Part shown: in pieces, positions 1 through 64,000 of the stretch
How positions within the stretch are numbered: position 1 is the stretch's first letter
How the letters are laid out: each line of letters begins with the position of its first letter
Assembly (NCBI GenBank): GCA_041389025.1
Contig: JAWKSP010000001.1
Span: 478,663-542,662 of the forward strand
Length of the DNA: 64,000 bases
From: Minisyncoccota bacterium
GTDB lineage: Bacteria; Patescibacteriota; Minisyncoccia; Phycocordibacterales; UBA918
Reading direction: 5' to 3'
Notes under the pieces: model-generated
Seen by the model: only the letters and a program-made list of their open reading frames with translations
Told to the model about the DNA's origin: nothing
Database searches by the model: none
Position numbers and translations under genes: made by a program

Positions 1-132
1 GATAGTTTTCCAGAAACTTTTACTCCGGATCAAGAAGCTTTATATGTAGTGGAGACAGTAGCTGGCTTTGTTGATAATAATAGTATTAAGATTGGTGATA
101 AGGTTTCTTTAAGTGAAAAAATTTTAAATTAA
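1..132 (+). CDS. 3' end (C-terminal 43 aa) of an upstream gene truncated by the window edge; product unknown
   Basis: Open frame 1 runs from position 1 to TAA at 130-132; no start inside the window. Confidence 0.3.
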   Translation, partial: DSFPETFTPDQEALYVVETVAGFVDNNSIKIGDKVSLSEKILN

Positions 133-229
133 AATAAATCAATCTCCACAACTAAATAATAAAAATTAATTCATTTTATCTTTTAGATGCTAAACTATTT
201 TAATTAGACAAAGTTAATTTTAATAAAAA

Positions 230-2212
230 ATGGAACCAGATAATAATCAACAAGATGTTTCAAATGATGCTGATGTTTTAACTAAGCCGATAACTACACC
301 AATTGCCTCACTTACCTTAGGGCTTATAACGGCTTTAGTTTTAACCACCACCTTAAATGGTTTTGTATCCTTAAAATACACTATTAACCAGTTAGCTTCT
401 CAACAAAATAGCTATGCAGCGATATCGTCGGTGGCTAAAAATAAAGTCAAAGATAATAATTCTGTCGTTAATTTAGAATCAGAGGAAACTAATAGAGTAA
501 TTGTTAAATTTAAAGACGATGCTAAATTACCACCTGGTTTGTCAGTGGCGGCCGAAAAAGCTAATTTAGAAAAGGCTCAAGGACTAAATCATGTCTTAAC
601 TATCAATGGTATTGAAGCTCAAGTTTATGAAATATCAGAAGATGATACTGCCACTGAGGTAGTGCAGAGACTCTTGGCTAAACATAAGGATGTGATCGAG
701 TACGCTGAAGTGGATATGTTGGTAGCGCCAAGTCTGGTGCCAAATGACCCTTATTATCCAAACGCTTGGCATTTACCAAAAATAGAAGCACCGGCTGCTT
801 GGGATAGTATTCAGGGTGCTAGCGTAACAGTAGCAATTCTAGATAGTGGAGCCGATCCTAATCACCCAGATTTAAATTTTGCGCCAAATGTTGGTTGGGA
901 TTTTTATTACGGTAACTCAGATTGGAGTGATGTTTATGGACATGGGACAATTGTGTCTGGAGCAGCAGTGGCTACTATGGATAATTTAGCTGGTGTAGCT
1001 GGTGTAGCCGGAAAAGCATTATTAATGCCAGTACAAGTAGCTAATGATAACGATGGTTATGCTTTTTGGAGTTCTATGACCAGCGGTATAATTTATGCTG
1101 CTGATAATGGAGCTAGGGTTGTTAACCTCAGTTTTCAAGCCTGTGATTCAAACGCTCTCTCTGACGCTGCTGGGTACATGCGCGATAGAGGTGGGGTGGT
1201 GTTGGTGGCGGCTGGCAACACCGGAACAGAATTAACTTATCCGGTTTCCACCAATATAACCTGTGTATCAGCTACCGGTTCTGGTGATACGCGTCCTAGT
1301 TGGTCTAGTTATGGAAATTATGTTGATGTAGCGGCACCTGGGGTTGGTATTTACACTACTGTTAAAGGTGGTGGATATGGTGGAGCTAGCGGTACTTCAC
1401 TATCAACTCCGGTTGTCTCCGGCGTATACGCATTAATGTTTAGTGCCAACCCTTCTCTAACTGCAGCTGAAGCTGATGCTATATTATTCCAAACCGCTCT
1501 TGATATTGGTTCTGCTGGTTGGGATATGTACTATGGTCATGGACGTGTTAATGCTTTCGCTGCAGTGCAAGCCGCTTTAAATATGCAAGGTTCTCAAGAT
1601 ACAGAAGCGCCGACTACTCCTGCAAATCTAAATGCAGACAACGTCACTGATAGGTCAGTTACTTTAAATTGGCTTAATTCTACCGACAATGTGTTGGTAA
1701 CTGGGTATAATGTTTACCGCGATGGGGAAAAGATTACTACTACTTCAAATACCAACTACACAGATGTTTCATTGAGTTCAAATTCAACATATGTTTACGA
1801 AGTTTCAGCGATCGATAAAGCCGGTAATGAATCAGCTCGAAGTGCTTCTGTTTCCGTTAATACTCTAGATGTTGCTTTTGATATAGCTGGTTATTCAGTA
1901 ATAAGTAAAAGTAATAGTGATGCCACAATTGGTGTTGATTTAACTAAGTTAGGTACTGTTACTGTTAGATACGGTACTAATAGTGGTAACTTAGATCTGT
2001 CAGTTGATAGTTCTGAGCTTAATACTAATCACTCCCTTAACTTAACCGGTCTTTCTTCTCGTACTACTTATTATTATCAAGTGATAGCTGTTGATCAATC
2101 TGGAGCTACCGTATCTTCTTCTGTATCCAGCTTCAAAACACCTAAAGGTGGAGGTGGTAGCGGAGGTGGCGGTAATAGTGGAAAGGGTAACGGAAAGCCT
2201 AGCAACCGCTAA
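230..2212 (+). CDS. Membrane-anchored subtilisin-like serine protease (peptidase S8) with C-terminal fibronectin-III-like repeats and a Gly-rich tail
   Basis: Asp/His/Ser triad motifs (VAILDSGAD, HGTIVSGAA, GTSLSTPVVSG). N-terminal hydrophobic anchor. C-terminal repeated beta-rich segments (TLNWLNSTDNVLVTGYNVYRDG...) and a GGGGSGGGGNSGKGNGK tail. Confidence 0.8.
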   Translation: MEPDNNQQDVSNDADVLTKPITTPIASLTLGLITALVLTTTLNGFVSLKYTINQLASQQNSYAAISSVAKNKVKDNNSVVNLESEETNRVIVKFKDDAKLPPGLSVAAEKANLEKAQGLNHVLTINGIEAQVYEISEDDTATEVVQRLLAKHKDVIEYAEVDMLVAPSLVPNDPYYPNAWHLPKIEAPAAWDSIQGASVTVAILDSGADPNHPDLNFAPNVGWDFYYGNSDWSDVYGHGTIVSGAAVATMDNLAGVAGVAGKALLMPVQVANDNDGYAFWSSMTSGIIYAADNGARVVNLSFQACDSNALSDAAGYMRDRGGVVLVAAGNTGTELTYPVSTNITCVSATGSGDTRPSWSSYGNYVDVAAPGVGIYTTVKGGGYGGASGTSLSTPVVSGVYALMFSANPSLTAAEADAILFQTALDIGSAGWDMYYGHGRVNAFAAVQAALNMQGSQDTEAPTTPANLNADNVTDRSVTLNWLNSTDNVLVTGYNVYRDGEKITTTSNTNYTDVSLSSNSTYVYEVSAIDKAGNESARSASVSVNTLDVAFDIAGYSVISKSNSDATIGVDLTKLGTVTVRYGTNSGNLDLSVDSSELNTNHSLNLTGLSSRTTYYYQVIAVDQSGATVSSSVSSFKTPKGGGGSGGGGNSGKGNGKPSNR

Positions 2213-2240
2213 TTATTTCAGATACACAAATAACATAAAA

Positions 2241-2266
2241 CACAAAAGTCCTGTAGGACTTTTGTG
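2241..2266 (+). terminator. Rho-independent terminator of the S8 protease gene
   Basis: Perfect hairpin cacaaaagtcc-tgt-aggacttttgtg followed by a T-run. Confidence 0.6.
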
Positions 2267-2289
2267 TTTTATGTGTTATAATAATAAAA

Positions 2290-2836
2290 GTGTGGTGGTT
2301 GCCCAGCCCTACTTTTTTCAATTACAATTATTTTAATAGTAATTGAAAAAAGTAGAGCTGGGAGGAAAGTCCGAACACGTCCCAGCTCTACTTTTTGTTG
2401 TTATTTATCATTCGTTACCATTTTTTGATTAATTGGTTATGTAATTGATGAGATAATTGAAAAAAGTAGGGCTGGGAGCAGAGTAGCGGGTAATTCCCGT
2501 CGCTAAGCCGTACTTTTGTAAATTTTAATTTGCATGCAAATTAAAATTTACAAAAATGGCACAAGGCTAGAGGTGCGAGCAGAGACGTCGGAAGCTAAAG
2601 CGAACGAATTCCTTATGGGAATAGCTTGAGTAGTAATACTTAAGGTGAAACGGCAAAATCCTTACTTGCGTGCAAGGCCGTGCCCAACCTCACTTTTTTA
2701 TTTTTATTGAATTTTAATAAAAATAAAAAAGTGAGGTTGGGAGAGCCGCTAGAGGTAAATGGTAACATTTATCCCAGAAATATAACCATCCTGATTATTT
2801 AATATATTCAGACAGAATTCGGCTTATACACTAAGT
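2290..2836 (+). ncRNA. rnpB: RNase P RNA (bacterial type A-like) carrying three long perfect hairpin expansions
   Basis: Universal RNase P motifs occur in the correct order and spacing. GGAGGAAAGTCCGAAC (P4 5' strand, 2361-2376). TAGGGCTGGGAGCAGAGTAGCGGGTAATTCCCG (P5-P7-like). AAGGTGAAACGGC (J11/12-P12 GGGUGAAA-like, 2642-2654). GCTAGAGGTAAATGGTAAC...CAGACAGAATTCGGCTTAT (P18/P4 3' strand, 2809-2826). Ends are approximate. Confidence 0.65.
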
Positions 2837-2837
2837 A

Positions 2838-2862
2838 AAAACTCCCGTCAGGGAGTTTTTAC
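2838..2862 (+). terminator. Terminator hairpin downstream of rnpB
   Basis: aaaaactccc-tgac-gggagttttt followed by acttatg. Confidence 0.5.
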
Positions 2863-2886
2863 TTATGCTAAAATATATAAGTTATT

Positions 2887-5406
2887 ATGGAAGAAAATAT
2901 ATTTACACCAAAGGTAAATTCTGTTAAGCAAAGTTCTTTAACAGATTTTTTATATAATTTTGCTAAGTTAGCTTTTGTGGCAACTATTGGTTTGCTTCCT
3001 GTTTGGTTTGTACCAGAAGTCTACACTTCATTAGGTTTTACTAAATCATATTTTGCACTGTCAGGTTTAGTTTTAATCCTTATTTTACTAAGCTTGTACA
3101 CATTTAGAAATGGGACACTAAGACTGTCACTACCTGTATCTGTCATTATTTTAGGTTTCTTTGTGTTGACTTCTCTTGTTTCGGCTTTACTGTCGGGAGA
3201 CAGGACAGATGCTATTTTGGGTGATAATTTTGAAATTCATACTGTCGGTTTTTTTATTTTGTTGTTTATTACATTAGTTGTTGGTTTTATCTTTGGTAAA
3301 GATAAGGTAGTTATAAATAAACTTTTTACTTTTCTTAGTGTTGCAACCTTAGTATTACTTATCACACAGGTTTTACGTCTATTTTTGGGTCCTGAATTTT
3401 TATCTTTTTCATTATTTGTGTCTGAGACTCACTCGTATTTTGGTAGTTTTAATGATTTGGCTCTATTGGCTGGACTAGTAGTTGTCGTATCCTTGATGGT
3501 TTTACAAAATGTTTATAAAAGTATTGTCAGTAAGCTATATTTAATTACTGCAATTTTGTTGTCTTTACTAATCATGTCAGTAGTTAATTTCTATCTGGTT
3601 TGGTTAGTGGTTGGGATTTTTTCTTTGGTTTTATTGTTACAACAATTATCTACAGACACTTGGTTTGGAAGTAAAGATAAAAAACCATTATCAAAATTTA
3701 ATACGACGTTAACTTTTATTGTGGCTTTAACTTCATTTATTTTCATAATTATCGGAAGTTATGTTGGAGAAAAGATTATTTCTAAAACTGGAATTAACTA
3801 TCTTGAAATAAGACCTTCTTTTAGTACAACAGTAAATCTGGCTAATAATGTATTTGAATATGATGCCCTTTTAGGAGTTGGTCCTAATCGATTTTCTGAC
3901 GCTTGGCGTCTTTATAAGGATCCAATGATTAACCAGACTGAATTTTGGAATACTGACTTCAATGCTGGTAGTAGTTTTTTATCCACTCTATTTGTGACTA
4001 CCGGAATACTTGGTGGATTGTTATTTATATTTTTTATTCTCTCTTTCTTATATTCCGGATACCGAACTTTGTTTAAAAACGAACTAGAAGAATACTGGTA
4101 TAAAATCGGTGTTGTTTCTTATGTGGTGTCCTTGTATCTTTGGGTTATGACTATTTTATATGTTCCAAGTAGTAGTGTACTGTTATTAACAGCTACTTTT
4201 ACCGGAATGGCTTTAGCGGTTTATATAAAATCAAAAAAAGATAAGTCTGTAACCATAGATATAAATGCAGTTGTGAATAAACATCAGGGTGTTTTGTTGA
4301 TTGTGATTTTACTAATCACTAATATAGCTATGATTTATTCTTACATTGTGGTTACTAAACAATATTTAGCTCAAACTACATACGCTAAAACTTTGTTAAA
4401 TTACAGTTCTTATAATGAGACAGATATAGATTTAGTCCTACAGAAATCTCAAACATGGTTTGCACAGGATACTTTTGTAGCTGAGCGGGCAAAATTAAAA
4501 TTGGCTAAAGTTAATAGTCTTTTGTCTATACAAGAACCAACTAAAGAACAGGAAGAGGAATTTAGAGTTACCTTAGCTTCTGGAGTGGCTTTGACTGAGC
4601 GGGCAATTATTTTGGATCCAACCAATCCTTATAACCACGCATTATTGGCAAGTTTTTATGCTCTTTTAAATCCACCTAAAGACAGTGATATTTCGATAAA
4701 AAAAGAAACTGAATTAAATCAACTGTTTACTTTAGATCCAACTAATCCGAGTCATTATGTTTTGTTTGCTCAGCTATCGGCTCGGTTTGGTGACGCCTCA
4801 ACTACCAGACTGTATCTAAATAAGGCTATTAACCTTAAGAATGATTATACTGAAGCTTTATTTTTATTATCACAGCTGGATATTGCCGAGGGTAACACAG
4901 AGTCAGCTATAAAGACTACTAGAACCATTGCAAATGTAGAATCGAGCAATCCTACTAGACAGTTTCAATTAGGTATTCTATTATCCGCTAGTAATGATAT
5001 AGATGGAGCGATAAAGGCATTTGAACGAGCGATTGCTTTAGATAATAATTACGCCAACGCTCGTTATTTTTTAGCACTATCTTATCTTGATAAGGGAGAG
5101 AAGATGATGGCTTTAGAACAGTTAAACTTAATTTTGGTTTCTAATCCTGATAATGAATCTTTAAAGCAAGTGATTAAAAATATTGAGGATGATAATTTTT
5201 CAAGTATCAACCAAGATCTTGGAGTTCCGGTTGAAGATGTTGATTTAGTTAATCAAGAAGAGGACGTAACTGTTTCTTCTAAATTTCCAGATACAGATTT
5301 GGTTACCTCTTTAAATCAGGGGGCGACACAAGAACAAGTAGTTGAAAAGGAAGCAGTAAATGATCCTGTAGTACCTGAAACTAAAAATGAGACAGATGAG
5401 TTGTAA
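2887..5406 (+). CDS. Polytopic membrane protein (O-antigen ligase/Wzy_C-like N-terminal region, ~12 TM) with a C-terminal TPR-repeat domain
   Basis: ~450 aa of repeated hydrophobic helices followed by ~350 aa of TPR-like repeats (AxxxxxAL, NxxYAxARYFLALSYL). This architecture is commonly annotated O-antigen ligase family + TPR. Confidence 0.55.
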   Translation: MEENIFTPKVNSVKQSSLTDFLYNFAKLAFVATIGLLPVWFVPEVYTSLGFTKSYFALSGLVLILILLSLYTFRNGTLRLSLPVSVIILGFFVLTSLVSALLSGDRTDAILGDNFEIHTVGFFILLFITLVVGFIFGKDKVVINKLFTFLSVATLVLLITQVLRLFLGPEFLSFSLFVSETHSYFGSFNDLALLAGLVVVVSLMVLQNVYKSIVSKLYLITAILLSLLIMSVVNFYLVWLVVGIFSLVLLLQQLSTDTWFGSKDKKPLSKFNTTLTFIVALTSFIFIIIGSYVGEKIISKTGINYLEIRPSFSTTVNLANNVFEYDALLGVGPNRFSDAWRLYKDPMINQTEFWNTDFNAGSSFLSTLFVTTGILGGLLFIFFILSFLYSGYRTLFKNELEEYWYKIGVVSYVVSLYLWVMTILYVPSSSVLLLTATFTGMALAVYIKSKKDKSVTIDINAVVNKHQGVLLIVILLITNIAMIYSYIVVTKQYLAQTTYAKTLLNYSSYNETDIDLVLQKSQTWFAQDTFVAERAKLKLAKVNSLLSIQEPTKEQEEEFRVTLASGVALTERAIILDPTNPYNHALLASFYALLNPPKDSDISIKKETELNQLFTLDPTNPSHYVLFAQLSARFGDASTTRLYLNKAINLKNDYTEALFLLSQLDIAEGNTESAIKTTRTIANVESSNPTRQFQLGILLSASNDIDGAIKAFERAIALDNNYANARYFLALSYLDKGEKMMALEQLNLILVSNPDNESLKQVIKNIEDDNFSSINQDLGVPVEDVDLVNQEEDVTVSSKFPDTDLVTSLNQGATQEQVVEKEAVNDPVVPETKNETDEL

Positions 5407-5412
5407 AATTTT

Positions 5413-7077
5413 ATGGTAAGACGGGTTTTAAGATTTGTTTATAGTGAAATACGTGGTTTACATCAAGCGGCTTATCTGCTGGCTTTATTTGCAGTTGGTT
5501 CGCAACTCTTAGCTTTGGTCAGGGATCGACTTTTAGCTCATAATTTTGGAGCCGGTAATGAACTGGACTTATACTATACTGCTTTTCGTATTCCTGACTT
5601 ATTATATGCTTTGTTTGCTTCTGTCCTTTCTGTCTACGTACTTTTACCATTCGTAACCAAAGCTAAAGAAGAAAAAGGAATAAAAGCAGGATCTAATATT
5701 TTAGGTCAGATGTTTACGATTTTTACTATCTCGTATTCCGTTGTGGCTTTACTAATTTTTATTTTCGCTCCTTTTTTAGTAAAAGTTCTGTTTCCAGGTT
5801 TAGTTGATGGTAATGAAACATTAGTTTTGTTGTTGAGAGTTTTAATGATACAACCATTTTTGTTAGGTGTATCAAGTTTATTAAACGTCGTTACACAATT
5901 TTCACAACGTTTTGTTCTCTATGCTGTTAGCCCACTTATCTATAATCTAGGTATAATTATCGGTATTTTAGGTTTTTATCCTATTTTTGGTTTACTTGGT
6001 TTGGTAGTTGGTGTGGTCTTAGGAGCGCTTGGACACATGCTTATTCAGTTGCCACATGTTCTAAAAAGTGAGCTATCATTTAAGTTTGTAACAAAATTAG
6101 ACTTTTATTTACTGAGGTCAATTTTTTTAGTAGCTATACCAAGAGCTTTGACTCTGTCGATACACCAAATAATTCTATTAGTTTTAACCGGAATGGCGAC
6201 AGTTATGGCTGTTGGTTCTGTATCAGTATTTCAGTTGGCCTTTAATTTGCAGTCAGTTCCTTTGGCGGTTATTGGAGTAAGCTATTCGGTAGCAGCTTTT
6301 CCGGTTTTGGCTAACTTGTTTGCTCAAAATAAACGTGATGTCTTTAATATTCATGTTTATACTGCTCTTAGACATATTATTTTTTGGTCTATACCAATAG
6401 TAGCTTTGGTGGTTGTACTTAGGGCACAAATAGTTAGAGTTATTTTAGGAAGCGGTTCGTTTGATTGGAACGACACGAGATTAACGGCAGCTATGCTGGC
6501 TTTATTTACAGTCTCATTGACCGCTCAATCATTTATGTTGTTATTAATTAGAACTTTCTATGCTGGTGGAAATACTAAGCTACCTTTATACATAGCTTTA
6601 ACTGGAGCAACAACGGCTATTGTTTCTGCTTTTGTTTTGGTCGATATGTTCAATAATGTCCCAGAATTCAAGCATTTATTGGAAAGCCTATTTAGACTTG
6701 AGGGAACCTCGGGTACAGAAGTGTTTGTCTTAGCTTTGGCTTTTGTAGCTGGAGTCACGATAGAAATGATTTTAGCTATTACAATTGCAACATCTGTCTT
6801 TAAATTAAAGTGGCAAGGAATTGGTCAACAATTAGTTGATGCGACTTTGGCCGCTTTGGTGGCTGGCTTGTCGGCTTATGCCACGCTCTTGTTTATTGTC
6901 GACGGAGTTAATCAAGAAACTTTTGTTGGGATTTTGTTGCAAGGATCTATTGCAGGTTTAATCGGTATTCTTGGAGCTTTTCTAGTCTATCATTGGCTTG
7001 ATTCTAAGGAACTAAAAGAAATTACCAGCTCATTTCAGTCAAGGCTGGCAAAAAAAGATACAATTGGACCACAATAA
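5413..7077 (+). CDS. murJ: Lipid II flippase MurJ (MviN family)
   Basis: 14-TM protein. N-terminal MurJ signature (LLALVRDRLLAHNFGAGNELDLYYTAFRIPDLLYALF). ~550 aa. Confidence 0.8.
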   Translation: MVRRVLRFVYSEIRGLHQAAYLLALFAVGSQLLALVRDRLLAHNFGAGNELDLYYTAFRIPDLLYALFASVLSVYVLLPFVTKAKEEKGIKAGSNILGQMFTIFTISYSVVALLIFIFAPFLVKVLFPGLVDGNETLVLLLRVLMIQPFLLGVSSLLNVVTQFSQRFVLYAVSPLIYNLGIIIGILGFYPIFGLLGLVVGVVLGALGHMLIQLPHVLKSELSFKFVTKLDFYLLRSIFLVAIPRALTLSIHQIILLVLTGMATVMAVGSVSVFQLAFNLQSVPLAVIGVSYSVAAFPVLANLFAQNKRDVFNIHVYTALRHIIFWSIPIVALVVVLRAQIVRVILGSGSFDWNDTRLTAAMLALFTVSLTAQSFMLLLIRTFYAGGNTKLPLYIALTGATTAIVSAFVLVDMFNNVPEFKHLLESLFRLEGTSGTEVFVLALAFVAGVTIEMILAITIATSVFKLKWQGIGQQLVDATLAALVAGLSAYATLLFIVDGVNQETFVGILLQGSIAGLIGILGAFLVYHWLDSKELKEITSSFQSRLAKKDTIGPQ

Positions 7078-7132
7078 TCAAGGTCTGGTTTTTGCGGTGA
7101 TAGTAAGGTAGAGTACAGAGATAAATTTAGTT

Positions 7133-8926
7133 ATGGCAAGACAAATCAGAAATTTTAGTATTATTGCTCACATTGATCATGGGAAGTCTACCTTGGCTGA
7201 TCGCATGCTTGAATTAACCAAGACAGTTGAGGCTAGAAAAATGAAAAACCAAGTACTTGATTCTATGGAATTGGAGCGTGAACGTGGAATCACTATCAAA
7301 ATGCAACCGGTAAAAATGAATTATCATTTAGATGGACAGGATTATGATTTGAATCTGATTGATACACCGGGGCATATAGATTTTTCTTATGAGGTATCAC
7401 GAGCTTTAAAGGCAGTAGAGGGCGTACTACTTTTAGTTGATAGTACACAAGGAGTGCAAGCACAAACATTGACTACTTTGCAAATGGCTAAAGACCAAGG
7501 TCTTAAAATTATTCCGGTGTTGACCAAGATAGATGTTTCTCATTCTAGGGTGGAGGAGGTTTCAGAAGAAGTAATAGATTTACTTGGTTGTGATAAAGCT
7601 GAAATTATGACTGTGTCTGGTAAAACTGGAGCTGGGGTGGATGAACTTTTACGCCGGATTTGCTTGGATATACCACCACCGGAATTGAGTAAGCAAAATG
7701 ATTATCGTGGTTTAATTTTTGATTTTCAGTATTCCAGTCATCGTGGAATTATTATCTTTATGCGGGTGTTTGATGGAATTGTAAAGAAGGGTGATATTTT
7801 AAAATTTAATGCTAGCGGTCGCGATTTTACTGCCCTTGAGGTAGGGGTAGTAAGACCTGAGGAAACGCCGGTTGATAGCCTTGCGGCTGGTGATATCGGT
7901 TATATTGTAACTGGTATAAAAGAACCGGGAGTAGCGATGGTAGGCGATACTTTAACTTTCAGTAAGAGTACCACTCCTTCCTTGTCTGGTTATATGGAAG
8001 CACGGCCGGTGGTGTGGGCCTCTATTTTTCCTAATGACCAAGATGATTTTACTATCCTAAGACAGTCACTTGAGCGACTAAGATTATCAGATTCTTCTTT
8101 ATCGTATGAAGAAGAATCATCTGGTGTGTTGGGACGAGGCTTTCGTTGTGGTTTTTTAGGTATGCTTCATTTGGAGATAATTGCTGAGCGACTTCGTCGG
8201 GAGTTTAAAGTAGAGATAATCATCACCGCGCCATCGATTGCTTATGAGGTGACGAACGATAAAGGGGAAGTGGAACAAATATATGCTGCTTCACGATTCC
8301 CTGATTATGGTGAGAAATTTAGTGTTCGTGAACCATGGGTTTTAGGACAGATAATTCTACCACCTGAATATGTTGGGGCAGTTATGACTTTGTTATATGA
8401 ACATGAAGCACAAGTAATAGACACTGAGGTATTTGGTGATGGGCGTAATCTTGTTTCTCTGGAGATGCCGCTTCGTGAATTAATGAGAAATTTTTTTGAT
8501 AAACTTAAAAATGTTACCAGTGGCTATGGATCACTATCTTATGAGATAGCTGAAATGAGATCGGCTGAAGTAGTGCGTCTAGATGTTTTAGTAGCAGAAG
8601 AGTTGGTACCGGCTTTTTCTCGAGTGGTTGGCGAAAAACGAGTGGAGTATGATGCTCGAGCAATGGTGGAAAAATTATATAATACTTTACCAAGACAACA
8701 ATTTGTTACCAAGATACAGGCAAAAGTAAAAGGAAAGATTGTTGCTTCAAGAACTTTGTCAGCTCTTAAGAAAGATGTAACCGGACATTTGTATGGTGGT
8801 GATATTACTAGAAAAATGAAACTGCGAGAAAATCAAAAGGCCGGTAAAAAACGAATGCTGGAAAGAGGAAAAGGGAAGGTGCAGATACCACAAGAAGTTT
8901 TTATGAAGATGGTAAAGAGTGAGTAG
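7133..8926 (+). CDS. lepA: Translation elongation factor 4 (LepA)
   Basis: N-terminus IRNFSIIAHIDHGKSTLADRMLE. GTPase motifs (DTPGH, TKID). LepA-specific C-terminal domain. 597 aa. Confidence 0.92.
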   Translation: MARQIRNFSIIAHIDHGKSTLADRMLELTKTVEARKMKNQVLDSMELERERGITIKMQPVKMNYHLDGQDYDLNLIDTPGHIDFSYEVSRALKAVEGVLLLVDSTQGVQAQTLTTLQMAKDQGLKIIPVLTKIDVSHSRVEEVSEEVIDLLGCDKAEIMTVSGKTGAGVDELLRRICLDIPPPELSKQNDYRGLIFDFQYSSHRGIIIFMRVFDGIVKKGDILKFNASGRDFTALEVGVVRPEETPVDSLAAGDIGYIVTGIKEPGVAMVGDTLTFSKSTTPSLSGYMEARPVVWASIFPNDQDDFTILRQSLERLRLSDSSLSYEEESSGVLGRGFRCGFLGMLHLEIIAERLRREFKVEIIITAPSIAYEVTNDKGEVEQIYAASRFPDYGEKFSVREPWVLGQIILPPEYVGAVMTLLYEHEAQVIDTEVFGDGRNLVSLEMPLRELMRNFFDKLKNVTSGYGSLSYEIAEMRSAEVVRLDVLVAEELVPAFSRVVGEKRVEYDARAMVEKLYNTLPRQQFVTKIQAKVKGKIVASRTLSALKKDVTGHLYGGDITRKMKLRENQKAGKKRMLERGKGKVQIPQEVFMKMVKSE

Positions 8927-9075
8927 CTGGTTGTGCTGAAAACATGTTTCCACTACCGGAAAAAACAAATATCATACTTAGGATTAAAAGTACTGCAATA
9001 AAAGTCCATACCCACTTAATAATAGTTTTACCTCGTTTAGAAAAAAGTATACTCATAATGTTAGAATATTAGCAT

Positions 9076-9456
9076 ATGTTTGATTTTCAGCAAAAGCGTA
9101 AGCTGCGATCGGTTTTTAACTCTAGAATAACTCAAGTTGTTCTGATTATCCTGATTCTTTTTATGTCATGGAGTGCTTACGGACGTTTTTTGGTAGCTAA
9201 GGAGATGTCAGAAAAAAGAGTTATTTTGGAAAAAGAAATAACTAAACTGGAAGAAAGACAAAAAAGTTTAAGTGAAGAAGTTGAGTATATTTCCAGTGAA
9301 AGAGGAATGGAAGCCGAAATTAGACGACAATTTGATGTTGCACGTAAAGGAGAGCAGGTGGTGGTAATAATGGAAGATGAGGATGTGGCCACTACAGTTG
9401 AGCCTTTACCAAAAACCGAAAAAGAAGCATCAAGACCATGGTATAAATTTTGGTAA
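9076..9456 (+). CDS. Septum formation initiator family protein (FtsB/DivIC-like)
   Basis: Single N-terminal TM, then a coiled coil and an RRQFDVARKGEQVVVI C-terminal motif typical of FtsB/DivIC. 126 aa. Confidence 0.55.
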   Translation: MFDFQQKRKLRSVFNSRITQVVLIILILFMSWSAYGRFLVAKEMSEKRVILEKEITKLEERQKSLSEEVEYISSERGMEAEIRRQFDVARKGEQVVVIMEDEDVATTVEPLPKTEKEASRPWYKFW

Positions 9457-9521
9457 GACAAAGTGTCATTATTTTACATAATAGTGTAAAATATAAAGTA
9501 TTAGAAAATTTAAAAAAAATT

Positions 9522-9767
9522 ATGAACAAATCAGTAACTATTTATAGCACCCCAACTTGTCATTTTTGCCATGCGGCTAAAGATTTTTTTCAAGCCAATA
9601 ATATTGAATTTACTGAACATGATGTGGCAGCCGATGCTGAAAAAAGAGAAGAAATGGTGGCTATGACTGGGCAAATGGGGGTACCGGTAATCAAGATTGG
9701 TGATGATATTGTGGTTGGTTTTGATGAAGCTAAAGTCAAAGAGTTGATTGAAAGCAGTAACGAATAA
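9522..9767 (+). CDS. Glutaredoxin-like protein (NrdH/Grx family)
   Basis: CHFC active site in YSTPTCHFCHAAKDFF. GVPVIKIGDDIVVGFD fold motif. ATG at 9522 chosen over the upstream in-frame start because it avoids overlap with ftsB-like. Confidence 0.75.
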   Translation: MNKSVTIYSTPTCHFCHAAKDFFQANNIEFTEHDVAADAEKREEMVAMTGQMGVPVIKIGDDIVVGFDEAKVKELIESSNE

Positions 9768-9797
9768 TCAAAAAAGTAGCTTAGTTAAAATTAATAT

Positions 9798-9830
9798 AAA
9801 AGCCCCGCGCCGTAGGCGCGGGCTTTTATA
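9798..9830. terminator. GC-rich bidirectional terminator between convergent genes
   Basis: aaagccccgcgcc-gtag-gcgcgggcttttat; a sharp GC spike in AT-rich surroundings. Confidence 0.6.
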
Positions 9831-9879
9831 TTACATATTAAATAAAAAAGAACCCACTTAAAATATTTTAAGTGGGGTG

Positions 9880-10320
9880 TTACCAACCGAGTTTATTTGT
9901 CTCAGTATGTAAAAAAAATAGATTTTTAGCTTTGGTAACAGAATCAGGCTGGATACGAGATTTTTTAAGTTTCGTTTTTGTTGGGTCTGTCACCTCTTCT
10001 ATAGCAAAAACATTTAACATTTCTGAATAAACTAATAGTTTGTCATCATGGTCGCATATCCAACGAAGAACTGTTGTTTCTGGACAATCTTGTTGTATGT
10101 TTTCTAATCTATTTTCAAGATCTGCAAGTGCATCTAAAACACAAGGGTAATTAAATTTAGGAAATTGAATTACAAGATATTTTTTACACAACACTTGCAG
10201 TTCTTTTGTGTTACTGTAAGTTGCTTTTTTTCCGCTCACAAAGGTTAATAGGTCTCGTACCTTGTTATCGGTATAACCATGCATGGCATACAAAACTGTT
10301 AGAAAGTCGAATTTCTTCAT
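9880..10320 (-). CDS. Hypothetical cytoplasmic protein (146 aa)
   Basis: Clean ORF with normal composition; no recognisable motif. Confidence 0.45.
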   Translation of the reverse strand: MKKFDFLTVLYAMHGYTDNKVRDLLTFVSGKKATYSNTKELQVLCKKYLVIQFPKFNYPCVLDALADLENRLENIQQDCPETTVLRWICDHDDKLLVYSEMLNVFAIEEVTDPTKTKLKKSRIQPDSVTKAKNLFFLHTETNKLGW

Positions 10321-10404
10321 TCCAAATCCTCCCTTTTAATGATCAGCTGAAAATATAATACAACATTTACTTTATTGAGTCAAACAAATTGTGCGCGAAA
10401 CGGT

Positions 10405-11379
10405 TTATTGTGGGCTATTTATAAACTTTTTATTTATATTAACCGAAGCGTAAGCTAATCCAATAAAAATAAAACCAAGAATCACAAGAGAAATCGGCCA
10501 ACCAAGTGAGTCTGAAAAATATTGATCGGTTATATAAGTAAAATGAGCGATTAAGAAAAATGTTCCAACTGCTAATATGCTGGTGCTTTTCATATAAACT
10601 GATAAATATAAAACAGCAAAAACTAGTAAGAAATAAAATAATTCCCAAAAACCAGAGTCGTATACTCGGGTGAAAGCAGCACCTAAGAGTCCTGTACTAC
10701 CAAAAAAGTACAAAAGGACCAAGAGCTTTTTATTCCAAGTATCTTTAAACGAATGAGCTAGAAGTAAATACGATGCTCCAACTGCCATAGTTAGGTAAGC
10801 GTAAAAATCATCATGTTTATAAAATGGTCCATCGAGTATTGCTTCAGCTAATAAGTAAATAAAGGTAGTTCCATTTGCAATAGCAAAGAAAGTCAACACC
10901 GCGTGCTTGTGGTATTGATTTAAAAGTAAATAAAAGATAAAAATAGTTCCAAAAGCAAAGACGACCGGCCATACTGATGTAAGATCTATATTCATTTCGT
11001 CTAGTAACACCAATGAACCGCTTGGTATCAACACGCCACCAATAAAATGAAAAATCGGTCCAATATGATCGTTGGGTTTTTGGTTTAATAACATTGAACC
11101 TAGACCAGTAAATAGTAAACCTAGACCCAAAGTGACAAAAATGTGCCCAAATGAGCCAAGATCATCCCAGATTTGGACAACAAATATCACTAAACCAATA
11201 ACAGCCACCACTGATCCTAAGATATAAAGCATTTTAGTAACCGAAAAACTAGACTTATGACTAGATGATTCTTGGGTGTTTGAGGTTGGTAGATCGAGTG
11301 AGGTAAGTATCTCCTGAGAAGTAATCTCACCACTATTTAGCTTTTCTTTCAGTTCATAAAATAATTCTTCTTTTTGCAT
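10405..11379 (-). CDS. Hypothetical polytopic membrane protein (~8 TM) with a cytoplasmic N-terminal ~50 aa
   Basis: Long run of hydrophobic helices; 324 aa. Confidence 0.55.
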   Translation of the reverse strand: MQKEELFYELKEKLNSGEITSQEILTSLDLPTSNTQESSSHKSSFSVTKMLYILGSVVAVIGLVIFVVQIWDDLGSFGHIFVTLGLGLLFTGLGSMLLNQKPNDHIGPIFHFIGGVLIPSGSLVLLDEMNIDLTSVWPVVFAFGTIFIFYLLLNQYHKHAVLTFFAIANGTTFIYLLAEAILDGPFYKHDDFYAYLTMAVGASYLLLAHSFKDTWNKKLLVLLYFFGSTGLLGAAFTRVYDSGFWELFYFLLVFAVLYLSVYMKSTSILAVGTFFLIAHFTYITDQYFSDSLGWPISLVILGFIFIGLAYASVNINKKFINSPQ

Positions 11380-11393
11380 ATTGATTTTTTATT

Positions 11394-11990
11394 TTAACTT
11401 CTCCCTGGAAGTACCCAGCCAATAAATTGGAAGTTATTATTATACCTGTAGTAATAACGATCAGAACTATTTATTAAGTTTAATTTGTCTCGCTTATTAC
11501 CCTTAACTAAGTAATAACCATAGTTTGATCCGGTGTCAAAAAATAAGAAGTAATCAGCTCCATTGTCATAGTTATTGGAAATAGTGACTCCGTCTGGTGA
11601 GGTTAGAAGTTTGTTTAAGTTCAGCTTCTGAGCTTCTTCAAGAGTAATTTCTCTACTTTCGTTATTAAGGGTGTCGTGTAAAAAGATGCGGTTGGTGTAA
11701 TTTTCTTTTACATCTGGAACTCCGTCTTTGTCACTGTCTTGGTTTGGGTCTATATAATTATTAACTACTAATTTCCCATCAACGACAGTGTATAATTTTT
11801 TAAAATAATTATTACAATAGTCATAGGAATAATAATTAGTACCGTCAGTACAAACTGAGTAAATAAAATTATAGTTGGTAGACAAAAAAAGTGAGGGTAG
11901 GTAGGTGCTTAAGGCTACAATAATTATTAAAACAACTGGTAAAGTAAAAGCTGTAACCAAAGCCCAATTTTTCTTTAGTGATTCTTTCAT
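11394..11990 (-). CDS. Hypothetical secreted or anchored protein, Tyr/Asn-rich
   Basis: N-terminal signal anchor (LVTAFTLPVVLIIIVALSTYL); beta-rich Y/N/D composition. Likely co-transcribed with 10405..11379. Confidence 0.5.
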   Translation of the reverse strand: MKESLKKNWALVTAFTLPVVLIIIVALSTYLPSLFLSTNYNFIYSVCTDGTNYYSYDYCNNYFKKLYTVVDGKLVVNNYIDPNQDSDKDGVPDVKENYTNRIFLHDTLNNESREITLEEAQKLNLNKLLTSPDGVTISNNYDNGADYFLFFDTGSNYGYYLVKGNKRDKLNLINSSDRYYYRYNNNFQFIGWVLPGRS

Positions 11991-12051
11991 ATTGTTAAAA
12001 TTATAGCATAATTATAGCATAATCAAATTCTGATGGGTTATAATCTTTACT

Positions 12052-13866
12052 ATGAAATTAAATTCTGTCTTGCAAAAAGCTTTTAAGAAAACTAAGGATA
12101 AACTCAAAAAACATCGTAAAGAAATTGGTAAAAATCTTTTATACTTAAGCTCTTTATTGTTAATCGCCATGATTGTTATTGGGTTTAAATTGTTTTACCC
12201 GTATGAATTTTTTGTTGCTTTGATTTTCTTAACTTTGATTTTACAAAGAATTTTTAAGCTTATTTTACTAAGTAAAAACACCATAACACAATCCAAAGCA
12301 TTTTCATTAATTAGAAAAATTAGTTTTAAGTATAAAAAGACAGTATTTTTACTACTGTTTTTAATTTTACTTTTCTATGTCTTGCTCAAGGTTTTACCTC
12401 AAGATAACCGACCTTTTGCAGATATGAATGAAGAAAAGGTTGCGGAATTAGTTGACACTAGTTTAGATATATCTGCCTTGGATTTGGATTATTTGGAAAT
12501 TACTGCTAACACCCTGCTTGAAGGTGGTCTTTTGGACAAGGATGAATTAACCGCTGATGAGGTTCTAAAACTACATAGTGATTGGAATGAGTTTTTAAGG
12601 GCAATAAAACAATCTGAAGACCTAACCGATATTCATCGTTATTTTGGTCAAATATCGTATTTTTCAACACCAGAAGCTCATACCAAGTCTTTCTTTATTG
12701 CTTATACTTTGTATTTGAAAAAGTATGAAATGGTGCAAAAGGTAATTGCTAGAGTTGATAACAACGAAAGAGTTTTAAAATCCTTAAATGAATATTCAGA
12801 AGTTTATGGAGCAAAAAATTCTTTTTACAATATTCAATCACTATTAGTTAATAGAGATACACTTTTACGCAGAAATCTTGGTCGTTTATACGGAATATTC
12901 TTGTTAAAAACGATCGATACGTCAGATTTTGGTGAGGATTTTAACGCTTTGGTACGTTCTGGTAATAATAGTCATGATTATCTACTTAAAAACTCTAAAC
13001 AGACGGTCAAGATATATACCTATAAGCTTAGTAGTGATGTAGAAAGTGGGTTGTTTAATAGTTGGTTTCCAATTCAGAAAAATGTGGCTGATGTGATGGG
13101 TAAGATTGAGTTATCTACAAGAAATGAGACTTTTATTACAAGAGAACAAATAGCAGATATGAAACCAAGTTTGCAACCAGGGGATATTTTTGTGCAAAGA
13201 CGCAATTGGCATTTGAGTAATGTTGGTATTCCAGGGTTTTGGCCACACGCTGCTTTGTATTTGGGAACTTTAGAGGAAGCTGATAAATTCTTTGCGCCGT
13301 CATTCCCTTATCAAGGTTATGAGACATACAATGATCTTTTAAAAAATGTTTATCCTGATTTTTATGAGGACTATATAATGCGTGACACCAAAGGTGATCA
13401 ATTGGCGGTAATAGAAGGTAAGGCTCCAGGAATTATTCTCCAATCTTTAGAAGAATCAGCGACGGCAGATTATTTAGGAGTTTTACGGGCTAAAAAATTA
13501 GAAAATAAAGATATTTTACAAGCTGTACTTAGAGCGATTGGTAATTATGGTAAACCATATGATTATAATTTTGACTTTGAGACCAGAGATGAGTTGGTTT
13601 GTTCAGAATTGGTCTATGATGCTTATCTACCGTCTGAAGGGAAGAGTGGGCTTCATTTTGACCTAACTATTTCTTCTGGTCGAAAAATAGTCTCACCAAA
13701 CGATATGGTAAAAAAGTTTTATGAGGAACGGGGAATAGTAGATCAAGAATTAGAATTTGTTTACTTTATTGATGGCAATGAAGAGTTGAAAAACGCTACT
13801 CCAAAGTATGAAAACGCCTTTATGACCAGTTGGACTAGATCAAAGTTCTCTTCGTTGCAGGAGTAA
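12052..13866 (+). CDS. Membrane-anchored protein with a C-terminal YiiX/YebB-like permuted papain-fold (NlpC/P60 superfamily) amidase domain
   Basis: N-terminal TM helices. C-terminal region with an ELVCSELVYDAY catalytic-Cys motif plus GxxxH/D elements characteristic of the YiiX family. Confidence 0.55.
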   Translation: MKLNSVLQKAFKKTKDKLKKHRKEIGKNLLYLSSLLLIAMIVIGFKLFYPYEFFVALIFLTLILQRIFKLILLSKNTITQSKAFSLIRKISFKYKKTVFLLLFLILLFYVLLKVLPQDNRPFADMNEEKVAELVDTSLDISALDLDYLEITANTLLEGGLLDKDELTADEVLKLHSDWNEFLRAIKQSEDLTDIHRYFGQISYFSTPEAHTKSFFIAYTLYLKKYEMVQKVIARVDNNERVLKSLNEYSEVYGAKNSFYNIQSLLVNRDTLLRRNLGRLYGIFLLKTIDTSDFGEDFNALVRSGNNSHDYLLKNSKQTVKIYTYKLSSDVESGLFNSWFPIQKNVADVMGKIELSTRNETFITREQIADMKPSLQPGDIFVQRRNWHLSNVGIPGFWPHAALYLGTLEEADKFFAPSFPYQGYETYNDLLKNVYPDFYEDYIMRDTKGDQLAVIEGKAPGIILQSLEESATADYLGVLRAKKLENKDILQAVLRAIGNYGKPYDYNFDFETRDELVCSELVYDAYLPSEGKSGLHFDLTISSGRKIVSPNDMVKKFYEERGIVDQELEFVYFIDGNEELKNATPKYENAFMTSWTRSKFSSLQE

Positions 13867-13928
13867 GGTTAAATTACAGAAAGCCCTTACCTTCGGTCAC
13901 CAAAAACTAGCTAAACGCTAGTTTATTT

Positions 13929-13948
13929 TGGTGCCCTCGGCAGGAATC
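13929..13948 (-). repeat. Orphan 20-nt copy of the tRNA-Arg 3' end (T-loop to CCA)
   Basis: GATTCCTGCCGAGGGCACCA on the minus strand, identical to 14055..14074 of the intact tRNA 108 bp away. Confidence 0.6.
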
Positions 13949-14054
13949 CCTTTAAGGCCGGAGAAATGCTCGTAAACATCGCTTTTCTCTTCGATTCCTG
14001 ACGAAAGCAAAATTATTTGCTTTCTCCTCAGGCACCATTAAAAATTCTTTTTAA

Positions 14055-14129
14055 TGGTGCCCTCGGCAGGAATCGAACCCACATTTCCTCCTTAGGACGG
14101 AGTAGTTCTATCCATTGAACTACGAGGGC
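14055..14129 (-). tRNA. tRNA-Arg (anticodon CCU)
   Basis: Minus strand GCCCTCGTAGTTCAATGGATAGAACTACTCCGTCCTAAGGAGGAAATGTGGGTTCGATTCCTGCCGAGGGCACCA. Cloverleaf folds with a 7-bp acceptor, D arm GTTC/GAAC, anticodon loop GUCCUAA, T-loop TTCGATT and encoded CCA. Confidence 0.8.
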
Positions 14130-14286
14130 ATGTAATAATATTTGCACAGAGTTCGATTCCAACGGAATCGATTCTTACAGAATCTGTACAGGTTGTCGGT
14201 ATTTTACTTCCTAACGTCGTAAAATACCAGTCAACCTTCTTCGACAGTCTACTTAAGACTGTCTCAGCCCACACGTCCTCCTGATA

Positions 14287-14320
14287 GACGGAGTAGTTCT
14301 ATCCATTGAACTACGAGGGC
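14287..14320 (-). repeat. Orphan 34-nt copy of the tRNA-Arg 5' half (acceptor through anticodon-loop position 34)
   Basis: GCCCTCGTAGTTCAATGGATAGAACTACTCCGTC is identical to the first 34 nt of the intact tRNA-Arg and then diverges (TATCAGGAGGACG...). No complete cloverleaf. Confidence 0.6.
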
Positions 14321-14390
14321 TGTCTGAAATGTTTTTGTACTTTATCATAATCTGGGAAAATTGGCAGGGGATTGTTATACTTACTAGACT

Positions 14391-14690
14391 ATGTCTACAT
14401 ATCAAGATAATGATGAAAATGAAATTAAAGATTTAATCAAAGAAAACCAGCGTTTACTGATTGAAAATAATCAACTTCTGAGACAGATGCGCCGCCACTC
14501 CATCATTGGGGCAATCTTCCGTTTTTTATGGTTTGTCTTAGTGATAAGTATTCCTGTTTATATCTACTTTCAGTATGTTCAACCAAACTGGGAAAATTTA
14601 ACTACAAAAATCAATGAATTAGAACAAACTTCAGCTGAGGTGGGGGAGATTAAGGAGTGGTTTAACTCACTTAATTTGCGACCTAGGTAA
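14391..14690 (+). CDS. Hypothetical small membrane protein (coiled-coil N-terminus, one TM)
   Basis: 99-aa ORF between the tRNA genes with a hydrophobic segment (IIGAIFRFLWFVLVISIPVYIYF). No clear Shine-Dalgarno. Confidence 0.4.
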   Translation: MSTYQDNDENEIKDLIKENQRLLIENNQLLRQMRRHSIIGAIFRFLWFVLVISIPVYIYFQYVQPNWENLTTKINELEQTSAEVGEIKEWFNSLNLRPR

Positions 14691-14774
14691 GCTTAAGTAA
14701 CATAGATAAATGTTTTAAACGGTTGAAATAAATGCTTAAACAGGCTAGAATAGCCTGCACAGTAATAAAGAAAA

Positions 14775-14850
14775 GCTTGGGTAGCTCAGTTGGTAGAGCG
14801 CTTCCCTGAAGAGGAAGATGTCGTCGGTTCGAGCCCGACCCCAAGCACCA
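14775..14850 (+). tRNA. tRNA-Phe (anticodon GAA)
   Basis: GCTTGGGTAGCTCAGTTGGTAGAGCGCTTCCCTGAAGAGGAAGATGTCGTCGGTTCGAGCCCGACCCCAAGCACCA. Canonical cloverleaf with encoded CCA. Confidence 0.88.
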
Positions 14851-14899
14851 GTATATAAAATGCCTCCACATGGAGGTGTTTTATATACTGGTGCTTGGG
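14840..14899. repeat. 21-bp perfect inverted repeat containing the tRNA-Phe 3' end, flanking a GC hairpin (probable terminator)
   Basis: cccaagcaccagtatataaaa ... (gcctccacatggaggt) ... ttttatatactggtgcttggg. Confidence 0.55.
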
Positions 14900-15029
14900 A
14901 AGAAAGGTGTTAATACACCTTTCGTTCGGGCTCGCACCACAAGAGTATTTCCATTTTTATACTTCTTTCAGTCGTTAAAAATTAGGTCAAAAGCGCAGTC
15001 ATGTCGCACGGAGCGGAGCGAGTACGACA

Positions 15030-16470
15030 GACGAGCTGGCTATGAAAAAGCTGTGAACAACTAAAATATTAAGTTTTCTAACCCTTTCTATTTTTTGATA
15101 AGATATTATGAGAGACTTTGGCAACACGAAGGTAATCAAGTATCCTTCACACTTGGTTTCGTAACCCATGCGGCTATCCGTGCTAAAAAGCACAAGGTGT
15201 CATACGTATTACGGGGTCTCAATCGGGGTCACGGTGTCACAGCACCACCCTCGCTACGAGATCTCCACTCTTCGTGTTGCCAGAATCTCCCATATCAGAA
15301 AAGGTCCGAAAGGGCTCTTTTCTTTTAACCAGATACCACATGATAGTGAGCATCTTTCGAGCTAAAGCAACCCGAGCCACCTTAGAACCCTTTTTATCTT
15401 TGATTCTCGAATAGAATGTATATAACCTACCGGCTGAAGGTCTGATCTGACAGGCTGCTTCCACCATAATAGATCGCAGAAACGGTGAGCCTTTTCTGGT
15501 AATGTGTCCAAATCGCAACTTCCCTCCAGAAGAATGAGATGAGGATACTAATCCAGCGTAACTCGCTAACTGTTCTGGAGTCTTGAATCTTTCAAAATCT
15601 CCAACTTCAGCAATAATGGTTAGAGCGGTTAGTTCAGCTACACCAGGTATACTCATCAATACCTTGGCACGTTCATCTATTTTAGCTTTTGATTTGATAA
15701 TAACATCAAGTTCTTTGACTTCACTATTCACAAAATCAATGGTTTTTATTAATGATTCAACCTCTTTTTTATATAACTTATGGAAAACCTGATTCTTGAT
15801 CCAGAGTTGTCCTTGTTTTCCAAACAGGTCAGTAACAGGACTTTCTAAACCATGTTTCCAGAGAATGCTATGGACTCGATTCTTAGTTCTGGTTCGTAAA
15901 CGAATATAGAACATTCGCCAACGTACCAACTCACGCAGGTCTCTAACAGCCGGTGGTGCTAGGTATGCAGTGGCGATAAAATCTATACGAAGTAGTTCAG
16001 CGATAATTTCCGAGTCAACCTTATCGTGTTTAAGTCGACTTGCTGCAATAAGTTTAGTCTTAGCCGGATCTATCAGTTTAACTGTTATTCCAGTACTCTC
16101 CAGTACTTCAGCAAACCAACCCCATTGTGATACCGGTTCAATTCCGGCACATACTTTACTTATATTGATTGGTATCTGTTTTAGAGTAATAAGAGTATCT
16201 TGTTTGGTGGTTGGTACCTTACCTTGAAAAATTCTATTCTTATTTGAATCAATAAGTGTCCAATATCCGAAGGATTTATGCAGATCAATTCCTAAATAAT
16301 ATTCATTCATAGTACTAGTGTTACATTAATAATAATCAACTATTAATATCGACCTATGTATAGGCTAGCACTTTTTCATGACATCGGGGTCGAGAGTACT
16401 TAGTAAAATATAAGCTTGCGAAATATTTTACTTAGTAACTCGTGACCGAATCCTACCGCCGGAGCTAGAC
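15030..16470 (-). mobile_element. IS110-family insertion sequence; boundaries approximate
   Basis: Contains a DEDD-type IS110 transposase flanked by ~200 bp 5' and 3' non-coding regions. Both flanks end in cggagc-containing sequence (15018-15030 cggagcggagcgag; 16456-16468 ccgccggagc). No terminal inverted repeats, as expected for this family. Confidence 0.6.
15237..16310 (-). CDS. IS110-family transposase/recombinase (DEDD RuvC-like N-domain + C-terminal Transposase_20 domain)
   Basis: N-terminus MNEYYLGIDLHKSFGYWTL (GIDxxK). SIPGVAELTALTIIAEVGDFERFKTPEQLASYAGLV helix-hairpin-helix motif typical of IS110/IS902/IS1111 transposases. Confidence 0.85.
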   Translation of the reverse strand: MNEYYLGIDLHKSFGYWTLIDSNKNRIFQGKVPTTKQDTLITLKQIPINISKVCAGIEPVSQWGWFAEVLESTGITVKLIDPAKTKLIAASRLKHDKVDSEIIAELLRIDFIATAYLAPPAVRDLRELVRWRMFYIRLRTRTKNRVHSILWKHGLESPVTDLFGKQGQLWIKNQVFHKLYKKEVESLIKTIDFVNSEVKELDVIIKSKAKIDERAKVLMSIPGVAELTALTIIAEVGDFERFKTPEQLASYAGLVSSSHSSGGKLRFGHITRKGSPFLRSIMVEAACQIRPSAGRLYTFYSRIKDKKGSKVARVALARKMLTIMWYLVKRKEPFRTFSDMGDSGNTKSGDLVARVVL

Positions 16471-16500
16471 AAATTAAGTTTTTTATGATTTAATCAGGGT
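16311..16500 (-). ncRNA. Candidate IS110 5' non-coding (bridge-RNA-like) region; unverified
   Basis: 190-nt non-coding leader upstream of the recombinase gene with a 15-bp near-perfect stem (tacttagtaaaatat / atattttacttagta). In characterised IS110-group elements this position encodes the bridge RNA. Confidence 0.2.
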
Positions 16501-16535
16501 TGATTTCCATTTTCTAAATAAGAAGGAGGTGTACC

Positions 16536-17150
16536 TTGGAAATAATTAATTGGATAGTTATATCCACCATAATCCTACTGGTTTGGATAGTTAATTACAG
16601 TGTACTTGCCTGGAAACGGGAAGTATATCCAAATCCTGTGAGTTGGTTCGTATGGACTGTAGTTGGCTTAGCCCTTTTTCTCACTGCCGAAGCATCTGAA
16701 GCAAAAGAAGTTTACTTTGCTACAATTATTTCAGCAGCAGGTCCTGCTATAATACTTGTTATTATTCTCCTTCGTGAGACAAACAGAATCTACAGCTTAT
16801 CATTACGTGAAAAATTATGTCTCACATTCGCACTTATAGGATATAGTTTATGGTTTATTTTAGGAGAAAACCCTGAATTAGCTCAATGGTCACTGTACTG
16901 GATGATTTGTGTTGATTTTATAGCACTTTGGCCTACACTTGAGCAAGCAATTAAAAAACCAGAATCTGACAAGCCTATTCCATGGATAATATTCGGTCTT
17001 GGTTACGGTATAACTGGATTAGCAATCATAGACCATACTGTGGCAAACTGGGCATTACCAGCCTATATGTTTGCAGGCTCATTGGCGGTAGCAATACCTC
17101 TGGTATTAATAAGGATAAAGAAAAGAGTCTTACTTAAAGAATGGTGGTAA
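16536..17150 (+). CDS. Hypothetical 6-TM membrane protein
   Basis: TTG start preceded by a strong SD (aagaaggaggtg). 204 aa, mostly hydrophobic helices. Confidence 0.55.
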   Translation: MEIINWIVISTIILLVWIVNYSVLAWKREVYPNPVSWFVWTVVGLALFLTAEASEAKEVYFATIISAAGPAIILVIILLRETNRIYSLSLREKLCLTFALIGYSLWFILGENPELAQWSLYWMICVDFIALWPTLEQAIKKPESDKPIPWIIFGLGYGITGLAIIDHTVANWALPAYMFAGSLAVAIPLVLIRIKKRVLLKEWW

Positions 17151-17216
17151 AAGCCGCACCCTAGAAAACCAAATCTACGGAGGCGGTTTTCTTTTTTATA
17201 CCATATTCCCCACCAC

Positions 17217-17247
17217 ACAAGTTCGAACACCCTCCACCCAGCGGAGC
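17217..17247 (+). repeat. 31-bp direct repeat, copy 1 (acaagttcgaacaccctccacccagcggagc), immediately followed by a TTGACA -35 box
   Basis: 30/31 identical to 18442..18472. Part of a CCAGCGGAGC-core repeat family that also occurs at 17786-17798 (degenerate), 17841-17852 (inverted) and 17955-17973, and resembles the IS110 left-flank sequence 16451-16468. Confidence 0.6.
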
Positions 17248-17335
17248 TTGACATAGAACTAATTTGAGTGTTTAATGACACCCAAGCAAACACGGGTGTG
17301 TTTGCATTTGTTCTACTCAAAATCGGAGGTATCCA

Positions 17336-17623
17336 ATGGCAGTCAGTCAGGAAGTCAAGGATTTCAAAAACCCGTCTGGGTACTGGAAGCACGATGGTTC
17401 CTTCTCGGTCGAGCTGGTGCCAGATGCGGACAAAAGCATGGTGCCAACCTCGGCAGAAATCAGGGGCGACACCGTGCACGTCTGTCACGGACGTATCAAG
17501 CAAACGATGGGGAGTATCCAGCTCTATTCCTACGAATCCCAGTTCTGCTGGGGCTATCCTCGCATCAAGGTCATCCGAGATGGTCAGGGCAAGCTGTTGT
17601 GGGTGAACTACAACTACCGCTGA
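17336..17623 (+). CDS. Hypothetical 95-aa protein encoded in a GC-rich (~54% GC) segment; likely horizontally acquired
   Basis: Consensus-like promoter (TTGACA-17-TTTAAT at 17248-17276) and SD (ggaggt) precede the ATG. Normal amino-acid composition. Followed by a GC-rich hairpin terminator. Confidence 0.5.
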   Translation: MAVSQEVKDFKNPSGYWKHDGSFSVELVPDADKSMVPTSAEIRGDTVHVCHGRIKQTMGSIQLYSYESQFCWGYPRIKVIRDGQGKLLWVNYNYR

Positions 17624-17764
17624 GTACACTGCACTCGCTCGTAAGAAGTCGTTCGCTTCTCGCGGGCGATTTCTTTTTTACACACTCAAGTTCTGAACCA
17701 CTCTATTTTCAAACAAACCCAAAATACCACTTTGTTCTAATTCACGTTGTATACGAACCCAATT

Positions 17765-17840
17765 TACAGTTCTGAACGCGTCCAGCTGAGGGAGCATATA
17801 AAATCTTAGTCATGTGAAAGCGTGGCTTTTGATTTTAATG
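17765..17840 (+). repeat. ~75-nt repeat unit, copy B (degenerate 5' part; 3' part ggagcatataaaatcttagtca...gcgtggcttttg shared with 18463-18520)
   Basis: cagttctgaacgcgtccagctgagggagcatataaaatcttagtcatgtgaaagcgtggcttttg aligns with caagttcgaacatcctccacccagcggagcatataaaatcttaatcacgcccttgcgtggcttttg. Confidence 0.45.
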
Positions 17841-18037
17841 CTCCGCTGGAGAAAGTGCCCTGCGACACTTTCGTTAGGATTCGAAAAGCGCTTTGAGGTA
17901 TTTTAGAGCTTGCGAACAAAATATCCAAACACTGCACCGTCCATGTAATGGAAGAATCCTACCAGCGGAGCAAATATTGACAAGATTACTTTTATACTGT
18001 ATGCTATAAAAGTTGTTACTTAATTTCGAGGTGAACT

Positions 18038-18319
18038 ATGTTTAATCCTTTTTTGGCTTCAGAAAGTGCTAAAATCTTTCAAAATCTTTTAAACAAAGGT
18101 GAAGTACAAGACAGTGAAGCGGAGTCTTTGATTATTGATTTTCTCACAAACAAATGCAACTACAAAGAAGTAACTCCTGAACTTAGGGAATTACTTGCCT
18201 TTGCCCTCGGATTCTTTTTAAAGGGCGCGATATCTAACAACGAAATAGAAAGAATTATGGGAATTAGATATTCTAAAATATGCTCAGACATTGCAAATGG
18301 ACATATAAAATTAAAATAA
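18038..18319 (+). CDS. Hypothetical 93-aa protein
   Basis: Preceded by TTGACA-17-TATGCT (17977-18005) and SD gaggtg. Low-GC, helical composition. Confidence 0.45.
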   Translation: MFNPFLASESAKIFQNLLNKGEVQDSEAESLIIDFLTNKCNYKEVTPELRELLAFALGFFLKGAISNNEIERIMGIRYSKICSDIANGHIKLK

Positions 18320-18441
18320 TAGAAAAAACAAGAGATAACACCTTCAGCAAAACATGGAGAACTACTCCTTCTGCTGAAGGTATTTACTTGAATACGTCAC
18401 ACAAAGATACATCATATCTAGTGTGGCGTTTTTTAAATCGA

Positions 18442-18472
18442 ACAAGTTCGAACATCCTCCACCCAGCGGAGC
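18442..18472 (+). repeat. 31-bp direct repeat, copy 2 (acaagttcgaacatcctccacccagcggagc), start of ~75-nt repeat unit copy C
   Basis: See 17217..17247. Confidence 0.6.
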
Positions 18473-18831
18473 ATATAAAATCTTAATCACGCCCTTGCGT
18501 GGCTTTTGGCTTTAAAACTTTCACCAAAGAAAATACTTTGTAGTATTTTCGTTATAACCCAAATACTATCTGCACATCCATACTGATAAAACCATGTATA
18601 AGGAAAATAACAGATAGGCGACTTAGTCTCTTACGAGCGTGAGCTGAGTCGCCTCTCTGTTATTTTATGTATAAATTGATTTAGCATAAGTACTGTCCAT
18701 AAAACTCATCTACCGAATCACTCTAATGCCAGATATGACTTAACTTTTTTTAATTTTAAATTTAGTAAATCTAAATATTCACAAATACTTTCTTGCTAGA
18801 TGATTTAAAAAATGTATAGTATACTTTACAT

Positions 18832-20088
18832 ATGAAAACTATCAGTTACCAAGGGAGTATTCTAATATTCGGTCTAATTTTGACCGGCATAGCTACCTTA
18901 GTAGCAGGAACGATGATTATAGTAAGTAATGATAATATCTCCCCTGAAAAAGTAATTTATAACCACTCTACTAGCACAAATACTACAACCTTAGAAAAAA
19001 CTGAATTAGAAACAAAAACCGAAGATAAAATAAGTACAGAAACACAAACAACTACCAAATTAGAAAAAGTTGTCTTAGCTGGTGGTTGTTTTTGGTGTAC
19101 TGAAGCTTATTTTCAAGAAGAATTTGGTGTAATAGATGCTATCTCCGGCTATGCTGGTGGCCAAGCAGATACAGCTGACTACAAAACTGTCTCGACCGGA
19201 AAAACAGCCCATCGTGAGGCGGTGGAAGTAACTTTTGATCCGGAAAAAATTTCTCTTAAACAAATTTTGGATATATATTGGTCGCATATTGATCCAACCG
19301 ATGCGAATGGCCAATTTGCTGATCGAGGTTTTCAGTACACCACTGCTATTTTTTATAATTCAGAAAATCAAAAACAAATCGCTGAAGATTCAAAAGAACG
19401 CCTAAATAAAAGTGGTCTGTTTGATGAACCAATCGCTACCACAATCCTTCCCTTCACTACTTTTTTCCCCGCCGAAGAATATCATCAAAACTATTACCTA
19501 AAAGCAGCTGACTACTACAATCAATATAAAAAAGCATCTGGGCGAACGGATTTTATTGAAGAAACCTGGGCTAAAGATGCGGCACTTCATTTTTTAAATG
19601 ATAAAACTGATATAAAAACCGATAATACCAGTGTTGATATTTGGAAACCAAAAACATATAACGAGAAAGAGATTTCTACTTTACAAAAAAAATTACCAGA
19701 AGAGACTTATCATATAGTAGCTGAAAACGGTACTGAACCAGCCTTTAACAATCAATACTGGAACAACCACGAAGCTGGTATCTACGTCGATGTTGTAACC
19801 GGTGACCCCCTTTTCTCTTCTACTCACAAATATGACTCAAACACCGGTTGGCCAAGTTTTTACCAAACCATAAAAAACGCCCCCGTGACCGAGCATCAAG
19901 ACCTAGATTATGGCCTTGTTCGTATAGAGGTAAGAAGTCAAGGCGGACACCTTGGTCATATATTTAATGATGGACCAAAAGAACACGGTGGCTACCGTTA
20001 TTGCATAAATTCTTTGGCTTTAAATTTTGTGCCAAAAAACAAAATGCTTGAAGCCGGCTACGGCGATTATCTTTATCTATTTGACTGA
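18832..20088 (+). CDS. msrAB: Membrane-anchored bifunctional peptide methionine sulfoxide reductase MsrA-MsrB fusion (extracytoplasmic type)
   Basis: N-terminal TM plus Thr-rich linker. MsrA active site GGCFWCTEAYF. MsrB motifs GWPSF and RYCINSLAL. Confidence 0.85.
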   Translation: MKTISYQGSILIFGLILTGIATLVAGTMIIVSNDNISPEKVIYNHSTSTNTTTLEKTELETKTEDKISTETQTTTKLEKVVLAGGCFWCTEAYFQEEFGVIDAISGYAGGQADTADYKTVSTGKTAHREAVEVTFDPEKISLKQILDIYWSHIDPTDANGQFADRGFQYTTAIFYNSENQKQIAEDSKERLNKSGLFDEPIATTILPFTTFFPAEEYHQNYYLKAADYYNQYKKASGRTDFIEETWAKDAALHFLNDKTDIKTDNTSVDIWKPKTYNEKEISTLQKKLPEETYHIVAENGTEPAFNNQYWNNHEAGIYVDVVTGDPLFSSTHKYDSNTGWPSFYQTIKNAPVTEHQDLDYGLVRIEVRSQGGHLGHIFNDGPKEHGGYRYCINSLALNFVPKNKMLEAGYGDYLYLFD

Positions 20089-20156
20089 TAACTAAAATAG
20101 ATAGAGGTAAATTTAAGATATTTAATAATATAAATTAAAAAAATAAAATTTGACTT

Positions 20157-20732
20157 ATGGAAGAAAACAATAGTAACAAAGGTATTATTACTATAATAGT
20201 TGTACTACTAATTATTGGATTTATTGCTTTTATGACTCTTAATGGCGATGACTCAATGGAAGAAAATATACTAGGAGAAAGCGAAATGATGATGGAAGAA
20301 AGCGAAACTGTTCCCGAAGGAGCGATGATGGAAAGTACTGAAGGAAATACTGATGCCATGATGGAAGAAGAAAAAGGCGGTGCGATGATGGAGCAATCGA
20401 ACAGTACAATGACCGAACACCAAACAGTAGCTGGATCTTATGAAGCTTATTCTACCGATAAATTAGCCCTGGCCAATGAGGGTGATGTAGTTTTATTTTT
20501 TCACGCCAGTTGGTGTCCGTCTTGTCGTGCAGCTGATAAAAGCATAAAGGAAACTGGTGTACCAGACGGCCTTACCATTCTAAAACTTGATTATGACAAA
20601 GAAACTGAATTAAAGAAAAAATACGGCGTAACTACCCAACATACTTTTATTCAAGTTGATGCCGACGGAAATTTGATTAAAAAATGGAGCGGAGCTTCAA
20701 ATGTTGATGCTATTGTGGCTGAAATTATTTAA
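20157..20732 (+). CDS. Membrane-anchored thioredoxin-like protein with a Met/Glu-rich repetitive linker (extracytoplasmic thioredoxin, Etrx-like)
   Basis: TM anchor. Five MM(E)E repeats (SMEEN..EMMMEESE..AMMESTE..AMMEEEKGGAMMEQS). Thioredoxin fold with WCPSC active site. Confidence 0.75.
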   Translation: MEENNSNKGIITIIVVLLIIGFIAFMTLNGDDSMEENILGESEMMMEESETVPEGAMMESTEGNTDAMMEEEKGGAMMEQSNSTMTEHQTVAGSYEAYSTDKLALANEGDVVLFFHASWCPSCRAADKSIKETGVPDGLTILKLDYDKETELKKKYGVTTQHTFIQVDADGNLIKKWSGASNVDAIVAEII

Positions 20733-20738
20733 AGTCTT

Positions 20739-22463
20739 ATGACCTTACTTATTATTTCTTTTATAGCTGGAGCATTAACAGTCTTAGCCCCTTGTATATT
20801 ACCGTTATTACCGGTAGTGATTGGTGGCTCAGCGACCGACCATAAAAATCCTTGGAAACCTTATATCATCACCGCATCACTAGCAGTATCAGTAATTGTC
20901 TTTACCCTACTACTTAAGGCTACAACATTGGTTATTGATATACCTCCATCATTTTGGAAGTGGTTTTCTGGTGGTTTACTTCTGCTTTTAGGAATAATAC
21001 TTATCTTCCCATCACTTTGGGAAAAACTTAAGTTCAACGCTGTTATAAATAATAGTTCACAAAAACTGTTAGCCAAAGGAAGTAACAAACAAAGTGTGTG
21101 GGGAGATATCCTCATGGGGGCTGCTTTGGGACCAGTCTTCTCGACTTGTTCACCAACTTATTTTGTGATTTTAGCGACCGTACTCCCTAGCTCATTTGGA
21201 CTTGGTTTGGTCTATCTACTAGCCTACACACTTGGCTTGTCACTAGTTTTAATTTTAATTGCTCTTTTAGGACAAAAGCTCGTATCCAAGCTTTATGGAG
21301 CAGCCGATTCACGAGGCTGGGTTAAACGAGGTATGGGTATACTAATTGCCTTAGTTGGACTAGCGATAGTAACCGGTGTAGATAAAAAAATAGAAACCGC
21401 GATTCTTGATGCTGGCTTCCTAGATATAACAAAGTTCGAACAAAACCTGCTTGATAAAGTCGATGACAATAAAAATAGTGAGACTATGGATGTGTTAAAA
21501 AATACCAGTCTACCGACCAATCAAAAAATTATTGCTCCAGAGCTAACTGGTATTGAAAGCTATCTAAACACTGCCGAACAACCGATTACTTTAGAACAAT
21601 TTCGCGGTGAAAAAATAGTTTTATTAGATTTCTGGACCTATAGCTGTATCAACTGTAGACGCACCATTCCCCACTTAAATGATTGGTACAATCGTTATCA
21701 CGACCAAGGTTTGGAGATTATTGGTGTCCATACACCGGAATTTTCTTTTGAACAAAAAAGAGAGAACGTTGAAAAAGCAATAACCGAATTTGGCATAAAA
21801 TATCCGGTGGTGCTTGATAATGGTTATGCGACTTGGCGAGCTTTTGGTAACAAGTACTGGCCACGCAAATATCTAATAAACGAAAAAGGTGAAATCATCT
21901 ATGACCATATTGGTGAAGGAGCCTACGAAGAAACTGAAAAAGTGATTAGGGACGCTTTAGAAAAATTAGGTAGCAAACCAAAAGATAGAGTAGGTGAAGT
22001 AAAAAATTTGACTGAGGTAAATTTTAAATCAATCACTAGTCCGGAGATATACTTTGGGGCTAAACGTAATCAATATCTAGCTAATGGAAGATTAAATGAA
22101 GTTGGGGTACAAAATTTTTTCCTACCAGAAAATATAGAAACAAATAAACTGTATCTTAAAGGTGACTGGGAAATAACCAACGAATACGCCGAGAGCATGA
22201 ATGAAAACAATGAGATAGTTTTTGAGTTTACTGCCAAAGAAGTATATATGGTATTAGGAAATAACTTCCCTACATCAGCCGAAATATTTATTGATGACAA
22301 ACCAATTACTAAAGATAATTCTGGTGTCGATGTAGTAAAAGGTACATTAAACATAGAGGATGAAAAAATGTACCATATCTACACCGATATTGAGTACAAA
22401 ACCCATAAGTTAAAGTTAAAAGTTAAACCAAAATTCCGCGCTTTTACTTTTACTTTTGGTTAA
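20739..22463 (+). CDS. ccdA: CcdA/DsbD-family transmembrane thiol:disulfide electron transporter fused to a thioredoxin-like (TlpA/ResA-type) domain and a C-terminal ~170-aa domain
   Basis: N-terminal LTVLAPCILPLLPVVIG (CcdA Cys-containing helix) and 6 TM. Central FWTYSCINCRR CxxC thioredoxin-like motif. Confidence 0.75.
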   Translation: MTLLIISFIAGALTVLAPCILPLLPVVIGGSATDHKNPWKPYIITASLAVSVIVFTLLLKATTLVIDIPPSFWKWFSGGLLLLLGIILIFPSLWEKLKFNAVINNSSQKLLAKGSNKQSVWGDILMGAALGPVFSTCSPTYFVILATVLPSSFGLGLVYLLAYTLGLSLVLILIALLGQKLVSKLYGAADSRGWVKRGMGILIALVGLAIVTGVDKKIETAILDAGFLDITKFEQNLLDKVDDNKNSETMDVLKNTSLPTNQKIIAPELTGIESYLNTAEQPITLEQFRGEKIVLLDFWTYSCINCRRTIPHLNDWYNRYHDQGLEIIGVHTPEFSFEQKRENVEKAITEFGIKYPVVLDNGYATWRAFGNKYWPRKYLINEKGEIIYDHIGEGAYEETEKVIRDALEKLGSKPKDRVGEVKNLTEVNFKSITSPEIYFGAKRNQYLANGRLNEVGVQNFFLPENIETNKLYLKGDWEITNEYAESMNENNEIVFEFTAKEVYMVLGNNFPTSAEIFIDDKPITKDNSGVDVVKGTLNIEDEKMYHIYTDIEYKTHKLKLKVKPKFRAFTFTFG

Positions 22464-22542
22464 AATGAACACAAAAAACTTCCCGACAAAATAAAATTTT
22501 ACGGGAAGAAAAATACTATTTTTTTATTTTATTTACCAATAA

Positions 22543-22785
22543 TTACCTTGTGTTCACTAGCATCTCAAGCTCAAAGACTTGCCGTTCCAATCTTTGAATG
22601 TATACCATCTGTACCAATCTTAGTTGCTCTTCTAGTGTTTCAAGAATTTTTTCAGCCACAACCCGCTCTTGATTAGAGACATCTTCAGCGGTAATTATTT
22701 GTGCTTGTGCATTAGATACAGTTAGCCCCATTAAAGTTACTGTTAATACTACGTATACTCCTAATTTTTTGATATTTGCTGTCAT
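22543..22785 (-). CDS. Hypothetical small secreted coiled-coil protein
   Basis: Signal peptide ending AQAQ, then 50 aa of heptad-like sequence. Confidence 0.4.
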   Translation of the reverse strand: MTANIKKLGVYVVLTVTLMGLTVSNAQAQIITAEDVSNQERVVAEKILETLEEQLRLVQMVYIQRLERQVFELEMLVNTR

Positions 22786-22927
22786 ATTTTATTAGGTTAA
22801 ACTATTAACACCCCTCTATATACAGACTATCAGATACTAAGATTCTTACAATATCTAATTTAATTTAGAAAACCACAAAATTATCTAAGCAAAATTTATT
22901 AAAATAATTAAAATATTTTAATAAATT

Positions 22928-23566
22928 TTACCTATCAGTTCTTTGATACCGCCCCATCAAAATAGTGCTTTCTATAGCTGATTCTTTAGCAACTGTCTCA
23001 ACCTCATCTAAAGTTGGAGTTTTTATAAAATTCAAAGTATTTGGCAAAGCGTAAAGGCGAAAAAAGTAGCGGTGTTCACGATCAGGTGGGCACGACCCCA
23101 CATATCCTGTCTCACCCCGAGAGGACAGACCTTCATTTCCTACCTTCTCCCCTTCTTTTATTACGGTCGTGTCTGGAGGCATGTTGTATATCACCCAGTG
23201 ATCAAATTTTTCTATTCCTCTACTTTCTTTCACACTATCTGGAATATCAGGATCATCCATTACCAAAACCAAAGAAACGGTCCCTTCTGGTATACCAGAA
23301 ATATGTAATTCTGGATTTATGTTTTCACCATCGCAAGTGTATTTAGATGGGATGTTTTGACCATCAACAAAAGCTGGTGAAGTTAAAGCAAGTGACATAA
23401 GAGTATTTTCATTAATATCCTGATTAATATTTTCTATTTCTTGTATTAATAAATTATCTGAAGTTGGAGCATGAGCTTGTTTATAAAAAAATAAAGCTAG
23501 CATAACCACTAAAAAAACTAAAAACCAAATGTAAATCTTCTTCATATTTATAAATTTTACCATCAA
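22928..23566 (-). CDS. YbhB/YbcL (PEBP/Raf-kinase-inhibitor-like) family protein, membrane-anchored or secreted
   Basis: PEBP signature motifs DPDIPD and GxHRYxFxLYAL (REHRYFFRLYAL); N-terminal hydrophobic anchor. Confidence 0.7.
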   Translation of the reverse strand: MMVKFINMKKIYIWFLVFLVVMLALFFYKQAHAPTSDNLLIQEIENINQDINENTLMSLALTSPAFVDGQNIPSKYTCDGENINPELHISGIPEGTVSLVLVMDDPDIPDSVKESRGIEKFDHWVIYNMPPDTTVIKEGEKVGNEGLSSRGETGYVGSCPPDREHRYFFRLYALPNTLNFIKTPTLDEVETVAKESAIESTILMGRYQRTDR

Positions 23567-23622
23567 AATATAAATATGAGAAAAGAATCATATACCTTAA
23601 ATTTGTAATTATTTAAAATCTA

Positions 23623-23886
23623 TTGTATAAAATTAGTCGCTTTGTACATATAATTTTTGAGGGATTAATATTGAAAAAAATTTATCAGTACGGTGACAAA
23701 AAAGCCTTTAAGAAATTTTCACCCTTTCCTATAACAATAAATAATAAAAAGAAATTTGGACGGATGTTTTTTGAAGCTGAACTTGTTTATGTTCATGGTC
23801 AAACTGACAATAAGCATAGCCGCTGGAAACCCGTACGTTGGCTCAGCGAAGAAGAATATAATAATTATAGGGGTGATAAAGATTGA
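23623..23886 (+). CDS. Hypothetical 87-aa protein
   Basis: ORF only; no motif. Confidence 0.25.
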   Translation: MYKISRFVHIIFEGLILKKIYQYGDKKAFKKFSPFPITINNKKKFGRMFFEAELVYVHGQTDNKHSRWKPVRWLSEEEYNNYRGDKD

Positions 23887-23984
23887 AAATTCACACAGAT
23901 TAGATTAATTAACCTTCAGGATCAATGTAATATGTAATTGATCCTGTTTTTATTTACTAAATATAGGGTGTTATACTAGCTACT

Positions 23985-25328
23985 ATGAATGTTTACACTA
24001 ACGGCAACCTGATTACACAACCCATCCCTAAATTATTACGCGCGATTGCTGTACCCGCTTCAATCGGCTTTTTCTTTAACACTATGTACAACATAGTCGA
24101 CAGTTGGGTAGCCGGACAAATTTCCGGTGAGGCATTGGCGGCCTTATCGGTTACTTTTCCGGTATTTTTTATTATTATTGCTCTAGCAATCGGTATCGGT
24201 ACCGGAGTAACCGCCCTTATCGCTAATGAGCTGGGTGCCGGCAACGAAGAAGATGCTAAAAAATACGCCACCCAGACTATATCTTTTGGTCTAATTACTT
24301 CCGTCATAATCACCATTGCTGGATATTTTTCAGCTCCAGCCATGTTTAAATTTTTAGGCGCCTCAGACTCTTACTTGGACATCACTCTTTTATACATGCA
24401 ACCAATCTTCCTAGGTTCAATTTTTATTGCCATGGTCATCATACTAAACGGTATCTTAAACGCTGTTGGTGATACAAAATCTTATCGCAATGTTCTTATT
24501 GCCGGACTCTTTTTAAACCTACTACTTAGCCCAGCTCTGGCCCTTGGCTGGTTTGGTTTGCCCGCACTCGGCACCTTGGGTATTGCGATTGCCACCATCG
24601 TAAGTAACCTGTTTGGACTGATCTATATTGTCTACAAAGTTTGGCAAACTGGACTAATAGATCAAGCGTGTCTTAAATGCTATTTAAGTCCAATTAAAAA
24701 AATTTACTTAGACATTATTTCTCAAGGTTTACCAGCCAGTCTAAACATGATGACAGTAGCTATCGGAGCTTTTATCATTACATATTTTGTCAGCCAATAC
24801 GGCAAAGAAGCGGTGGCTGGCTACGGTACAGCTATTCGTATTGAGCAAATAGTTTTAATACCAAGCATCGGTATAAACATTGCTGTCCTTACTCTAATAG
24901 GCCAAAACAACGGTGCTAAAAAGTTTGAACGTATAAAAGAAATAGCTAAAGTGGGGGTAAAATATATTCTGGCTTTAAGTACTTTGGGTACAATTATTCT
25001 TCTCTTGGGAGGAAAACCACTGATGAGATTCTTCACTGAAGTTCCCGATATAATAACGTTTGGAACCGACTATCTGGCTATCGCCGCTTTTATCACTTGG
25101 GCTTATGGTTTGATATTTGTCACCGAAGCAATTTTACGAGGATTTAAAAAGCCAATTTTTCCTCTGGTCTTAGGAGTGGTAAGACAAACAATAGTACCTC
25201 TTATCGCCTTTTATTTTGTTACGTTTGTGTTCATGTTTAGCATTATCGGCTTGTGGTGGAGCATTTTTACCATCGTCTGGGTATCAGCTTTATTGTCACT
25301 TTGGTACACTTTTAGGAAAATACCATAG
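23985..25328 (+). CDS. MATE-family efflux transporter
   Basis: 12 TM, 447 aa. N-terminal MATE signature (PxxLxxxAxPxxxxxxxxxxYNIVDxxxxG). Confidence 0.7.
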   Translation: MNVYTNGNLITQPIPKLLRAIAVPASIGFFFNTMYNIVDSWVAGQISGEALAALSVTFPVFFIIIALAIGIGTGVTALIANELGAGNEEDAKKYATQTISFGLITSVIITIAGYFSAPAMFKFLGASDSYLDITLLYMQPIFLGSIFIAMVIILNGILNAVGDTKSYRNVLIAGLFLNLLLSPALALGWFGLPALGTLGIAIATIVSNLFGLIYIVYKVWQTGLIDQACLKCYLSPIKKIYLDIISQGLPASLNMMTVAIGAFIITYFVSQYGKEAVAGYGTAIRIEQIVLIPSIGINIAVLTLIGQNNGAKKFERIKEIAKVGVKYILALSTLGTIILLLGGKPLMRFFTEVPDIITFGTDYLAIAAFITWAYGLIFVTEAILRGFKKPIFPLVLGVVRQTIVPLIAFYFVTFVFMFSIIGLWWSIFTIVWVSALLSLWYTFRKIP

Positions 25329-25375
25329 TCTTTTAAATCGCTATATTTTGTTATTATATTATTATAGAAAACAAC

Positions 25376-26377
25376 ATGAGCAAGAATAAAAAACATAAAA
25401 GATTCACTATTCGAACAGTAAAGACAATCGGGGCTTTTATGGCACTCTCTCTCTTCCTAATTATTGTTACGGTTTTCCTTCAAAAAATTTTATTTATAAA
25501 CCAAAATTCTCCAGATAAAATCGACAGACCAGAAATTATCGATTATAAATTTGAAACCGCTCCAGACAATCCTTTTCTCCATTCTGAGGAAGCTGTCATT
25601 ATAGAAACCGGTACTTCAACCACACCAGAAATGTTACCGATTGATAAGGTTTTGTTTGAATACGTAGAAGTAACCGATGGTTGCGGACCACACTTTGAAG
25701 GTGAGTGTCTTTTGGTACGTTCTGGTCCAGGACAAGAATATCCGATAGTCGAACGGCTTAGAAACGGGGTTGTACTAAAAGTTGGCGGCAAAGTTGAACA
25801 CGACAATATAACTTGGTTTAAAATTGTTTTTGATGAATGGTTGCGCTATCCGGAGAGAGTAAAAGGTGACTGGTATGTAGCCTCTGATTACGTTGATGTA
25901 CTTTTAGATGAAGGCTCAAAAACGGTTTGGGATAAAGGAAAAGTTGAACAAGAAGCAAATAGCACAAGCACCGAACCAGTAACCAGCAGTACCAGCACCG
26001 AAAAAATTATAGTGGTAGACAGAAGCGACCAAACCCTAACCGCTTATGAGGGCTACTATATTTTTATGGAAACAAAAATATCCACCGGTCTCGAACTCAC
26101 CCCAACCCCGCGCGGTGAATTTACCATATTTAAAAAAACTCCCAGCCGCTACATGCAAGGACCGTTACCTTATCTAAGAGACCAGCAATACTACGACTTA
26201 CCCGGCGTACCTTGGAATTTATATTTTACCGAAGGTGGTGCAGTGATACATGGCGCATACTGGCACAACAGTTTTGGTAGTGCTTATTCTCACGGCTGTG
26301 TAAACATGCGACCAAATGAGGCTAGAAATCTATACAATTGGGCTACTTTAGGGACAAAAGTTATTGTCAAAGACTAG
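25376..26377 (+). CDS. L,D-transpeptidase (YkuD family), membrane-anchored with an N-terminal extra domain
   Basis: Catalytic motif SHGCVNM near the C-terminus in the conserved YkuD context (TPTPRGEFTIFKK...AVIHGAYWH...SHGCVNMRPNEA). Confidence 0.75.
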   Translation: MSKNKKHKRFTIRTVKTIGAFMALSLFLIIVTVFLQKILFINQNSPDKIDRPEIIDYKFETAPDNPFLHSEEAVIIETGTSTTPEMLPIDKVLFEYVEVTDGCGPHFEGECLLVRSGPGQEYPIVERLRNGVVLKVGGKVEHDNITWFKIVFDEWLRYPERVKGDWYVASDYVDVLLDEGSKTVWDKGKVEQEANSTSTEPVTSSTSTEKIIVVDRSDQTLTAYEGYYIFMETKISTGLELTPTPRGEFTIFKKTPSRYMQGPLPYLRDQQYYDLPGVPWNLYFTEGGAVIHGAYWHNSFGSAYSHGCVNMRPNEARNLYNWATLGTKVIVKD

Positions 26378-27240
26378 ACAACACAAATCAATTTCAAGCA
26401 ACCCAAAATTTGCGATATAATCATAAAGTTTTGAAGCGTACATTTATTACCGTAACCCTACTTGCGATACCAGTTATCGTCAGTGCCACATACAACCCCA
26501 TCAAACTCAGTGAAGAAACTGTTTCATCAACCGACCCTAAAAAACCTTCACCGATATATGTTCAGATAATAACCTCAAAAGAATACGAAGAGGAGTTAAG
26601 GAAGAAAAAAGAAGAAAAAAAAGTTGCTTCCACTCAAACTAACGACGACAACACAACACGAAGCCTTACTCCTCCACTATCACAAAAAACAGAGAGTGTC
26701 TCCATCCGGCGCACGACCCAAAAATCTGCTCAAAGTGCTGAAAACAACTTCTTTGTTCCCTTTTACTCTCAATTTTCTGATATAACAAACCCTAGTCGAC
26801 AAAAAATAGGTTGCGGTGTGGCTGGTCTGGCTATGATAATTGAATATTATAAAGGAGAAAAAGTGTCGGTTGATAGTTTGTTTGAAACCGGTTTAGAAGC
26901 CGGAGCTTACCTAGAAGACGCTGGCTGGATCCACTCAGGCCTGATAAACTTATCCAAAAAATATAAATTAGATGGTGAGAGTAAAGACTTTAGCTACTTA
27001 GACAAAGAAGGAGCTTTAGCTAAATTAGAAACAGCACTAGAAACAGGACCGGTGCTGGCTTCAGTTCACTATACTTTTGAACCAACCAACCCTATACCAC
27101 ATCTGGTAGTAATAAATGGTCTTGAAAACAACATTATCCATTATAACGATCCGGCTGAAAAAACTGGTGGCGGCACCATAAGTAAAGAAAAATTCTTAAA
27201 AGCTTGGAAAAACCGCTTTATTGAAATCAGGCCAGTTTAA
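26338..27240 (+). CDS. Peptidase C39-like (papain-fold cysteine peptidase) domain protein, membrane-anchored
   Basis: QKIGCGVAGLAMIIEYYKG (catalytic Cys context) and HLVVINGLENNIIHYNDPA (His context). The listed start overlaps the previous gene by 40 nt, so the true start is uncertain. Confidence 0.5.
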   Translation: MGYFRDKSYCQRLDNTNQFQATQNLRYNHKVLKRTFITVTLLAIPVIVSATYNPIKLSEETVSSTDPKKPSPIYVQIITSKEYEEELRKKKEEKKVASTQTNDDNTTRSLTPPLSQKTESVSIRRTTQKSAQSAENNFFVPFYSQFSDITNPSRQKIGCGVAGLAMIIEYYKGEKVSVDSLFETGLEAGAYLEDAGWIHSGLINLSKKYKLDGESKDFSYLDKEGALAKLETALETGPVLASVHYTFEPTNPIPHLVVINGLENNIIHYNDPAEKTGGGTISKEKFLKAWKNRFIEIRPV

Positions 27241-27311
27241 ATTTAAAAAACCACTTCTGTATATTAGAAGTGGTTTTTTAAGTTTAATCTAAATTAATTC
27301 ATAACGATAAT

Positions 27312-29429
27312 TTACTCAATAGCACTTGAAGCGTATTTAAATATAGTGTTATTTTGTAAGAAAATGTTATTGCTATATTCTTTCATTTCCTCCAGCACAT
27401 CTTTTAGTTCGATATATTCGTTCGGGGTTTCGACTTCATTTCTTTTGTTGATATTTGTAAAAGTACTACTCAAAACGACATTTACTTGCTTATCTTTTAC
27501 ACTTACCGCTTCCAGAGTCGGAATATATCTTATATCAATCTGGTATCGCACCGGAAAGCCTTTCTTGTCATAAAAGAGGCTCAGAGTTATATTTTCGTTA
27601 ATAAAATCGAAGGCTAGAGCTGAATCTGCTTTTTTCAGCTCTTCTAACACCTCTTCATTTCTTTCAATTAACGGATGGTCATAAGTAGCCAATTTTGCTG
27701 AAATATCTTCATAAAAGGTAACAATATTATCTCTTGAAAGTCTAAGTTTATACTCAGTTAATTCTCTTTCATCAACTATGACTTGATTAGAAGACTCAAT
27801 CATAAATACACTATGTTTATCGGCTGTTTTTATTATTTCTTCAAATTGGGCTTGGTAGTCTCCAGAAACAGATTCACCGCCACCGCCGTTCAGTTCTTCT
27901 ATAACTTCTTCAAAATCCATCAAACCAACTCCCACTTCTTCTTCCACATCGGCTTGAGTAAAGTGTATCCATTTTCCTTTATAATTATTAAAATTACCTA
28001 AAAATGCTGGAAATTTAGTGGCAACAAAATAGTAATCTTCAGCCTTTTTTCTAAATTCGGCCGCTACCGCAAACATCATATCACCAAAGGAAGCTTGTCC
28101 ACTAACACCAAATCTCAAGTCAGTAGAATTTTCGACTGACTTATCAAAAGCCCCATCAACCGCAAATACCATTTCAGCATCAGAATTAACTATTAGTTCG
28201 AGTTCAGTCGCCCCATCTGCAAAAGCCTCAATTATTTTTGGATATTCCGGCTTACCGTCGAAAGAACGACTTGATACGAAACTATTTTGTTGAAACGTAA
28301 CCTTCTTATCGTCAAAAATTAACGTATCTAGATAGTCGCGCTCCTTCAGACTGTTAATAGCACTATCAGTTTCAAATTCTGCAGTTAGACTAAAGGCTTC
28401 TCCTCCTTCAGTCAGTTCATACAAATAAGGCCGCCCAAACGGATCAGTGCTACTAACAGACAATATATCTAAAGTTAACGGAAAACTTTGACTTTCTTCA
28501 TAATTACTAGCTACATCAGCCCTATAGGGATAAGCTCTAATATCAGACAATATTTCAGAAATATCATCCACTCTTCTCTTATCCCTGTTTAAAGCCTCTC
28601 TTTCTTCTTCACTGACAGTAAATACCTGATCGATTGACCGAGCATTTGCTTCTCTTTCATTTACAGACAAGCCAAACTCTACTTTATAAGCAGCGGAGTT
28701 TATCTCCGACATCTTAGCAAGAGTAGTACTTAAAATATTTTGGTTATTTAATTTTACAACCTTATTAAAACTGAATTGTTGATAAGCGTAATAACCAATA
28801 AAAGCCAAGCTGGCAAAACAAAAAACTGCTAAAAATATTATAATCAATACTTTGTATAGATTATTAGTTGGTTTTAAAGCTGTCGTGTTTGAAGTAGGAT
28901 TATCATCTGAAACCTCTATTTCTTCAGATTTACTAAAGCCATAAACTGGTGTATCTCCTAGATTTTTAGTTTGACTGACTTTATCTAAATTATCGCTGTT
29001 TTTGGTTTCAACTTCAGACTTAAGAAATTCTGAAGCTTTAGAAATTTTTGGATCTTCTTCAATAGAATTATTAAAATTATTAGTTTCTTCCTTTTTAACA
29101 GACTCAGAAGACTCATTTTTTGGATTTATTAATTCTGATCCATCATCCATACCATCAACGTCAACCGATTCTGATGATTTTGAAAGTTGTGATGATTGTG
29201 ATGACACAAAAGCTTGTGGTTTAGGAGGCTGAACAACATTTAGTTTTTCTGTTTCAGTTTTACCTTTATAAAGCGCAATCGCTTCCTCTACCTCATCAAA
29301 ACTCCAGTTAGCATTAATCAATAAATTTTTTAAAGTTCCTTCTTCAACGTCCGGATGAGTAACCTTAAGGGACTTTATATAGTCTGATTGCTCTTGATTT
29401 AACATACTTATTATAGTGAAGTGTACCAT
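27312..29429 (-). CDS. Large hypothetical bitopic membrane protein (705 aa): cytoplasmic N-domain, acidic/Ser-rich linker, one TM, ~480-aa extracytoplasmic domain
   Basis: Single strong TM (VLIIIFLAVFCFASLAFIGYYAY) at aa ~190; no recognisable catalytic motifs. Confidence 0.6.
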   Translation of the reverse strand: MVHFTIISMLNQEQSDYIKSLKVTHPDVEEGTLKNLLINANWSFDEVEEAIALYKGKTETEKLNVVQPPKPQAFVSSQSSQLSKSSESVDVDGMDDGSELINPKNESSESVKKEETNNFNNSIEEDPKISKASEFLKSEVETKNSDNLDKVSQTKNLGDTPVYGFSKSEEIEVSDDNPTSNTTALKPTNNLYKVLIIIFLAVFCFASLAFIGYYAYQQFSFNKVVKLNNQNILSTTLAKMSEINSAAYKVEFGLSVNEREANARSIDQVFTVSEEEREALNRDKRRVDDISEILSDIRAYPYRADVASNYEESQSFPLTLDILSVSSTDPFGRPYLYELTEGGEAFSLTAEFETDSAINSLKERDYLDTLIFDDKKVTFQQNSFVSSRSFDGKPEYPKIIEAFADGATELELIVNSDAEMVFAVDGAFDKSVENSTDLRFGVSGQASFGDMMFAVAAEFRKKAEDYYFVATKFPAFLGNFNNYKGKWIHFTQADVEEEVGVGLMDFEEVIEELNGGGGESVSGDYQAQFEEIIKTADKHSVFMIESSNQVIVDERELTEYKLRLSRDNIVTFYEDISAKLATYDHPLIERNEEVLEELKKADSALAFDFINENITLSLFYDKKGFPVRYQIDIRYIPTLEAVSVKDKQVNVVLSSTFTNINKRNEVETPNEYIELKDVLEEMKEYSNNIFLQNNTIFKYASSAIE

Positions 29430-29542
29430 TATCTAAAATCATCTATTAACTAATTACCCACACCGCTTTTGAAGGCTAATACTTGAAGAAAATTTTATTT
29501 GTTGTATCTTACCAGTGGATTCTATAGTAGTGAGGTCTATAA

Positions 29543-29872
29543 ATGCATACTACATACGCTTTTCTAAAGGATACAAAAAACAGAATTTGCTTTGGGCAAA
29601 AAATGATTTCTTTCATTAAAAATCTTTTCGGTTCAGAGTTAGAAATAATGACATGGAAAGACAGTTCTTCTAAACTGGGATATAAAATTATTTTAACACC
29701 TAAATCTGGTTCAAGTCCTTTTATTTTGGTTAGTCCAGACAAATGGAATAGAATAACAATACCTCAAGAAATAATGAATATACCTAGTTTTAGTAGCGTT
29801 AAGAACAGGAGAAAACAGGTGGCATGTTGGATTGAAAAAGATAAGAAATTAATCATAATAAGATTTCAGTAA
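29543..29872 (+). CDS. Hypothetical 109-aa protein
   Basis: ORF only. Confidence 0.3.
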   Translation: MHTTYAFLKDTKNRICFGQKMISFIKNLFGSELEIMTWKDSSSKLGYKIILTPKSGSSPFILVSPDKWNRITIPQEIMNIPSFSSVKNRRKQVACWIEKDKKLIIIRFQ

Positions 29873-29937
29873 ATCTTCCCGCCAGAAATTTGGCGGTTTT
29901 TATTTGCTTTTTTGATCAATCGCCATACAATAACAAT

Positions 29938-30801
29938 ATGCCAGAACTACCAGAAGTCGAAACCGTTCGACTACAACTATTAAATAAAATTATCGACAAA
30001 CCGATCAAAAAGATTGAAGTATTTCACCCCAAAACAGTTGCTCAAGATAAACACTTTACAAAAAAACTTATAGGTAAATCTTTTTCCGGAATTGATCGTG
30101 TCGGTAAATTAATGATTTTTAACTTTTCCAATGAAAACAATCTTCATCTTTTGGTGCACCTGAAGATGACTGGGCAATTTTTCTACGTCGATAAAAAAGG
30201 TATTTTAGGCGGTGGTCACTTTGGTTCTGATAAAGACAGTCTGGGTTTACCCAACCGTCACACCAGAGTGGCTTTTCATTTTACCGATAACTCTTCCCTA
30301 TTTTTCAACGATATGCGATTGTTTGGTTATGTAAAAATTACTGATACAAATGAAACAGAAAGAGCAAAAGCCAAATTTGGACCGGAACCAATCTCGGACA
30401 ATTTTAATTATGAAGAGTTCGCTAAGAAATTAAAACAGAGAAATACTAGTATTAAAGCAGTACTTTTAGACCAATCATTTATTGCCGGTCTTGGTAATAT
30501 CTATGTAGACGAAGCTCTATATTTAGCTAAAGTTAGACCGACTAGAAAAGCTAGTCAGGTTACCAAAAAAGAAGCGTTTGCTATCGCTGAAGCTGGTGGT
30601 GAAATAATGAAAAAATCCATTGAGGTAGGCGGTACCACCTTTCAGCATTTTGTCGATACTGGTGGTGAAACTGGAAACTACACTGATTATCTAAAAGTGT
30701 TTGGTAAACAAAACACCGAGTGCCCCGTCTGTGGTACCATCATAAAAAAGACTCGAGTAGCGGGACGCGGTACCCACTACTGTCCCAAGTGTCAAAAATA
30801 A
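29938..30801 (+). CDS. mutM: Formamidopyrimidine-DNA glycosylase (Fpg/MutM)
   Basis: N-terminal MPELPEVETVR (catalytic Pro2/Glu3). H2TH region. C-terminal zinc finger CPVCGTIIKKTRVAGRGTHYCPKCQ. Confidence 0.88.
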   Translation: MPELPEVETVRLQLLNKIIDKPIKKIEVFHPKTVAQDKHFTKKLIGKSFSGIDRVGKLMIFNFSNENNLHLLVHLKMTGQFFYVDKKGILGGGHFGSDKDSLGLPNRHTRVAFHFTDNSSLFFNDMRLFGYVKITDTNETERAKAKFGPEPISDNFNYEEFAKKLKQRNTSIKAVLLDQSFIAGLGNIYVDEALYLAKVRPTRKASQVTKKEAFAIAEAGGEIMKKSIEVGGTTFQHFVDTGGETGNYTDYLKVFGKQNTECPVCGTIIKKTRVAGRGTHYCPKCQK

Positions 30802-30803
30802 GT

Positions 30804-31466
30804 ATGAACATAAACATTGAAACCAGTTGGCAAAAAACTTTGACTAAAGAGTTTGAAAAACCGTATTTTAAAAAGCTGACTGACAAAGTTCGTGAGGCTT
30901 ATCTAAAAGAGGTTATTTATCCGCATCCTAAAAATATTTTTAACGCTTTTTCTCTTTGTCCATTTAACGAGGTGAAAGTAGTAATATTAGGACAAGATCC
31001 TTACCACGGACTTGGCCAAGCACACGGCCTTTGTTTTTCGGTACCAGACGGTGAAAAAATTCCACCCTCACTTAAAAATATTTATAAAGAAATCAATAAC
31101 GATCTGGGAAAAGAAATACCGGAATCCGGTAATTTAGGAAGGTGGGCTAAGCAAGGAGTGTTACTTTTAAACGCTACTTTGACTGTGCGAGCCGGCTACG
31201 CCGGCTCGCACCAAGGCCTCGGCTGGGAGACTTTCACCGACACAATCATCAAAACCATCTCTGAGCAAAAAGAGCACGTGGTCTTTCTACTTTGGGGACG
31301 CTACGCTCAAGCTAAAACTAGTCTAATAGATAAGAACAAACACCTCATCCTCACCGCACCACACCCCTCCCCACTTTCCGCTCACAACGGCTGGTTTGGT
31401 AGCAAACATTTCAGCCAAACCAACATCTACCTAAAAAAACACAACCAAAAACCAATTGAGTGGTGA
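30804..31466 (+). CDS. ung: Uracil-DNA glycosylase (family 1)
   Basis: GQDPYHGLGQAHGLCFSV water-activating motif, LLLNATLTV, and HPSPLSA C-terminal motif. ATG at 30804 directly follows the mutM stop. Confidence 0.88.
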   Translation: MNINIETSWQKTLTKEFEKPYFKKLTDKVREAYLKEVIYPHPKNIFNAFSLCPFNEVKVVILGQDPYHGLGQAHGLCFSVPDGEKIPPSLKNIYKEINNDLGKEIPESGNLGRWAKQGVLLLNATLTVRAGYAGSHQGLGWETFTDTIIKTISEQKEHVVFLLWGRYAQAKTSLIDKNKHLILTAPHPSPLSAHNGWFGSKHFSQTNIYLKKHNQKPIEW

Positions 31467-31491
31467 TATTTATATAATTTTCTTAAGTTTT

Positions 31492-33081
31492 TTAAGCTAA
31501 CCCCGGGAAGAAATCTCGTACGATTTGTTTACTTGGAACACCAAGTTTCTTGAGAAGACCCGTATAAGCATCCACCATACCGGACGGACCGGATATGTAC
31601 CAAGTTCGCTCTAGATAATCCGGTAAATGTTTCTTGATTATTTCTTCTGTTACGTACCCAGCTTCACAACCGGCTATATTTTCTTTTGCTAAAACATTAA
31701 CTACTTTGAAAGGCAAAACTTCCGTTAAACTATCTAGCTTATCTTTATAAGCAATCTCTGTAGCAAAATTGTTACAATAGAATAAAGTTGTTTCATGTTT
31801 ATTTCCGTTACTATTCATTGCTTCTAAATGACTCAAAAATGGTGTAATACCAATACCACCAGCTACAAAAGCTAATTTTTCTCCTGACTTATCCGGTAAA
31901 AGAAAATCTCCAGCTAATTGACTGGCAATAATAGTATCGCCTATATTCATGTCCTTTAGTTTTGTTTTGTAACTACTAACCTTGTCACCAAACCGTACAG
32001 CCATTTTTAGAAAGTCTATGTCAGGAGCAGAAGCTATAGTAAAATATCTTCGAATACCTCGACTGTCCATATTTTCATGTGGTAACATCCATTCCAAATA
32101 TTGACCTGCCTTAAAGTCCATACCGGCTGGTTTTTCAAATACAAATTCCCAAGTATTTTTTGCTACCTCCCTTTTCTCTACCAACTTCAAAACTAGTTTC
32201 TGCCGTAGTCTGGTACCATAAAAAACCAAATTACCGATAATAAGGGCTAATTCTGGAGTAATCATGATAAATGAAACAAATAAAGCAGTTTGTGACAAAA
32301 AACCTACCAGAGCCGCGTAAGTTATTTGCATCTTTTTAGTTGACGGCATCGTAAATGGTTCGGTCAACATATAAAGAGCTAAAAACAGACTAGGGCCCAT
32401 CAACCAGAAGTTTAACCAAGTTTCAGTAACATCAAAACCAAATCGCCATTCTTCAAACAAAAAAGTTACAAAAGCAACCGCAAGAAAAGTGAGTACCGGA
32501 ACCCATTTTCTTACTTTAAGAACCACCGCACTACCTACTAACAAAAGTGGAATAAATAAGGCTGGTGTACCAACCCACCAAGCCGATTCAAAATACCCAA
32601 ACGATGGAAATATAAGAAAAAGCAAAGCCAAAGCAAATACACCAAACGCCGCTGGATTAAAAATATGTTGGCCTTTTCTCGCCACTACAAATTTTGACAA
32701 AATCGCCAAAAATGTAACTGCAGCAATCAACCATAAATCACCTATTTCTGATAACTGAGTTGGTAAAACTAGGAAGAATATAATAAGTGCAGTAATGATA
32801 GCTGACTCATTATTTACATGTACTTTAAACAACTTACCTAAAATGATGTTTACCACCAGAGCCACCGCTAAAGCAGTAATCAAAGAAAGTACCTGTTCCA
32901 GCCCGCTATATGCTAAAACACCAAAGAAACCTAATATTATTGAATAACTGGCCAATATTGATAATGACAAAGTTACCGTTCGATACATCGCTATATTGTC
33001 TAGCTTTGCCTTAATTAACTGAAATATTTTTTTCACAAGACCGTAACAAGATTTAACGTTTAATTGAATAAGTTGATACAT
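31492..33081 (-). CDS. Fusion protein: NqrB/RnfD-like polytopic membrane domain + C-terminal ferredoxin-NADP reductase-like FAD/NAD(P)-binding domain
   Basis: Membrane part contains GQHIFNPAAFGVFALALLFLIFP (compare NqrB NFLNPALAGRAFLFFAYP). C-terminal RRYFTIASAP (RxYS FAD motif) and AFVAGGIGITPFLS (GGxGxxP NAD(P) motif). Confidence 0.65.
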   Translation of the reverse strand: MYQLIQLNVKSCYGLVKKIFQLIKAKLDNIAMYRTVTLSLSILASYSIILGFFGVLAYSGLEQVLSLITALAVALVVNIILGKLFKVHVNNESAIITALIIFFLVLPTQLSEIGDLWLIAAVTFLAILSKFVVARKGQHIFNPAAFGVFALALLFLIFPSFGYFESAWWVGTPALFIPLLLVGSAVVLKVRKWVPVLTFLAVAFVTFLFEEWRFGFDVTETWLNFWLMGPSLFLALYMLTEPFTMPSTKKMQITYAALVGFLSQTALFVSFIMITPELALIIGNLVFYGTRLRQKLVLKLVEKREVAKNTWEFVFEKPAGMDFKAGQYLEWMLPHENMDSRGIRRYFTIASAPDIDFLKMAVRFGDKVSSYKTKLKDMNIGDTIIASQLAGDFLLPDKSGEKLAFVAGGIGITPFLSHLEAMNSNGNKHETTLFYCNNFATEIAYKDKLDSLTEVLPFKVVNVLAKENIAGCEAGYVTEEIIKKHLPDYLERTWYISGPSGMVDAYTGLLKKLGVPSKQIVRDFFPGLA

Positions 33082-33130
33082 TATAGTATAAATATACTAA
33101 CTTTAAAATTAATATTTTCATCACCTTGAT

Positions 33131-33583
33131 ATGCCAATTGTTTTTATAATTATCGGAGTAATAATCCTCGCTTTGGGTTACACTTTCTTTTTCAGTAACG
33201 ACACAAAGACTGACGATACAACAGACACAAAAACAGAAGTAAACACCACAAAAGAAAACAACGTAGGTGACAAAACCTTACCAACAAGCTCTACCCCACA
33301 AACTTTCACTCAAAAAGCCACTTACGTAAATCCCAGCCGTAAAACTCAAGAAATTGAAATTATTTTGGAAGTAAATGATGGTATGGTAACCAACTCTCAA
33401 GTAAAATATGACGGCAAAGACAGTGGTTACGCCAATAAATACCAAGAGCGTTTTGATGAAGTATACAAATCTGAAGTGATTGGCAAAAAACTTGACCAAA
33501 TACACCTGTCTCGTGTTGGCGGAGCTTCTCTTACTTCAGAAGCTTTCAACAATGCAGTAGCTGACATCATCAGCCAAAGCTAA
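33131..33583 (+). CDS. Membrane-anchored FMN-binding domain protein (NqrC/RnfG/PplA-like FMN_bind)
   Basis: N-terminal TM and Thr-rich linker. C-terminal LSRVGGASLTSEAFNNAVADII matches the D-x-x-SGAT-x-TS flavinylation motif (Ser in the T/S position). Confidence 0.6.
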   Translation: MPIVFIIIGVIILALGYTFFFSNDTKTDDTTDTKTEVNTTKENNVGDKTLPTSSTPQTFTQKATYVNPSRKTQEIEIILEVNDGMVTNSQVKYDGKDSGYANKYQERFDEVYKSEVIGKKLDQIHLSRVGGASLTSEAFNNAVADIISQS

Positions 33584-34498
33584 ATGTCTACGATACTACC
33601 GGAAATCAAAGCTTTAGGCACAGTCTGGTGGATTGAAATTTTTACTGATTTGGACGATAAAAGAACCGAGACCGTCTACGACGGTCTCGGTTCTTTTATC
33701 GACATTTTTGAAGCCAAATACTCTCGCTTCAAACCAGATTCTTTGATAACCAAACTAAACACTACCGGCATTCTGGAAAATCCAGACCAAATGACCATTG
33801 AAATATTAAAATACGGACAAGATTTATATAGACAAACTGACGGCTTATTTAATTTTCTAATTGGTGAAATATTAGAAAATCGCGGTTATGATGCCTTATA
33901 TTCATTTAAAATAAAAGAAACCAAGGTAAAAATTCCCAACCCTTTAACTGATTTAGAAATTAATGATGACAAAATTATTTTAAAATCCGGTCGAGTTGAT
34001 CTGGGTGGATTTGGTAAAGGTTATTTAGTTGATTTGTTGTCTGTTGAGCTAAAAAACATTTATCAATTACCTTATTTTTTAATTAACGGTGGTGGGGATA
34101 TTTACGCTAGTAGTGACAATGGAGAACCGGTAGAAATTTATTTAGAACACCCGATACAAACCGGCACATTTATTGGTAGCACCACTTTACTAAACCAAGG
34201 CTTTGCCGCCTCCAGTCCTCATAAAAGACAGTGGAAAATAAAAGATAAAACCTACAATCACATAGTAAATACGACTCAAAAAAATGACAGTGATAATAGT
34301 GATGATAAAAATAATGGAATTGACGGAACTTTTGTAAAAGCAGAAACAGTGGCGAAAGCTGACGCTTTCGCCACTGTTTTCCTCCTTATCAACCCCAATC
34401 AAATTCATAAAATAGCAACAGGAAATAAAGTAAAAGCTTGCTATCTTTTAGACAACAAGCTTTTAACAGAAAGAGGTTTTAATCATATCTTACCTTAA
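33584..34498 (+). CDS. apbE: FAD:protein FMN transferase (ApbE family)
   Basis: VDLGGFGKGYLVD, INGGGDIYA and KADAFATVF ApbE motifs. Start ATG abuts the upstream stop (translational coupling). Confidence 0.8.
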   Translation: MSTILPEIKALGTVWWIEIFTDLDDKRTETVYDGLGSFIDIFEAKYSRFKPDSLITKLNTTGILENPDQMTIEILKYGQDLYRQTDGLFNFLIGEILENRGYDALYSFKIKETKVKIPNPLTDLEINDDKIILKSGRVDLGGFGKGYLVDLLSVELKNIYQLPYFLINGGGDIYASSDNGEPVEIYLEHPIQTGTFIGSTTLLNQGFAASSPHKRQWKIKDKTYNHIVNTTQKNDSDNSDDKNNGIDGTFVKAETVAKADAFATVFLLINPNQIHKIATGNKVKACYLLDNKLLTERGFNHILP

Positions 34499-34993
34499 CA
34501 CAATATTTAAAATTTACTTGGTTAAGATTATTTATTATCATTATCTCGGCAGCATAGAGCTCTCTGCCTAATAGATAACTGATTGAATATGGAGAAGTCG
34601 AACGATTTTTAAGCCAACACAAATAAAATATATATTTTATTTTTTCCCTATCCAAACAAAAGGTTAACTCGCTTAGAAAATCATGAAAATAATTTCCCTC
34701 ACATTCTATATACGCGTAACTAGATAACAAACATAAATCTTCAACTACTGTTCTAAAAATTAACTCATTTTTTTCTTTAATTTTTTTCTTATACAAGAAA
34801 TACAAAAAGAAAACGAAGTTTATCATTTTTATTACTCCTTAACTAAATTATACAAAAACAACCCTAAATATATAGTAATATTACACATTTGTACACACCA
34901 AAAAAGCGTGTGAAATAAAATGTGATTTTTAATTAGAATCAAGTTGTCAGTTAGCAGCTAACGACTTTTTAATATCTAATAATTTCTTTTTTT

Positions 34994-35620
34994 CTACCCC
35001 TCCTTCGCCACAATCATTGCTTTTACTCTCATAGTAGACACCACCGCGTCACGAGCACGTTCGTCTAGTTGCATAGAGATGAACTTAATGGTTTCTTGTA
35101 GGTTTGGTATCATCACATTCTCCAAAGCCGATACACGACGGCGGGTTTTTTCAATTTCATCAGCTAGATTTTCAGCCGTTTTCTCAAGTTCGGCTAAGCG
35201 AATAATATCAACAAAGACCTCGTCAAATTTACTAATCGCATTATCTAAATCTCCTGAAGTATCCAAAAAACCATACGAAAAGGCGGAACCTTCTTTAGTG
35301 ATCTTAAACTCCGGAATCTTTACCGACATCACAGTCTTGATATCGACTTCAAGTGAAGTCTTAGCATTTGGTACTAAAAGAGCCACTTCTTGAGCTAATC
35401 TAGAAGTCATTGCACTTGATCGTTGATAAGAATCAAAAGCCATACCCAAACGCTCCTCGACTGAACGACGAAGATCACGTGCTTCATAGATAATCACCAT
35501 GAACTTTTTGATTAGTCCATCTCGCTTATCTTTTAGCAACTTATGTCCCTTCTTAGCCACTTTCAATTCTTTTTTAAGATTCAAAAGTGCGATTCGGGTT
35601 GGGCTGACTTTTAATATCAT
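34994..35620 (-). CDS. atpD: V-type ATP synthase subunit D (NtpD)
   Basis: MILKVSPTRIALLNLKKELKVAKKGHKLLKDKRDGL N-terminus typical of V/A-type D. Last gene of the operon. Confidence 0.85.
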   Translation of the reverse strand: MILKVSPTRIALLNLKKELKVAKKGHKLLKDKRDGLIKKFMVIIYEARDLRRSVEERLGMAFDSYQRSSAMTSRLAQEVALLVPNAKTSLEVDIKTVMSVKIPEFKITKEGSAFSYGFLDTSGDLDNAISKFDEVFVDIIRLAELEKTAENLADEIEKTRRRVSALENVMIPNLQETIKFISMQLDERARDAVVSTMRVKAMIVAKEG

Positions 35621-35638
35621 AGTCTTAGTTTAACAAAA

Positions 35639-37033
35639 TTAAGCAGTAGTTTTCTCCCCAGTCTTTGGCATGTATTTATCCACCATATCAGACTTTACAC
35701 GCTTTAAAGTTTCGCGTGGAAGCATGGCAAGTAATCTCCATCCAATATCTAATGATTCTTCAACTGAACGGTTTTCAAACTCTCCTTGCCCAACAAACTC
35801 TCTTTCAAAAGCGTCAGCAAAACGTAGGTGGGCTTTATCATTTTCATCAAGTGAAGCTTCTCCTAACACAACCGCAAGCTCTCGTACTTCACGACCAACC
35901 GCGTAAGAAGCGAACAATTGATCCTTGAGTTCTTTATGATCATCACGAGTTTTTCCTTCTCCTACTCCAGCTGACCAAAGTCGTGACAATGAACCTTGTA
36001 CGTCCACTGGTGGAAAAATGCCTTTCCGGTAAAGTTCACGAGAAATCACAAACTGTCCTTCAGTGATGTATCCGGTAAGGTCCGGCACCGGATGAGTACG
36101 ATCATCATCCGGCATACTGAGAATCGGAATCTGAGTGATAGTTCCCGATCGACCTTTAATACGACCAGCTCGTTCGTAAATGGTAGAGAGGTCAGTATAT
36201 AAGTACCCAGGGTACCCACGACGCCCCGGTACTTCTTTTCGCACTGAAGACACTTCACGCAAAGCTTCACAGTAGTTGGTCATATCAGTTAGAATTACAA
36301 GTACGTGCATATCTTTTTCAAAAGCCAAATACTCGGCTGTAGTTAAAGCCATACGTGGTGTAGAAATACGTTCTACCACTGGGTCGGCAGCGGTGTTGAT
36401 GAAAAGTACACTTCGCTCTAGCGCTCCAGCATCTTGGAACTGACGCTTGAAGTATTCAGCTTCTTCAAAAGATACACCAAGAGTAGCAAATACGATGGCA
36501 AATTCTCCGCCATCTTTCACCTTTGCCTGACGAGCGATCTGCGCTGCTAGACGTGAATGTGGTAAACCAGAACCAGAGAAAATCGGCAGCTTTTGACCAC
36601 GCACTAAAGTATTCATTACATCAATTGAAGCAATACCAGTTTGAATAAAGTCATTTGGAAACTCACGACTGTATGGGTTAATCGCGTTACCGTTGATGTC
36701 GATCTTCTTTTCTGGAATCAACTCCGGACCACCATCAGCTACCACACCAGCACCAGTAAACACTCGACCAAGCATATCCTCTGTCACTCCAAGCTTAAGA
36801 GTTTCTCCTCGAAAACGCACCTTAGTACCTTCGGCTTGTACTCCAGCCGTCGGATCAAACATTTGTACCACCGCCTTATTCTCTGACACATCAAGTACCT
36901 TTCCAAAGCGAGTTTTAGTTTCTCCTGGCACACTTACTTCTACTAACTCCTCGTATTTTACCCCACTCACTCCTTCAACTACCAAAAGCGGTCCGGTGAT
37001 TGATGATACTGTTTTGTATTCTTTTTGACTCAT
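35639..37033 (-). CDS. atpB: V-type ATP synthase subunit B (NtpB)
   Basis: 464 aa; conserved non-catalytic nucleotide-binding fold ([18 protein letters not shown]...). Confidence 0.9.
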
Positions 37034-37057
37034 ATCTTTTTCTTAATTTATCTTTAT

Positions 37058-38848
37058 TTAGGCTAAAGTGTTTATTTCTTCTTTAACTCTTTGCATAAAT
37101 GACTGATAAGCTACCTCTTCTTTGTTTTCTTTCAATCGACCAACTTCTTTAAAAGTTTCCATTTGTTTAAATTTAGCAAAATCAAAATCTTCCTTACCAA
37201 CCACCACTTGACCTTCATTATAGAAAGTAACAATTGATTTAAGAAGATTATACTGAATCTTAATTGACATATAAGCATCTTCCGGATCAAAAGCGTTTTG
37301 CATCAAGAAGTCTTCACGTAGCATACGCGCTACTTCAAGAGTAAGTTTGTCAGAGTTAGACAATGACTCCATACCAACTAAGCGTACAATCTCCATCAGC
37401 TTAGACTCCTTTTCCAGAAGTTCCATGGCTTGCTTGCGCACCTCTGCAAAATCCGGAGCTACTTCATTTTTCCAAAAGTCAGTAAAGTTATCAACGTACA
37501 ATGAATAAGAAGATAGCCAGTTAATGGTTGGAAAATGTTTCTTGTAGGCCAAATCAGCGTCTAGTGACCAGAAAGTTTTAGTCACACGTAAAGTAGCTTG
37601 TGATACTGGTTCTGACAAGTCACCACCAGGAGGTGACACAGCACCAATCACAGTCAATGAACCTTGTCGCCCTTCTGAACCCAAAGTCTCTACTACACCA
37701 GCCCGTTCGTAGAACTGAGCAGTACGTGAAGATAAGTAAGCTGGGTACCCTTCCTCCCCTGGCATTTCTTCGAGACGTCCGGATATTTCACGCATCGCCT
37801 CCGCCCAACGTGAGGTTGAATCCGCCATCAAAGCTACGTGATAACCCATATCACGGTAGTACTCAGCAATAGTAATACCCATATACACAGATGCTTCACG
37901 CGCTGCCACTGGCATATTGGAAGTATTAGCAATCAAAATTGTTCGTTTCATTAAAGGTTCACCAGTATTAGGGTCAATCAGGTGTGGAAATTCAGACAGT
38001 ACTTCAGTCATCTCATTACCACGTTCACCACATCCGATATAAACAATCACTTGCGCATCACAGTACTTAGAGATTGACTGTTGAGTCACTGTCTTTCCTG
38101 CTCCAAACGGCCCAGGAATAGATCCTGCTCCACCTTTAGCAATTGGAAAAAAAGTATCAATCGAACGACCACCAGTTAGAAGAGGACGAGATGGGAAAAT
38201 CTTTTTATTCTTAGGACGCGGTTCTCGAATTGGCCAGTATTGCAACATTGCTATCGACACCACTTCTCCACTCTCAGTTTTTATTTGAGCTATAGTTTCT
38301 GTAATATTAAAACTACCTGATTTTACTTCAGTAATCTCACCGGAAACGTTTGGTGGTACCATCACTTTATGTACAATCAATTTAGTTTCATCCACTTCAC
38401 CCAAAATATCTCCACCCGTCACTTTATCTCCTACTTTAGCGGTTGCTTTGAAATCCCACTTTTTGGTTTTGTCCAAAGCTTCTGCATCAATTCCGCGTTT
38501 TATATAAAAAGTACCAGAAGCGTCTTCAATACTTTTAAGTGGACGTTGCACTCCATCGTAAATAGACTCAAGCAAGCCTGGAGCCAAAGCAGCTGACATA
38601 GTTTTTCCGGTACGATACACCGCATCCCCTGGACCAATACCGGTAGTATCTTCGTATACTTGAATAGAAGCCACATCACCATGCAATTCAATTACTTCAC
38701 CAAGCAACATTTCCTCTGATACTTTCACCAATTCGTACAGTCTAGCTTCAGACATACCATTAGCCCGTACCAACGGTCCGGTTACACGGACGATTTGTCC
38801 GGTTTTCATTTCTGTATTTGTTTCTTGTGTATTTGTTGAATTTGTCAT
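37058..38848 (-). CDS. atpA: V-type ATP synthase catalytic subunit A (NtpA)
   Basis: 596 aa. Walker A GPFGAGKTV. Non-homologous insert region typical of A subunits. Confidence 0.92.
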   Translation of the reverse strand: MTNSTNTQETNTEMKTGQIVRVTGPLVRANGMSEARLYELVKVSEEMLLGEVIELHGDVASIQVYEDTTGIGPGDAVYRTGKTMSAALAPGLLESIYDGVQRPLKSIEDASGTFYIKRGIDAEALDKTKKWDFKATAKVGDKVTGGDILGEVDETKLIVHKVMVPPNVSGEITEVKSGSFNITETIAQIKTESGEVVSIAMLQYWPIREPRPKNKKIFPSRPLLTGGRSIDTFFPIAKGGAGSIPGPFGAGKTVTQQSISKYCDAQVIVYIGCGERGNEMTEVLSEFPHLIDPNTGEPLMKRTILIANTSNMPVAAREASVYMGITIAEYYRDMGYHVALMADSTSRWAEAMREISGRLEEMPGEEGYPAYLSSRTAQFYERAGVVETLGSEGRQGSLTVIGAVSPPGGDLSEPVSQATLRVTKTFWSLDADLAYKKHFPTINWLSSYSLYVDNFTDFWKNEVAPDFAEVRKQAMELLEKESKLMEIVRLVGMESLSNSDKLTLEVARMLREDFLMQNAFDPEDAYMSIKIQYNLLKSIVTFYNEGQVVVGKEDFDFAKFKQMETFKEVGRLKENKEEVAYQSFMQRVKEEINTLA

Positions 38849-38884
38849 GGTAATAAAATTATTATTAGTAAAATCTTTTAAATA

Positions 38885-39241
38885 TTAAATAATCGCTGCC
38901 CCTACCGCTTTCTCAGCCAACTGTCTAAGTCTAGCTTCAGCCAAGCCTTGACTACCTTTAGCACTCGGTAAAATAACCACTGCCGGCAAAGGCCCAGCCA
39001 CCACCCTACTATACTCTTTATCGTCAATTCCTTTTAATAAATCTTCAATGATACAAACCACTGCATAAACCACTCCCCCGCCAGTAACAGTCGCTTGTTT
39101 TATTTCTTTCAGTCTATCTAGCATTTCACTTGCATCATGAGCTATAATCGCCTCTACTCCCAAGGCCCGAAATCCTGACACAGTATCTGCAGGACCAATA
39201 ATGGCCACTTTATATACTAGATTTTGATCAGAATTAGACAT
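38885..39241 (-). CDS. atpF: V-type ATP synthase subunit F (NtpG)
   Basis: 118 aa; VAIIGPADTVSGFRALGVEAI motif. Confidence 0.7.
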   Translation of the reverse strand: MSNSDQNLVYKVAIIGPADTVSGFRALGVEAIIAHDASEMLDRLKEIKQATVTGGGVVYAVVCIIEDLLKGIDDKEYSRVVAGPLPAVVILPSAKGSQGLAEARLRQLAEKAVGAAII

Positions 39242-40211
39242 AAGCTTTGGTTAAATGTTTTAAAATAAACTCATTATCTTGTCCGTTTTCTTTCCCGACC
39301 AAGATAGTTTGGAGTCGTTTGGCACTATTTTGGCATTGCCAAAAATAAAATACCAAAGAGGCTGGAGAAAATATATCATGACTTAGGTCAGCTACCGCAT
39401 CGGTAAAGTACTCATCTAAAGCCAGCTCTATTAAAGTTAAATGTCCAACCTGATTATATACATCAAAAGCTTCTCTATACTTAGTCTCATTACCGAACTG
39501 ACCAATCATAGACACAACCTGATCTTTTGTTTCTATTTGTGCCAAACCGATATTTCCTCCTTCAACAAACCAATCGTCTGAAGATTGATTGATTTGTAAA
39601 GTTCTTAATCTGGTCTTGAGATTGTAGACATCAATTTGTAGTCGCAATATCTTGTCTAAAGTTAAGTCCTTAGTTGCTGTAATCATTCTTTTAGCTAGAC
39701 GAAAATAATTTCTATCAATGACAAAATCTGCTTCAGCCAACCCTTTCTCTTCAGCCGTCTTGATAGCTTCTTCGTAAATATCAACTAATTCTGGTTCCAA
39801 TCGATTAAGTGTATTATTGTTTACGTGTTCAAGCAAAGTTTCTGGTTCATACTTACTTAGTCTTGACCAACTATTTTTAAAAGTTTCTTCACTTAATCCA
39901 ACTTTTTTAGCTTTTACAAAAATCCGTAAATTATGCAAATCATAACGTATCCACAACCAATCAAACTTACTAGTCTGAGGAGCAATACTTGATATGAGAT
40001 ATTTAGATTCAAACAGACTTTTGTCCAAAGCTTTAAAAATATCTTCATTTTTTTCACCCTCTAAAAACTTTACCAAATAAGTTTCCTTTACTGCTTTAAC
40101 AAATTCTTCCCCACGTGAAGTAGTAAGTAGACGATCTACATCAGAATCACTTAATAACTCTTTAGCAAGAGCTTTGACTCGACTGACACTGTAGATGTAG
40201 GAGGTTTCCAT
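39234..40211 (-). CDS. atpC: V-type ATP synthase subunit C (NtpC; V0 d-type)
   Basis: 325 aa; operon position and size match NtpC. Confidence 0.7.
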   Translation of the reverse strand: METSYIYSVSRVKALAKELLSDSDVDRLLTTSRGEEFVKAVKETYLVKFLEGEKNEDIFKALDKSLFESKYLISSIAPQTSKFDWLWIRYDLHNLRIFVKAKKVGLSEETFKNSWSRLSKYEPETLLEHVNNNTLNRLEPELVDIYEEAIKTAEEKGLAEADFVIDRNYFRLAKRMITATKDLTLDKILRLQIDVYNLKTRLRTLQINQSSDDWFVEGGNIGLAQIETKDQVVSMIGQFGNETKYREAFDVYNQVGHLTLIELALDEYFTDAVADLSHDIFSPASLVFYFWQCQNSAKRLQTILVGKENGQDNEFILKHLTKAYV

Positions 40212-40238
40212 GTAATAAATTTAGTAAATTAATTATGA

Positions 40239-40817
40239 TTATTTACTACCTGAAAATAAAATAGCAGCAATTTCTGTTTCAGATAATAAGCGGTCTTCAG
40301 CAAACATTTTTTCTAACGATAAGTTAAACTCAAAATCCTCACCCACCAAAATACATCCGCCTTTTAATTTATCATCAGATTTTATTTCAGCCGACCAACC
40401 AAGGTCGCTTGCGACTTTTTTTGTTTCTTCAAAACGACTGTTAGGAGCTAAAACAAAAGAAATTTTTGCATCAGACGGTACCACAGATCGATATCTGTTT
40501 TTTAGTAAAGATATATAATCTTCACTGGAAATATTTAGTAGTTGTTTTAAAGCTTCATCATAAACCTCATCTAGCAATCTCCTTTTTACTGATTGTTTTG
40601 CTAAGCTAGTTTTTTGCTTTTCAAGGGAAGATACTACTGATTCTCTTTGTGATTGTTCTTTTTGTAAAAATTTCAAACTTTCTTCTTCAAGACCAGCTAC
40701 CTGCTCCTTGGTTTTTTTGTCTATTAAAACCACCTCCTCCTCAGCTTTCGCTATGATAGAAGTTGCTTCAGCCTCAGCTTCTTTTCTTATTTTGTTAGTA
40801 ATTTCTTGTAGCGCCAT
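40239..40817 (-). CDS. atpE: V-type ATP synthase subunit E (NtpE)
   Basis: 192 aa; N-terminal long coiled coil (MALQEITNKIRKEAEAEA...) plus C-terminal globular part. Confidence 0.7.
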   Translation of the reverse strand: MALQEITNKIRKEAEAEATSIIAKAEEEVVLIDKKTKEQVAGLEEESLKFLQKEQSQRESVVSSLEKQKTSLAKQSVKRRLLDEVYDEALKQLLNISSEDYISLLKNRYRSVVPSDAKISFVLAPNSRFEETKKVASDLGWSAEIKSDDKLKGGCILVGEDFEFNLSLEKMFAEDRLLSETEIAAILFSGSK

Positions 40818-40844
40818 TTAGTTGTAAGTTATTATCTTTAATCT

Positions 40845-41339
<495 letters not shown>

Positions 41340-41371
41340 TTATAAAAAATAAAGATACCTCGCAAAAACAA

Positions 41372-43366
41372 TTATCCACTGTCTTTTACGATAGTAATGT
41401 AAGACTCTTCTCGTTTTAACGGTTTAAAAGTCCTACCAGTGCCGGAGATAAACTTACCAAAGAACTCCACAAACTGCAAACGAGCACTATGAATGAACGC
41501 TCCTAAAGTATTCACCACTAGTGTAAACAAATGTCCAGCTATCAATATAAGAACAGCTAACACCGCTCCCACATAAGGAATCATATCATTAACAATTCCA
41601 GCAATTAAATTAACTGCAAAAGCCAACGCACTGGTCGCTAATCCCAAAGCTAATAGACGGGAGTATGACAAAATATCCGAAAAATAACCGATACTATTAT
41701 ATAAACTAAGTAGACTCATCTGTATTTTTCCAAAAACTCCTTCACCATTTCGACCACTAGCTACTACCACTATTGCTACCGCCAGATATACCAAAGTCAA
41801 TAACGAATCAGCTGAGGCATTTAGATAGCCAATCTTAGCAGCTCCGAAAAGAATCAATGAGACAAATAAAAGTAACCACGGCCCCTGATCCAGCAAACCA
41901 GTAAGTAGGCGTTTATTTCTAGCCTCACTATAAATCTTTAGCATCATACCAAACATTACTTGCACCACTCCCAACGATAAAGCCAAATAGAAAACCGGTA
42001 ACGGGTTACCAATAGGATCAAACTGTTGAATTGCTTGTAATGGAGCCGGTAATTTTGATGACTCTATACCTAAATATCCACCAAATAATAGACCTACCAA
42101 AGCTGAGGATAGTCCCATTAGAAATAGTAGCTTTCCAAATAATTTTATGGTCGGAGGTACCTTAAAATAAAATAGTACTAAAAGTGCTACTGCCATAAGG
42201 AAAATTCCATAACCCACATCAGTCAATGACAAACCAAAGAAAAGGAAGAAGAAACCGGCCAAAAATGGTGTCGGGTCAAGATCTTTATGAGCTGGTAAAC
42301 CATACAATCGAGTAATAATCTCAAACGGTTGAATTGACGCACTGTTTTTTAATTCTACCGGCGGTTCTTCTCCTTCCTGTAAAGCGATTTCTTCTAAAGA
42401 GTAGACTACCTTGCCTCTACCTAATGCTTCTTTAAGTTTTGGTAAAACTAATTCATTACACCAACCCTCAAACGCCACTACATTTTTAGTTGACTTGGCT
42501 ACTTTAGTTACTTCATGACGAGCTTGTCGCCACTTATATATGTCATGAGTAATTTTTAGATCATGTAAATATTTTTTTGTTAGTTCTTTAGCTCTATCTT
42601 CCAATTTGTTTTTTTCTTCCAACAAAGAGCTTTGCTCTTTGTCCAATCGTTCAACCAACTGAGCTGATGTTTCTTCACTTTTTGGTAACTGAATAAGTTC
42701 TAGTTTATTTTCTTTTATAAAATCAGTTACTAGAGATTCAGTTTTTTCATCCTTGAAGACAGTTAAAGCACAACGCTTTTCATCAATTACCTCAATATTA
42801 CTTACTACCTTATCATTAGAAAAAGTTGCTTTTAAAAGCTCAGGTAATACACCAGAGTTCTTATTGGTTTTTTCTACACCGATTTCTTTTAACTGCAGAA
42901 GGTAGGTTTTAGTATTCTTGGTGAAAAGACTATTTAAAGGAATAGTTAAATTTAACCAATCATTTAACAGCTCTTTATCTTCTTTAATTTTACGCTGCTT
43001 TTCGTTTACTAACCGCAAATCCTCTTGCCAAGTATTAACTTCATTTAATATTACTCTCAACTCTTCTTTATTAAGTCCGGCTTCCACTAAGTCTGCTTCA
43101 GTTAAATCAATGTTGGTTCCTTCAACCAACTTTTTTATAGTTCCAACCACCTCCGCATACGGAGTAAGAGCTGTCACCAAATGAGAAACGGAAGCAAAAT
43201 CAGCCGCATCCAAAGCGGAATCTTTATTTATTTCCGGCACAAAACCATCTGCTTCTATTATTTCCTGAAACTCCAGCACTTCTTTAGCTTGGGCAATAGC
43301 CAGCACTCTCTCAGCATCAGCACGATGCACCAGAAGACGAACTTTTTTTACTGGAATAACAGACAT
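41372..43366 (-). CDS. atpI: V-type ATP synthase subunit I (NtpI; V0 a-type)
   Basis: 664 aa; cytoplasmic coiled-coil N-half plus C-terminal 7-8 TM domain. Confidence 0.8.
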   Translation of the reverse strand: MSVIPVKKVRLLVHRADAERVLAIAQAKEVLEFQEIIEADGFVPEINKDSALDAADFASVSHLVTALTPYAEVVGTIKKLVEGTNIDLTEADLVEAGLNKEELRVILNEVNTWQEDLRLVNEKQRKIKEDKELLNDWLNLTIPLNSLFTKNTKTYLLQLKEIGVEKTNKNSGVLPELLKATFSNDKVVSNIEVIDEKRCALTVFKDEKTESLVTDFIKENKLELIQLPKSEETSAQLVERLDKEQSSLLEEKNKLEDRAKELTKKYLHDLKITHDIYKWRQARHEVTKVAKSTKNVVAFEGWCNELVLPKLKEALGRGKVVYSLEEIALQEGEEPPVELKNSASIQPFEIITRLYGLPAHKDLDPTPFLAGFFFLFFGLSLTDVGYGIFLMAVALLVLFYFKVPPTIKLFGKLLFLMGLSSALVGLLFGGYLGIESSKLPAPLQAIQQFDPIGNPLPVFYLALSLGVVQVMFGMMLKIYSEARNKRLLTGLLDQGPWLLLFVSLILFGAAKIGYLNASADSLLTLVYLAVAIVVVASGRNGEGVFGKIQMSLLSLYNSIGYFSDILSYSRLLALGLATSALAFAVNLIAGIVNDMIPYVGAVLAVLILIAGHLFTLVVNTLGAFIHSARLQFVEFFGKFISGTGRTFKPLKREESYITIVKDSG

Positions 43367-43375
43367 AATCTAAAA

Positions 43376-43675
43376 TTATTTGAAACGTGCCACCACACTA
43401 TCAACTACTTTCTTTTTATTTACCGAAATAGACTGTTCAAACTTTTCTAAATCAGCTTTTGTTTTTATCTCATTAGTTTTTGATTTCTCTACCAAAGCAA
43501 CCTCAAAAGTTTGTAACTCTTGACGGTTTTTCTTTTGAAGATTTTCTTTAGCTTCAGCCACTGTCTTCGCTTGTAAAGACAGAGCTTCAGCTATTAGTTG
43601 CTTAGCTTTTTCTTTTGCTTCATTAATGTTATTTTCAGCTTTCTTTTCAGCCTCAATGATAGTATTAAATGACAT
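43376..43675 (-). CDS. V-type ATP synthase small peripheral-stalk subunit (NtpF / subunit G-H-like)
   Basis: 99 aa, all coiled coil. First gene of the operon, as in ntpFIKECGABD. Confidence 0.5.
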   Translation of the reverse strand: MSFNTIIEAEKKAENNINEAKEKAKQLIAEALSLQAKTVAEAKENLQKKNRQELQTFEVALVEKSKTNEIKTKADLEKFEQSISVNKKKVVDSVVARFK

Positions 43676-43947
43676 GATGTTTACTTAAAAATATATAGAA
43701 AAATTATCACTTTTTTGACTTTATAGCAGATTAAAAACCAAGCCCAGTCATAAGTGGCACCATCTTACTATTTATAAGTGTGGTGTCAAGCAAAAAATGT
43801 TGGTATTTTGCTATTTTTAAAGACAAAGAAAAAATTGGTGACGAAATTGTAAGAAATTTGTTAAAAAACCGTCTTAAAACCATCGTCGGCACAAATTGTA
43901 CATTTTTTGCCGATGAAGTTCTTTAACCTTTAGAAGGAGACAAAAAA

Positions 43948-44520
43948 TTGACTTACCGAGTAAGTTTTAATATCCTTTTTGCTATATTTATATTTTGCAT
44001 TTGTGCCTTGGCGTTGCAAAACCAATCAAAATTTACACCAAAAAACACTGATTTTGATTTAAATTTTGATTGGTACTGGACAAACAATCATGAGCAAACC
44101 TTTACTTTTGATTGGAACTGGTTTGTCGACTGGCTAACACCAGAAGCACCGAGCGTTCCCTTACCCCCATATATAGGTAAGGTAATCGCTCCAGCCAAAA
44201 ATAGTTCGTATTATACAATACTAAAAACCAAGCAATATTTTCCGGATGTTGGAATTATGCACGAGATTTCAAAGTGTGAATCAAACCGAAGACATCGTAG
44301 TAGTGATGGAAAATTACTACCAGACAGTTTTGGAGGATCTTCTCGAGGTGCATTTCAGTTATTATTAAGAGTCCATCATTCTGATATGAGAAAAATGAGG
44401 CTAAGTCCTTTTAAGGACGATGACCATTTTATCTATCTAAGATACCTTTATGATACTAAAGGTACTCAACCTTGGTACATGTCGAAACATTGTTGGGAAA
44501 ACAAGCAACACAATGCATGA
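43948..44520 (+). CDS. Secreted transglycosylase-like (Rpf/lysozyme-like) domain protein
   Basis: TTG start with SD aggaga. Signal anchor. MHEISKCESNRRHRS...GSSRGAFQL resembles the CES...GxxGLxQ transglycosylase-like motif. Confidence 0.5.
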   Translation: MTYRVSFNILFAIFIFCICALALQNQSKFTPKNTDFDLNFDWYWTNNHEQTFTFDWNWFVDWLTPEAPSVPLPPYIGKVIAPAKNSSYYTILKTKQYFPDVGIMHEISKCESNRRHRSSDGKLLPDSFGGSSRGAFQLLLRVHHSDMRKMRLSPFKDDDHFIYLRYLYDTKGTQPWYMSKHCWENKQHNA

Positions 44521-44549
44521 TTTGTGATTATTGCAAATTTATAAATTTT

Positions 44550-44584
44550 AAACGGTGTTTCCCTTCGGGAAACACCGTTTTTTC
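44550..44584. terminator. Bidirectional rho-independent terminator
   Basis: aaacggtgtttccc-ttcg-ggaaacaccgtttttt. Confidence 0.6.
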
Positions 44585-44599
44585 TCGCCTTATTCACGA

Positions 44600-45163
44600 C
44601 TATATCTTTAAAAAACCAGTTATAACAATCTCTGGCCTACTATATACTGAAGTATGATCATAACCATGAAGCTGTTTAAGTTTTATGCTATAACCTTTAG
44701 TACTTAATAACTCATCAATAGAAGCAATATCATCTACATGCGGCTGACAGTGTTTTTCCCGTAGTAATAAATCGTGGTTAAAATAAAACATTTTTTCAGC
44801 TGTTTTTTTAGCTTCAACTCTATCTAAAGCAATGACAAAAATTTGCCTGTGTACTTCTGCAAAAATATTTTTATAATAACCACCTAGATTAACAAAAAAT
44901 AACTTTTTATTCGGATCTATATCTTCTATAGGAAAACTATTGCATTCATCCTGGATAACAACCCTATGACCACAAACCTGATCGAGACACATGTAGGCAT
45001 CTATATGCAAAGTTATTGCCGATCTCCAGAATTCCTTAGCCATAACCTTCACCTCTTCAAGGCTACCTGCCACACAAAAGAAATATTTATGTTGCTCAAA
45101 AAGATAACCTTCTTCCCTACCACCCAAAAGAACTGTATATAATTTTAAACTTTCAGAATTCAT
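44600..45163 (-). CDS. Hypothetical protein with two internal DUF1543-like repeats
   Basis: Internal duplication (KLYTVLLGGR..EQHKYFFCVA / KLFFVNLGGY..EVHRQIFVIA) resembling the DUF1543 pattern (recalled from memory, not verified). Confidence 0.4.
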   Translation of the reverse strand: MNSESLKLYTVLLGGREEGYLFEQHKYFFCVAGSLEEVKVMAKEFWRSAITLHIDAYMCLDQVCGHRVVIQDECNSFPIEDIDPNKKLFFVNLGGYYKNIFAEVHRQIFVIALDRVEAKKTAEKMFYFNHDLLLREKHCQPHVDDIASIDELLSTKGYSIKLKQLHGYDHTSVYSRPEIVITGFLKI

Positions 45164-45253
45164 CAGTATTTTCTCCTGATTTATTAGTTACGAATTTAAC
45201 AAAAGATCCATCGCTAAATTACATAAATAGATATAAGTTGTCAAAATTTTTTT

Positions 45254-45281
45254 TGACAACACACCATCAAAGTGTTACAAT
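45254..45281 (+). promoter_or_regulatory. Sigma-70-type consensus promoter (TTGACA-16-TACAAT) with a ~190-nt leader for the DEAD-box helicase gene
   Basis: ttgacaacacaccatcaaagtgttacaat. Confidence 0.4.
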
Positions 45282-45470
45282 CCCCTCACCTTAAGATTCT
45301 CGTGTGGGGCTCTTGAGCCACCATTTGGAAAGTAGACAAAACTTGTGGTTTTGTTGGAAAAATTAAAAAACTCAATTTTTTGTGAGTGATGAAATTTTTC
45401 ACCGTTTGGACCTTACTTAATTTCACACACCAAGAGACAATCTCTTGCGTTAATACAAAACAAAAAATAA

Positions 45471-46775
45471 ATGAATAATACAACTTATAGTGCTTCTAGA
45501 AGCAGTTCTAGATCAAGAAGTACTTATCAATCTAACGGAAACCGAAATTTTGGACGCAGTTTTTCTGGTCGCAGAGCGGGTTCTTCTTTTGGGCGACAAA
45601 GTCGTCCTTTTAACGGTGGTCGAAGTCGCTTTTCTAGCGGAAATAGACGTCGTGGTTCAAACCGACAAATTTCCACTTTTGATGTTTCTAAATATATAAA
45701 TCTAAATCCTGTTAAACAAACAAAAGAGATTTATACTGCTAAGCATAATTTCTCAGATTTCGCTTTAGAGAAAGACCTGAAAAAATCCATTAACGACGCT
45801 GGGCTAATTACCCCAAGTCCGATCCAAGACCAAGTAATTCCACTTATTCTTGAAGGCAAGGACGTGGTTGGACTAGCCGAGACTGGTACCGGAAAAACCG
45901 CGGCTTTTCTTATTCCAACCATTCAAAAAACTTTGGAAAATAGAAGTAATTTGACTCTAATCTTAGCCCCGACTCGTGAGTTAGCTATACAAGTGGAACA
46001 AGAATTAAGAAAATTGACTCCTAAAATGGGAATCTACTCAACTATTTGTGTCGGTGGTATGAACATAATGCCGCAAATTAAAAATCTTCGTCGTCGTAAC
46101 CACTTCATTATTGGTACTCCAGGGCGAGTACAAGATCTAATCGACCGTGGTTCAATCAAACCTGAGAAGATCACCGGTGTAATTCTTGACGAAGCAGACC
46201 GAATGCTTGATATGGGATTCATTCACGATATTAAAAAAATCTTAAAAGATGTACGTGAGGATCGTAGTACTCTTTTCTTCTCCGCTACTATGTCAAAAAG
46301 CATTGAAGGGTTGATCAATGACTTTCTTCGTGACCCAATCACTATTTCAGTTCGTAAAACCGACGTAGCCAGCAGTATTTCACAAGACGTGGTTAAGTAT
46401 GAAAGTCACCACAAATTTGACACTCTTACTCTGCTACTTAAGAAACCAAACTTTGAGCGAGTAATTGTTTTTGGAGCAATGAAACACAGCGTAGAAAAAC
46501 TAAGTCAAGAACTAAACCAAGCCGGAGTCAGAGCCGACGCCATTCACGGCAACAAGTCGCATGGTCAACGCCAACACGCTCTAAAACGCTTTAAGAGCGG
46601 ACAAGTACAGGTCTTGGTCGCTACCGATGTAGCTGCTCGCGGTATTCACGTGGATAATGTTTCGCACGTAATCAACTATGACCTGCCAAATACTTATGAA
46701 GATTATATACACCGTATCGGTCGTACCGGTCGTGGCGATAAACGAGGTGAAGCTTTAACATTTGTGCCAGCTTAA
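45471..46775 (+). CDS. DEAD-box ATP-dependent RNA helicase with an N-terminal Arg/Ser/Gly-rich disordered extension
   Basis: Q motif (ITPSPIQ), motif I AETGTGKT, motif II DEAD (ILDEADRMLD), SAT, and HRIGRTGRG. First ~70 aa are RS/RG repeats. Confidence 0.85.
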   Translation: MNNTTYSASRSSSRSRSTYQSNGNRNFGRSFSGRRAGSSFGRQSRPFNGGRSRFSSGNRRRGSNRQISTFDVSKYINLNPVKQTKEIYTAKHNFSDFALEKDLKKSINDAGLITPSPIQDQVIPLILEGKDVVGLAETGTGKTAAFLIPTIQKTLENRSNLTLILAPTRELAIQVEQELRKLTPKMGIYSTICVGGMNIMPQIKNLRRRNHFIIGTPGRVQDLIDRGSIKPEKITGVILDEADRMLDMGFIHDIKKILKDVREDRSTLFFSATMSKSIEGLINDFLRDPITISVRKTDVASSISQDVVKYESHHKFDTLTLLLKKPNFERVIVFGAMKHSVEKLSQELNQAGVRADAIHGNKSHGQRQHALKRFKSGQVQVLVATDVAARGIHVDNVSHVINYDLPNTYEDYIHRIGRTGRGDKRGEALTFVPA

Positions 46776-46906
46776 TCTTAATTATCGACAAATTTTTTGG
46801 TATAATATTTGTCTTACATGCAAATTATTTTAATTGCCATCGGTTTGTTTATCTTACTCATGATTATAAACGCTTTTTGGGGTGGTAACCCACTTTAATC
46901 TACATA

Positions 46907-47872
46907 ATGGAATACTTACTTTCAGCAATTTTAATTGCTTTCTCAGCTTTATTTTCAGGCTTGACACTTGGCTTCTTTTCTCTTAATCCGCATAATTTGG
47001 AACGCCAAGCTAAAAATGGCAACAAAGAAGCTTTGGCTATTTACCCTTTACGATCAAAAGGTAATCTGCTTTTAACCACTCTACTTTTAGGTAACGTCGG
47101 TGTAAATACCGCTTTATCTATTTACCTTGGCTCACTGGTAAGTGGTGTGTTAGCTGGTTTTATCGCTACTTCACTTATTTTTGTATTTGGTGAAATTCTG
47201 CCACAAGCGACCATGTCTAGACACGCCATGTGGTACTGTAGTCGGCTAGCTCCACTAATGCGAGTAATTATGTTTTTACTTTTACCAATTACTTATCCGA
47301 TTGCTTTTATTCTAGACAAGCTGTTAGGTAAAGAAGTACCGGTACTTTATTCAAAAAGCGAGTTAATGCAAATCGTATCCGAATTGGAAGATTCAGAGCA
47401 TAGTGATATTGATGCTGATGAAGAGAGAATTATTCATGGTGCCCTACAATTCTCACACACTATGGTGCGTGACATCATGACTCCTAAGGAGGAAGTGATT
47501 TCTTATGATGAGCATCAACGATACGATGACGAATTTATAAAGATTTTATCTGAATCAAACTTCTCTCGCTACCCAATCTACAGTGGTAATAAAGAAAATA
47601 TTGTCGGTATTTTATTTACCAAAGACTTAATAAATGAAGATCAAGACACGGCTATCTGTGATACAAAAGAAGCATTTGTTAAAGATTTCTTAGAAGTACG
47701 CCCCGGACAAAGACTCGATACCGTCCTTACCATGATGCTAAAACGTCGCCAACACATGGGAGTGGTAATGACTAAAAACAAACAGTTTCTCGGAGTGATT
47801 ACCTTGGAAGATATTATTGAAGTGATTATACAAAGTGAGATTAATGATGAAGGAGATGAGGATGAGGATTAA
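46907..47872 (+). CDS. CNNM/HlyC-CorC-family transporter (DUF21 membrane domain + CBS pair) with an acidic C-terminal tail
   Basis: 4-TM DUF21 N-terminus; two CBS domains; C-terminal DEGDEDED. Confidence 0.8.
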   Translation: MEYLLSAILIAFSALFSGLTLGFFSLNPHNLERQAKNGNKEALAIYPLRSKGNLLLTTLLLGNVGVNTALSIYLGSLVSGVLAGFIATSLIFVFGEILPQATMSRHAMWYCSRLAPLMRVIMFLLLPITYPIAFILDKLLGKEVPVLYSKSELMQIVSELEDSEHSDIDADEERIIHGALQFSHTMVRDIMTPKEEVISYDEHQRYDDEFIKILSESNFSRYPIYSGNKENIVGILFTKDLINEDQDTAICDTKEAFVKDFLEVRPGQRLDTVLTMMLKRRQHMGVVMTKNKQFLGVITLEDIIEVIIQSEINDEGDEDED

Positions 47873-47874
47873 TT

Positions 47875-48660
47875 ATGTCTGAAAAAACTGAGAAATACGT
47901 AATTTTAGAAAAAGCAGTTGGTGAAACACCACTAGAATGTACTGAAAAGTGGCGTAAGACTAGACCAGATTTAGCCGGAGTGCCGTTAGCTTACGCCGGT
48001 CGTCTCGACCCAATGGCTTCGGGACAACTTTTAGTGTTGGTTGGTGAGGAGTGTAAAAAACAAACTGAATATCATAACCTTGATAAAGAATATGAGTTTG
48101 AAATTTTGTTTGGTGTTTCTTCTGATTCTGGTGATGTGCTAGGTATCATTACAGAGACCACTAAAAAAGTTATTGATGAAAATGAAATAAAATCCGTTTT
48201 AGAAAATATGATTGGTGACATTGAACTACCCTACCCAATCTTTTCCTCAAAGACAGTTAAAGGTATACCACTTCACACCTGGACTATGGAAGGAAGATTA
48301 AATGAAATAGAAATTCCCACCCGCAAATCAAAAATTTATGAACTAGAACTTTTAGAAACAAAAGAACTAACAAGAGAAGACATAGCTAAAATTACTCTTG
48401 AAAAAATTGAAACTATCCCCCCAGTCACCGATAAAAGAAAAGCTCTGGGTAATGACTTTAGAAGGCCGAAGGTGCGGAAAAGTTGGCAAAGCTTTGCCAA
48501 CTTTTCCGCACCCGAAGACCGCTTTACTATCGCAAAAGTCCGCTGCCTTTCATCTAGCGGAACCTACATGCGCACTTTAGCGGAAGTTATAGCTGAAAAA
48601 CTAGGTTCAAAAGGACTAGCTTTTAGTATTCATCGAACACAAGTATTTTTAACTAATTAA
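47875..48660 (+). CDS. truB: TruB-family tRNA pseudouridine synthase-like protein
   Basis: LAYAGRLDPMASGQLLVLVGEECKK matches the TruB catalytic-Asp motif (GxxGxLDPxAxGxL) and downstream KxY segment. Confidence 0.6.
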   Translation: MSEKTEKYVILEKAVGETPLECTEKWRKTRPDLAGVPLAYAGRLDPMASGQLLVLVGEECKKQTEYHNLDKEYEFEILFGVSSDSGDVLGIITETTKKVIDENEIKSVLENMIGDIELPYPIFSSKTVKGIPLHTWTMEGRLNEIEIPTRKSKIYELELLETKELTREDIAKITLEKIETIPPVTDKRKALGNDFRRPKVRKSWQSFANFSAPEDRFTIAKVRCLSSSGTYMRTLAEVIAEKLGSKGLAFSIHRTQVFLTN

Positions 48661-48749
48661 ACAAAAAAACATTTACTTTTCTGGAGATAACATAACCCCT
48701 ACCCTCAAGCTTTCAAAAACTTGAGGGGATTTTTATAAATACAAAAAAC

Positions 48750-50723
48750 TTATTTACTTAACTCCTCCACCTTCTTTAAATAAGCATCCACTGTCATCAC
48801 ATACTCGGCATGACTCCAGATCAAAGGGGCAGTTGATAAATGTTCACGGGTATTGGGATGCATTTGCTCCGCTAAAACACCACCAGTAGTAGCATGGGAA
48901 CAAGTCCACTCCAATATATCCAAAGGATCTTTTAAATCACTTAGTTTCTTGGCTTTTTTAATCATATATTTTGCCATCCAAAGTGTAGTAATAACCCACG
49001 GATTTGGTGACTCAGCATCATGCATACGATAATAGCTGTCGTTTTCATAACGCACATAACCTTTACTATTTGATGAAGATAATTGTAGTTTCTCCATCAC
49101 CGTTTTTACAGACCTCTCTATTCTTGGATCATCAATGTCAAACACATCAAAAAACATTGGTCCATAAAAACTACTAACATCTAAAGTTTTATCAAAAATT
49201 AATTCTTCATTTTCGTTATATAAAGCATGCTTCACAAACATACCCAACTTTTCATCATACAAAATATCTCCAATTGCTTTTTGCATTCTTTGCGCCACCG
49301 CTTGATAAGTACGAGCATCATCATCCTTACCTAAAATCATTGCAAACCGCGAAGCGGCCAGTAAAGAACCGTATACCGACGAAGCTGTATAAGTAGAAAT
49401 ACCATATTTTTCTTCCCATAAATCATAAGAAGCCTGCGGTAAACCAGTAGCTGAGTCTATGTACTCACACATAAACCTTGCCGCTGGTTCAATAAACGGA
49501 TTATAAAGTGATTCAATAAATTCTAAATCACGATTTTGCTCGTAATGTTGCCAAAGCGCAAAGACAATTGAAGCAGTCTCATCTTCTTGAATCGGTAAAT
49601 GTGGTTTTCCATTTTGCAGCCACGGATGCCAAGAACTACCAAGAGCTCCATCAGACCGATATTTATGCATTAAATACCCTCCTGGTTCAATTAAATTGGT
49701 TATAAATGAATAAAAAGATTGAGCAGTATCACCATAACCAGCAATATCTAAGGCCATTGCCACAAAAGCACCATCACGTGGCCAAACATAACTATATGTA
49801 TCACGCCCGTGATGTAACATATCTGTATCGGAAGAAGCGATAATACCGCCACGATTGTCAGTATGTATTCTTATAGTAATTAAAGAGCGATCAAATAATC
49901 TTTGCAACGGCTTTGAAAACAGCGATAAATCTCTCTCCTCTTTATCAATCCAAGCCTTCCAATAAGCTTCAGTTGAAGAAATAAGCCGGTCAGGATCTTC
50001 TTCTATAACATACTCATCTAAAGTATGAACCTCTGCAACTGACTCACCACAAACCACCCAATAATAACAATCAGCACTACTTTCAGCTGATATATTGGCA
50101 CTTAAGCTGATTATTGAATCAACTGAACCGTGTTCAATTGGATTTCTCTCCAACTTACCATCATAAGCATCAAAATAGGTTCCTTCTTTATTTTCAATAC
50201 CAAATAAACCAATATTGTAATCTGAAAATTGTTTGCCATTTACAAAAGCATTTACCAAAAGCGTAACTTTACCTTTGTAGTGAATAATAGCTTTAACTCT
50301 TGGATCATAGAATGCCGTATCCCCGCGGCGCGATTCAGAAATTCTAAATTGTTGTGATAAAAATAATTTTATTTCCCTTTCTTCATTACCGTTATTGGTA
50401 ATAGTAAATTTACGTAAAAAAACATTTTGTTCATTATGGACAGTGTCTTTACTAGAAATAGTAACTGCTAGTTTTTTGTTTTCCGCTGTCATTTCCCCAA
50501 CACAACCTTGGTGCACTGAACAAAAATCAACCTGCCAATCACCATCATCCAGCCATGACATTTCCCCACCAACGAAGATCCCAATACGATGTACGTAGTT
50601 ACCACTAGCCCCACTGACATGATTCGATTCACCAACAAACGGATAGTAAAGATCACGCACTTGGCCCTTATGATCTAGGCCAATTAGAAGATTACCATTT
50701 CCAACTGTTACTGCTCGAGCCAT
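48750..50723 (-). CDS. Glycoside hydrolase family 15-like protein (glucoamylase/glucodextranase-type, (alpha/alpha)6 barrel)
   Basis: 657 aa; N-terminal beta domain plus catalytic barrel region with conserved acidic/aromatic blocks typical of bacterial GH15. Confidence 0.7.
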   Translation of the reverse strand: MARAVTVGNGNLLIGLDHKGQVRDLYYPFVGESNHVSGASGNYVHRIGIFVGGEMSWLDDGDWQVDFCSVHQGCVGEMTAENKKLAVTISSKDTVHNEQNVFLRKFTITNNGNEEREIKLFLSQQFRISESRRGDTAFYDPRVKAIIHYKGKVTLLVNAFVNGKQFSDYNIGLFGIENKEGTYFDAYDGKLERNPIEHGSVDSIISLSANISAESSADCYYWVVCGESVAEVHTLDEYVIEEDPDRLISSTEAYWKAWIDKEERDLSLFSKPLQRLFDRSLITIRIHTDNRGGIIASSDTDMLHHGRDTYSYVWPRDGAFVAMALDIAGYGDTAQSFYSFITNLIEPGGYLMHKYRSDGALGSSWHPWLQNGKPHLPIQEDETASIVFALWQHYEQNRDLEFIESLYNPFIEPAARFMCEYIDSATGLPQASYDLWEEKYGISTYTASSVYGSLLAASRFAMILGKDDDARTYQAVAQRMQKAIGDILYDEKLGMFVKHALYNENEELIFDKTLDVSSFYGPMFFDVFDIDDPRIERSVKTVMEKLQLSSSNSKGYVRYENDSYYRMHDAESPNPWVITTLWMAKYMIKKAKKLSDLKDPLDILEWTCSHATTGGVLAEQMHPNTREHLSTAPLIWSHAEYVMTVDAYLKKVEELSK

Positions 50724-50729
50724 GAAAAA

Positions 50730-51158
50730 TTAAACTGTATAGGTTTTTAAGTGTTTAGCTACCACCTGACAAGCTTTATCTCGCCCTTTAGTTTTTCGTA
50801 AATCAGTCGCACAATCACTATCACATAAAACACCATCTACCCAATCGGCAAAATCATTTTTTTCGCTGTTGACATGATAACCAAAAACTTCTTGATCCAT
50901 ATTAGTAAGCGCTTCTTGTAGAGCCATTAAATTATTTATTATTTGTCCATCATTTACCCAAAATGACTGATCGTCACTGGCATAAACTAAAACCTTTACC
51001 GTTACTTTGGGTTTAGTGTTTTTTGAAACTTTTTTTGTAGTTGATTTTGTGGTTTTTTTTGCACTAGTTTTAGCGACCTTTGTTTTTGTAGCGATTTTTT
51101 TAACCACTTTTTTAGCAACTGGTTTTTTAGCTGTTTTCTTTGTTGTTTTACTTGGCAT
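50730..51158 (-). CDS. Hypothetical protein with a histone-H1-like Lys/Thr/Ala-rich N-terminus and an ~85-aa C-terminal globular domain
   Basis: N-terminal 55 aa are KKxA/KTxK repeats; C-terminal VKVLVYASDDQSFWVNDGQIINNL... Embedded between the GH15 and GH57 genes. Confidence 0.5.
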   Translation of the reverse strand: MPSKTTKKTAKKPVAKKVVKKIATKTKVAKTSAKKTTKSTTKKVSKNTKPKVTVKVLVYASDDQSFWVNDGQIINNLMALQEALTNMDQEVFGYHVNSEKNDFADWVDGVLCDSDCATDLRKTKGRDKACQVVAKHLKTYTV

Positions 51159-51169
51159 AAAAATAAGAA

Positions 51170-52576
51170 CTAATCTCTTCTTCGAGAACTAATAAAGAAC
51201 GATACTAACTTGGTAAACCATAGTTTCAATTTTGTCATGATTTTTTGCCACCAAGATGTAATCGCTTCCTCCTCTATAACCTCCAAACTCATCCCCACCT
51301 CAGCTTTTACCAGTTGTATTTCTTTATCATCTTCCACTTCTAAGGAAGTTTGTTTTTCAGCTTCATCCGCCACTAAAGCTAAAGTGCGACTTACCCTTAA
51401 TTGTAAATCACTTAAGGCATTCATGAAAGCGATATATGCGTCATATGGGGATTGGTAAGGACTGAAGTAAGCGTGCACATCGCCATCAGCTGACCACTTG
51501 GTACACATGTAATAAAAATGATCAGAAGTTTGCAGACGACGCCAATCTTCTGTTAAAACATCATCATTAATCTTCATAACCTGATCCTCCATTCCATAAA
51601 TAGCTCCGATGGCATCACGTTGAATATCGTTACCGATCCAAGCCGTTAGATCACGATCCGTGTCAGCCCAAGTCAATATATCTGGCACATCAAAATCCCC
51701 AACAGTGTCGTAAGCCATGACAGTCTCAGTTGGAGTCTTAAAAGAAGTATCAGGATGTCTCATTAAGATATCTGGTAAAGCATGTAGAAAATCAAAAATA
51801 CCAGTATCCTCCCATTGATGTTCACCAAAGGTCTCATAGTCCATAAATAGATTGATAGTTTGACCATCGCCATGATGTGAATGAATCCAGTTTGCATAAG
51901 TTTCGGCTGATAAAGGCCAACTCTCCCACGCACGATTACCAAACCGAAAAGCAACATCATCAGATAATTTATAATTTTTTAGTAGGACTTTTATTTTAGA
52001 ACAACCAGTTGGGCGATAAAGAAAGTTTGGACTACGCCAACCCAAATACTTATCCCAACCCTCAGCCATAATCCCTAAGTAACCATTATCCTCACACCAC
52101 TTAGCCAAGTCATTCCGGTAAGACATTTCGGTATTTCTAAATATCCGTGGTGTCACTCCAAACAATTGTTCAATTCTCTCACGGTGTCGATTCACCTGTC
52201 TTTCAAATTCCGGCACTGAATAAAAGAAAGCCAATGAGTGGTAATAAGTATCGGCCAGTATCTCTACTCGACCACTAGACACTAGACGTTGGAAAGATTC
52301 TAAAACGTCCGGGGCATATTCTTCGAATTGATCTAAAACTGTTCCAGAAAAAGATAACGCAAAACGAAATTCCGGATGATTGTCTAAAAGACTTTGTAAA
52401 ACAGCGTTAGTTGGACGGTAAGATTTATTGGCAACTTTTTCGATTATTTTTCGGTTATTTAAATCAGTCTGGCTGTTATCATTAAAATACTGCTGGTCGT
52501 TACCAATATCAAATATCCGGTAATTTTTTACGCGGTAGGGTTGATGAACATGAAAATATGGACAGACAGTAAGCAT
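51170..52576 (-). CDS. Glycoside hydrolase family 57 protein (alpha-amylase/4-alpha-glucanotransferase-like)
   Basis: N-terminal CPYFHVHQPYR GH57 signature; ~470 aa. Confidence 0.75.
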   Translation of the reverse strand: MLTVCPYFHVHQPYRVKNYRIFDIGNDQQYFNDNSQTDLNNRKIIEKVANKSYRPTNAVLQSLLDNHPEFRFALSFSGTVLDQFEEYAPDVLESFQRLVSSGRVEILADTYYHSLAFFYSVPEFERQVNRHRERIEQLFGVTPRIFRNTEMSYRNDLAKWCEDNGYLGIMAEGWDKYLGWRSPNFLYRPTGCSKIKVLLKNYKLSDDVAFRFGNRAWESWPLSAETYANWIHSHHGDGQTINLFMDYETFGEHQWEDTGIFDFLHALPDILMRHPDTSFKTPTETVMAYDTVGDFDVPDILTWADTDRDLTAWIGNDIQRDAIGAIYGMEDQVMKINDDVLTEDWRRLQTSDHFYYMCTKWSADGDVHAYFSPYQSPYDAYIAFMNALSDLQLRVSRTLALVADEAEKQTSLEVEDDKEIQLVKAEVGMSLEVIEEEAITSWWQKIMTKLKLWFTKLVSFFISSRRRD

Positions 52577-52582
52577 AATTAT

Positions 52583-53803
52583 CTAACTAGCATATTTTAA
52601 CAGATTTTGATAAAGCTGTTTTATTTTATCCGCTACAACTTGCCAATTTAGACGTTTTAGCTCGAATCGACCTTCTTTTTTTATTTGTTCTCGCATCACT
52701 GGATATCTAAGGGCGGCTAAAATCTTATTGGCCATTTCTTCGACATCCCAAAAATCTACCTTTAGTACATGAGTCATTACTTCTGATACCCCAGACTGTT
52801 TACTTATAAGTGAAGCGGTACCGTGTTGCAAAGCCTCAAGTGGCACTAAACCAAACGGCTCAGATACTGACGGCATAACCATCAGGTCAGCAGTTTGATA
52901 CATGCGGTCACGTTCTTTATCCCATAAGGCACCCGCAAAAATAACATTCTGTGATAATGACAATTGTCCTACCAACTCGATAATCTTATTAGTCATATCA
53001 CCAGATCCAGACACCACAAACACTACGTCAGGGTCAACATCCACCACCAACCTAGCTGCTCGCACAAAATAATCTACTCCTTTTTGAATCGTAATCCGAC
53101 CATGATATAAGACTATTTTCTTTCCCTGCGCTTTCAAATCAGCTAAAGCTGGAGCATGGTGTTCTGGTTCATAAGTATCACAACCATTATGTACTACCTC
53201 AACTTTATTTGGGTCTATTCCGTGTTTATTGACAATAATATTTTTAGTAAATTGACTAACTGCAATTATTTTATCAGCAGCCGCAAAACCTTCTTTCTCA
53301 ATTTTATAAACCCGCGGATCGACATTATCACTAGCCGCTTGATCAAACGAAGTGGCATGAACATGAAGAATCAACGGTCGACCACTAGCTAGCTTGGCCG
53401 CTATACCAGCTAAGTAAGAAGTCCAATCATGAGCATGAATCACATCAAAAACTTCTTCTCGAGCAATCAACGAAGCTTGGTGGGCGTACTTGTGCACTTC
53501 ATCAATAATGGTACTGGCTTTTATAATTGGTTGACCACTTTCATCATAGCCAACAATAGTACTTACTTTACTCTCGGCTGATAAGTAAGGTTTAATAGAA
53601 GACTCGACCTCTCGTACCTTTACATTAAATCCCTTGTCAGCAAAAAGAAACTTGGCATGACCCATAACCTTTTGCTGTTTTGGTAATACAAAAATAACCT
53701 CAACTCCTTTATCTAAAAGCTCACGAGTCAAACCAAAACAAGCAACTCCAAGACCACCGTTATATGACGGTGGAAATTCCCAGCCAAAGGTTAATACTCT
53801 CAT
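52583..53803 (-). CDS. GT-B glycosyltransferase (GT4/glycogen-synthase-like alpha-glucan synthase)
   Basis: MRVLTFGWEFPP...GGLG N-terminal motif and EPFGLVPLEALQHGTAS E-x7-E region. Confidence 0.75.
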   Translation of the reverse strand: MRVLTFGWEFPPSYNGGLGVACFGLTRELLDKGVEVIFVLPKQQKVMGHAKFLFADKGFNVKVREVESSIKPYLSAESKVSTIVGYDESGQPIIKASTIIDEVHKYAHQASLIAREEVFDVIHAHDWTSYLAGIAAKLASGRPLILHVHATSFDQAASDNVDPRVYKIEKEGFAAADKIIAVSQFTKNIIVNKHGIDPNKVEVVHNGCDTYEPEHHAPALADLKAQGKKIVLYHGRITIQKGVDYFVRAARLVVDVDPDVVFVVSGSGDMTNKIIELVGQLSLSQNVIFAGALWDKERDRMYQTADLMVMPSVSEPFGLVPLEALQHGTASLISKQSGVSEVMTHVLKVDFWDVEEMANKILAALRYPVMREQIKKEGRFELKRLNWQVVADKIKQLYQNLLKYAS

Positions 53804-54000
53804 AAATATTTAAAGTAAAACCACTACACAGGACGCAAACCAACGGCGTAGTCAGTTGTTACTATGATAACATTTTGTTTTTTGTTTTTTTAAAACAAAA
53901 TTGAATTATGTTGATTAGCTAATCACAAACAGTCGCAAACTCTAGACCGATGCGTGATACTATGTAATAGTATTAAATTGTTTGGTTTAATTTTCAAACT

Positions 54001-55161
54001 ATGACTAATTTTGAAGCAAATTCAATAACTGATTCTATAAATAACTCATTTGAAACCAGCGAGAAGAACGCCAGAATAATTGCCCAAGGTGGAGATTTTT
54101 ATTTTATAAAAGAAAAATTAACCACAGCCGACTTGCTCGAAAAAGAAAAAGAGCGAGTTAAAAAAGAATATCAAGAACACTTAGATAAAATACAGTTTTT
54201 GACTGATAGCGACCTGGAAATGTTCACCATCATCGAGTTATACGACAAAAATCTAGCTCTCCATAGTCTGGAAACTTTCCTTCTAGCCAGGAGTAAGGCT
54301 GAACGACCACTGGCTTTTAATATTGTCCTAATCGACATTTTCGCTACTGAAGATGTCACTCCAGAACAATTTTTCCGCGCTTGTTTTTTGCATGATGTTG
54401 GTAAAGTCTATGTTCCAAATTTTATTTTAAATAACGAAGCCAGTTTTCATGAAATAGCCAATATCTTAAATCAAAAACTAAGTGAAGGTGATAACGATAC
54501 TTTAGCTAATATTGCCCGCAAAACCGGTGAATCAACAAAAGACAAGACCAAAGAAGAACTACTTCAAATACTAAAAAAACATTATATACGACCAGTTTAT
54601 GTAGTACCGGTAAAATATTTACTTAATGAAAAAGAAAATATTGTAGCTAAAAATTCTTATCATTTAAATACTGACTTTTCTTTAATGGATATTATTGAGA
54701 CTCACGAAAAACACTCCGGTGATATTTTGCGTCAAGCTGGTTATGAAATAGAAGCTGACTTGGCCGGCGCACATCACAATTACCACGGACGAGGATCAAA
54801 CCACCCTAAAACCTTAGAAGCCTTAAAACTCACCATCGATAGCGTGGAACTTCTGCGTATTGCCGACATTACTCATGCACTTGGCGACTCTCGCTCGTAC
54901 AACAAAACCGGATTTTCCAAACCAAAAATTTGGACAATTATACTTGAAGAAGTAAACGCCGGTAAAGTCAGTGAGGTAATGGCTTATCTTTGGCTTGAAG
55001 ATGAAGTGAAAGTTTTTGAACAGGATAAAAATAACCTTGAAAACTTAACAATTGAAGGCCAAGCGCACCTCGAGTCCGTTAAAAAAGAGTTGGTGAAAAT
55101 GTATAAAAATATCAGTTCTGAAGGTGAAACCGAGGAGTTTATGCATCCTAAAGCAGCTTAG
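54001..55161 (+). CDS. HD-domain phosphohydrolase, possibly a degenerate HD-GYP-type
   Basis: H...HD motif (CFLHDVGK); later HHNYHGRGSNHP resembling HHExxDGSGYP. Confidence 0.55.
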   Translation: MTNFEANSITDSINNSFETSEKNARIIAQGGDFYFIKEKLTTADLLEKEKERVKKEYQEHLDKIQFLTDSDLEMFTIIELYDKNLALHSLETFLLARSKAERPLAFNIVLIDIFATEDVTPEQFFRACFLHDVGKVYVPNFILNNEASFHEIANILNQKLSEGDNDTLANIARKTGESTKDKTKEELLQILKKHYIRPVYVVPVKYLLNEKENIVAKNSYHLNTDFSLMDIIETHEKHSGDILRQAGYEIEADLAGAHHNYHGRGSNHPKTLEALKLTIDSVELLRIADITHALGDSRSYNKTGFSKPKIWTIILEEVNAGKVSEVMAYLWLEDEVKVFEQDKNNLENLTIEGQAHLESVKKELVKMYKNISSEGETEEFMHPKAA

Positions 55162-55184
55162 ACGACAGATAATTGCACAGCGGG

Positions 55185-55217
55185 AACAGGGCGAAAATCA
55201 AAGATTTTCGCCCTGTT
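55185..55217 (+). terminator. Rho-independent terminator of the HD-domain gene
   Basis: aacagggcgaaaatc-aaag-attttcgccctgtt. Confidence 0.55.
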
Positions 55218-55373
55218 GTGGTCTTTAACACCTCCTCTTGACATAAGTACTATATTATGGTTATAATACTGATAATCAAGCATTTGAAGCTTGGGAGTTT
55301 CTTTTTGAATCAACTATTTTGACTGGCGACCGACCAGTGCATAGCTGGCGTGATCAAAGGCAAAGGAGAAAAC

Positions 55374-56102
55374 ATGTCTAATACAATAAGAGTTTATCTT
55401 AATGACAACCTACTGAGAAAAAAAATAGACCAAGACTATCCTTACATATCTGACGATTATATTTGCTTCGGTACAAACACCAATTCAACACACAAAATCT
55501 TTGTAAGCTACGACGTTAAAAACGGTTTCTATGTAGCAGTACCGTACGAACCAAAAGAAACATTAACGTTGAATAGTTTAATCATACCCAACATCAAGTT
55601 TATATCATTCGTCTTCACTGACAAGGAACTGCTGTACAGTAAAGGTTCGTATCAAAAAGGAAGTCTGACCTACAGAACTGAAAGGGATGTGATTCCCGAT
55701 AAAAAAATTCAGTTTGAAAACAGTGACTTGACTGAAAAAACCGGTAAAGTTTGCGTAAAAGCAAACACCGTTGAGGAATTTAATGTCTTAATGGATAAAT
55801 TTTTCAAAGGTGAACTTGTGAAAGATGGTGTGGACAAAACCGCACGAGAAATTGCGGTTGAGTACCAACCACGACTCCAGGCCAAAGCTTTAAAGTTAGA
55901 AAGTAACTTGTGGATAAAAATAGGATATGGATTGGGACTTATTCCCGACAACACAAAAAGAAAGCTTTCGGAAGAGGAACTACGAAGCGAAGGTACGCCC
56001 TATTTATATATAGTAAGAAATATTCATGGCTTGAACTCGTATATTTCTAAAACCATGCAGACTCGCTGGTATAGAATTGGTTGTCTTTTAAGATTCTGTT
56101 AA
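55374..56102 (+). CDS. Hypothetical protein (243 aa)
   Basis: ATG with SD aaaggagaaaac. Preceded by a TTGACA-17-TATAAT promoter at ~55237-55266 and a ~110-nt leader. Confidence 0.5.
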   Translation: MSNTIRVYLNDNLLRKKIDQDYPYISDDYICFGTNTNSTHKIFVSYDVKNGFYVAVPYEPKETLTLNSLIIPNIKFISFVFTDKELLYSKGSYQKGSLTYRTERDVIPDKKIQFENSDLTEKTGKVCVKANTVEEFNVLMDKFFKGELVKDGVDKTAREIAVEYQPRLQAKALKLESNLWIKIGYGLGLIPDNTKRKLSEEELRSEGTPYLYIVRNIHGLNSYISKTMQTRWYRIGCLLRFC

Positions 56103-56178
56103 ACCAGTAACTAGACTAATCTTTTAGTTAAGAAGCGAAACCGGCTTATTTGGTTTCGCTTTTTATTTTTTAAATATA

Positions 56179-56703
56179 TCACCTCCTCCCATCATAAGCC
56201 CAATGCAACAAAGCCTGCCGTTGCTTTTTTCGACAAATTAGATCGCCTTTAGTACAATTATTTATTATTTGACTGGCGTGACGTTTCATATTTTTCCAGC
56301 GCTTAATTTGCCTTTCATCTTCCCCGTCACCAAGCCTTCTTCCTAGATAGTAGCGCGCATACCACTGAAACCACCCATGCGGATCATTTCTATAAATCCA
56401 ACCTTTCTCCTGCCACACCTTGAGTGACTGACTGGCGTTTACCTTAAAATAATTTAGCTCCTTGTTTGACTCTTCGACTCCTTTCGGTTGCAACTTAGCT
56501 TTTTCAAACCAACTATCCGGAAACTCTTTTTTATCTTCTCTAAAATAAAGTCCGCCAAATACTCCCAGCTCTAACATTTCTTTCGGAGTAAGTTCGGGCT
56601 TGAAATCAGGATGAAAATTTCGTCCAACTGGCTCAGACAGCTCGTAAATATATCCTTTAGGACTTCGACTCTTGATTTTGGTTCCCTTTTTGTATTTAGT
56701 CAT
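56179..56703 (-). CDS. Conserved hypothetical protein (Trp/Tyr/Arg-rich, 174 aa)
   Basis: Clean ORF with distinctive GWFQWYARYYLGRR segment; family not identified. Confidence 0.5.
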   Translation of the reverse strand: MTKYKKGTKIKSRSPKGYIYELSEPVGRNFHPDFKPELTPKEMLELGVFGGLYFREDKKEFPDSWFEKAKLQPKGVEESNKELNYFKVNASQSLKVWQEKGWIYRNDPHGWFQWYARYYLGRRLGDGEDERQIKRWKNMKRHASQIINNCTKGDLICRKKQRQALLHWAYDGRR

Positions 56704-56768
56704 AAGTTATCAATATTATACCTCCTACCGTTGACTATTTATCAAATTTTGTTACTATTCTAGCCATT

Positions 56769-56948
56769 ATGTCACAGGATTTATTGGTAAAGCTGGTTTC
56801 CGCCGGCGACAAAAATGGCGTTGGTAAAGGTCATGTTTACTACACTCGCTATAACAATAAGGTTAAAAAAGACCCGAGTAAGAAGTACGAGACAACAAAA
56901 TTCAATCCAATAGCTAAATGTCATACTGTTTATAAGCAGAAAAAATAG
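56769..56948 (+). CDS. rpmG: 50S ribosomal protein L33
   Basis: 59-aa ORF below the ORF-track cutoff. MSQDLLVKLVSAGDKNGVGKGHVYYTRYNNKVKKDPSKKYETTKFNPIAKCHTVYKQKK matches the L33 pattern (LVS.AG.G..Y.T.KN......K.E..KF.P....H..YKE.K). Confidence 0.75.
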   Translation: MSQDLLVKLVSAGDKNGVGKGHVYYTRYNNKVKKDPSKKYETTKFNPIAKCHTVYKQKK

Positions 56949-56993
56949 CTGGAATTAAAAACACCCCTTTAAGGGGTGTTTTTAATTCCAGCT
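56947..56993. terminator. 47-nt perfect palindrome; bidirectional terminator between rpmG (+) and fba (-)
   Basis: agctggaattaaaaacacccc-tttaa-ggggtgtttttaattccagct. Confidence 0.6.
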
Positions 56994-57006
56994 ATTTTCT
57001 TACCAC

Positions 57007-58035
57007 CTATTGCAATTTTTTATCTTTCGTTCCATCATATTTACCTTGACTAGCTAAACTATTCATTCGGCAAACATGTAACAACATTTTTTGGGCTTCC
57101 TCGGCATTTTCTGGCTTTCCACCCCAAGCATGCAAGAAAGGTTCTTCAATCGCCCGTGAATACGAAAAAGTGATCGGCCATGGTTGATCACCAAGTTTAG
57201 CAATAGCATTTAAATTTTCAGTAGCACGCTTGGGAGTTTGTCCGCCAGACAAAAACACGATACCTCCCACCTCATGCGGTACCGACATATGAAAAGTTCT
57301 TAAAGTAGCATTGGCAATCTCTTCTGGAGTGGATTGTTCTGGATACATGTCACCAGCCAAAACCATGGAGGATTTTAGTATGACACCAGATAAATCTACT
57401 CTATAATCTATTAGCGTACTAAAAAGTATCTGTAAGGTACGCGTGGTCACCTGCTCTGCTCGCTCAATAGAATGATCCCCGGCGTAAATAACCTCAGGCT
57501 CTACCATCGGCACGATTCCCACCGACTGAGCCAACTGTGCGTAGCGAGCCAAAAACATAGCGTTCATTTTTATAGAAGCATCAGTTGGAATTTTATCTTC
57601 ATCAATAGTTATAACCGCTCGCCATTTAGCAAAACGTGCTCCAAGATCATAATATTCTTTAAATCGCTCAGTTAAATTATCTAAACCTTGCGACACTACC
57701 TCACCTTTAAAACCGTGCAAATCAACTGTCCCCAGATCCACTTTGATACCAGGTATAATCCCTTTAGAAATTAAAACATCAGGGAAAGGTGTGCCATCAT
57801 CAGTAAAATTTTTGATTGATGAATCGTACATTATTACACCAGATAGATACTTTTCTACATCAGGAGCAGTAAAAAGTAACTCACGGAAGTCTTGGCGGTT
57901 TTCTGGCTCATTTGGTAGATGTACCATTTCTAGTCGTTTACCGGCTGTTTTATTACTCTCATCAGCAGCCAAGATACCTTTACCAGAAGCCATCAAAGCC
58001 GCGACTGTTTCATATAATTTAGCGTTCTTTTTCAT
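57007..58035 (-). CDS. fba: Fructose-bisphosphate aldolase, class I
   Basis: 342 aa. Class I FBA blocks (ILAADESNKTAGKRL; Schiff-base Lys region VLKSSMV; LSGGQ). Confidence 0.85.
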   Translation of the reverse strand: MKKNAKLYETVAALMASGKGILAADESNKTAGKRLEMVHLPNEPENRQDFRELLFTAPDVEKYLSGVIMYDSSIKNFTDDGTPFPDVLISKGIIPGIKVDLGTVDLHGFKGEVVSQGLDNLTERFKEYYDLGARFAKWRAVITIDEDKIPTDASIKMNAMFLARYAQLAQSVGIVPMVEPEVIYAGDHSIERAEQVTTRTLQILFSTLIDYRVDLSGVILKSSMVLAGDMYPEQSTPEEIANATLRTFHMSVPHEVGGIVFLSGGQTPKRATENLNAIAKLGDQPWPITFSYSRAIEEPFLHAWGGKPENAEEAQKMLLHVCRMNSLASQGKYDGTKDKKLQ

Positions 58036-58105
58036 ATTAGATATAGTGTAACAAAATAAAACAGCTCGCGCGTGCGCAAGCTGTGAAGAAAGTAAACAAA
58101 TGCAT

Positions 58106-58459
58106 TTACTGATTATTTATATCATTAATTCTTTTATTGTTAACCTTTCTTAATTCAATTAACCATTTTTTAATTGCTTTTAATGTCTCTTCCTCGCCAG
58201 TACTCACTAAAATATTAAAACTCTCTCTGTCACATTCCATTTTCTGAAACAAAAACAATAAGATTGTCTTGTTCTTTTTCACTAAACCAATGACTATGTC
58301 TGTGCTAATCTTTTTTTCTAACCCACACTGAACTATACTTATCAAGTTATCCAAGAGTCTATCTCTCGCCTCTAAATAACTTAACACAGCGCTATTAAGC
58401 CTAGTGGCATCAGCTCCAACTTTTTTAGTAAGACTTGCTACATCTTCTTGAGTCAGCAT
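58106..58459 (-). CDS. Hypothetical 117-aa protein
   Basis: ORF only. Confidence 0.4.
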   Translation of the reverse strand: MLTQEDVASLTKKVGADATRLNSAVLSYLEARDRLLDNLISIVQCGLEKKISTDIVIGLVKKNKTILLFLFQKMECDRESFNILVSTGEEETLKAIKKWLIELRKVNNKRINDINNQ

Positions 58460-58527
58460 GGCAACTCCTTAAAATTTGCGATAATTATTGACAAAAAACT
58501 ACTTTACCAGCATAGTACTACTAATTT

Positions 58528-59280
58528 ATGCTTAGTCAAGAGGAAGAGTGGTTGCTTAAAGAAGGTTTTCAAGGCGAAAAAAGCGAAGCTTTTTTCGCCT
58601 CCGTCCAAAAACTAAAGTCCGGCACTCCCCTTGCCTATCTTATCGGTTACACTCCTTTCCTAAATTGCCAAATCTTTCTAGACTCTAAACCGCTCATTCC
58701 TCGTCCCGAGACCGAGTTTTGGGCAGAAAAAGTCATTATAGAAATAAATGATCTGTCAAAAACCACAAACCGCACTATCGACGTTCTTGATCTATGCGCC
58801 GGCAGTGGTTGTATCGGGGTAGCTGTAGCAAAAAACTGCCCATCAGTTAAGGCTCATTTTTCCGAACTAGAAGAAGCACACCTAAAGACAATAGAAAAAA
58901 ATTGTAGAGAAAATAATATACAAAAAAATCGATACAAAATTCACCAAAGTGACCTTTTTACAAAACTTCCAAAAATCAAATATGACCTTATACTATCCAA
59001 TCCTCCCTACATCGACAAAAAACTAAACCGCGCCGAAAAATCAGTTGTAGAAAATGAACCGGAATTAGCCCTTTTCGGTGGTAAGGACGGCATGGAGGTA
59101 ATCGGAAAAATAATCACCAGAGCACCAGACTACTTAAAACAAAATGGTGAGCTATGGCTTGAACATGAACCGGAACAAACGGAAGACATCAAAGTTTTAG
59201 CCTCCAAAAATAACTTTAAATTTCACAATCACAAAGATCAGTACGGCGTGGAGCGCTTCTCTCAATTAGTGGTACAATAA
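58528..59280 (+). CDS. prmC: Release-factor glutamine N5-methyltransferase (PrmC/HemK)
   Basis: SAM-binding VLDLCAGSGCIG and catalytic LSNPPYI (NPPY) motif. Confidence 0.8.
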   Translation: MLSQEEEWLLKEGFQGEKSEAFFASVQKLKSGTPLAYLIGYTPFLNCQIFLDSKPLIPRPETEFWAEKVIIEINDLSKTTNRTIDVLDLCAGSGCIGVAVAKNCPSVKAHFSELEEAHLKTIEKNCRENNIQKNRYKIHQSDLFTKLPKIKYDLILSNPPYIDKKLNRAEKSVVENEPELALFGGKDGMEVIGKIITRAPDYLKQNGELWLEHEPEQTEDIKVLASKNNFKFHNHKDQYGVERFSQLVVQ

Positions 59281-59286
59281 ATCAAC

Positions 59287-59502
59287 ATGGATTTAGATAT
59301 ACAAAACTTTCCTCTTCACAACATTATCACCCTCGCTTTTTATGCGGTTGCTTTTTTATACGTTCTCTTTTCTGCTATTTTATATTACCACTGGAACGAA
59401 TACAGTGTTGAGCCAACTGTCACCAAAACCACTCTCACTTTCTATTTTATTTCTACTATACCGTTAGTAGTAATAATGGGTATTATGGTTTTAATTATTT
59501 AA
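59287..59502 (+). CDS. Hypothetical small 2-TM membrane protein
   Basis: 71 aa, two hydrophobic helices; tightly packed with the next gene. Confidence 0.35.
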   Translation: MDLDIQNFPLHNIITLAFYAVAFLYVLFSAILYYHWNEYSVEPTVTKTTLTFYFISTIPLVVIMGIMVLII

Positions 59503-59504
59503 TC

Positions 59505-60071
59505 ATGCTTTACGAAAAGATACATTTAGAAACTGATGAAAAGGTTTTAAAAGTAGTGCGAAAGCATTGGTTCATTATTGTTACTGAATTATTTGGTGCT
59601 TTTTTAATGCTTATCACCCCATTTCTAATTCTCTCACTACTCACTATCATGCCCCCAGAATTCATACCGACCCATATACATGTTGAAACCTATATGCCTT
59701 TTATAATTTTTGCTGTCGCTTTCTGGTTTTTGATGGCTTTGATGACCGGTTTTATGATTTGGACTCATTATTACCTAGACCTTTGGGTGATTACCGACCG
59801 TCGCATAATCGTAATCGACCAAATTGCTTTTTTTAATCGAAAAGTTAGTAGCTTTCGTCTGGAAAGACTACAAGATATCAAATACTCTATCGATGGATTG
59901 ATTGCTACTTTCTTGAAATTTGGTACCGTTCGTGCCCAAACCGCCGGTATGGGAGAAAATAGTTTTAAGACTACCGGTCTACCAGACCCACAAGAATTAC
60001 AATCAATTATCCAGCAAGCTACGGATGCTCGCCTTCAATATTTAAAGAACCATCACAATCACAGTGTCTAA
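59505..60071 (+). CDS. Membrane protein with a bacterial PH-like (YdbS/YdbT-type) domain
   Basis: Two TM helices followed by a beta-rich domain; pattern resembles the DUF304/bPH_2 family. Confidence 0.45.
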   Translation: MLYEKIHLETDEKVLKVVRKHWFIIVTELFGAFLMLITPFLILSLLTIMPPEFIPTHIHVETYMPFIIFAVAFWFLMALMTGFMIWTHYYLDLWVITDRRIIVIDQIAFFNRKVSSFRLERLQDIKYSIDGLIATFLKFGTVRAQTAGMGENSFKTTGLPDPQELQSIIQQATDARLQYLKNHHNHSV

Positions 60072-60121
60072 ACTTGCATACCCGACCCTACTTTCATACA
60101 ATCATAAAACTAATCAACATC

Positions 60122-61393
60122 ATGAAAAACAAAAAATTAAGTACCGAATCATACAAAGGCGTGCGTGACTTCTATCCGGAAGACATGGCTATTCAAAGTT
60201 ATATTTTTGACACCTGGAGTGACACAGCTGAGTCCTTTGGTTTTCAACGCTACGATGCTTCTATTCTTGAGCCAGCCGAACTGTATAAAAGCAAAGGATC
60301 AGAAAATGAGGAAATAATAAATGAGCAGTCATACACTTTCACCGACCGTGGCGACCGTGAAGTTACCTTACGTCCGGAAATGACCCCAACCGTCGCTCGC
60401 ATGATTGCCGGCCGTCACCGTGAACTACACTTTCCAATCCGTTGGTATTCGATTCCAAACCTTTTTCGTTACGAGCGCCCACAAAGAGGCAGACTCCGAG
60501 AACACTGGCAACTAAACTGCGACATTTTTGGTACCACTGACTATATAGCTGATGTTGAAATAATCGCACTCAGCTACCACACTCTACTAAATCTCGGCGC
60601 CACTCCAGAAATGTTTGAAATCCGTATCAACGACCGCTCTCTTATGGAAAGAACCTACCACGCTCTTGGTATAAAAAAAGCCGAAACCATTAACCAAATC
60701 ACCAAACTAAACGACCGTCGCCGAAAAATTTCTGACAAAGAATATCGCACCGCACTTTCAAAAATAGTAAATGATGAAGTCTTAGCGGAAGAAATCATCA
60801 TGATTTTAGATCAAACCGATGAACAATCAGACGTAGTTTTAGGACTGCAAGAACTTGGTATCACCAATGTAGTTTTTGATAAAAGTTTGGCACGTGGCTT
60901 TGATTATTACACTGGTACAATTTTTGAATTTTTTGACACAAATAAAGAAAACCCACGTGCTCTTTTGGGTGGTGGCAGATACGACAACCTGACCGCCATG
61001 TTTGGTGGTGAACCGATTGTCGGCGTTGGTTTTGGTATGGGTGACGTTAGTACCAGAAACTTCTTGGAAACTCATAACTTAATCCCTGAAAGTATACGCT
61101 CAAATTCCACTGATCTAGCCATAGTACCGACCGACCAAACTCTAAATTTAGAAGCAGAAAAGTTAGCCTCAGAATTTCGTAAACAAAAAATAAAAACTAT
61201 CACTTCTATAGGTACAAAAAAACTTGGCAAGAAAATCAGCGACTTAGCTCAGTCCGGTACGACTTTTGTTATAATAGTCGGCACCGACGAAATTGAAAGC
61301 AAAAAATACACCTTAAAGAACCTGCAGAAAAATTCTGAAAAGACCGGTAAACTCCGGCAACTAATTAGCGAAATTAAAAATCACCGAAAATAA
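60122..61393 (+). CDS. hisS: Histidine--tRNA ligase
   Basis: Class II motifs including RPEMTP, FRYERPQRGR and GGGRYD. ATG at 60122 (MKNKKLSTESYKGVRDF) preferred over the upstream in-frame start. Confidence 0.9.
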   Translation: MKNKKLSTESYKGVRDFYPEDMAIQSYIFDTWSDTAESFGFQRYDASILEPAELYKSKGSENEEIINEQSYTFTDRGDREVTLRPEMTPTVARMIAGRHRELHFPIRWYSIPNLFRYERPQRGRLREHWQLNCDIFGTTDYIADVEIIALSYHTLLNLGATPEMFEIRINDRSLMERTYHALGIKKAETINQITKLNDRRRKISDKEYRTALSKIVNDEVLAEEIIMILDQTDEQSDVVLGLQELGITNVVFDKSLARGFDYYTGTIFEFFDTNKENPRALLGGGRYDNLTAMFGGEPIVGVGFGMGDVSTRNFLETHNLIPESIRSNSTDLAIVPTDQTLNLEAEKLASEFRKQKIKTITSIGTKKLGKKISDLAQSGTTFVIIVGTDEIESKKYTLKNLQKNSEKTGKLRQLISEIKNHRK

Positions 61394-61394
61394 A

Positions 61395-61970
61395 ATGCGC
61401 TACATAATATTTGACTTAGAAACGCAAAATATTTTTCACGACGTTGGAAGCAATGACCCAACCGCTTTAGATATTTCGGTTGGTACTTTTTACGACAGCC
61501 TAGAAGACAAATACACTACTGTCACCATCGACGAACTACAGACTGTTTGGCCGATTTTAGAGCAAGCCGACGCTCTGGTTGGCTACAATAGCAACCACTT
61601 CGACATTCCACTTTTAAACAAATATTACCCCGGAGACTTAACCCACATAAAAAGTATCGATTTGCTGGAGGAAATCAGAAATTCACTTGGTCGCCGCCTA
61701 CGTCTAGACAGTGTAGCCGAAGCTACAGTTGGCGCTAAAAAATCAGCCCACGGTCTACAGGCTGTACGTTGGTGGCGTGAAGGAAAGATAAACGAAATCA
61801 AAAAATACTGCGAACAGGACGTAAAAGTAACCAAAAAAGTTTTTGACTACGCTATGAAAAACGGTCACGTTAAGTTCAAAGACGGCTCCCGCAAACGCGA
61901 AATACCGCTTGATACGAGCCACTGGCTGATAAAGGAAGAAGCGGCGATGACGCATTCATTGTTGTTTTAA
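61395..61970 (+). CDS. DnaQ-like 3'-5' exonuclease (DEDDy-type)
   Basis: Exo I IIFDLET, Exo II YNSNHFDIPLL, Exo III YCEQDV. Confidence 0.6.
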   Translation: MRYIIFDLETQNIFHDVGSNDPTALDISVGTFYDSLEDKYTTVTIDELQTVWPILEQADALVGYNSNHFDIPLLNKYYPGDLTHIKSIDLLEEIRNSLGRRLRLDSVAEATVGAKKSAHGLQAVRWWREGKINEIKKYCEQDVKVTKKVFDYAMKNGHVKFKDGSRKREIPLDTSHWLIKEEAAMTHSLLF

Positions 61971-61993
61971 GACTTAGAATGTAAAATATATTT

Positions 61994-62599
61994 ATGAAAA
62001 AAATATTAATATTAATTTTATTAATAATTGTTACTGGTCTAATTTTTGTTACCTTCTCTAAGAATAAAGAATTGGATTCAGACCCTAATAAAAACGAACC
62101 AGAAAAAGTAACCGAACCACCTGAAAAAACTATAGATTTATCTAATGTTGAAAAACCAGCTAGCTTTGCCAACGTACCAATGACTACTTATAAAAGCGCT
62201 GATTATGGTTATGAGATAACTTATCCGGAGAGCTGGGATACGGTATTGACTCCTAAGGAAGTTACTAATGGTCCTGATTTAGAAAATTATGTTATTTACC
62301 CAATTTATATAATGTACGGCCCGTCACCAATACTTGATATAACTTATTATGAAGATAAAGTTAATAACTATATAGATAGGAAAGTTGGTATATTTGACAT
62401 AACCAAAATATCATTAAATGGTTTAGACGGATATAAATACACTTCCGGTACTGAAAAAAATCATACAAAAACCACTTTCGTCCTTACGGTTAATAATGAA
62501 CATATACTAACAATTACCTACTGGCCAAATGAAGAGTACAATACCACTGAAGAAGAGGCCCTATGGGTATTATCTACCCTTAAATTGACTGATAACTAA
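61994..62599 (+). CDS. Hypothetical secreted or anchored protein
   Basis: N-terminal signal anchor (ILILILLIIVTGLIFVTF); 201 aa. Confidence 0.45.
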   Translation: MKKILILILLIIVTGLIFVTFSKNKELDSDPNKNEPEKVTEPPEKTIDLSNVEKPASFANVPMTTYKSADYGYEITYPESWDTVLTPKEVTNGPDLENYVIYPIYIMYGPSPILDITYYEDKVNNYIDRKVGIFDITKISLNGLDGYKYTSGTEKNHTKTTFVLTVNNEHILTITYWPNEEYNTTEEEALWVLSTLKLTDN

Positions 62600-62700
62600 A
62601 ACCTGAAAACGTATGTGTTATACTCTATCCTGTTGATAAATTTGATTTATTGACAGGATAGTTCCTTTTAAAATCTTAAATCATTCAGGAGGAAATTCTA

Positions 62701-63789
62701 GTGAATAATAAACTGTTTGTTTTATTTTTGTTGTTATTGATTAATAGCTATGCTTTTGCAGTTAAACCAATTGACGGTTTACCCGACTACAACGGTACGT
62801 ACTTTGGTAGTCCAAATACCGGTAGCTTGTACGATGAGAGTTCACCAATCTTTACCACCCTATGGCGAGATAATTATTATCGTAGTACCGCCAACTGTGC
62901 TGGAGAAGGTTGTGGTAAACATCCAGGAGTGGATATTGCAGTACCGAGCGGAACTGAAGTTAGAGCATCTTTATCTGGCAGAGTACACAGAAAATTAGAT
63001 TGTGACGCTGGTTGGGGTGGTTTAGTGGTAATAGAAGCCGATAACCCCTATAAATCCGGAGAAAAAGTGTACATCAGCTATGCACACCTACGGGACATCT
63101 TTGTTTCATTGGAGGATATAGTTTCAACCGGTGACATCATTGGCGAGTCCGGCGGTGCACTTACCGACCCTTGTCATGGTACCAGCACCGGCGCTCATTT
63201 GCATTTTCAAGTTGATAAGCCACATTCCGGAAATTATCCATGGTATCCGTTCGGTCGGTCTGAATATCCTGATAGCGATTTCGAGGTAACAGAAAAAACC
63301 TATAACCCACTACCTTTTGTTCAAGGTTATGGTTATCATTGGACCTTTGGTGAAGATGGCTTTAAGGAATTATGGGGAGCCTATAGTGTTAACGACTATG
63401 GAGTTGACAATAGCTACCTATGGATAGACAGCGAATCCACCTATGCTTCAATAACCAGATCTGGTATGGCTTCTAGCTGTGCCCATGGAGATGGTTACCA
63501 ATGCAGCCGCTCAGTCGCTATTGAAGCTGACTTATACAAGCTATGGGTCTTAAATCTGGATTTTGAATGTGATAATAATCCTGTTGTTGTCTACTTCAAA
63601 AACTCTGACGGAAAATACGGTGGTCTAGCCTTCAATTATGATAGTGCCAGAAAATATTACCTACCAATGAATATTCACAGTTTATGGACTGGCACAATTA
63701 CTGGGCTATGGCTTTTCCCATCAGACGGTTGTTCAGCACCCTCTGGTAACAGGGAATTTTATATTCACCAAATGTATTTTCTTCACTAA
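62701..63789 (+). CDS. M23-family metallopeptidase (LytM domain) with a C-terminal ~170-aa extension
   Basis: GTG start with SD aggagg. Signal peptide. HPGVDIAVPSGTEVRA (HxxxD) and GAHLHFQV (HxH) motifs. Confidence 0.8.
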   Translation: MNNKLFVLFLLLLINSYAFAVKPIDGLPDYNGTYFGSPNTGSLYDESSPIFTTLWRDNYYRSTANCAGEGCGKHPGVDIAVPSGTEVRASLSGRVHRKLDCDAGWGGLVVIEADNPYKSGEKVYISYAHLRDIFVSLEDIVSTGDIIGESGGALTDPCHGTSTGAHLHFQVDKPHSGNYPWYPFGRSEYPDSDFEVTEKTYNPLPFVQGYGYHWTFGEDGFKELWGAYSVNDYGVDNSYLWIDSESTYASITRSGMASSCAHGDGYQCSRSVAIEADLYKLWVLNLDFECDNNPVVVYFKNSDGKYGGLAFNYDSARKYYLPMNIHSLWTGTITGLWLFPSDGCSAPSGNREFYIHQMYFLH

Positions 63790-63825
63790 CCAACCAATCT
63801 GATAGAGAGGTAATAAAATGTTACT

Positions 63826-64000
63826 AAAAATATTTAAGTTCTTTATATTGTGTTCTTTATTTTTTTCAACCCAAATCTTTGCTGGAAATGATATTTCTGA
63901 ACAAAGAAAAAATCACGGGAAATCACCAAAAATTGTAGTCGAGGACGATGACCCAAGTGTTGAAAAACAATTTTCAAACACACACATACCGGAAAAAGTG
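63826..64000 (+). CDS. 5' end of a hypothetical secreted protein; truncated by the window edge
   Basis: ATG followed by signal peptide MLLKIFKFFILCSLFFSTQIFA. Confidence 0.3.

Follow-up and report, generated by a model that had tools for sequence, protein, structure and literature searches.

Bacteria of the CPR (Patescibacteria) have tiny genomes with few recognised mobile elements, and the gain of flexible genes in these organisms is poorly understood. In integrons, the cassettes are generally promoterless and are expressed from Pc. Elsewhere, tycheposons have been described as tRNA-gene-targeted islands of Prochlorococcus (10.1101/2020.12.28.424599), and the REP, BIME, and REPIN sequences have been described as targets of IS110-family elements, including IS621 and ISPpu9, in connection with the seekRNA or bridge RNA of these elements (PMC11187229, PMC12288879). 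Furthermore, TIGR arrays consist of units of ~36 nt with two 8–12-nt spacers targeting opposite strands, box C/D motifs, and an adjacent Tas (Nop-domain) gene (PMC12045711).

The locus described here lies in a window of 64,000 nucleotides (the whole stretch analysed) from a Minisyncoccota bacterium, in which a sequence-only reading had pointed out two 31-bp direct repeats (hereafter the 31-mer) near an IS110 element. We consider these repeats, which derive from the tRNA-Asn 3′ end, to be, with a probability of roughly 55%, att-like boundary sites of cassettes in a tRNA-anchored hotspot of integron-like character; positions 14851–18700 would represent a tRNA-anchored array in which three single-gene cassettes lie among palindromic modules that are non-coding. 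A literature search found no published description of these modules or cassettes. The locus resembles integrons and CALINs in its co-oriented single-ORF cassettes with a recombination-type site at the 3′ end, in insertion at a fixed primary site, in a cargo that is mostly ORFan, and in sites and modules whose structure is better conserved than their sequence; it further resembles CALINs, for which an integrase is optional, in having no integrase beside the array. By contrast with integrons, the site is a derivative of the tRNA-Asn 3′ end, the primary site is the end of a tRNA gene and not attI, IntI was not found, and each cassette is supplied with a promoter and a terminator of its own. An identity with integron attC was rejected, because the RYYYAAC/GTTRRRY cores are absent from the 31-mer, which on direct reading is neither an attC palindrome nor an inverted repeat. 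With tRNA-targeted islands, tycheposons, and cis-mobilisable elements, the locus shares partial tRNA 3′ ends as att repeats, tandem accretion beside a tRNA, flexible genes in streamlined genomes, and presence or absence at the repeats, here in relatives. It differs from such islands in comprising single genes of 0.4–1.1 kb or non-coding modules of 135–175 nt without integrase or replication genes, in a hairpin-split inverted copy that has no counterpart there, and in the occurrence of its modules at many tRNAs.

tRNA-Asn-derived sites and single-gene cassettes

The 30/31 identity claimed for the 31-mers (AAGTTCGAACRTCCTYCACCCAGCGGAGC) at 17217–17247 and 18442–18472 was reproduced, and the proposed longer repeat unit was borne out by 72% identity over 71 nt between 17768–17838 and 18445–18515. 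The core CCAGCGGAGC matches the window exactly at 17238, 17962, and 18463 on the plus strand and at 17840 on the minus strand; at up to one mismatch, five matches were observed against 0.75 expected, and none of 100 shuffles reached five. This core forms the tRNA-Asn 3′ end, from the T-loop to the discriminator, and the 31-mer, which contains the palindrome GTTCGAAC, is a diverged tRNA-Asn 3′ segment conserved among unrelated metagenome contigs. The tRNA derivation of the repeats had been missed earlier. Intact tRNA-Asn genes of relatives end in the core sequence, with the same repeats and the same 95-aa gene downstream. Contig L002 opens with the 3′ part of a tRNA-Asn(GTT), an Rfam tRNA match terminating in GGTTCGAATCCTGCCACCGGAGC, and continues with four tandem modules, each opened by the GGTTCGAATCCTGCCACCGGAGC 18-mer, and then with TTGACA and an ORF95 homologue; it holds five direct copies of the tRNA-Asn 3′ end. 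L008 has an intron-containing tRNA-Asn, the 3′ part of which recurs downstream as a 39-nt direct repeat; TTGACA and an ORF95 homologue come next, and L006 follows the same logic. A tRNA-Asn gene heads the array in L002, L008, L009, L012, and L064; the window has no tRNA-Asn gene, and its array lies downstream of tRNA-Phe. The 31-mer retains CCAGCGGAGC even where the host contig's own tRNA-Asn ends in CCGTCGGAGC or CCGCCGGAGC, which implies that the 31-mer travels with the cassettes.

The stretch 16466–18472 reads as three cassettes, carrying ORF204, ORF95, and ORF93, and one non-coding module, all on the plus strand. The cassette layout consists of a promoter, a single ORF, a terminator, and the 31-mer at the 3′ end. 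Cassette X (16466–17247) contains a promoter, ORF204 (16536–17150), a terminator, and 31-mer A (17217–17247). Cassette Y (17248–17795) contains a promoter, a 5′UTR hairpin (17286–17305), ORF95 (17336–17623), and a terminator (17653–17680), and ends with a decayed site (~17686–17715) and a terminal 31-mer-like site (17766–17795). After the non-coding module, cassette Z (17972–18472) contains a promoter (17977–18005), ORF93 (18038–18319), a terminator, and 31-mer B (18442–18472). Among the readings offered previously, that of att-like cassette repeats is best supported, except that the 1.2-kb interval between the 31-mers comprises two cassettes (ORF95 and ORF93) and the module, not a single cassette, and the left 31-mer ends a third (ORF204).

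The 31-mer was found in 23 non-redundant places with 0–6 mismatches, always with a terminator upstream and with either TTGACA and a small ORF or a terminator and a module on its 3′ side. Co-oriented one-ORF cassettes with a 3′ site occur in the window (X, Y, and Z), in L064, and in L112, the last being an array of at least six 31-mer cassettes, and every ORF95 homologue has a GGAGC site and TTGACA ahead of it. A TTGACA-type promoter begins 0–6 nt after the site in the window, L002, L006, L008, L064, L094, L112, and L125. The two promoters proposed in the window fared differently: TTGACA-17-TATGCT (17977–18005) was recovered by a promoter scan with a 10/12 match, whereas TTGACA-17-TTTAAT (17248–17276) exists in the sequence but, having no conserved A at position 2 of the -10 element, was not listed by the scan. 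A third such promoter, TAGACA-17-TTTAAT (16466–16494), was read from the sequence directly after the tRNA-Asn-type copy at 16448–16465. ORF95 is GC-rich as described, with a GC content of 0.542 and a GC3 of 0.719 at 17336–17623 against a window GC of 0.368, and the GC3 of the 44 long ORFs of the window is 0.309 ± 0.053 (maximum 0.461); its composition suggests a recently acquired foreign cassette. ORF204 is a membrane protein without a family match. Searches of nine cassette ORFs against Pfam, PHROGs, and PADLOC gave no match (DUF3012 appeared below threshold only), an exact-protein look-up of ORF95, ORF204, and ORF93 found none on record, and the confident AlphaFold model of ORF95 (pLDDT 90) had no PDB fold match at E<0.6. 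The cassette ORFs are mutually unrelated.

Presence and absence of cassettes were observed in relatives. In L064 (= L113), a 529-bp cassette fills precisely the space from the tRNA-Asn end ...CCGTCGGAGC to a terminator with a module; in L009 (= L095), the upstream flank of which is 93–94% identical to that of L064, that terminator and module directly follow the tRNA. L016 and L012 are 98.75% identical over 883 bp downstream of the site and differ upstream of it, where a cassette closed by the 31-mer is present in one contig and tRNA-Asn in the other. Furthermore, L019 and L028 share an identical sequence over tRNA-Gly and two units, with divergence setting in immediately after the third direct copy. 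These differences were seen in metagenome assemblies of relatives with junctions at repeats, where chimeric joins are possible, though each arrangement occurs in two independent assemblies. For the C92 peptidase neighbour, which was used for synteny, the closest relatives are only 55–58% identical and non-syntenic.

Palindromic modules beside tRNA genes

The modules are a widespread tRNA-linked palindromic family in Paceibacterota (CPR) bacteria, found at more than 120 metagenome loci. In each module, of about 135–185 nt, a perfect 9-bp hairpin (hp1) splits an inverted copy of a tRNA 3′ end, and a direct copy of that end follows; the two inverted segments, of 10 and 13 nt, are contiguous on one target strand. 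Perfect 9–10-bp hairpins are present in 115 of the 129 module pattern matches, and some apical loops are GNA-type mini-hairpins (CGAAG/CGCAG). Among the 94 units with enough context, 58 lie 18–60 nt downstream of a tRNA, with 16 anticodons represented. The inverted copy corresponds to whichever tRNA adjoins upstream: the inverted acceptor copy agrees with its own tRNA at 8.2/10 positions and with other tRNAs at 5.6/10. In the module alignment, the proposed structure pairs 95.1% of cells as against 71.6% in shuffles, with 163 double-change cells as against 48. G·T and A·C each account for 15 of 755 cells, and G·T for none of the 330 variable pairs of hp1; strong covariation with G·T not above A·C indicates a constraint at the DNA level.

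In the window, a module on the minus strand lies downstream of tRNA-Arg(CCT) at 13929–14054; the tRNA was found by search and the module was read by eye as a hairpin that takes in the 3′ end of the acceptor, then the acceptor copied in inverted orientation, hp1 (14003–14024, a perfect 9-bp hairpin), the T-arm copied likewise, a spacer, and the tRNA 3′ end repeated directly over 19 nt (13930–13948), with a terminator after it. Also on the minus strand, 14130–14320 (repeat family D2) was read as the 5′ part of a pseudo-tRNA-Arg with a type-a module spacer; the 34 nt at 14287–14320 are 100% identical to positions 1–34 of tRNA-Arg, and the spacer is homologous to module 1 of L002. On the plus strand, the array starts at the 3′ end of tRNA-Phe(GAA) (14775–14850) with a terminator hairpin and inverted copies (14851–14934; inverted repeats I2 and I9), namely an inverted acceptor copy TGGTGCTTGGG (14889–14899), hp1 (14902–14923), and an inverted T-arm copy GTTCGGGCTCG. 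The type-b spacer that follows is split by the insertion sequence into a left part (ACGGAGCGGAGCGAGTACGACAGACGAGCT, 14935–15037) and a right part (GGGGTCGAGAGTACTTAG...CTTAGTAACTCGTGACC, 16386–16447), the latter with homologues in L011, L052, L093, and L106, and the module is closed by an 18-nt direct copy of the tRNA-Asn-type 3′ end (GAATCCTACCGCCGGAGC, 16448–16465; repeat family D16). The type-a module between cassettes Y and Z (17796–17971), a member of the structural alignment, is 87.6% identical to a module of L098 and comprises a terminator hairpin (17796–17839), an inverted acceptor copy GCTCCGCTGG (17840–17849), hp1 (17851–17872), an inverted T-arm copy (17873–17885), a spacer, and an 18-nt tRNA-Asn-type direct copy GAATCCTACCAGCGGAGC (17954–17971). 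Finally, a degenerate module at 18473–18700 (plus strand; inverted repeat I1) has a terminator-type hairpin, hp1 (18529–18550), a decayed inverted T-arm copy, and a large terminator hairpin (18584–18686), and its direct copy is absent.

Searches with Rfam 15 returned only two tRNAs at gathering score in the window and nothing meaningful at E≤5 in 13800–18800, and on the loci of relatives nothing beyond tRNAs and the L008 intron. Among 2.9 million viral contigs, there were no exact matches to the module (two patterns) or the 31-mer, and an exact-pattern scan of species-representative genomes gave none to the 31-mer or the tRNA-Phe 3′ end. Several known structures were considered and rejected for the modules: a hammerhead or other ribozyme (GAAA/UUUC fully paired, CUGAUGA absent), a retroviral-type primer-binding site (reverse transcriptase absent, orientation wrong), and a minus-strand tRNA gene (T-stem 5′ strand absent). 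The modules resemble TIGR arrays in occurring in CPR bacteria as tandem units with two guide-like segments around a variable palindromic stem; an identity was rejected on account of the period (units of 135–185 nt), the lack of a Tas gene and of box C/D motifs, and the contiguity of the inverted segments on one strand. In sequence, they may also be likened to folded single-strand sites, such as the bottom strand of integron attC and the attP of CTX-phi, and to IS200/IS605 ends, where guide sequences adjoin a hairpin, in having a hairpin flanked by the complement of the neighbouring target on the same strand and strictly Watson-Crick pairing. The complementary segments measure 10 + 13 nt and not 4 nt, and no HUH, Xer, or IntI enzyme was identified here.

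Proposed recombination at tRNA ends

According to our preferred reading, each cassette carries its own sigma-70 promoter right after a '...GGAGC' site and ends in a terminator and a conserved 31-mer, and cassettes would be gained and lost by site-specific recombination between the 31-mer and a tRNA-Asn-type 3′ end, with a junction probably in or beside CGGAGC (positions 68–74). The recombinase would act in trans from a gene outside the array, and the modules may regenerate the target end, so that the array would keep accepting cassettes. The tRNA origin and layout of the sites, the module family and its structure, the presence or absence junctions in relatives, and the IS target are observed directly, whereas the mechanism is inferred, as no recombinase was found nearby; this applies to the chemistry of recombination, to which enzyme acts, and to whether it acts on folded single-stranded DNA. 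A Pfam search of 32 window ORFs showed no recombinase family among the best 25 of 46 families, the neighbours of the L112 array (fmt, def, priA-like, and murA-like) include no recombinase, and a tyrosine-recombinase motif scan gave one match in 722 ORFs from ~130 loci, which does not adjoin an array. Among protein families recurring across 120 loci, there is no recombinase, and only Fpg recurs beside modules; it was rejected as an associated enzyme, being merely syntenic with tRNA-Asn. The general conclusion drawn earlier, that the region is a recombination hotspot with promoter-bearing cargo, stands.

Several observations weigh against this reading: no recombinase was found in or beside any array, the window has no tRNA-Asn gene, ordinary integrase att sites do not account for the role of the inverted copy and hairpin, and a single sequence-specific integrase does not explain modules matching 16 different tRNAs. 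A tentative possibility, with the odds clearly against it, is that the modules are self-guided DNA elements, in which a split guide complementary to the adjoining tRNA 3′ end directs insertion there, combined with integron-like capture of promoter-bearing cassettes. The split guide, i.e., the inverted acceptor copy, the perfect hairpin, and the inverted T-arm copy, might act as folded single-stranded DNA or as RNA, with a host-encoded or distant enzyme inserting immediately 3′ of tRNA ends and each insertion regenerating the target.

The IS110/IS1111 element and alternative explanations

The insertion sequence (15038–16385, minus strand) belongs to the IS110/IS1111 family by Pfam, its transposase (15237–16310) matching DEDD_Tnp_IS110 and Transposase_20. 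It has the termini GATGTCATGAAAAAG... and ...CTTTTTCATAGCC, the subterminal inverted repeats ATGAAAAAG and CTTTTTCAT, and a structured 3′ non-coding RNA at ~15034–15300 (folding z-score -4.78). The earlier suggestion that the repeats are solo IS ends fails, as the IS termini are unrelated to them. The element is a secondary invader, the target of which is a conserved sub-site, CGAGCY/GGGGTCG, in one module spacer, and an identical copy occurs in L001 at the same sub-site and junction. It had also been proposed that the neighbouring IS110 recombinase preferentially targets the core, a view that is now largely refuted and to which we give scarcely any credence. IS110-family elements typically enter repeated palindromic elements, both IS copies lie in the same module type, and a core-like 18-mer with the claimed 16/18 match does lie near the IS; it stands at 16448–16465, not 16451–16468, and does not abut the element, which ends at ~16385, leaving a gap of 62 nt. 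Both copies are instead found at the spacer junction, the window copy between CGAGCT and GGGGTCG inside the module spacer, and the uninterrupted target is found in L106 and L006. Moreover, the non-coding RNA matches the left-end junction (GACCCCGAT) and has no match of at least 7 nt to the core or the 31-mer, and the four intact cores of the window are unoccupied. What survives of the proposal is that the IS targets the composite repeat family, at a spacer junction and not at the core. The modules resemble REP and REPIN sequences as extragenic palindromes with DNA-level compensatory changes that are entered by an IS110/IS1111 element at one specific position, the element having a structured non-coding RNA with junction-matching sequence; they differ in being tandem and tRNA-anchored and in having arms that copy the adjoining tRNA 3′ end and are not constant genome-wide.

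The array might alternatively consist of decayed relics of serial integrase-mediated tRNA integrations of a phage-, ICE-, or tycheposon-like kind, with no dedicated cassette system. Direct tRNA 3′-end repeats starting in the T-loop are a classical signature of tyrosine integrases, tRNA-fragment arrays are known from Prochlorococcus islands, and the lack of a local recombinase fits decay, in which larger elements would have lost nearly everything but partial att repeats of tRNA origin and a small cargo; this explanation is nevertheless unlikely in view of the uniform and tight cassette design, the conservation of the 31-mer across genomes with differing tRNA-Asn, a module structure that is conserved and covarying as random remnants would not be, and the absence of exact matches in the viral contigs. 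Decidedly unlikely is the explanation that the modules, and possibly the sites, are genes for structured, tRNA-like non-coding RNAs, co-transcribed with tRNAs and processed by RNase P or RNase Z, and recur because of an RNA function. The unit, taken from its inverted to its direct copy, adopts a closed fold of five helices that covaries strongly, its terminal helix mimics stacked acceptor and T stems, and a plus-strand intrinsic terminator ends each unit, but the lack of G·T enrichment points to DNA, there is no promoter space between units, Rfam gave no match, an IS insertion is tolerated, and the 31-mers, lying downstream of terminators and upstream of promoters, are probably untranscribed. 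Very improbable, finally, is a 31-mer serving as a promoter-proximal operator or insulator of a small-gene regulon, with arrays arising by duplication: its position at about -40 to -70 relative to TTGACA promoters and its palindrome would suit an operator, yet about half of the copies precede a terminator and module, a genuine tRNA-Asn 3′ end can replace the site at the same junction, the offset to the -35 hexamer ranges over 0–6 nt, and the ORFs are unrelated.

The att-like, tRNA-anchored cassette reading would offer a concrete route of gene flux in CPR bacteria, in which insulated, self-expressed ORFan cargo is anchored at tRNA 3′ ends beside a common module that copies the end of its tRNA. 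The modules, which serve as a landing pad for an IS1111-type element with a seekRNA-like non-coding RNA, would account for a class of unannotated intergenic DNA beside CPR tRNA genes, and, if the inverted copies act as guides, they would represent a new programmable DNA-targeting principle.

Cassette layout and ORF95

The plus-strand array starts with tRNA-Phe (14775-14850), followed by a terminator and a Phe-specific inverted copy (up to 14934), a type-b module spacer split by an IS110/IS1111-family element (IS, 15038-16385), and a direct copy of tRNA-Asn type (16448-16465). Cassettes, each comprising a promoter, an ORF, a terminator, and a closing 31-mer, i.e., a diverged tRNA-Asn 3′ segment, then alternate with non-coding palindromic modules: cassettes X (ORF204, 16466-17247) and Y (ORF95, 17248-17795), a module (17796-17971), cassette Z (ORF93, 17972-18472), and a degenerate module followed by msrAB. 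The sequence-only reading had described two near-identical 31-bp direct repeats bracketing one segment; the repeats are real (30/31 identity between 17217-17247 and 18442-18472), although, given this order, they close cassettes X and Z, respectively. The core CCAGCGGAGC, the tRNA-Asn 3′ end, has four exact copies in 1.3 kb (17238, 17962, and 18463 on the plus strand and 17840 on the minus strand), and the window contains five matches with at most one mismatch against 0.75 expected, a count that no shuffle reached. Both promoters proposed to be near-consensus after the repeats are present; TTGACA-17-TATGCT (17977-18005) scores 10/12, whereas the -10 hexamer of TTGACA-17-TTTAAT at 17248 is weaker. 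Upstream of ORF204 is a third site with a promoter, TAGACA-17-TTTAAT (16466-16494).

The foreign composition suspected for the GC-rich gene was borne out: ORF95 (17336-17623) has a GC content of 0.542 and a GC3 of 0.719, compared with a window GC of 0.368 and a GC3 of 0.309 ± 0.053 (maximum 0.461) in 44 long window ORFs. Its AlphaFold model (pLDDT 90, pTM 0.82) confidently predicts a small, mostly β fold, for which a Foldseek search of the PDB yielded no match (best E = 0.63), and only 9 homologues are found among 5.8 billion clustered proteins. Proteins identical to ORF95 and to the neighbouring C92 peptidase are encoded on a 622,966-bp contig of a metagenome-assembled Candidatus Paceibacterota bacterium. 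The ORF95 5′UTR contains a hairpin (17286-17305) followed by ATTTGTTC, conserved in the homologue of contig L002 (~845-870), which may be a cis-regulatory element of the cassette. The high GC content of ORF95 probably accounts for two long, artefactual ORFs that overlap it in other frames, of 188 aa (17063-17629, minus strand) and 166 aa (17275-17775, plus strand).

Origin of the cassette ends from tRNA-Asn

The sequence GAATCCTACCAGCGGAGC is resolved into the T-loop GAAT, the 3′ strand of the T-stem CCTAC, the acceptor 3′ strand CAGCGGA, and, after the discriminator G, C74. As in tRNA-Asn, position 73 is G and U1 pairs with A72. The 31-mer is alignable to the same region, with approximately five additional bases disrupting the T-arm. 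L002 starts with the 3′ part of tRNA-Asn(GTT), identified by an Rfam match and ending GGTTCGAATCCTGCCACCGGAGC, followed by four tandem ~175-nt units, each opened by this 18-mer, and after the last 18-mer copy by TTGACA and an ORF95 homologue. In contig L008, the tRNA-Asn (3735-4001), missed by ARAGORN, has its anticodon loop split by a group I intron (Rfam Intron_gpI, 68 bits), of a kind already described (PMC13011429). The 3′ part of this tRNA then recurs as a 39-nt direct repeat, followed by TTGACA and an ORF95 homologue, beyond which 31-mer-family copies flank another small ORF. The arrangement in contig L006 follows the same logic, and these related contigs confirm the core as the tRNA-Asn 3′ end.

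The loci fetched contain 23 non-redundant occurrences of the 31-mer, differing from it by 0-6 mismatches, and every one is preceded by a terminator (T-run and TATAC). What comes next is either TTGACA after 0-6 nt with a small ORF, or a terminator with a module. In contig L112, at least six 31-mer-closed cassettes form an array adjoining housekeeping genes, and their ORFs matched no family in Pfam, PHROG, or PADLOC. On its reverse strand (~6534), a tRNA-Asn-like 3′ end is present where no tRNA is called, for which an intron of the kind found in L008 could be the cause.

Presence and absence of cassettes in relatives are junction-precise. L064 (= L113) and L009 (= L095) share an upstream flank, including tRNA-Asn, with 93-94% identity; in L064, a 529-bp cassette (promoter, ORF133, terminator, and 31-mer) starts exactly after the tRNA-Asn end ...CCGTCGGAGC, and at its right edge are the terminator and module that directly adjoin tRNA-Asn in L009. 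Likewise, L016 and L012 share 883 bp downstream of the site (98.75% identity), preceded in L016 by a cassette with a terminal 31-mer and in L012 by tRNA-Asn instead. These pairs are metagenome assemblies with junctions at repeats, where chimeric joins are possible, and each arrangement occurs in two assemblies. The 31-mer retains CCAGCGGAGC although the resident tRNA-Asn ends CCGTCGGAGC or CCGCCGGAGC, and so must move together with its cassette.

Modules and the IS target

One module architecture is common to the regions downstream of tRNA-Phe, tRNA-Arg, and the tRNA-Val of contig L001. Briefly, the tRNA 3′ end is followed by an apical hairpin, either a terminator or a GAACGAAGTGA-type loop, then by the acceptor 3′ strand in inverted copy, the perfect hairpin hp1 with the foot GAAA/TTTC, the T-arm, likewise inverted, a spacer, and finally the tRNA 3′ end again in direct orientation. 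Scanning metagenomes with the hp1 foot and inverted T-arm as the pattern yielded at least 120 loci. Among the matches listed, 115/129 have a perfect 9-10-bp hp1 stem, and a same-strand tRNA is located 18-60 nt upstream in 58 of the 94 units with enough context, covering 16 anticodons. Agreement of the inverted acceptor copy with its own tRNA is 8.2/10 positions, compared with 5.6/10 for other tRNAs. Modules are also found beside ~10/60 tRNAs in the same loci that were outside the selection by the pattern. The spacers can be grouped into a few homologous types, and identical units occur in tandem in L019, L028, L032, and L088.

The module structure is conserved. In an alignment of 21 type-a units, including 17838-17973 of the window, five helices are supported by 95.1% paired cells, compared with 71.6% in shuffles and 39-52% with slid partners, and 163 cells are changed on both sides, compared with 48 in shuffles. 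Mismatches are evenly divided between G·T (15) and A·C (15), and none of the 330 variable pairs of hp1 is G·T, whereas terminator regions have a G·T excess on the plus strand; we infer a constraint at the level of DNA, through hairpins on either strand or templated copying, rather than of an RNA.

In short-loop variants (L025, L031, L040, L053, L068, L079, L010, and L088), the segment separating the tRNA end from the inverted copy has a shared apical motif, GAACGAAGTGA / GAGCGAAGCGAG. Its core is CGAAG or CGCAG, and it resembles the GNA mini-hairpins that are very stable in single-stranded DNA. Asn-type modules with a different hp1 foot, AGCGAGTGCAACTCGCGCGT, are located between small ORFs in L131 (~13379 and ~15068) and at the equivalent positions in L132; these 16-20-kb loci contain no tRNA gene, and modules therefore occur off tRNAs too. 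On the minus strand of the window, a 34-nt duplicate of the tRNA-Arg(CCT) 5′ half (14287-14320, 100% identical) runs on as a diverged pseudo-tRNA to the T-stem (14130-14286), where a hairpin and type-a spacer replace the T-loop; 14130-14320 looks like a second copy of tRNA-Arg with a module inserted in its T-loop. A perfect 12-bp GC-rich palindrome, GTGCGAGCCGGC tac GCCGGCTCGCAC (31185-31211), is located ~400 bp downstream of fpg in this 37% GC genome; fpg is the divergent neighbour of tRNA-Asn in relatives.

The IS encodes a 357-aa DEDD/Transposase_20 protein, has subterminal inverted repeats (ATGAAAAAG / CTTTTTCAT), and is 100% identical to an element in L001. Both copies are inserted between CGAG(C/T)(T/C) and GGGGTCG of the type-b spacer, and the unoccupied site is found in L106, L006, and seven other units. 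The 3′ non-coding region (15034-15300, minus strand) is strongly structured (folding z = -4.78 vs shuffles), as in IS1111-type elements with seekRNA (PMC11187229), and is a candidate seekRNA targeting the module spacer. Its RNA contains GACCCCG twice, one copy of which, GACCCCGAT, is identical to the left junction, made up of the left flank and the IS end; no match of at least 7 nt to the 31-mer or core was found. The IS therefore targets the module family, as the proposal that the repeats are IS110 targets had partly anticipated, but not the CCAGCGGAGC core. The core-like 18-mer reported to abut the IS (16448-16465) does match at 16/18 positions, but 62 nt separate it from the IS end.

Proposed mechanism and known systems

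For a cassette to be inserted, its 31-mer would undergo site-specific recombination with a tRNA-Asn-type end at a junction presumably in or adjoining CGGAGC; the enzyme would be encoded elsewhere, and modules may regenerate the target end. No recombinase was found near any array examined, and viral contigs contained no exact match to the module or 31-mer patterns. Among known systems, the closest are integron/CALIN arrays, tRNA-fragment-bounded islands such as tycheposon-built ones, REP/BIME elements as IS110 targets, folded single-strand recombination sites, and TIGR arrays; several tested defining features of the compared systems are absent here. Searches of the literature revealed no published account of such modules or cassettes, and we consider it unlikely that the modules represent a new principle of guided insertion. 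The inverted copy tracking each tRNA is the feature that could lift these arrays beyond an integron- or tycheposon-like hotspot.

Follow-up and report, generated by a model that had tools for sequence, protein, structure and literature searches.

What kind of electron-transfer system is probably encoded by three neighbouring genes of a bacterium belonging to Candidatus Paceibacterota (CPR/Patescibacteria), and how much of it is new? The genes are situated in a window of 64 kb, by which the whole analysed stretch of DNA is meant, and the three open reading frames described in the original prediction were found again:

31492..33081, minus strand: gene of the fusion protein, 529 aa as the longest ORF (514 aa in the NCBI annotation)
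33131..33583, plus strand: FMN_bind gene, an ORF of 150 aa
33584..34498, plus strand: apbE, an ORF of 304 aa

The fusion protein is 100% identical to P0001, a protein of a Candidatus Paceibacterota MAG. The FMN_bind and apbE genes form a pair divergent from the fusion gene, from which it is separated by an intergenic region of 49 nt. The translational coupling proposed for this pair agrees with the layout of its junction, agc TAA ATG, in which the stop and start codons abut in frame. The gap between the two genes is from -4 to +10 nt in approximately 42 of 53 loci, and of 61 related loci from Patescibacteria about 52 keep the trio as a whole.

The fusion protein consists of a membrane half and a reductase half, and a shortened loop is present in the former:

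32197..33081, minus strand: membrane domain (residues 1–295), an N-terminal helix and 10 helical membrane segments with the RnfD/NqrB fold
32566..32610, minus strand: short outside loop (residues ~158–172), where the RnfD/NqrB segment with the flavinylated Thr is missing (hhalign)
31495..32196, minus strand: cytoplasmic reductase domain (residues 296–529), PF00175 and PF00970, with RRYFT, GGIGITP and the C-terminal DFFPGLA

The proposed joining of an NqrB/RnfD-type domain to an FNR-type reductase holds. The same polypeptide matches PF03116 (NQR2_RnfD_RnfE) with 51.5 bits (Pfam cut-off 27.7) and PF00175 (NAD_binding_1) with 57.6 bits (cut-off 22), and it scores 18.4 bits, slightly under the cut-off of 21.1, with PF00970 (FAD_binding_6). 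The AlphaFold2 model of the fusion is confident (pLDDT 94.2, pTM 0.90). When the membrane half was compared alone, all the top 15 Foldseek matches in the PDB were RnfD/NqrB chains (probability 1.00, TM ≤0.68), and hhalign related this domain to E. coli RsxD with a probability of 95.3%. The reductase half resembles the reductase domains of NqrF, FNR and flavohaemoglobin from the PDB, NqrF being among the best matches by both sequence and fold. The motifs HIFNPAAFG and GGIGITP occupy positions 139–147 and 408–414, respectively, RRYFT (344–348) is an FAD motif of the RxY[ST] type, and NxES, QHxxNPA and MLTEPFTxP are invariant in the membrane domain. The fusion sequence contains no flavinylation site of the [ST]GA[ST] or SGAT type, just as had been expected for its NqrB-like domain, and residues ~152–231 of RsxD, including T187 in GIDGISQAT187PLD, are opposite a gap in the hhalign alignment.

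The partner of the fusion is an NqrC/RnfG-like protein:

33131..33583, plus strand: FMN_bind subunit with a membrane helix (residues 3–21), an acidic linker and the FMN_bind domain (residues 74–147)
33527..33529, plus strand: codon of Ser133, the residue of SRVGGAS predicted to accept FMN (family alignment)

The match of this protein to PF04205 is marginal (22.4 bits with a cut-off of 22; profile positions 5–76 of 77), and 7 of the 19 family members match the profile; close two-domain homologues score 26–33 bits against the whole of it. A sequence-profile search of the PDB gave no match between the protein and solved NqrC/RnfG. The GGASLTS sequence is present, its form in the family being LSRVGGASLT[ST], and Ser133 is invariant in all 19 aligned homologues, which substantiates the prediction of an FMN_bind partner with a flavin-acceptor residue. 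Ser133 aligns with the last Thr of FDQFTGAT in E. coli RsxG, in an alignment that alone is not statistically significant. The canonical flavinylation motif is D-x-x-[ST]-G-A-[ST] (PMC12052999), from which S-R-V-G-G-A-S deviates by Ser for Asp and Gly for [ST]; according to the same review, replacement of the motif Asp by Ala causes minor effects only. Judging by hydropathy and flanking charges, the N-terminal hydrophobic helix looks uncleaved, and these charges leave the orientation of the anchor undecided.

The third protein was correctly recognised as an ApbE (PF02424, 103.7 bits). It aligns over its full length with the signal-less crystal constructs of E. coli and Salmonella ApbE, and its motifs DLGGFGKGY, NHI and ADAFAT (ADAxxT) align with those of solved ApbE. 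The absence of a signal peptide, noted earlier, and of a lipobox follows from the comparison of its N-terminus with the NCBIfam (E. coli-type) ApbE profile, residue 7 corresponding to profile position 38. In none of the approximately 52 related loci does ApbE carry an export signal or have space for one. Because the enzyme is without such a signal in every related locus, it forms a topological puzzle with the presumed outside position of its substrate domain.

In our opinion, the trio belongs to the NQR/RNF-like system already described in the literature, which would transfer electrons across the membrane by means of flavins; together with the electron path set out below, this explanation has a probability of about 60%. 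The system is a predicted class known mainly from Actinobacteria and CPR (Méheust et al. 2021 eLife PMC8238504; Huang et al. 2024 PMC10979944). It was defined by PF03116 with a C-terminal cytosolic PF00175 and by ApbE/FMN_bind within five genes, and the fusion class was counted in 127 genomes in 2021 (PMC8238504); the structural description of 2024 speaks of two subunits and of a flavinylated Thr of NqrB that is not conserved (PMC10979944). The same PF03116-PF00175 fusion, NqrC/RnfG-like FMN_bind partner and clustered apbE are found here, the FMN_bind and ApbE genes being the next two from the fusion gene. The NqrB-like domain also lacks the flavinylated Thr, the host belongs to CPR, the main host group besides Actinobacteria, and the same one-way electron path from NAD(P)H to the outside may be proposed, so that no essential difference from the class is seen. 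The opinion that the NqrB-FNR fusion is unusual has to be given up, because this fusion defines the published class and is the standard architecture in the 466 representative clusters of its family (50% identity, E≤1e-30), nearly all of approximately 500 aa.

The relay from NAD(P)H through the membrane to a flavoprotein, in which ApbE would flavinylate the FMN_bind protein, was put forward in the original prediction and coincides with the model of both publications; it is supported as a prediction. The electron path of the whole class is a model. Cytoplasmic NAD(P)H would reduce the FAD of the NqrF-like C-terminal domain, as its fold and motifs suggest, and the electrons would be passed to the membrane domain with the RnfD/NqrB fold, which has lost the loop for covalent FMN and presumably binds a flavin non-covalently, in the manner of the riboflavin of RnfD/NqrB. 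The next carrier would be FMN held covalently by Ser133 of the NqrC/RnfG-like partner, a single-pass protein, at the outer face; for this step the acceptor motif is present, and both the modification and the topology are predicted. The electrons would finally exit to an extracytoplasmic acceptor. ApbE is expected to attach FMN to this partner. No extracytoplasmic electron acceptor is encoded near the trio.

Na+-NQR of Vibrio cholerae (NqrABCDEF) shares with the trio the NqrB fold, an NqrF-like FAD/NADH domain, with the C-terminal Phe of the fusion aligned near F406 of NqrF, and an NqrC-like partner, the covalent FMN of which is installed by ApbE in Na+-NQR and is predicted here. However, the trio has no NqrA, no NqrD/E with the intramembrane 2Fe-2S centre, no ferredoxin domain of NqrF and no covalent FMN of NqrB; the semicircular electron path is impossible in it, a quinone acceptor is not expected, and ion pumping is only speculative. 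Among the components of RNF (RnfABCDGE, with E. coli RsxD/RsxG as the reference), RnfD is the best structural match, and the motifs of the NxES type, NPA and T[DE]P as well as the RnfG-type acceptor motif region are common to both systems, whereas RnfA, B, C and E are absent from the trio, about 80 RsxD residues including the flavinylation site are missing in the fusion, and the donor would be NAD(P)H acting via the fused reductase instead of ferredoxin or RnfC. No six-subunit NQR/RNF operon was found among the scanned ORFs of the window or the called genes of two related loci, L001 and L002, and the 40 other ORFs scanned in the window contain no further respiratory-chain genes, as had been stated before.

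The flavin-based EET of Listeria (Ndh2/EetAB/PplA/FmnB) is similar as an NADH-fed route to an FMN_bind protein flavinylated by ApbE outside a single-membrane cell, but the membrane proteins of Listeria are unrelated and its route includes a pool of quinones, and FmnB is an exported lipoprotein ApbE served by a dedicated flavin transporter (PMC9973259), unlike the signal-less ApbE of the trio. Fusions of MsrQ-like or PepSY-like domains with PF00175 (PMC8238504) and NADPH oxidases of the NOX type also connect a cytoplasmic FNR-type domain through a membrane conduit with an outer flavoprotein; their conduits use haem, whereas the RnfD/NqrB fold of the trio is cofactor-poor and presumably contains flavins only.

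On both sides the trio is flanked by genes of other functions:

34994..43366, minus strand: V-type ATPase operon I-K-E-C-F-A-B-D, convergent with apbE, with all eight subunits (Pfam)
29890..31466, plus strand: genes of MutM (Fpg) and UDG, the latter convergent with the fusion gene (Pfam)

The presence of a Na+-type V-ATPase, claimed earlier, is corroborated by the completeness of the operon and by the K subunit, whose best match is the Na+ K-ring of E. hirae (2bl2, E 2.9e-28) and whose LPGSQG, FQG and VET are aligned to the ligand positions of this ring in a Na+-binding pattern. A rotary ATPase is located within 10 kb of the module in 15 of the 24 loci with complete flanks and in 30 of all 61 loci, the chance expectation being estimated at about 4% for genomes of ~0.7 Mb, and at locus L045 atpB starts 176 nt past the fusion gene on the same strand. 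This linkage favours an explanation that we consider unlikely, namely a minimal redox-driven ion pump, in which the NqrB/RnfD-like domain would still move Na+ or H+ during electron transfer between the flavins of the FMN_bind protein and the membrane domain, and the adjoining ATPase would be a partner, with the gradient built or consumed; such coupling would be added to the best explanation and would not replace it. The 10-segment fold is indeed retained in the fusion, and the invariant F233, F/Y237 and E241 of its FFMLTEP, aligned with FFILTDP of RsxD, are residues that we take to be F338, F342 and D346 of NqrB. RnfD/NqrB provides one of the two ion paths proposed for NQR/RNF, which is gated by F338/F342 and on which NqrC docks; NqrD/E (RnfA/E), needed for the conformational cycle of these complexes (PMC12174285), are, however, absent here. 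All deep-branching members lack the ATPase, as do 9 of the 24 loci with complete flanks, and UDG and MutM, which are neighbours of the fusion at most of the V-up and F-up loci, are conserved near the module as well as the ATPase is, so the block may be inherited synteny without function. Moreover, the linked ATPases differ in their ion, being V-type Na+, F-type H+ or F-type Na+ enzymes in three arrangements, and no column of the fusion alignment tracks the coupling ion (Na+ vs H+) of the adjoining ATPase or separates these groups, which leaves the 'ion-coupled' part of the original prediction unsupported. Somewhat more doubtful still is a pared-down redox ion pump made of two proteins and partnered with the only rotary ATPase of the cell, the FMN subunit being flavinylated in the cytoplasm before export. 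If it were true, bacteria without another respiratory chain would manage with an NqrB/RnfD-type channel, a flavin switch of the NqrC/RnfG type and an input for NAD(P)H that is fused on, and the signal-less ApbE would act prior to export.

The lack of an export signal on ApbE and the existence of cytosolic ApbEs with cytosolic substrates (PMC12052999) speak for an all-cytoplasmic system. In it, the FMN_bind protein, with its N-terminus out and C-terminus in, would be flavinylated by cytosolic ApbE and would carry electrons between the FAD of the reductase and that face of the membrane domain which is turned to the cytoplasm; they would end on an acceptor within the membrane, e.g., a scavenged quinone. 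The N-tail of 1–3 uncharged residues and the single K/R often found directly after the helix are in line with this topology, and the riboflavin and quinone site of NqrB are towards the cytoplasmic side in NQR (PMC12174285). It is nevertheless improbable: NqrC and RnfG are oriented the other way round (PMC12174285), and in a published AlphaFold-multimer model the FMN of the partner docks where the NqrB-like protein has its flavin site on the outer face (PMC10979944). A distant FMN_bind homologue at locus L050 has a lipoprotein-type signal (lipobox), which places it outside, and acidic residues strongly prevail in the linker that follows the helix (81 D/E vs 23 K/R), which favours export. CPR bacteria are not known to make quinones. 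Electrons might also flow in reverse, from an extracellular reductant (host flavin, quinol, reduced iron) via the outer FMN to NAD(P)+, this being the direction of RnfD during ion-exporting ferredoxin:NAD+ turnover. FNR-type domains are reversible, the ATPase linkage would suit energy conservation by an episymbiont, and forward RNF operates from RnfG FMN through RnfD to the cytoplasm with the export of ions (PMC12174285). Such a flow seems very improbable, as there is no candidate donor, the sequence gives no sign of direction, and outward flow was assumed in both published analyses (PMC8238504; PMC10979944). Least credible of all are stray or decaying paralogues, functionless themselves, of a complete RNF/NQR encoded elsewhere. 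The examined 64 kb are a part of a contig of ~623 kb; yet the fused architecture and partner genes are retained at fusion identities of 34–64% across 61 species-level genomes, 58 residues are invariant in 75 sequences, and the flavinylation loop was specifically deleted rather than decayed. In addition, rnf/nqr genes (NqrD/E = RnfA/E, NqrA = RnfC) are absent from the scanned window ORFs and from the called genes of L001 and L002, and RNF, NQR and similar flavinylation systems are reported to be under-represented in CPR.

As for the preferred assignment to the NQR/RNF-like system, the texts of PMC8238504 and PMC10979944 contain no mention of a signal-less ApbE across members of Paceibacteria, of S-R-V-G-G-A-S as a variant of the acceptor motif, of V- or F-type ATPase operons linked to the module or of a conserved hairpin within apbE. 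The signal-less ApbE, the rotary-ATPase linkage and the hairpin are apparently undescribed features. The hairpin and other palindromic elements of the locus are the following:

33655..33701, plus strand: terminator-like perfect hairpin of 22 bp in apbE, whose 3-nt loop is the Tyr32 codon and which lies between an A-tract and a T-tract
34344..34379: second perfect hairpin, in the 3' portion of apbE, arms of 16 bp and loop of 4 nt, T-run on the minus strand
33084..33099: palindrome TAGTATAAATATACTA of 16 nt, within the 49 nt between the divergent genes

The covariation score of the 22-bp hairpin is 0.527 vs 0.20 in shuffles, none of 500 shuffles reaching this value, and the bias of wobble pairs (G.U : A.C = 13:2) points to the sense strand. 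The hairpin is followed by a T-rich tail, and no Rfam family matches it. Situated ~70 nt into apbE, it probably ends or stabilises most transcripts past the substrate gene, and less enzyme than substrate would be produced as a result. The second hairpin is common only to a close relative (L009), in which it shows compensating changes. In the divergent region, a promoter-like TATAAT is present on the minus strand (33085-33080), the palindrome TAGTATAAATATACTA probably represents back-to-back -10 boxes, and a TAGTATAAT-like element recurs in relatives.

The module at 31492-34498 is real and was interpreted correctly, and the class to which it belongs is already known from genomes, including those of CPR bacteria. 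Méheust et al. 2021 (PMC8238504) introduced the term NQR/RNF-like system for flavinylation-associated clusters in which PF03116 at the N-terminus is fused to PF00175 at the C-terminus. Huang et al. [quoted passage not shown] The relay from NAD(P)H through the membrane to a flavoprotein, as put forward in the original prediction, agrees point for point with this published model (PMC8238504, PMC10979944). Later experimental work on this NQR/RNF-like class was not found in the literature. The features added here are an ApbE without export signal, a linkage with rotary ATPases and a covarying hairpin within a coding region.

The interest of the module is connected with its class, so far predicted from genomes, and with the energy metabolism of CPR bacteria. 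CPR/Patescibacteria are thought to be devoid of electron-transport chains, and even so most of them retain a rotary ATPase with no clear source of energy. Few membrane redox devices are encoded by these bacteria, and the module is among them.

ORF calling placed the three genes exactly at the coordinates proposed for them, and a terminator scan revealed a hairpin inside apbE.

31492..33081, minus strand: fusion of an NqrB/RnfD-like membrane domain with an FNR/NqrF-like reductase domain, 529 aa (ORF call)
33131..33583, plus strand: FMN_bind protein, the NqrC/RnfG-like partner, 150 aa (ORF call)
33584..34498, plus strand: ApbE, FAD:protein FMN transferase, 304 aa (ORF call)
33655..33701, plus strand: hairpin with a perfect 22-bp stem and a 3-nt loop, apbE codons 24-40 (terminator scan)

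In comparison with Pfam, the fusion matched PF03116 NQR2_RnfD_RnfE with 51.5 bits (cut-off 27.7) and PF00175 with 57.6 bits, which supports the assignment of its N-terminal domain to the NqrB/RnfD family and of its C-terminal domain to the FNR type; PF00970 was matched with 18.4 bits, slightly under the cut-off. The nearest NCBIfam families were rnfD, RsxD and NqrB for the N-terminal half and flavohaemoprotein, MmoC, BenC and NqrF-type reductases for the reductase half. ApbE matched PF02424 with 103.7 bits, and the partner protein matched PF04205 FMN_bind with 22.4 bits (cut-off 22). A protein with 100% identity to the fusion is encoded on a 623-kb contig of a Candidatus Paceibacterota MAG and is named by NCBI "RnfABCDGE type electron transport complex subunit D".

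Related loci bearing homologues of the fusion were scanned using one genome per species, and the 61 loci obtained (numbered with the letter L below) all belong to Patescibacteria. The start site of the fusion in the window is uncertain (33036-33081), the longest ORF giving 529 aa and the NCBI record 514 aa; the upstream ATG is overlapped by a TATAAT resembling a promoter (minus strand, 33085-33080), which favours the shorter form. A 16-nt palindrome, TAGTATAAATATACTA, is located at 33084-33099, between the fusion and FMN_bind genes. An element similar to TAGTATAAT recurs in the divergent intergenic region of L001, L004, L005, L006, L008, L010 and L051, and TTTATACTAGTATAAA was found in that of L038 and L039. 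These elements are probably overlapping -10 boxes of divergent promoters and possibly serve also as an operator.

In the AlphaFold2 model of the fusion, which is confident (pLDDT 94.2, pTM 0.90), a helix at the N-terminus is followed by ten helical segments in the membrane and by an FNR fold. Since Foldseek results for the whole fusion were dominated by FNR matches, the membrane half was modelled separately; its first 15 PDB matches were all RnfD/NqrB chains (probability 1.00, TM up to 0.68), and urea transporters ranked after them, as expected for this fold. The sequence profile of the membrane domain matched RnfD in the PDB only at E=0.96, and the family was decided by Foldseek on the predicted structure together with hhalign. 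The latter aligned the domain with E. coli RsxD at 95.3% probability, pairing the NxES-type, QHxxNPA and FFMLTEPFT / FFILTDPVT motifs, and about 80 residues of RsxD, including GIDGISQAT187PLD, were found opposite a gap in the fusion. Thus, the loop carrying covalent FMN in RsxD is deleted, in accordance with the expectation that the NqrB-like domain has no flavinylation site. The ten segments and the cytoplasmic reductase, read with the RnfD/NqrB topology, suggest an outward position of the shortened loop (residues ~158-172).

The architecture of the fusion had been considered unusual, and this part of the original prediction has to be withdrawn. All of the best 120 database matches are about 500 aa long; 115 of them have both PF03116 and PF00175, and the remaining 5 have PF00175 without PF03116 in the precomputed annotation. 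When the profile of the membrane domain by itself was searched exhaustively, 466 representative clusters (50% identity, E<=1e-30) were obtained, and almost all of the best 150 of these 466 have the fused length, so the architecture is common.

In the FMN_bind protein, an acidic linker connects the N-terminal helix (residues 3-21) with a domain spanning the whole FMN_bind profile. The sequence evidence for the assignment is thin: PF04205 was matched by only 7 of 19 relatives, the family profile gave no NqrC/RnfG match in the PDB, and public records name the protein hypothetical. Close homologues with two tandem domains matched PF04205 with 26-33 bits. As to the predicted flavinylation motif, it stands, LSRVGGASLT[ST] being conserved and Ser133 invariant in the family alignment; hhalign to RsxG covers only the motif region (FDQFTGATITP) and places Ser133 opposite the acceptor Thr. 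The motif differs from the canonical D-x-x-[ST]-G-A-[ST] at two positions. A search of the window for other flavinylation targets gave only chance [ST]GA[ST] matches. The homologous proteins P0122, P0131 and P0154 are about 280 aa long and contain a tandem pair of FMN_bind domains, both of which have SR[VI]GGASLT; as forms of the partner subunit, they would carry two flavins.

ApbE aligns over its full length with the mature E. coli/Salmonella ApbE constructs and retains its GKGY, His and ADAxxT motifs. Here, as in all related loci, the protein starts 5-12 residues ahead of the first fold motif, ALGTxWW, and the signal/lipobox part of about 37 residues known in E. coli-type ApbE is missing, as had been suspected for the window. 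An overlooked upstream start or signal peptide was excluded: the stop of FMN_bind and the start of apbE are 0 nt apart here, and in about 42 of 53 loci the spacing is between -4 and +10 nt, which leaves no room for a missed signal. The junction in the window reads agc TAA ATG, with stop and start abutting in frame. Recoding of the stop codon, which would fuse FMN_bind to ApbE and provide the latter with a membrane anchor, was also considered, the two ORFs being in one frame, and rejected, as the stop codon is a TAA and ORFs of normal length are read with table 11 throughout the window.

The FMN_bind substrate is expected to lie outside the membrane, and several explanations of the location of ApbE are possible. 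Flavinylation may occur in the cytoplasm before export of the FMN_bind protein: the motif lies about 15 residues before the C-terminus as a short linear tag, a kind of target on which ApbE is known to act. It is also possible that the partner faces the cytoplasm. Its anchor has no charged N-tail and often a single K/R right after the helix, and its linker is very acidic (81 D/E vs 23 K/R in 19 sequences); the charges flanking the helix do not settle the orientation. A distant homologue, in L050, has a lipoprotein-type signal, and the ApbE of this locus is signal-less, too. Finally, ApbE may take an unconventional route. The signal-less ApbE raises the concrete question of where and how an exported protein obtains its flavin, which is testable even if the module moves no ions.

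The same is true of the hairpin inside apbE, a clear case of RNA structure kept by covariation within a coding sequence. Perfect stems of 13-22 bp with different sequences occur at the matching apbE position in 18 related loci; the position is shared by L003, L005-L009, L013, L015, L019, L022, L026, L030, L039, L047, L051, L056, L057, L061 and others. Strong hairpins fold at this site in about 35 of 49 aligned loci, their stem sequences being unrelated, and all 22 stem pairs show changes on both sides in the 49-sequence alignment. Compensatory cells numbered 295 vs 129 ± 10 in shuffled alignments (0/500 as high) and 96-124 with the partner column slid; the covariation score was 0.527 vs 0.14-0.20 in controls (shuffles 0.20). 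The ratio of G.U to A.C was 13:2 in hairpin-bearing sequences and 61:76 in others, and this excess of G.U points to selection on the sense-strand RNA. The outer pairs are mostly A-U and the inner ones G-C, with a flanking A-tract and T-tract; the 3' side enters the T-tract, with 4.4 T in 8 nt vs 2.2 in loci without the hairpin. Such a shape is that of an intrinsic terminator of bidirectional type. No Rfam family was matched at gathering or permissive thresholds. The hairpin is missing in loci with the one-strand order fusion, FMN_bind, apbE (L017, L018, L020) and in deep branches. We infer an intragenic attenuator or 3'-stabiliser, which would allow the substrate gene to be expressed above apbE in a pair having no intergenic space. 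A second perfect hairpin (34344-34379, 16-bp arms, 4-nt loop), which covers the conserved ADAFAT region towards the 3' end of apbE, has its T-run on the minus strand, is shared only with L009, with compensating changes, and may terminate the convergent ATPase operon.

This operon is a complete V-type set, I-K-E-C-F-A-B-D, lying 3' of apbE at 34994-43366; UDG and MutM are on the opposite side of the module. The best match of the K subunit is the E. hirae Na+ K-ring (E 2.9e-28), and its LPGSQG, FQG and VET pair with the Na+-ligand positions of that ring, which we take to be L61, T64, Q65, Q110 and E139. The operon had been called a Na+-type V-ATPase, and its completeness and the K-subunit match bear this out. 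Scanning of 40 further ORFs gave no other respiratory genes, as had been stated for the window.

A rotary ATPase is present within the available flank in 30 of the 61 loci; of the 24 loci whose 10-kb flanks are complete, 15 have one. Three arrangements occur: V-type past apbE, as in the window; F-type past apbE (L001, L006-L008, L010, L012, L015, L051); and F-type on the strand of the fusion and downstream of it (among L032-L058), where sometimes only a pgi-like gene intervenes and the spacing in L045 is 176 nt. In L036, L041 and L058, a glucose-6-phosphate-isomerase-like gene (IGIGGSNLG motif) lies on the same strand between the fusion and the atpB/ATP synthase operon. All V-type K subunits of related loci have the Na+ pattern; the F-type c subunits are mostly H+-type in appearance, and that of L015 has the Na+-type ESTxxY pattern. 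In a neighbour-joining tree of the fusions, the F-type downstream arrangement forms one clade, the F-type past apbE another, sister to the group of the window, and the V-type arrangement is found in at least three clades; several losses of the linkage have occurred, and the deepest branches do not have it. This distribution indicates that the linkage is old and outlived changes of ATPase type, and one type looks to have been replaced by another in place.

Inherited synteny is a serious alternative explanation of the linkage, as UDG and MutM are about as conserved as neighbours as the ATPase. No fusion columns tracking a Na+- vs H+-type neighbouring ATPase were found over the related loci. In our opinion, ion coupling of the module is a minority reading and rather unlikely. 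If the module does move ions, it would be the smallest known NQR/RNF relative and a clean system for the debated ion path, RnfD/NqrB vs RnfA/E. ATPases are absent from the texts of both papers on the class (PMC8238504, PMC10979944). L029 and L035 belong to one genome (contig JABAZV010000018.1) with two fusion copies about 30 kb apart; one copy is adjoined by FMN_bind, ApbE and a V-ATPase, and the other is accompanied by an FMN_bind gene only, with no detectable ApbE.

Several other features were found elsewhere in the window.

14058-14129, minus strand, and 14775-14847, plus strand: tRNA genes adjoining the transposase
15237-16310, minus strand: IS110-family transposase
18832..22463, plus strand: envelope thiol-redox repair set (MsrA-MsrB fusion, thioredoxin, DsbD/CcdA fusion)

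The thiol-redox repair set is a second envelope-directed electron route in the window. The MsrA-MsrB fusion and thioredoxin each have an N-terminal extension, and the DsbD/CcdA membrane domain is fused to AhpC/redoxin and Thioredoxin_10. A 29-nt inverted repeat is located at 14840-14899, in the IS110/tRNA region (14058-16310). A perfect 42-nt palindrome (GGTGCGGAAAAGTTGGCAAAGC / GCTTTGCCAACTTTTCCGCACC) occupies 48471-48512 within truB, about 150 nt ahead of its stop, the next gene being convergent. Near-perfect hairpins of unusual length (20-29 bp) are present in the intergenic regions 2233-2741, 27234-27290 and 56942-56998, several of them in succession after a subtilase gene, and look like very strong or bidirectional terminators.
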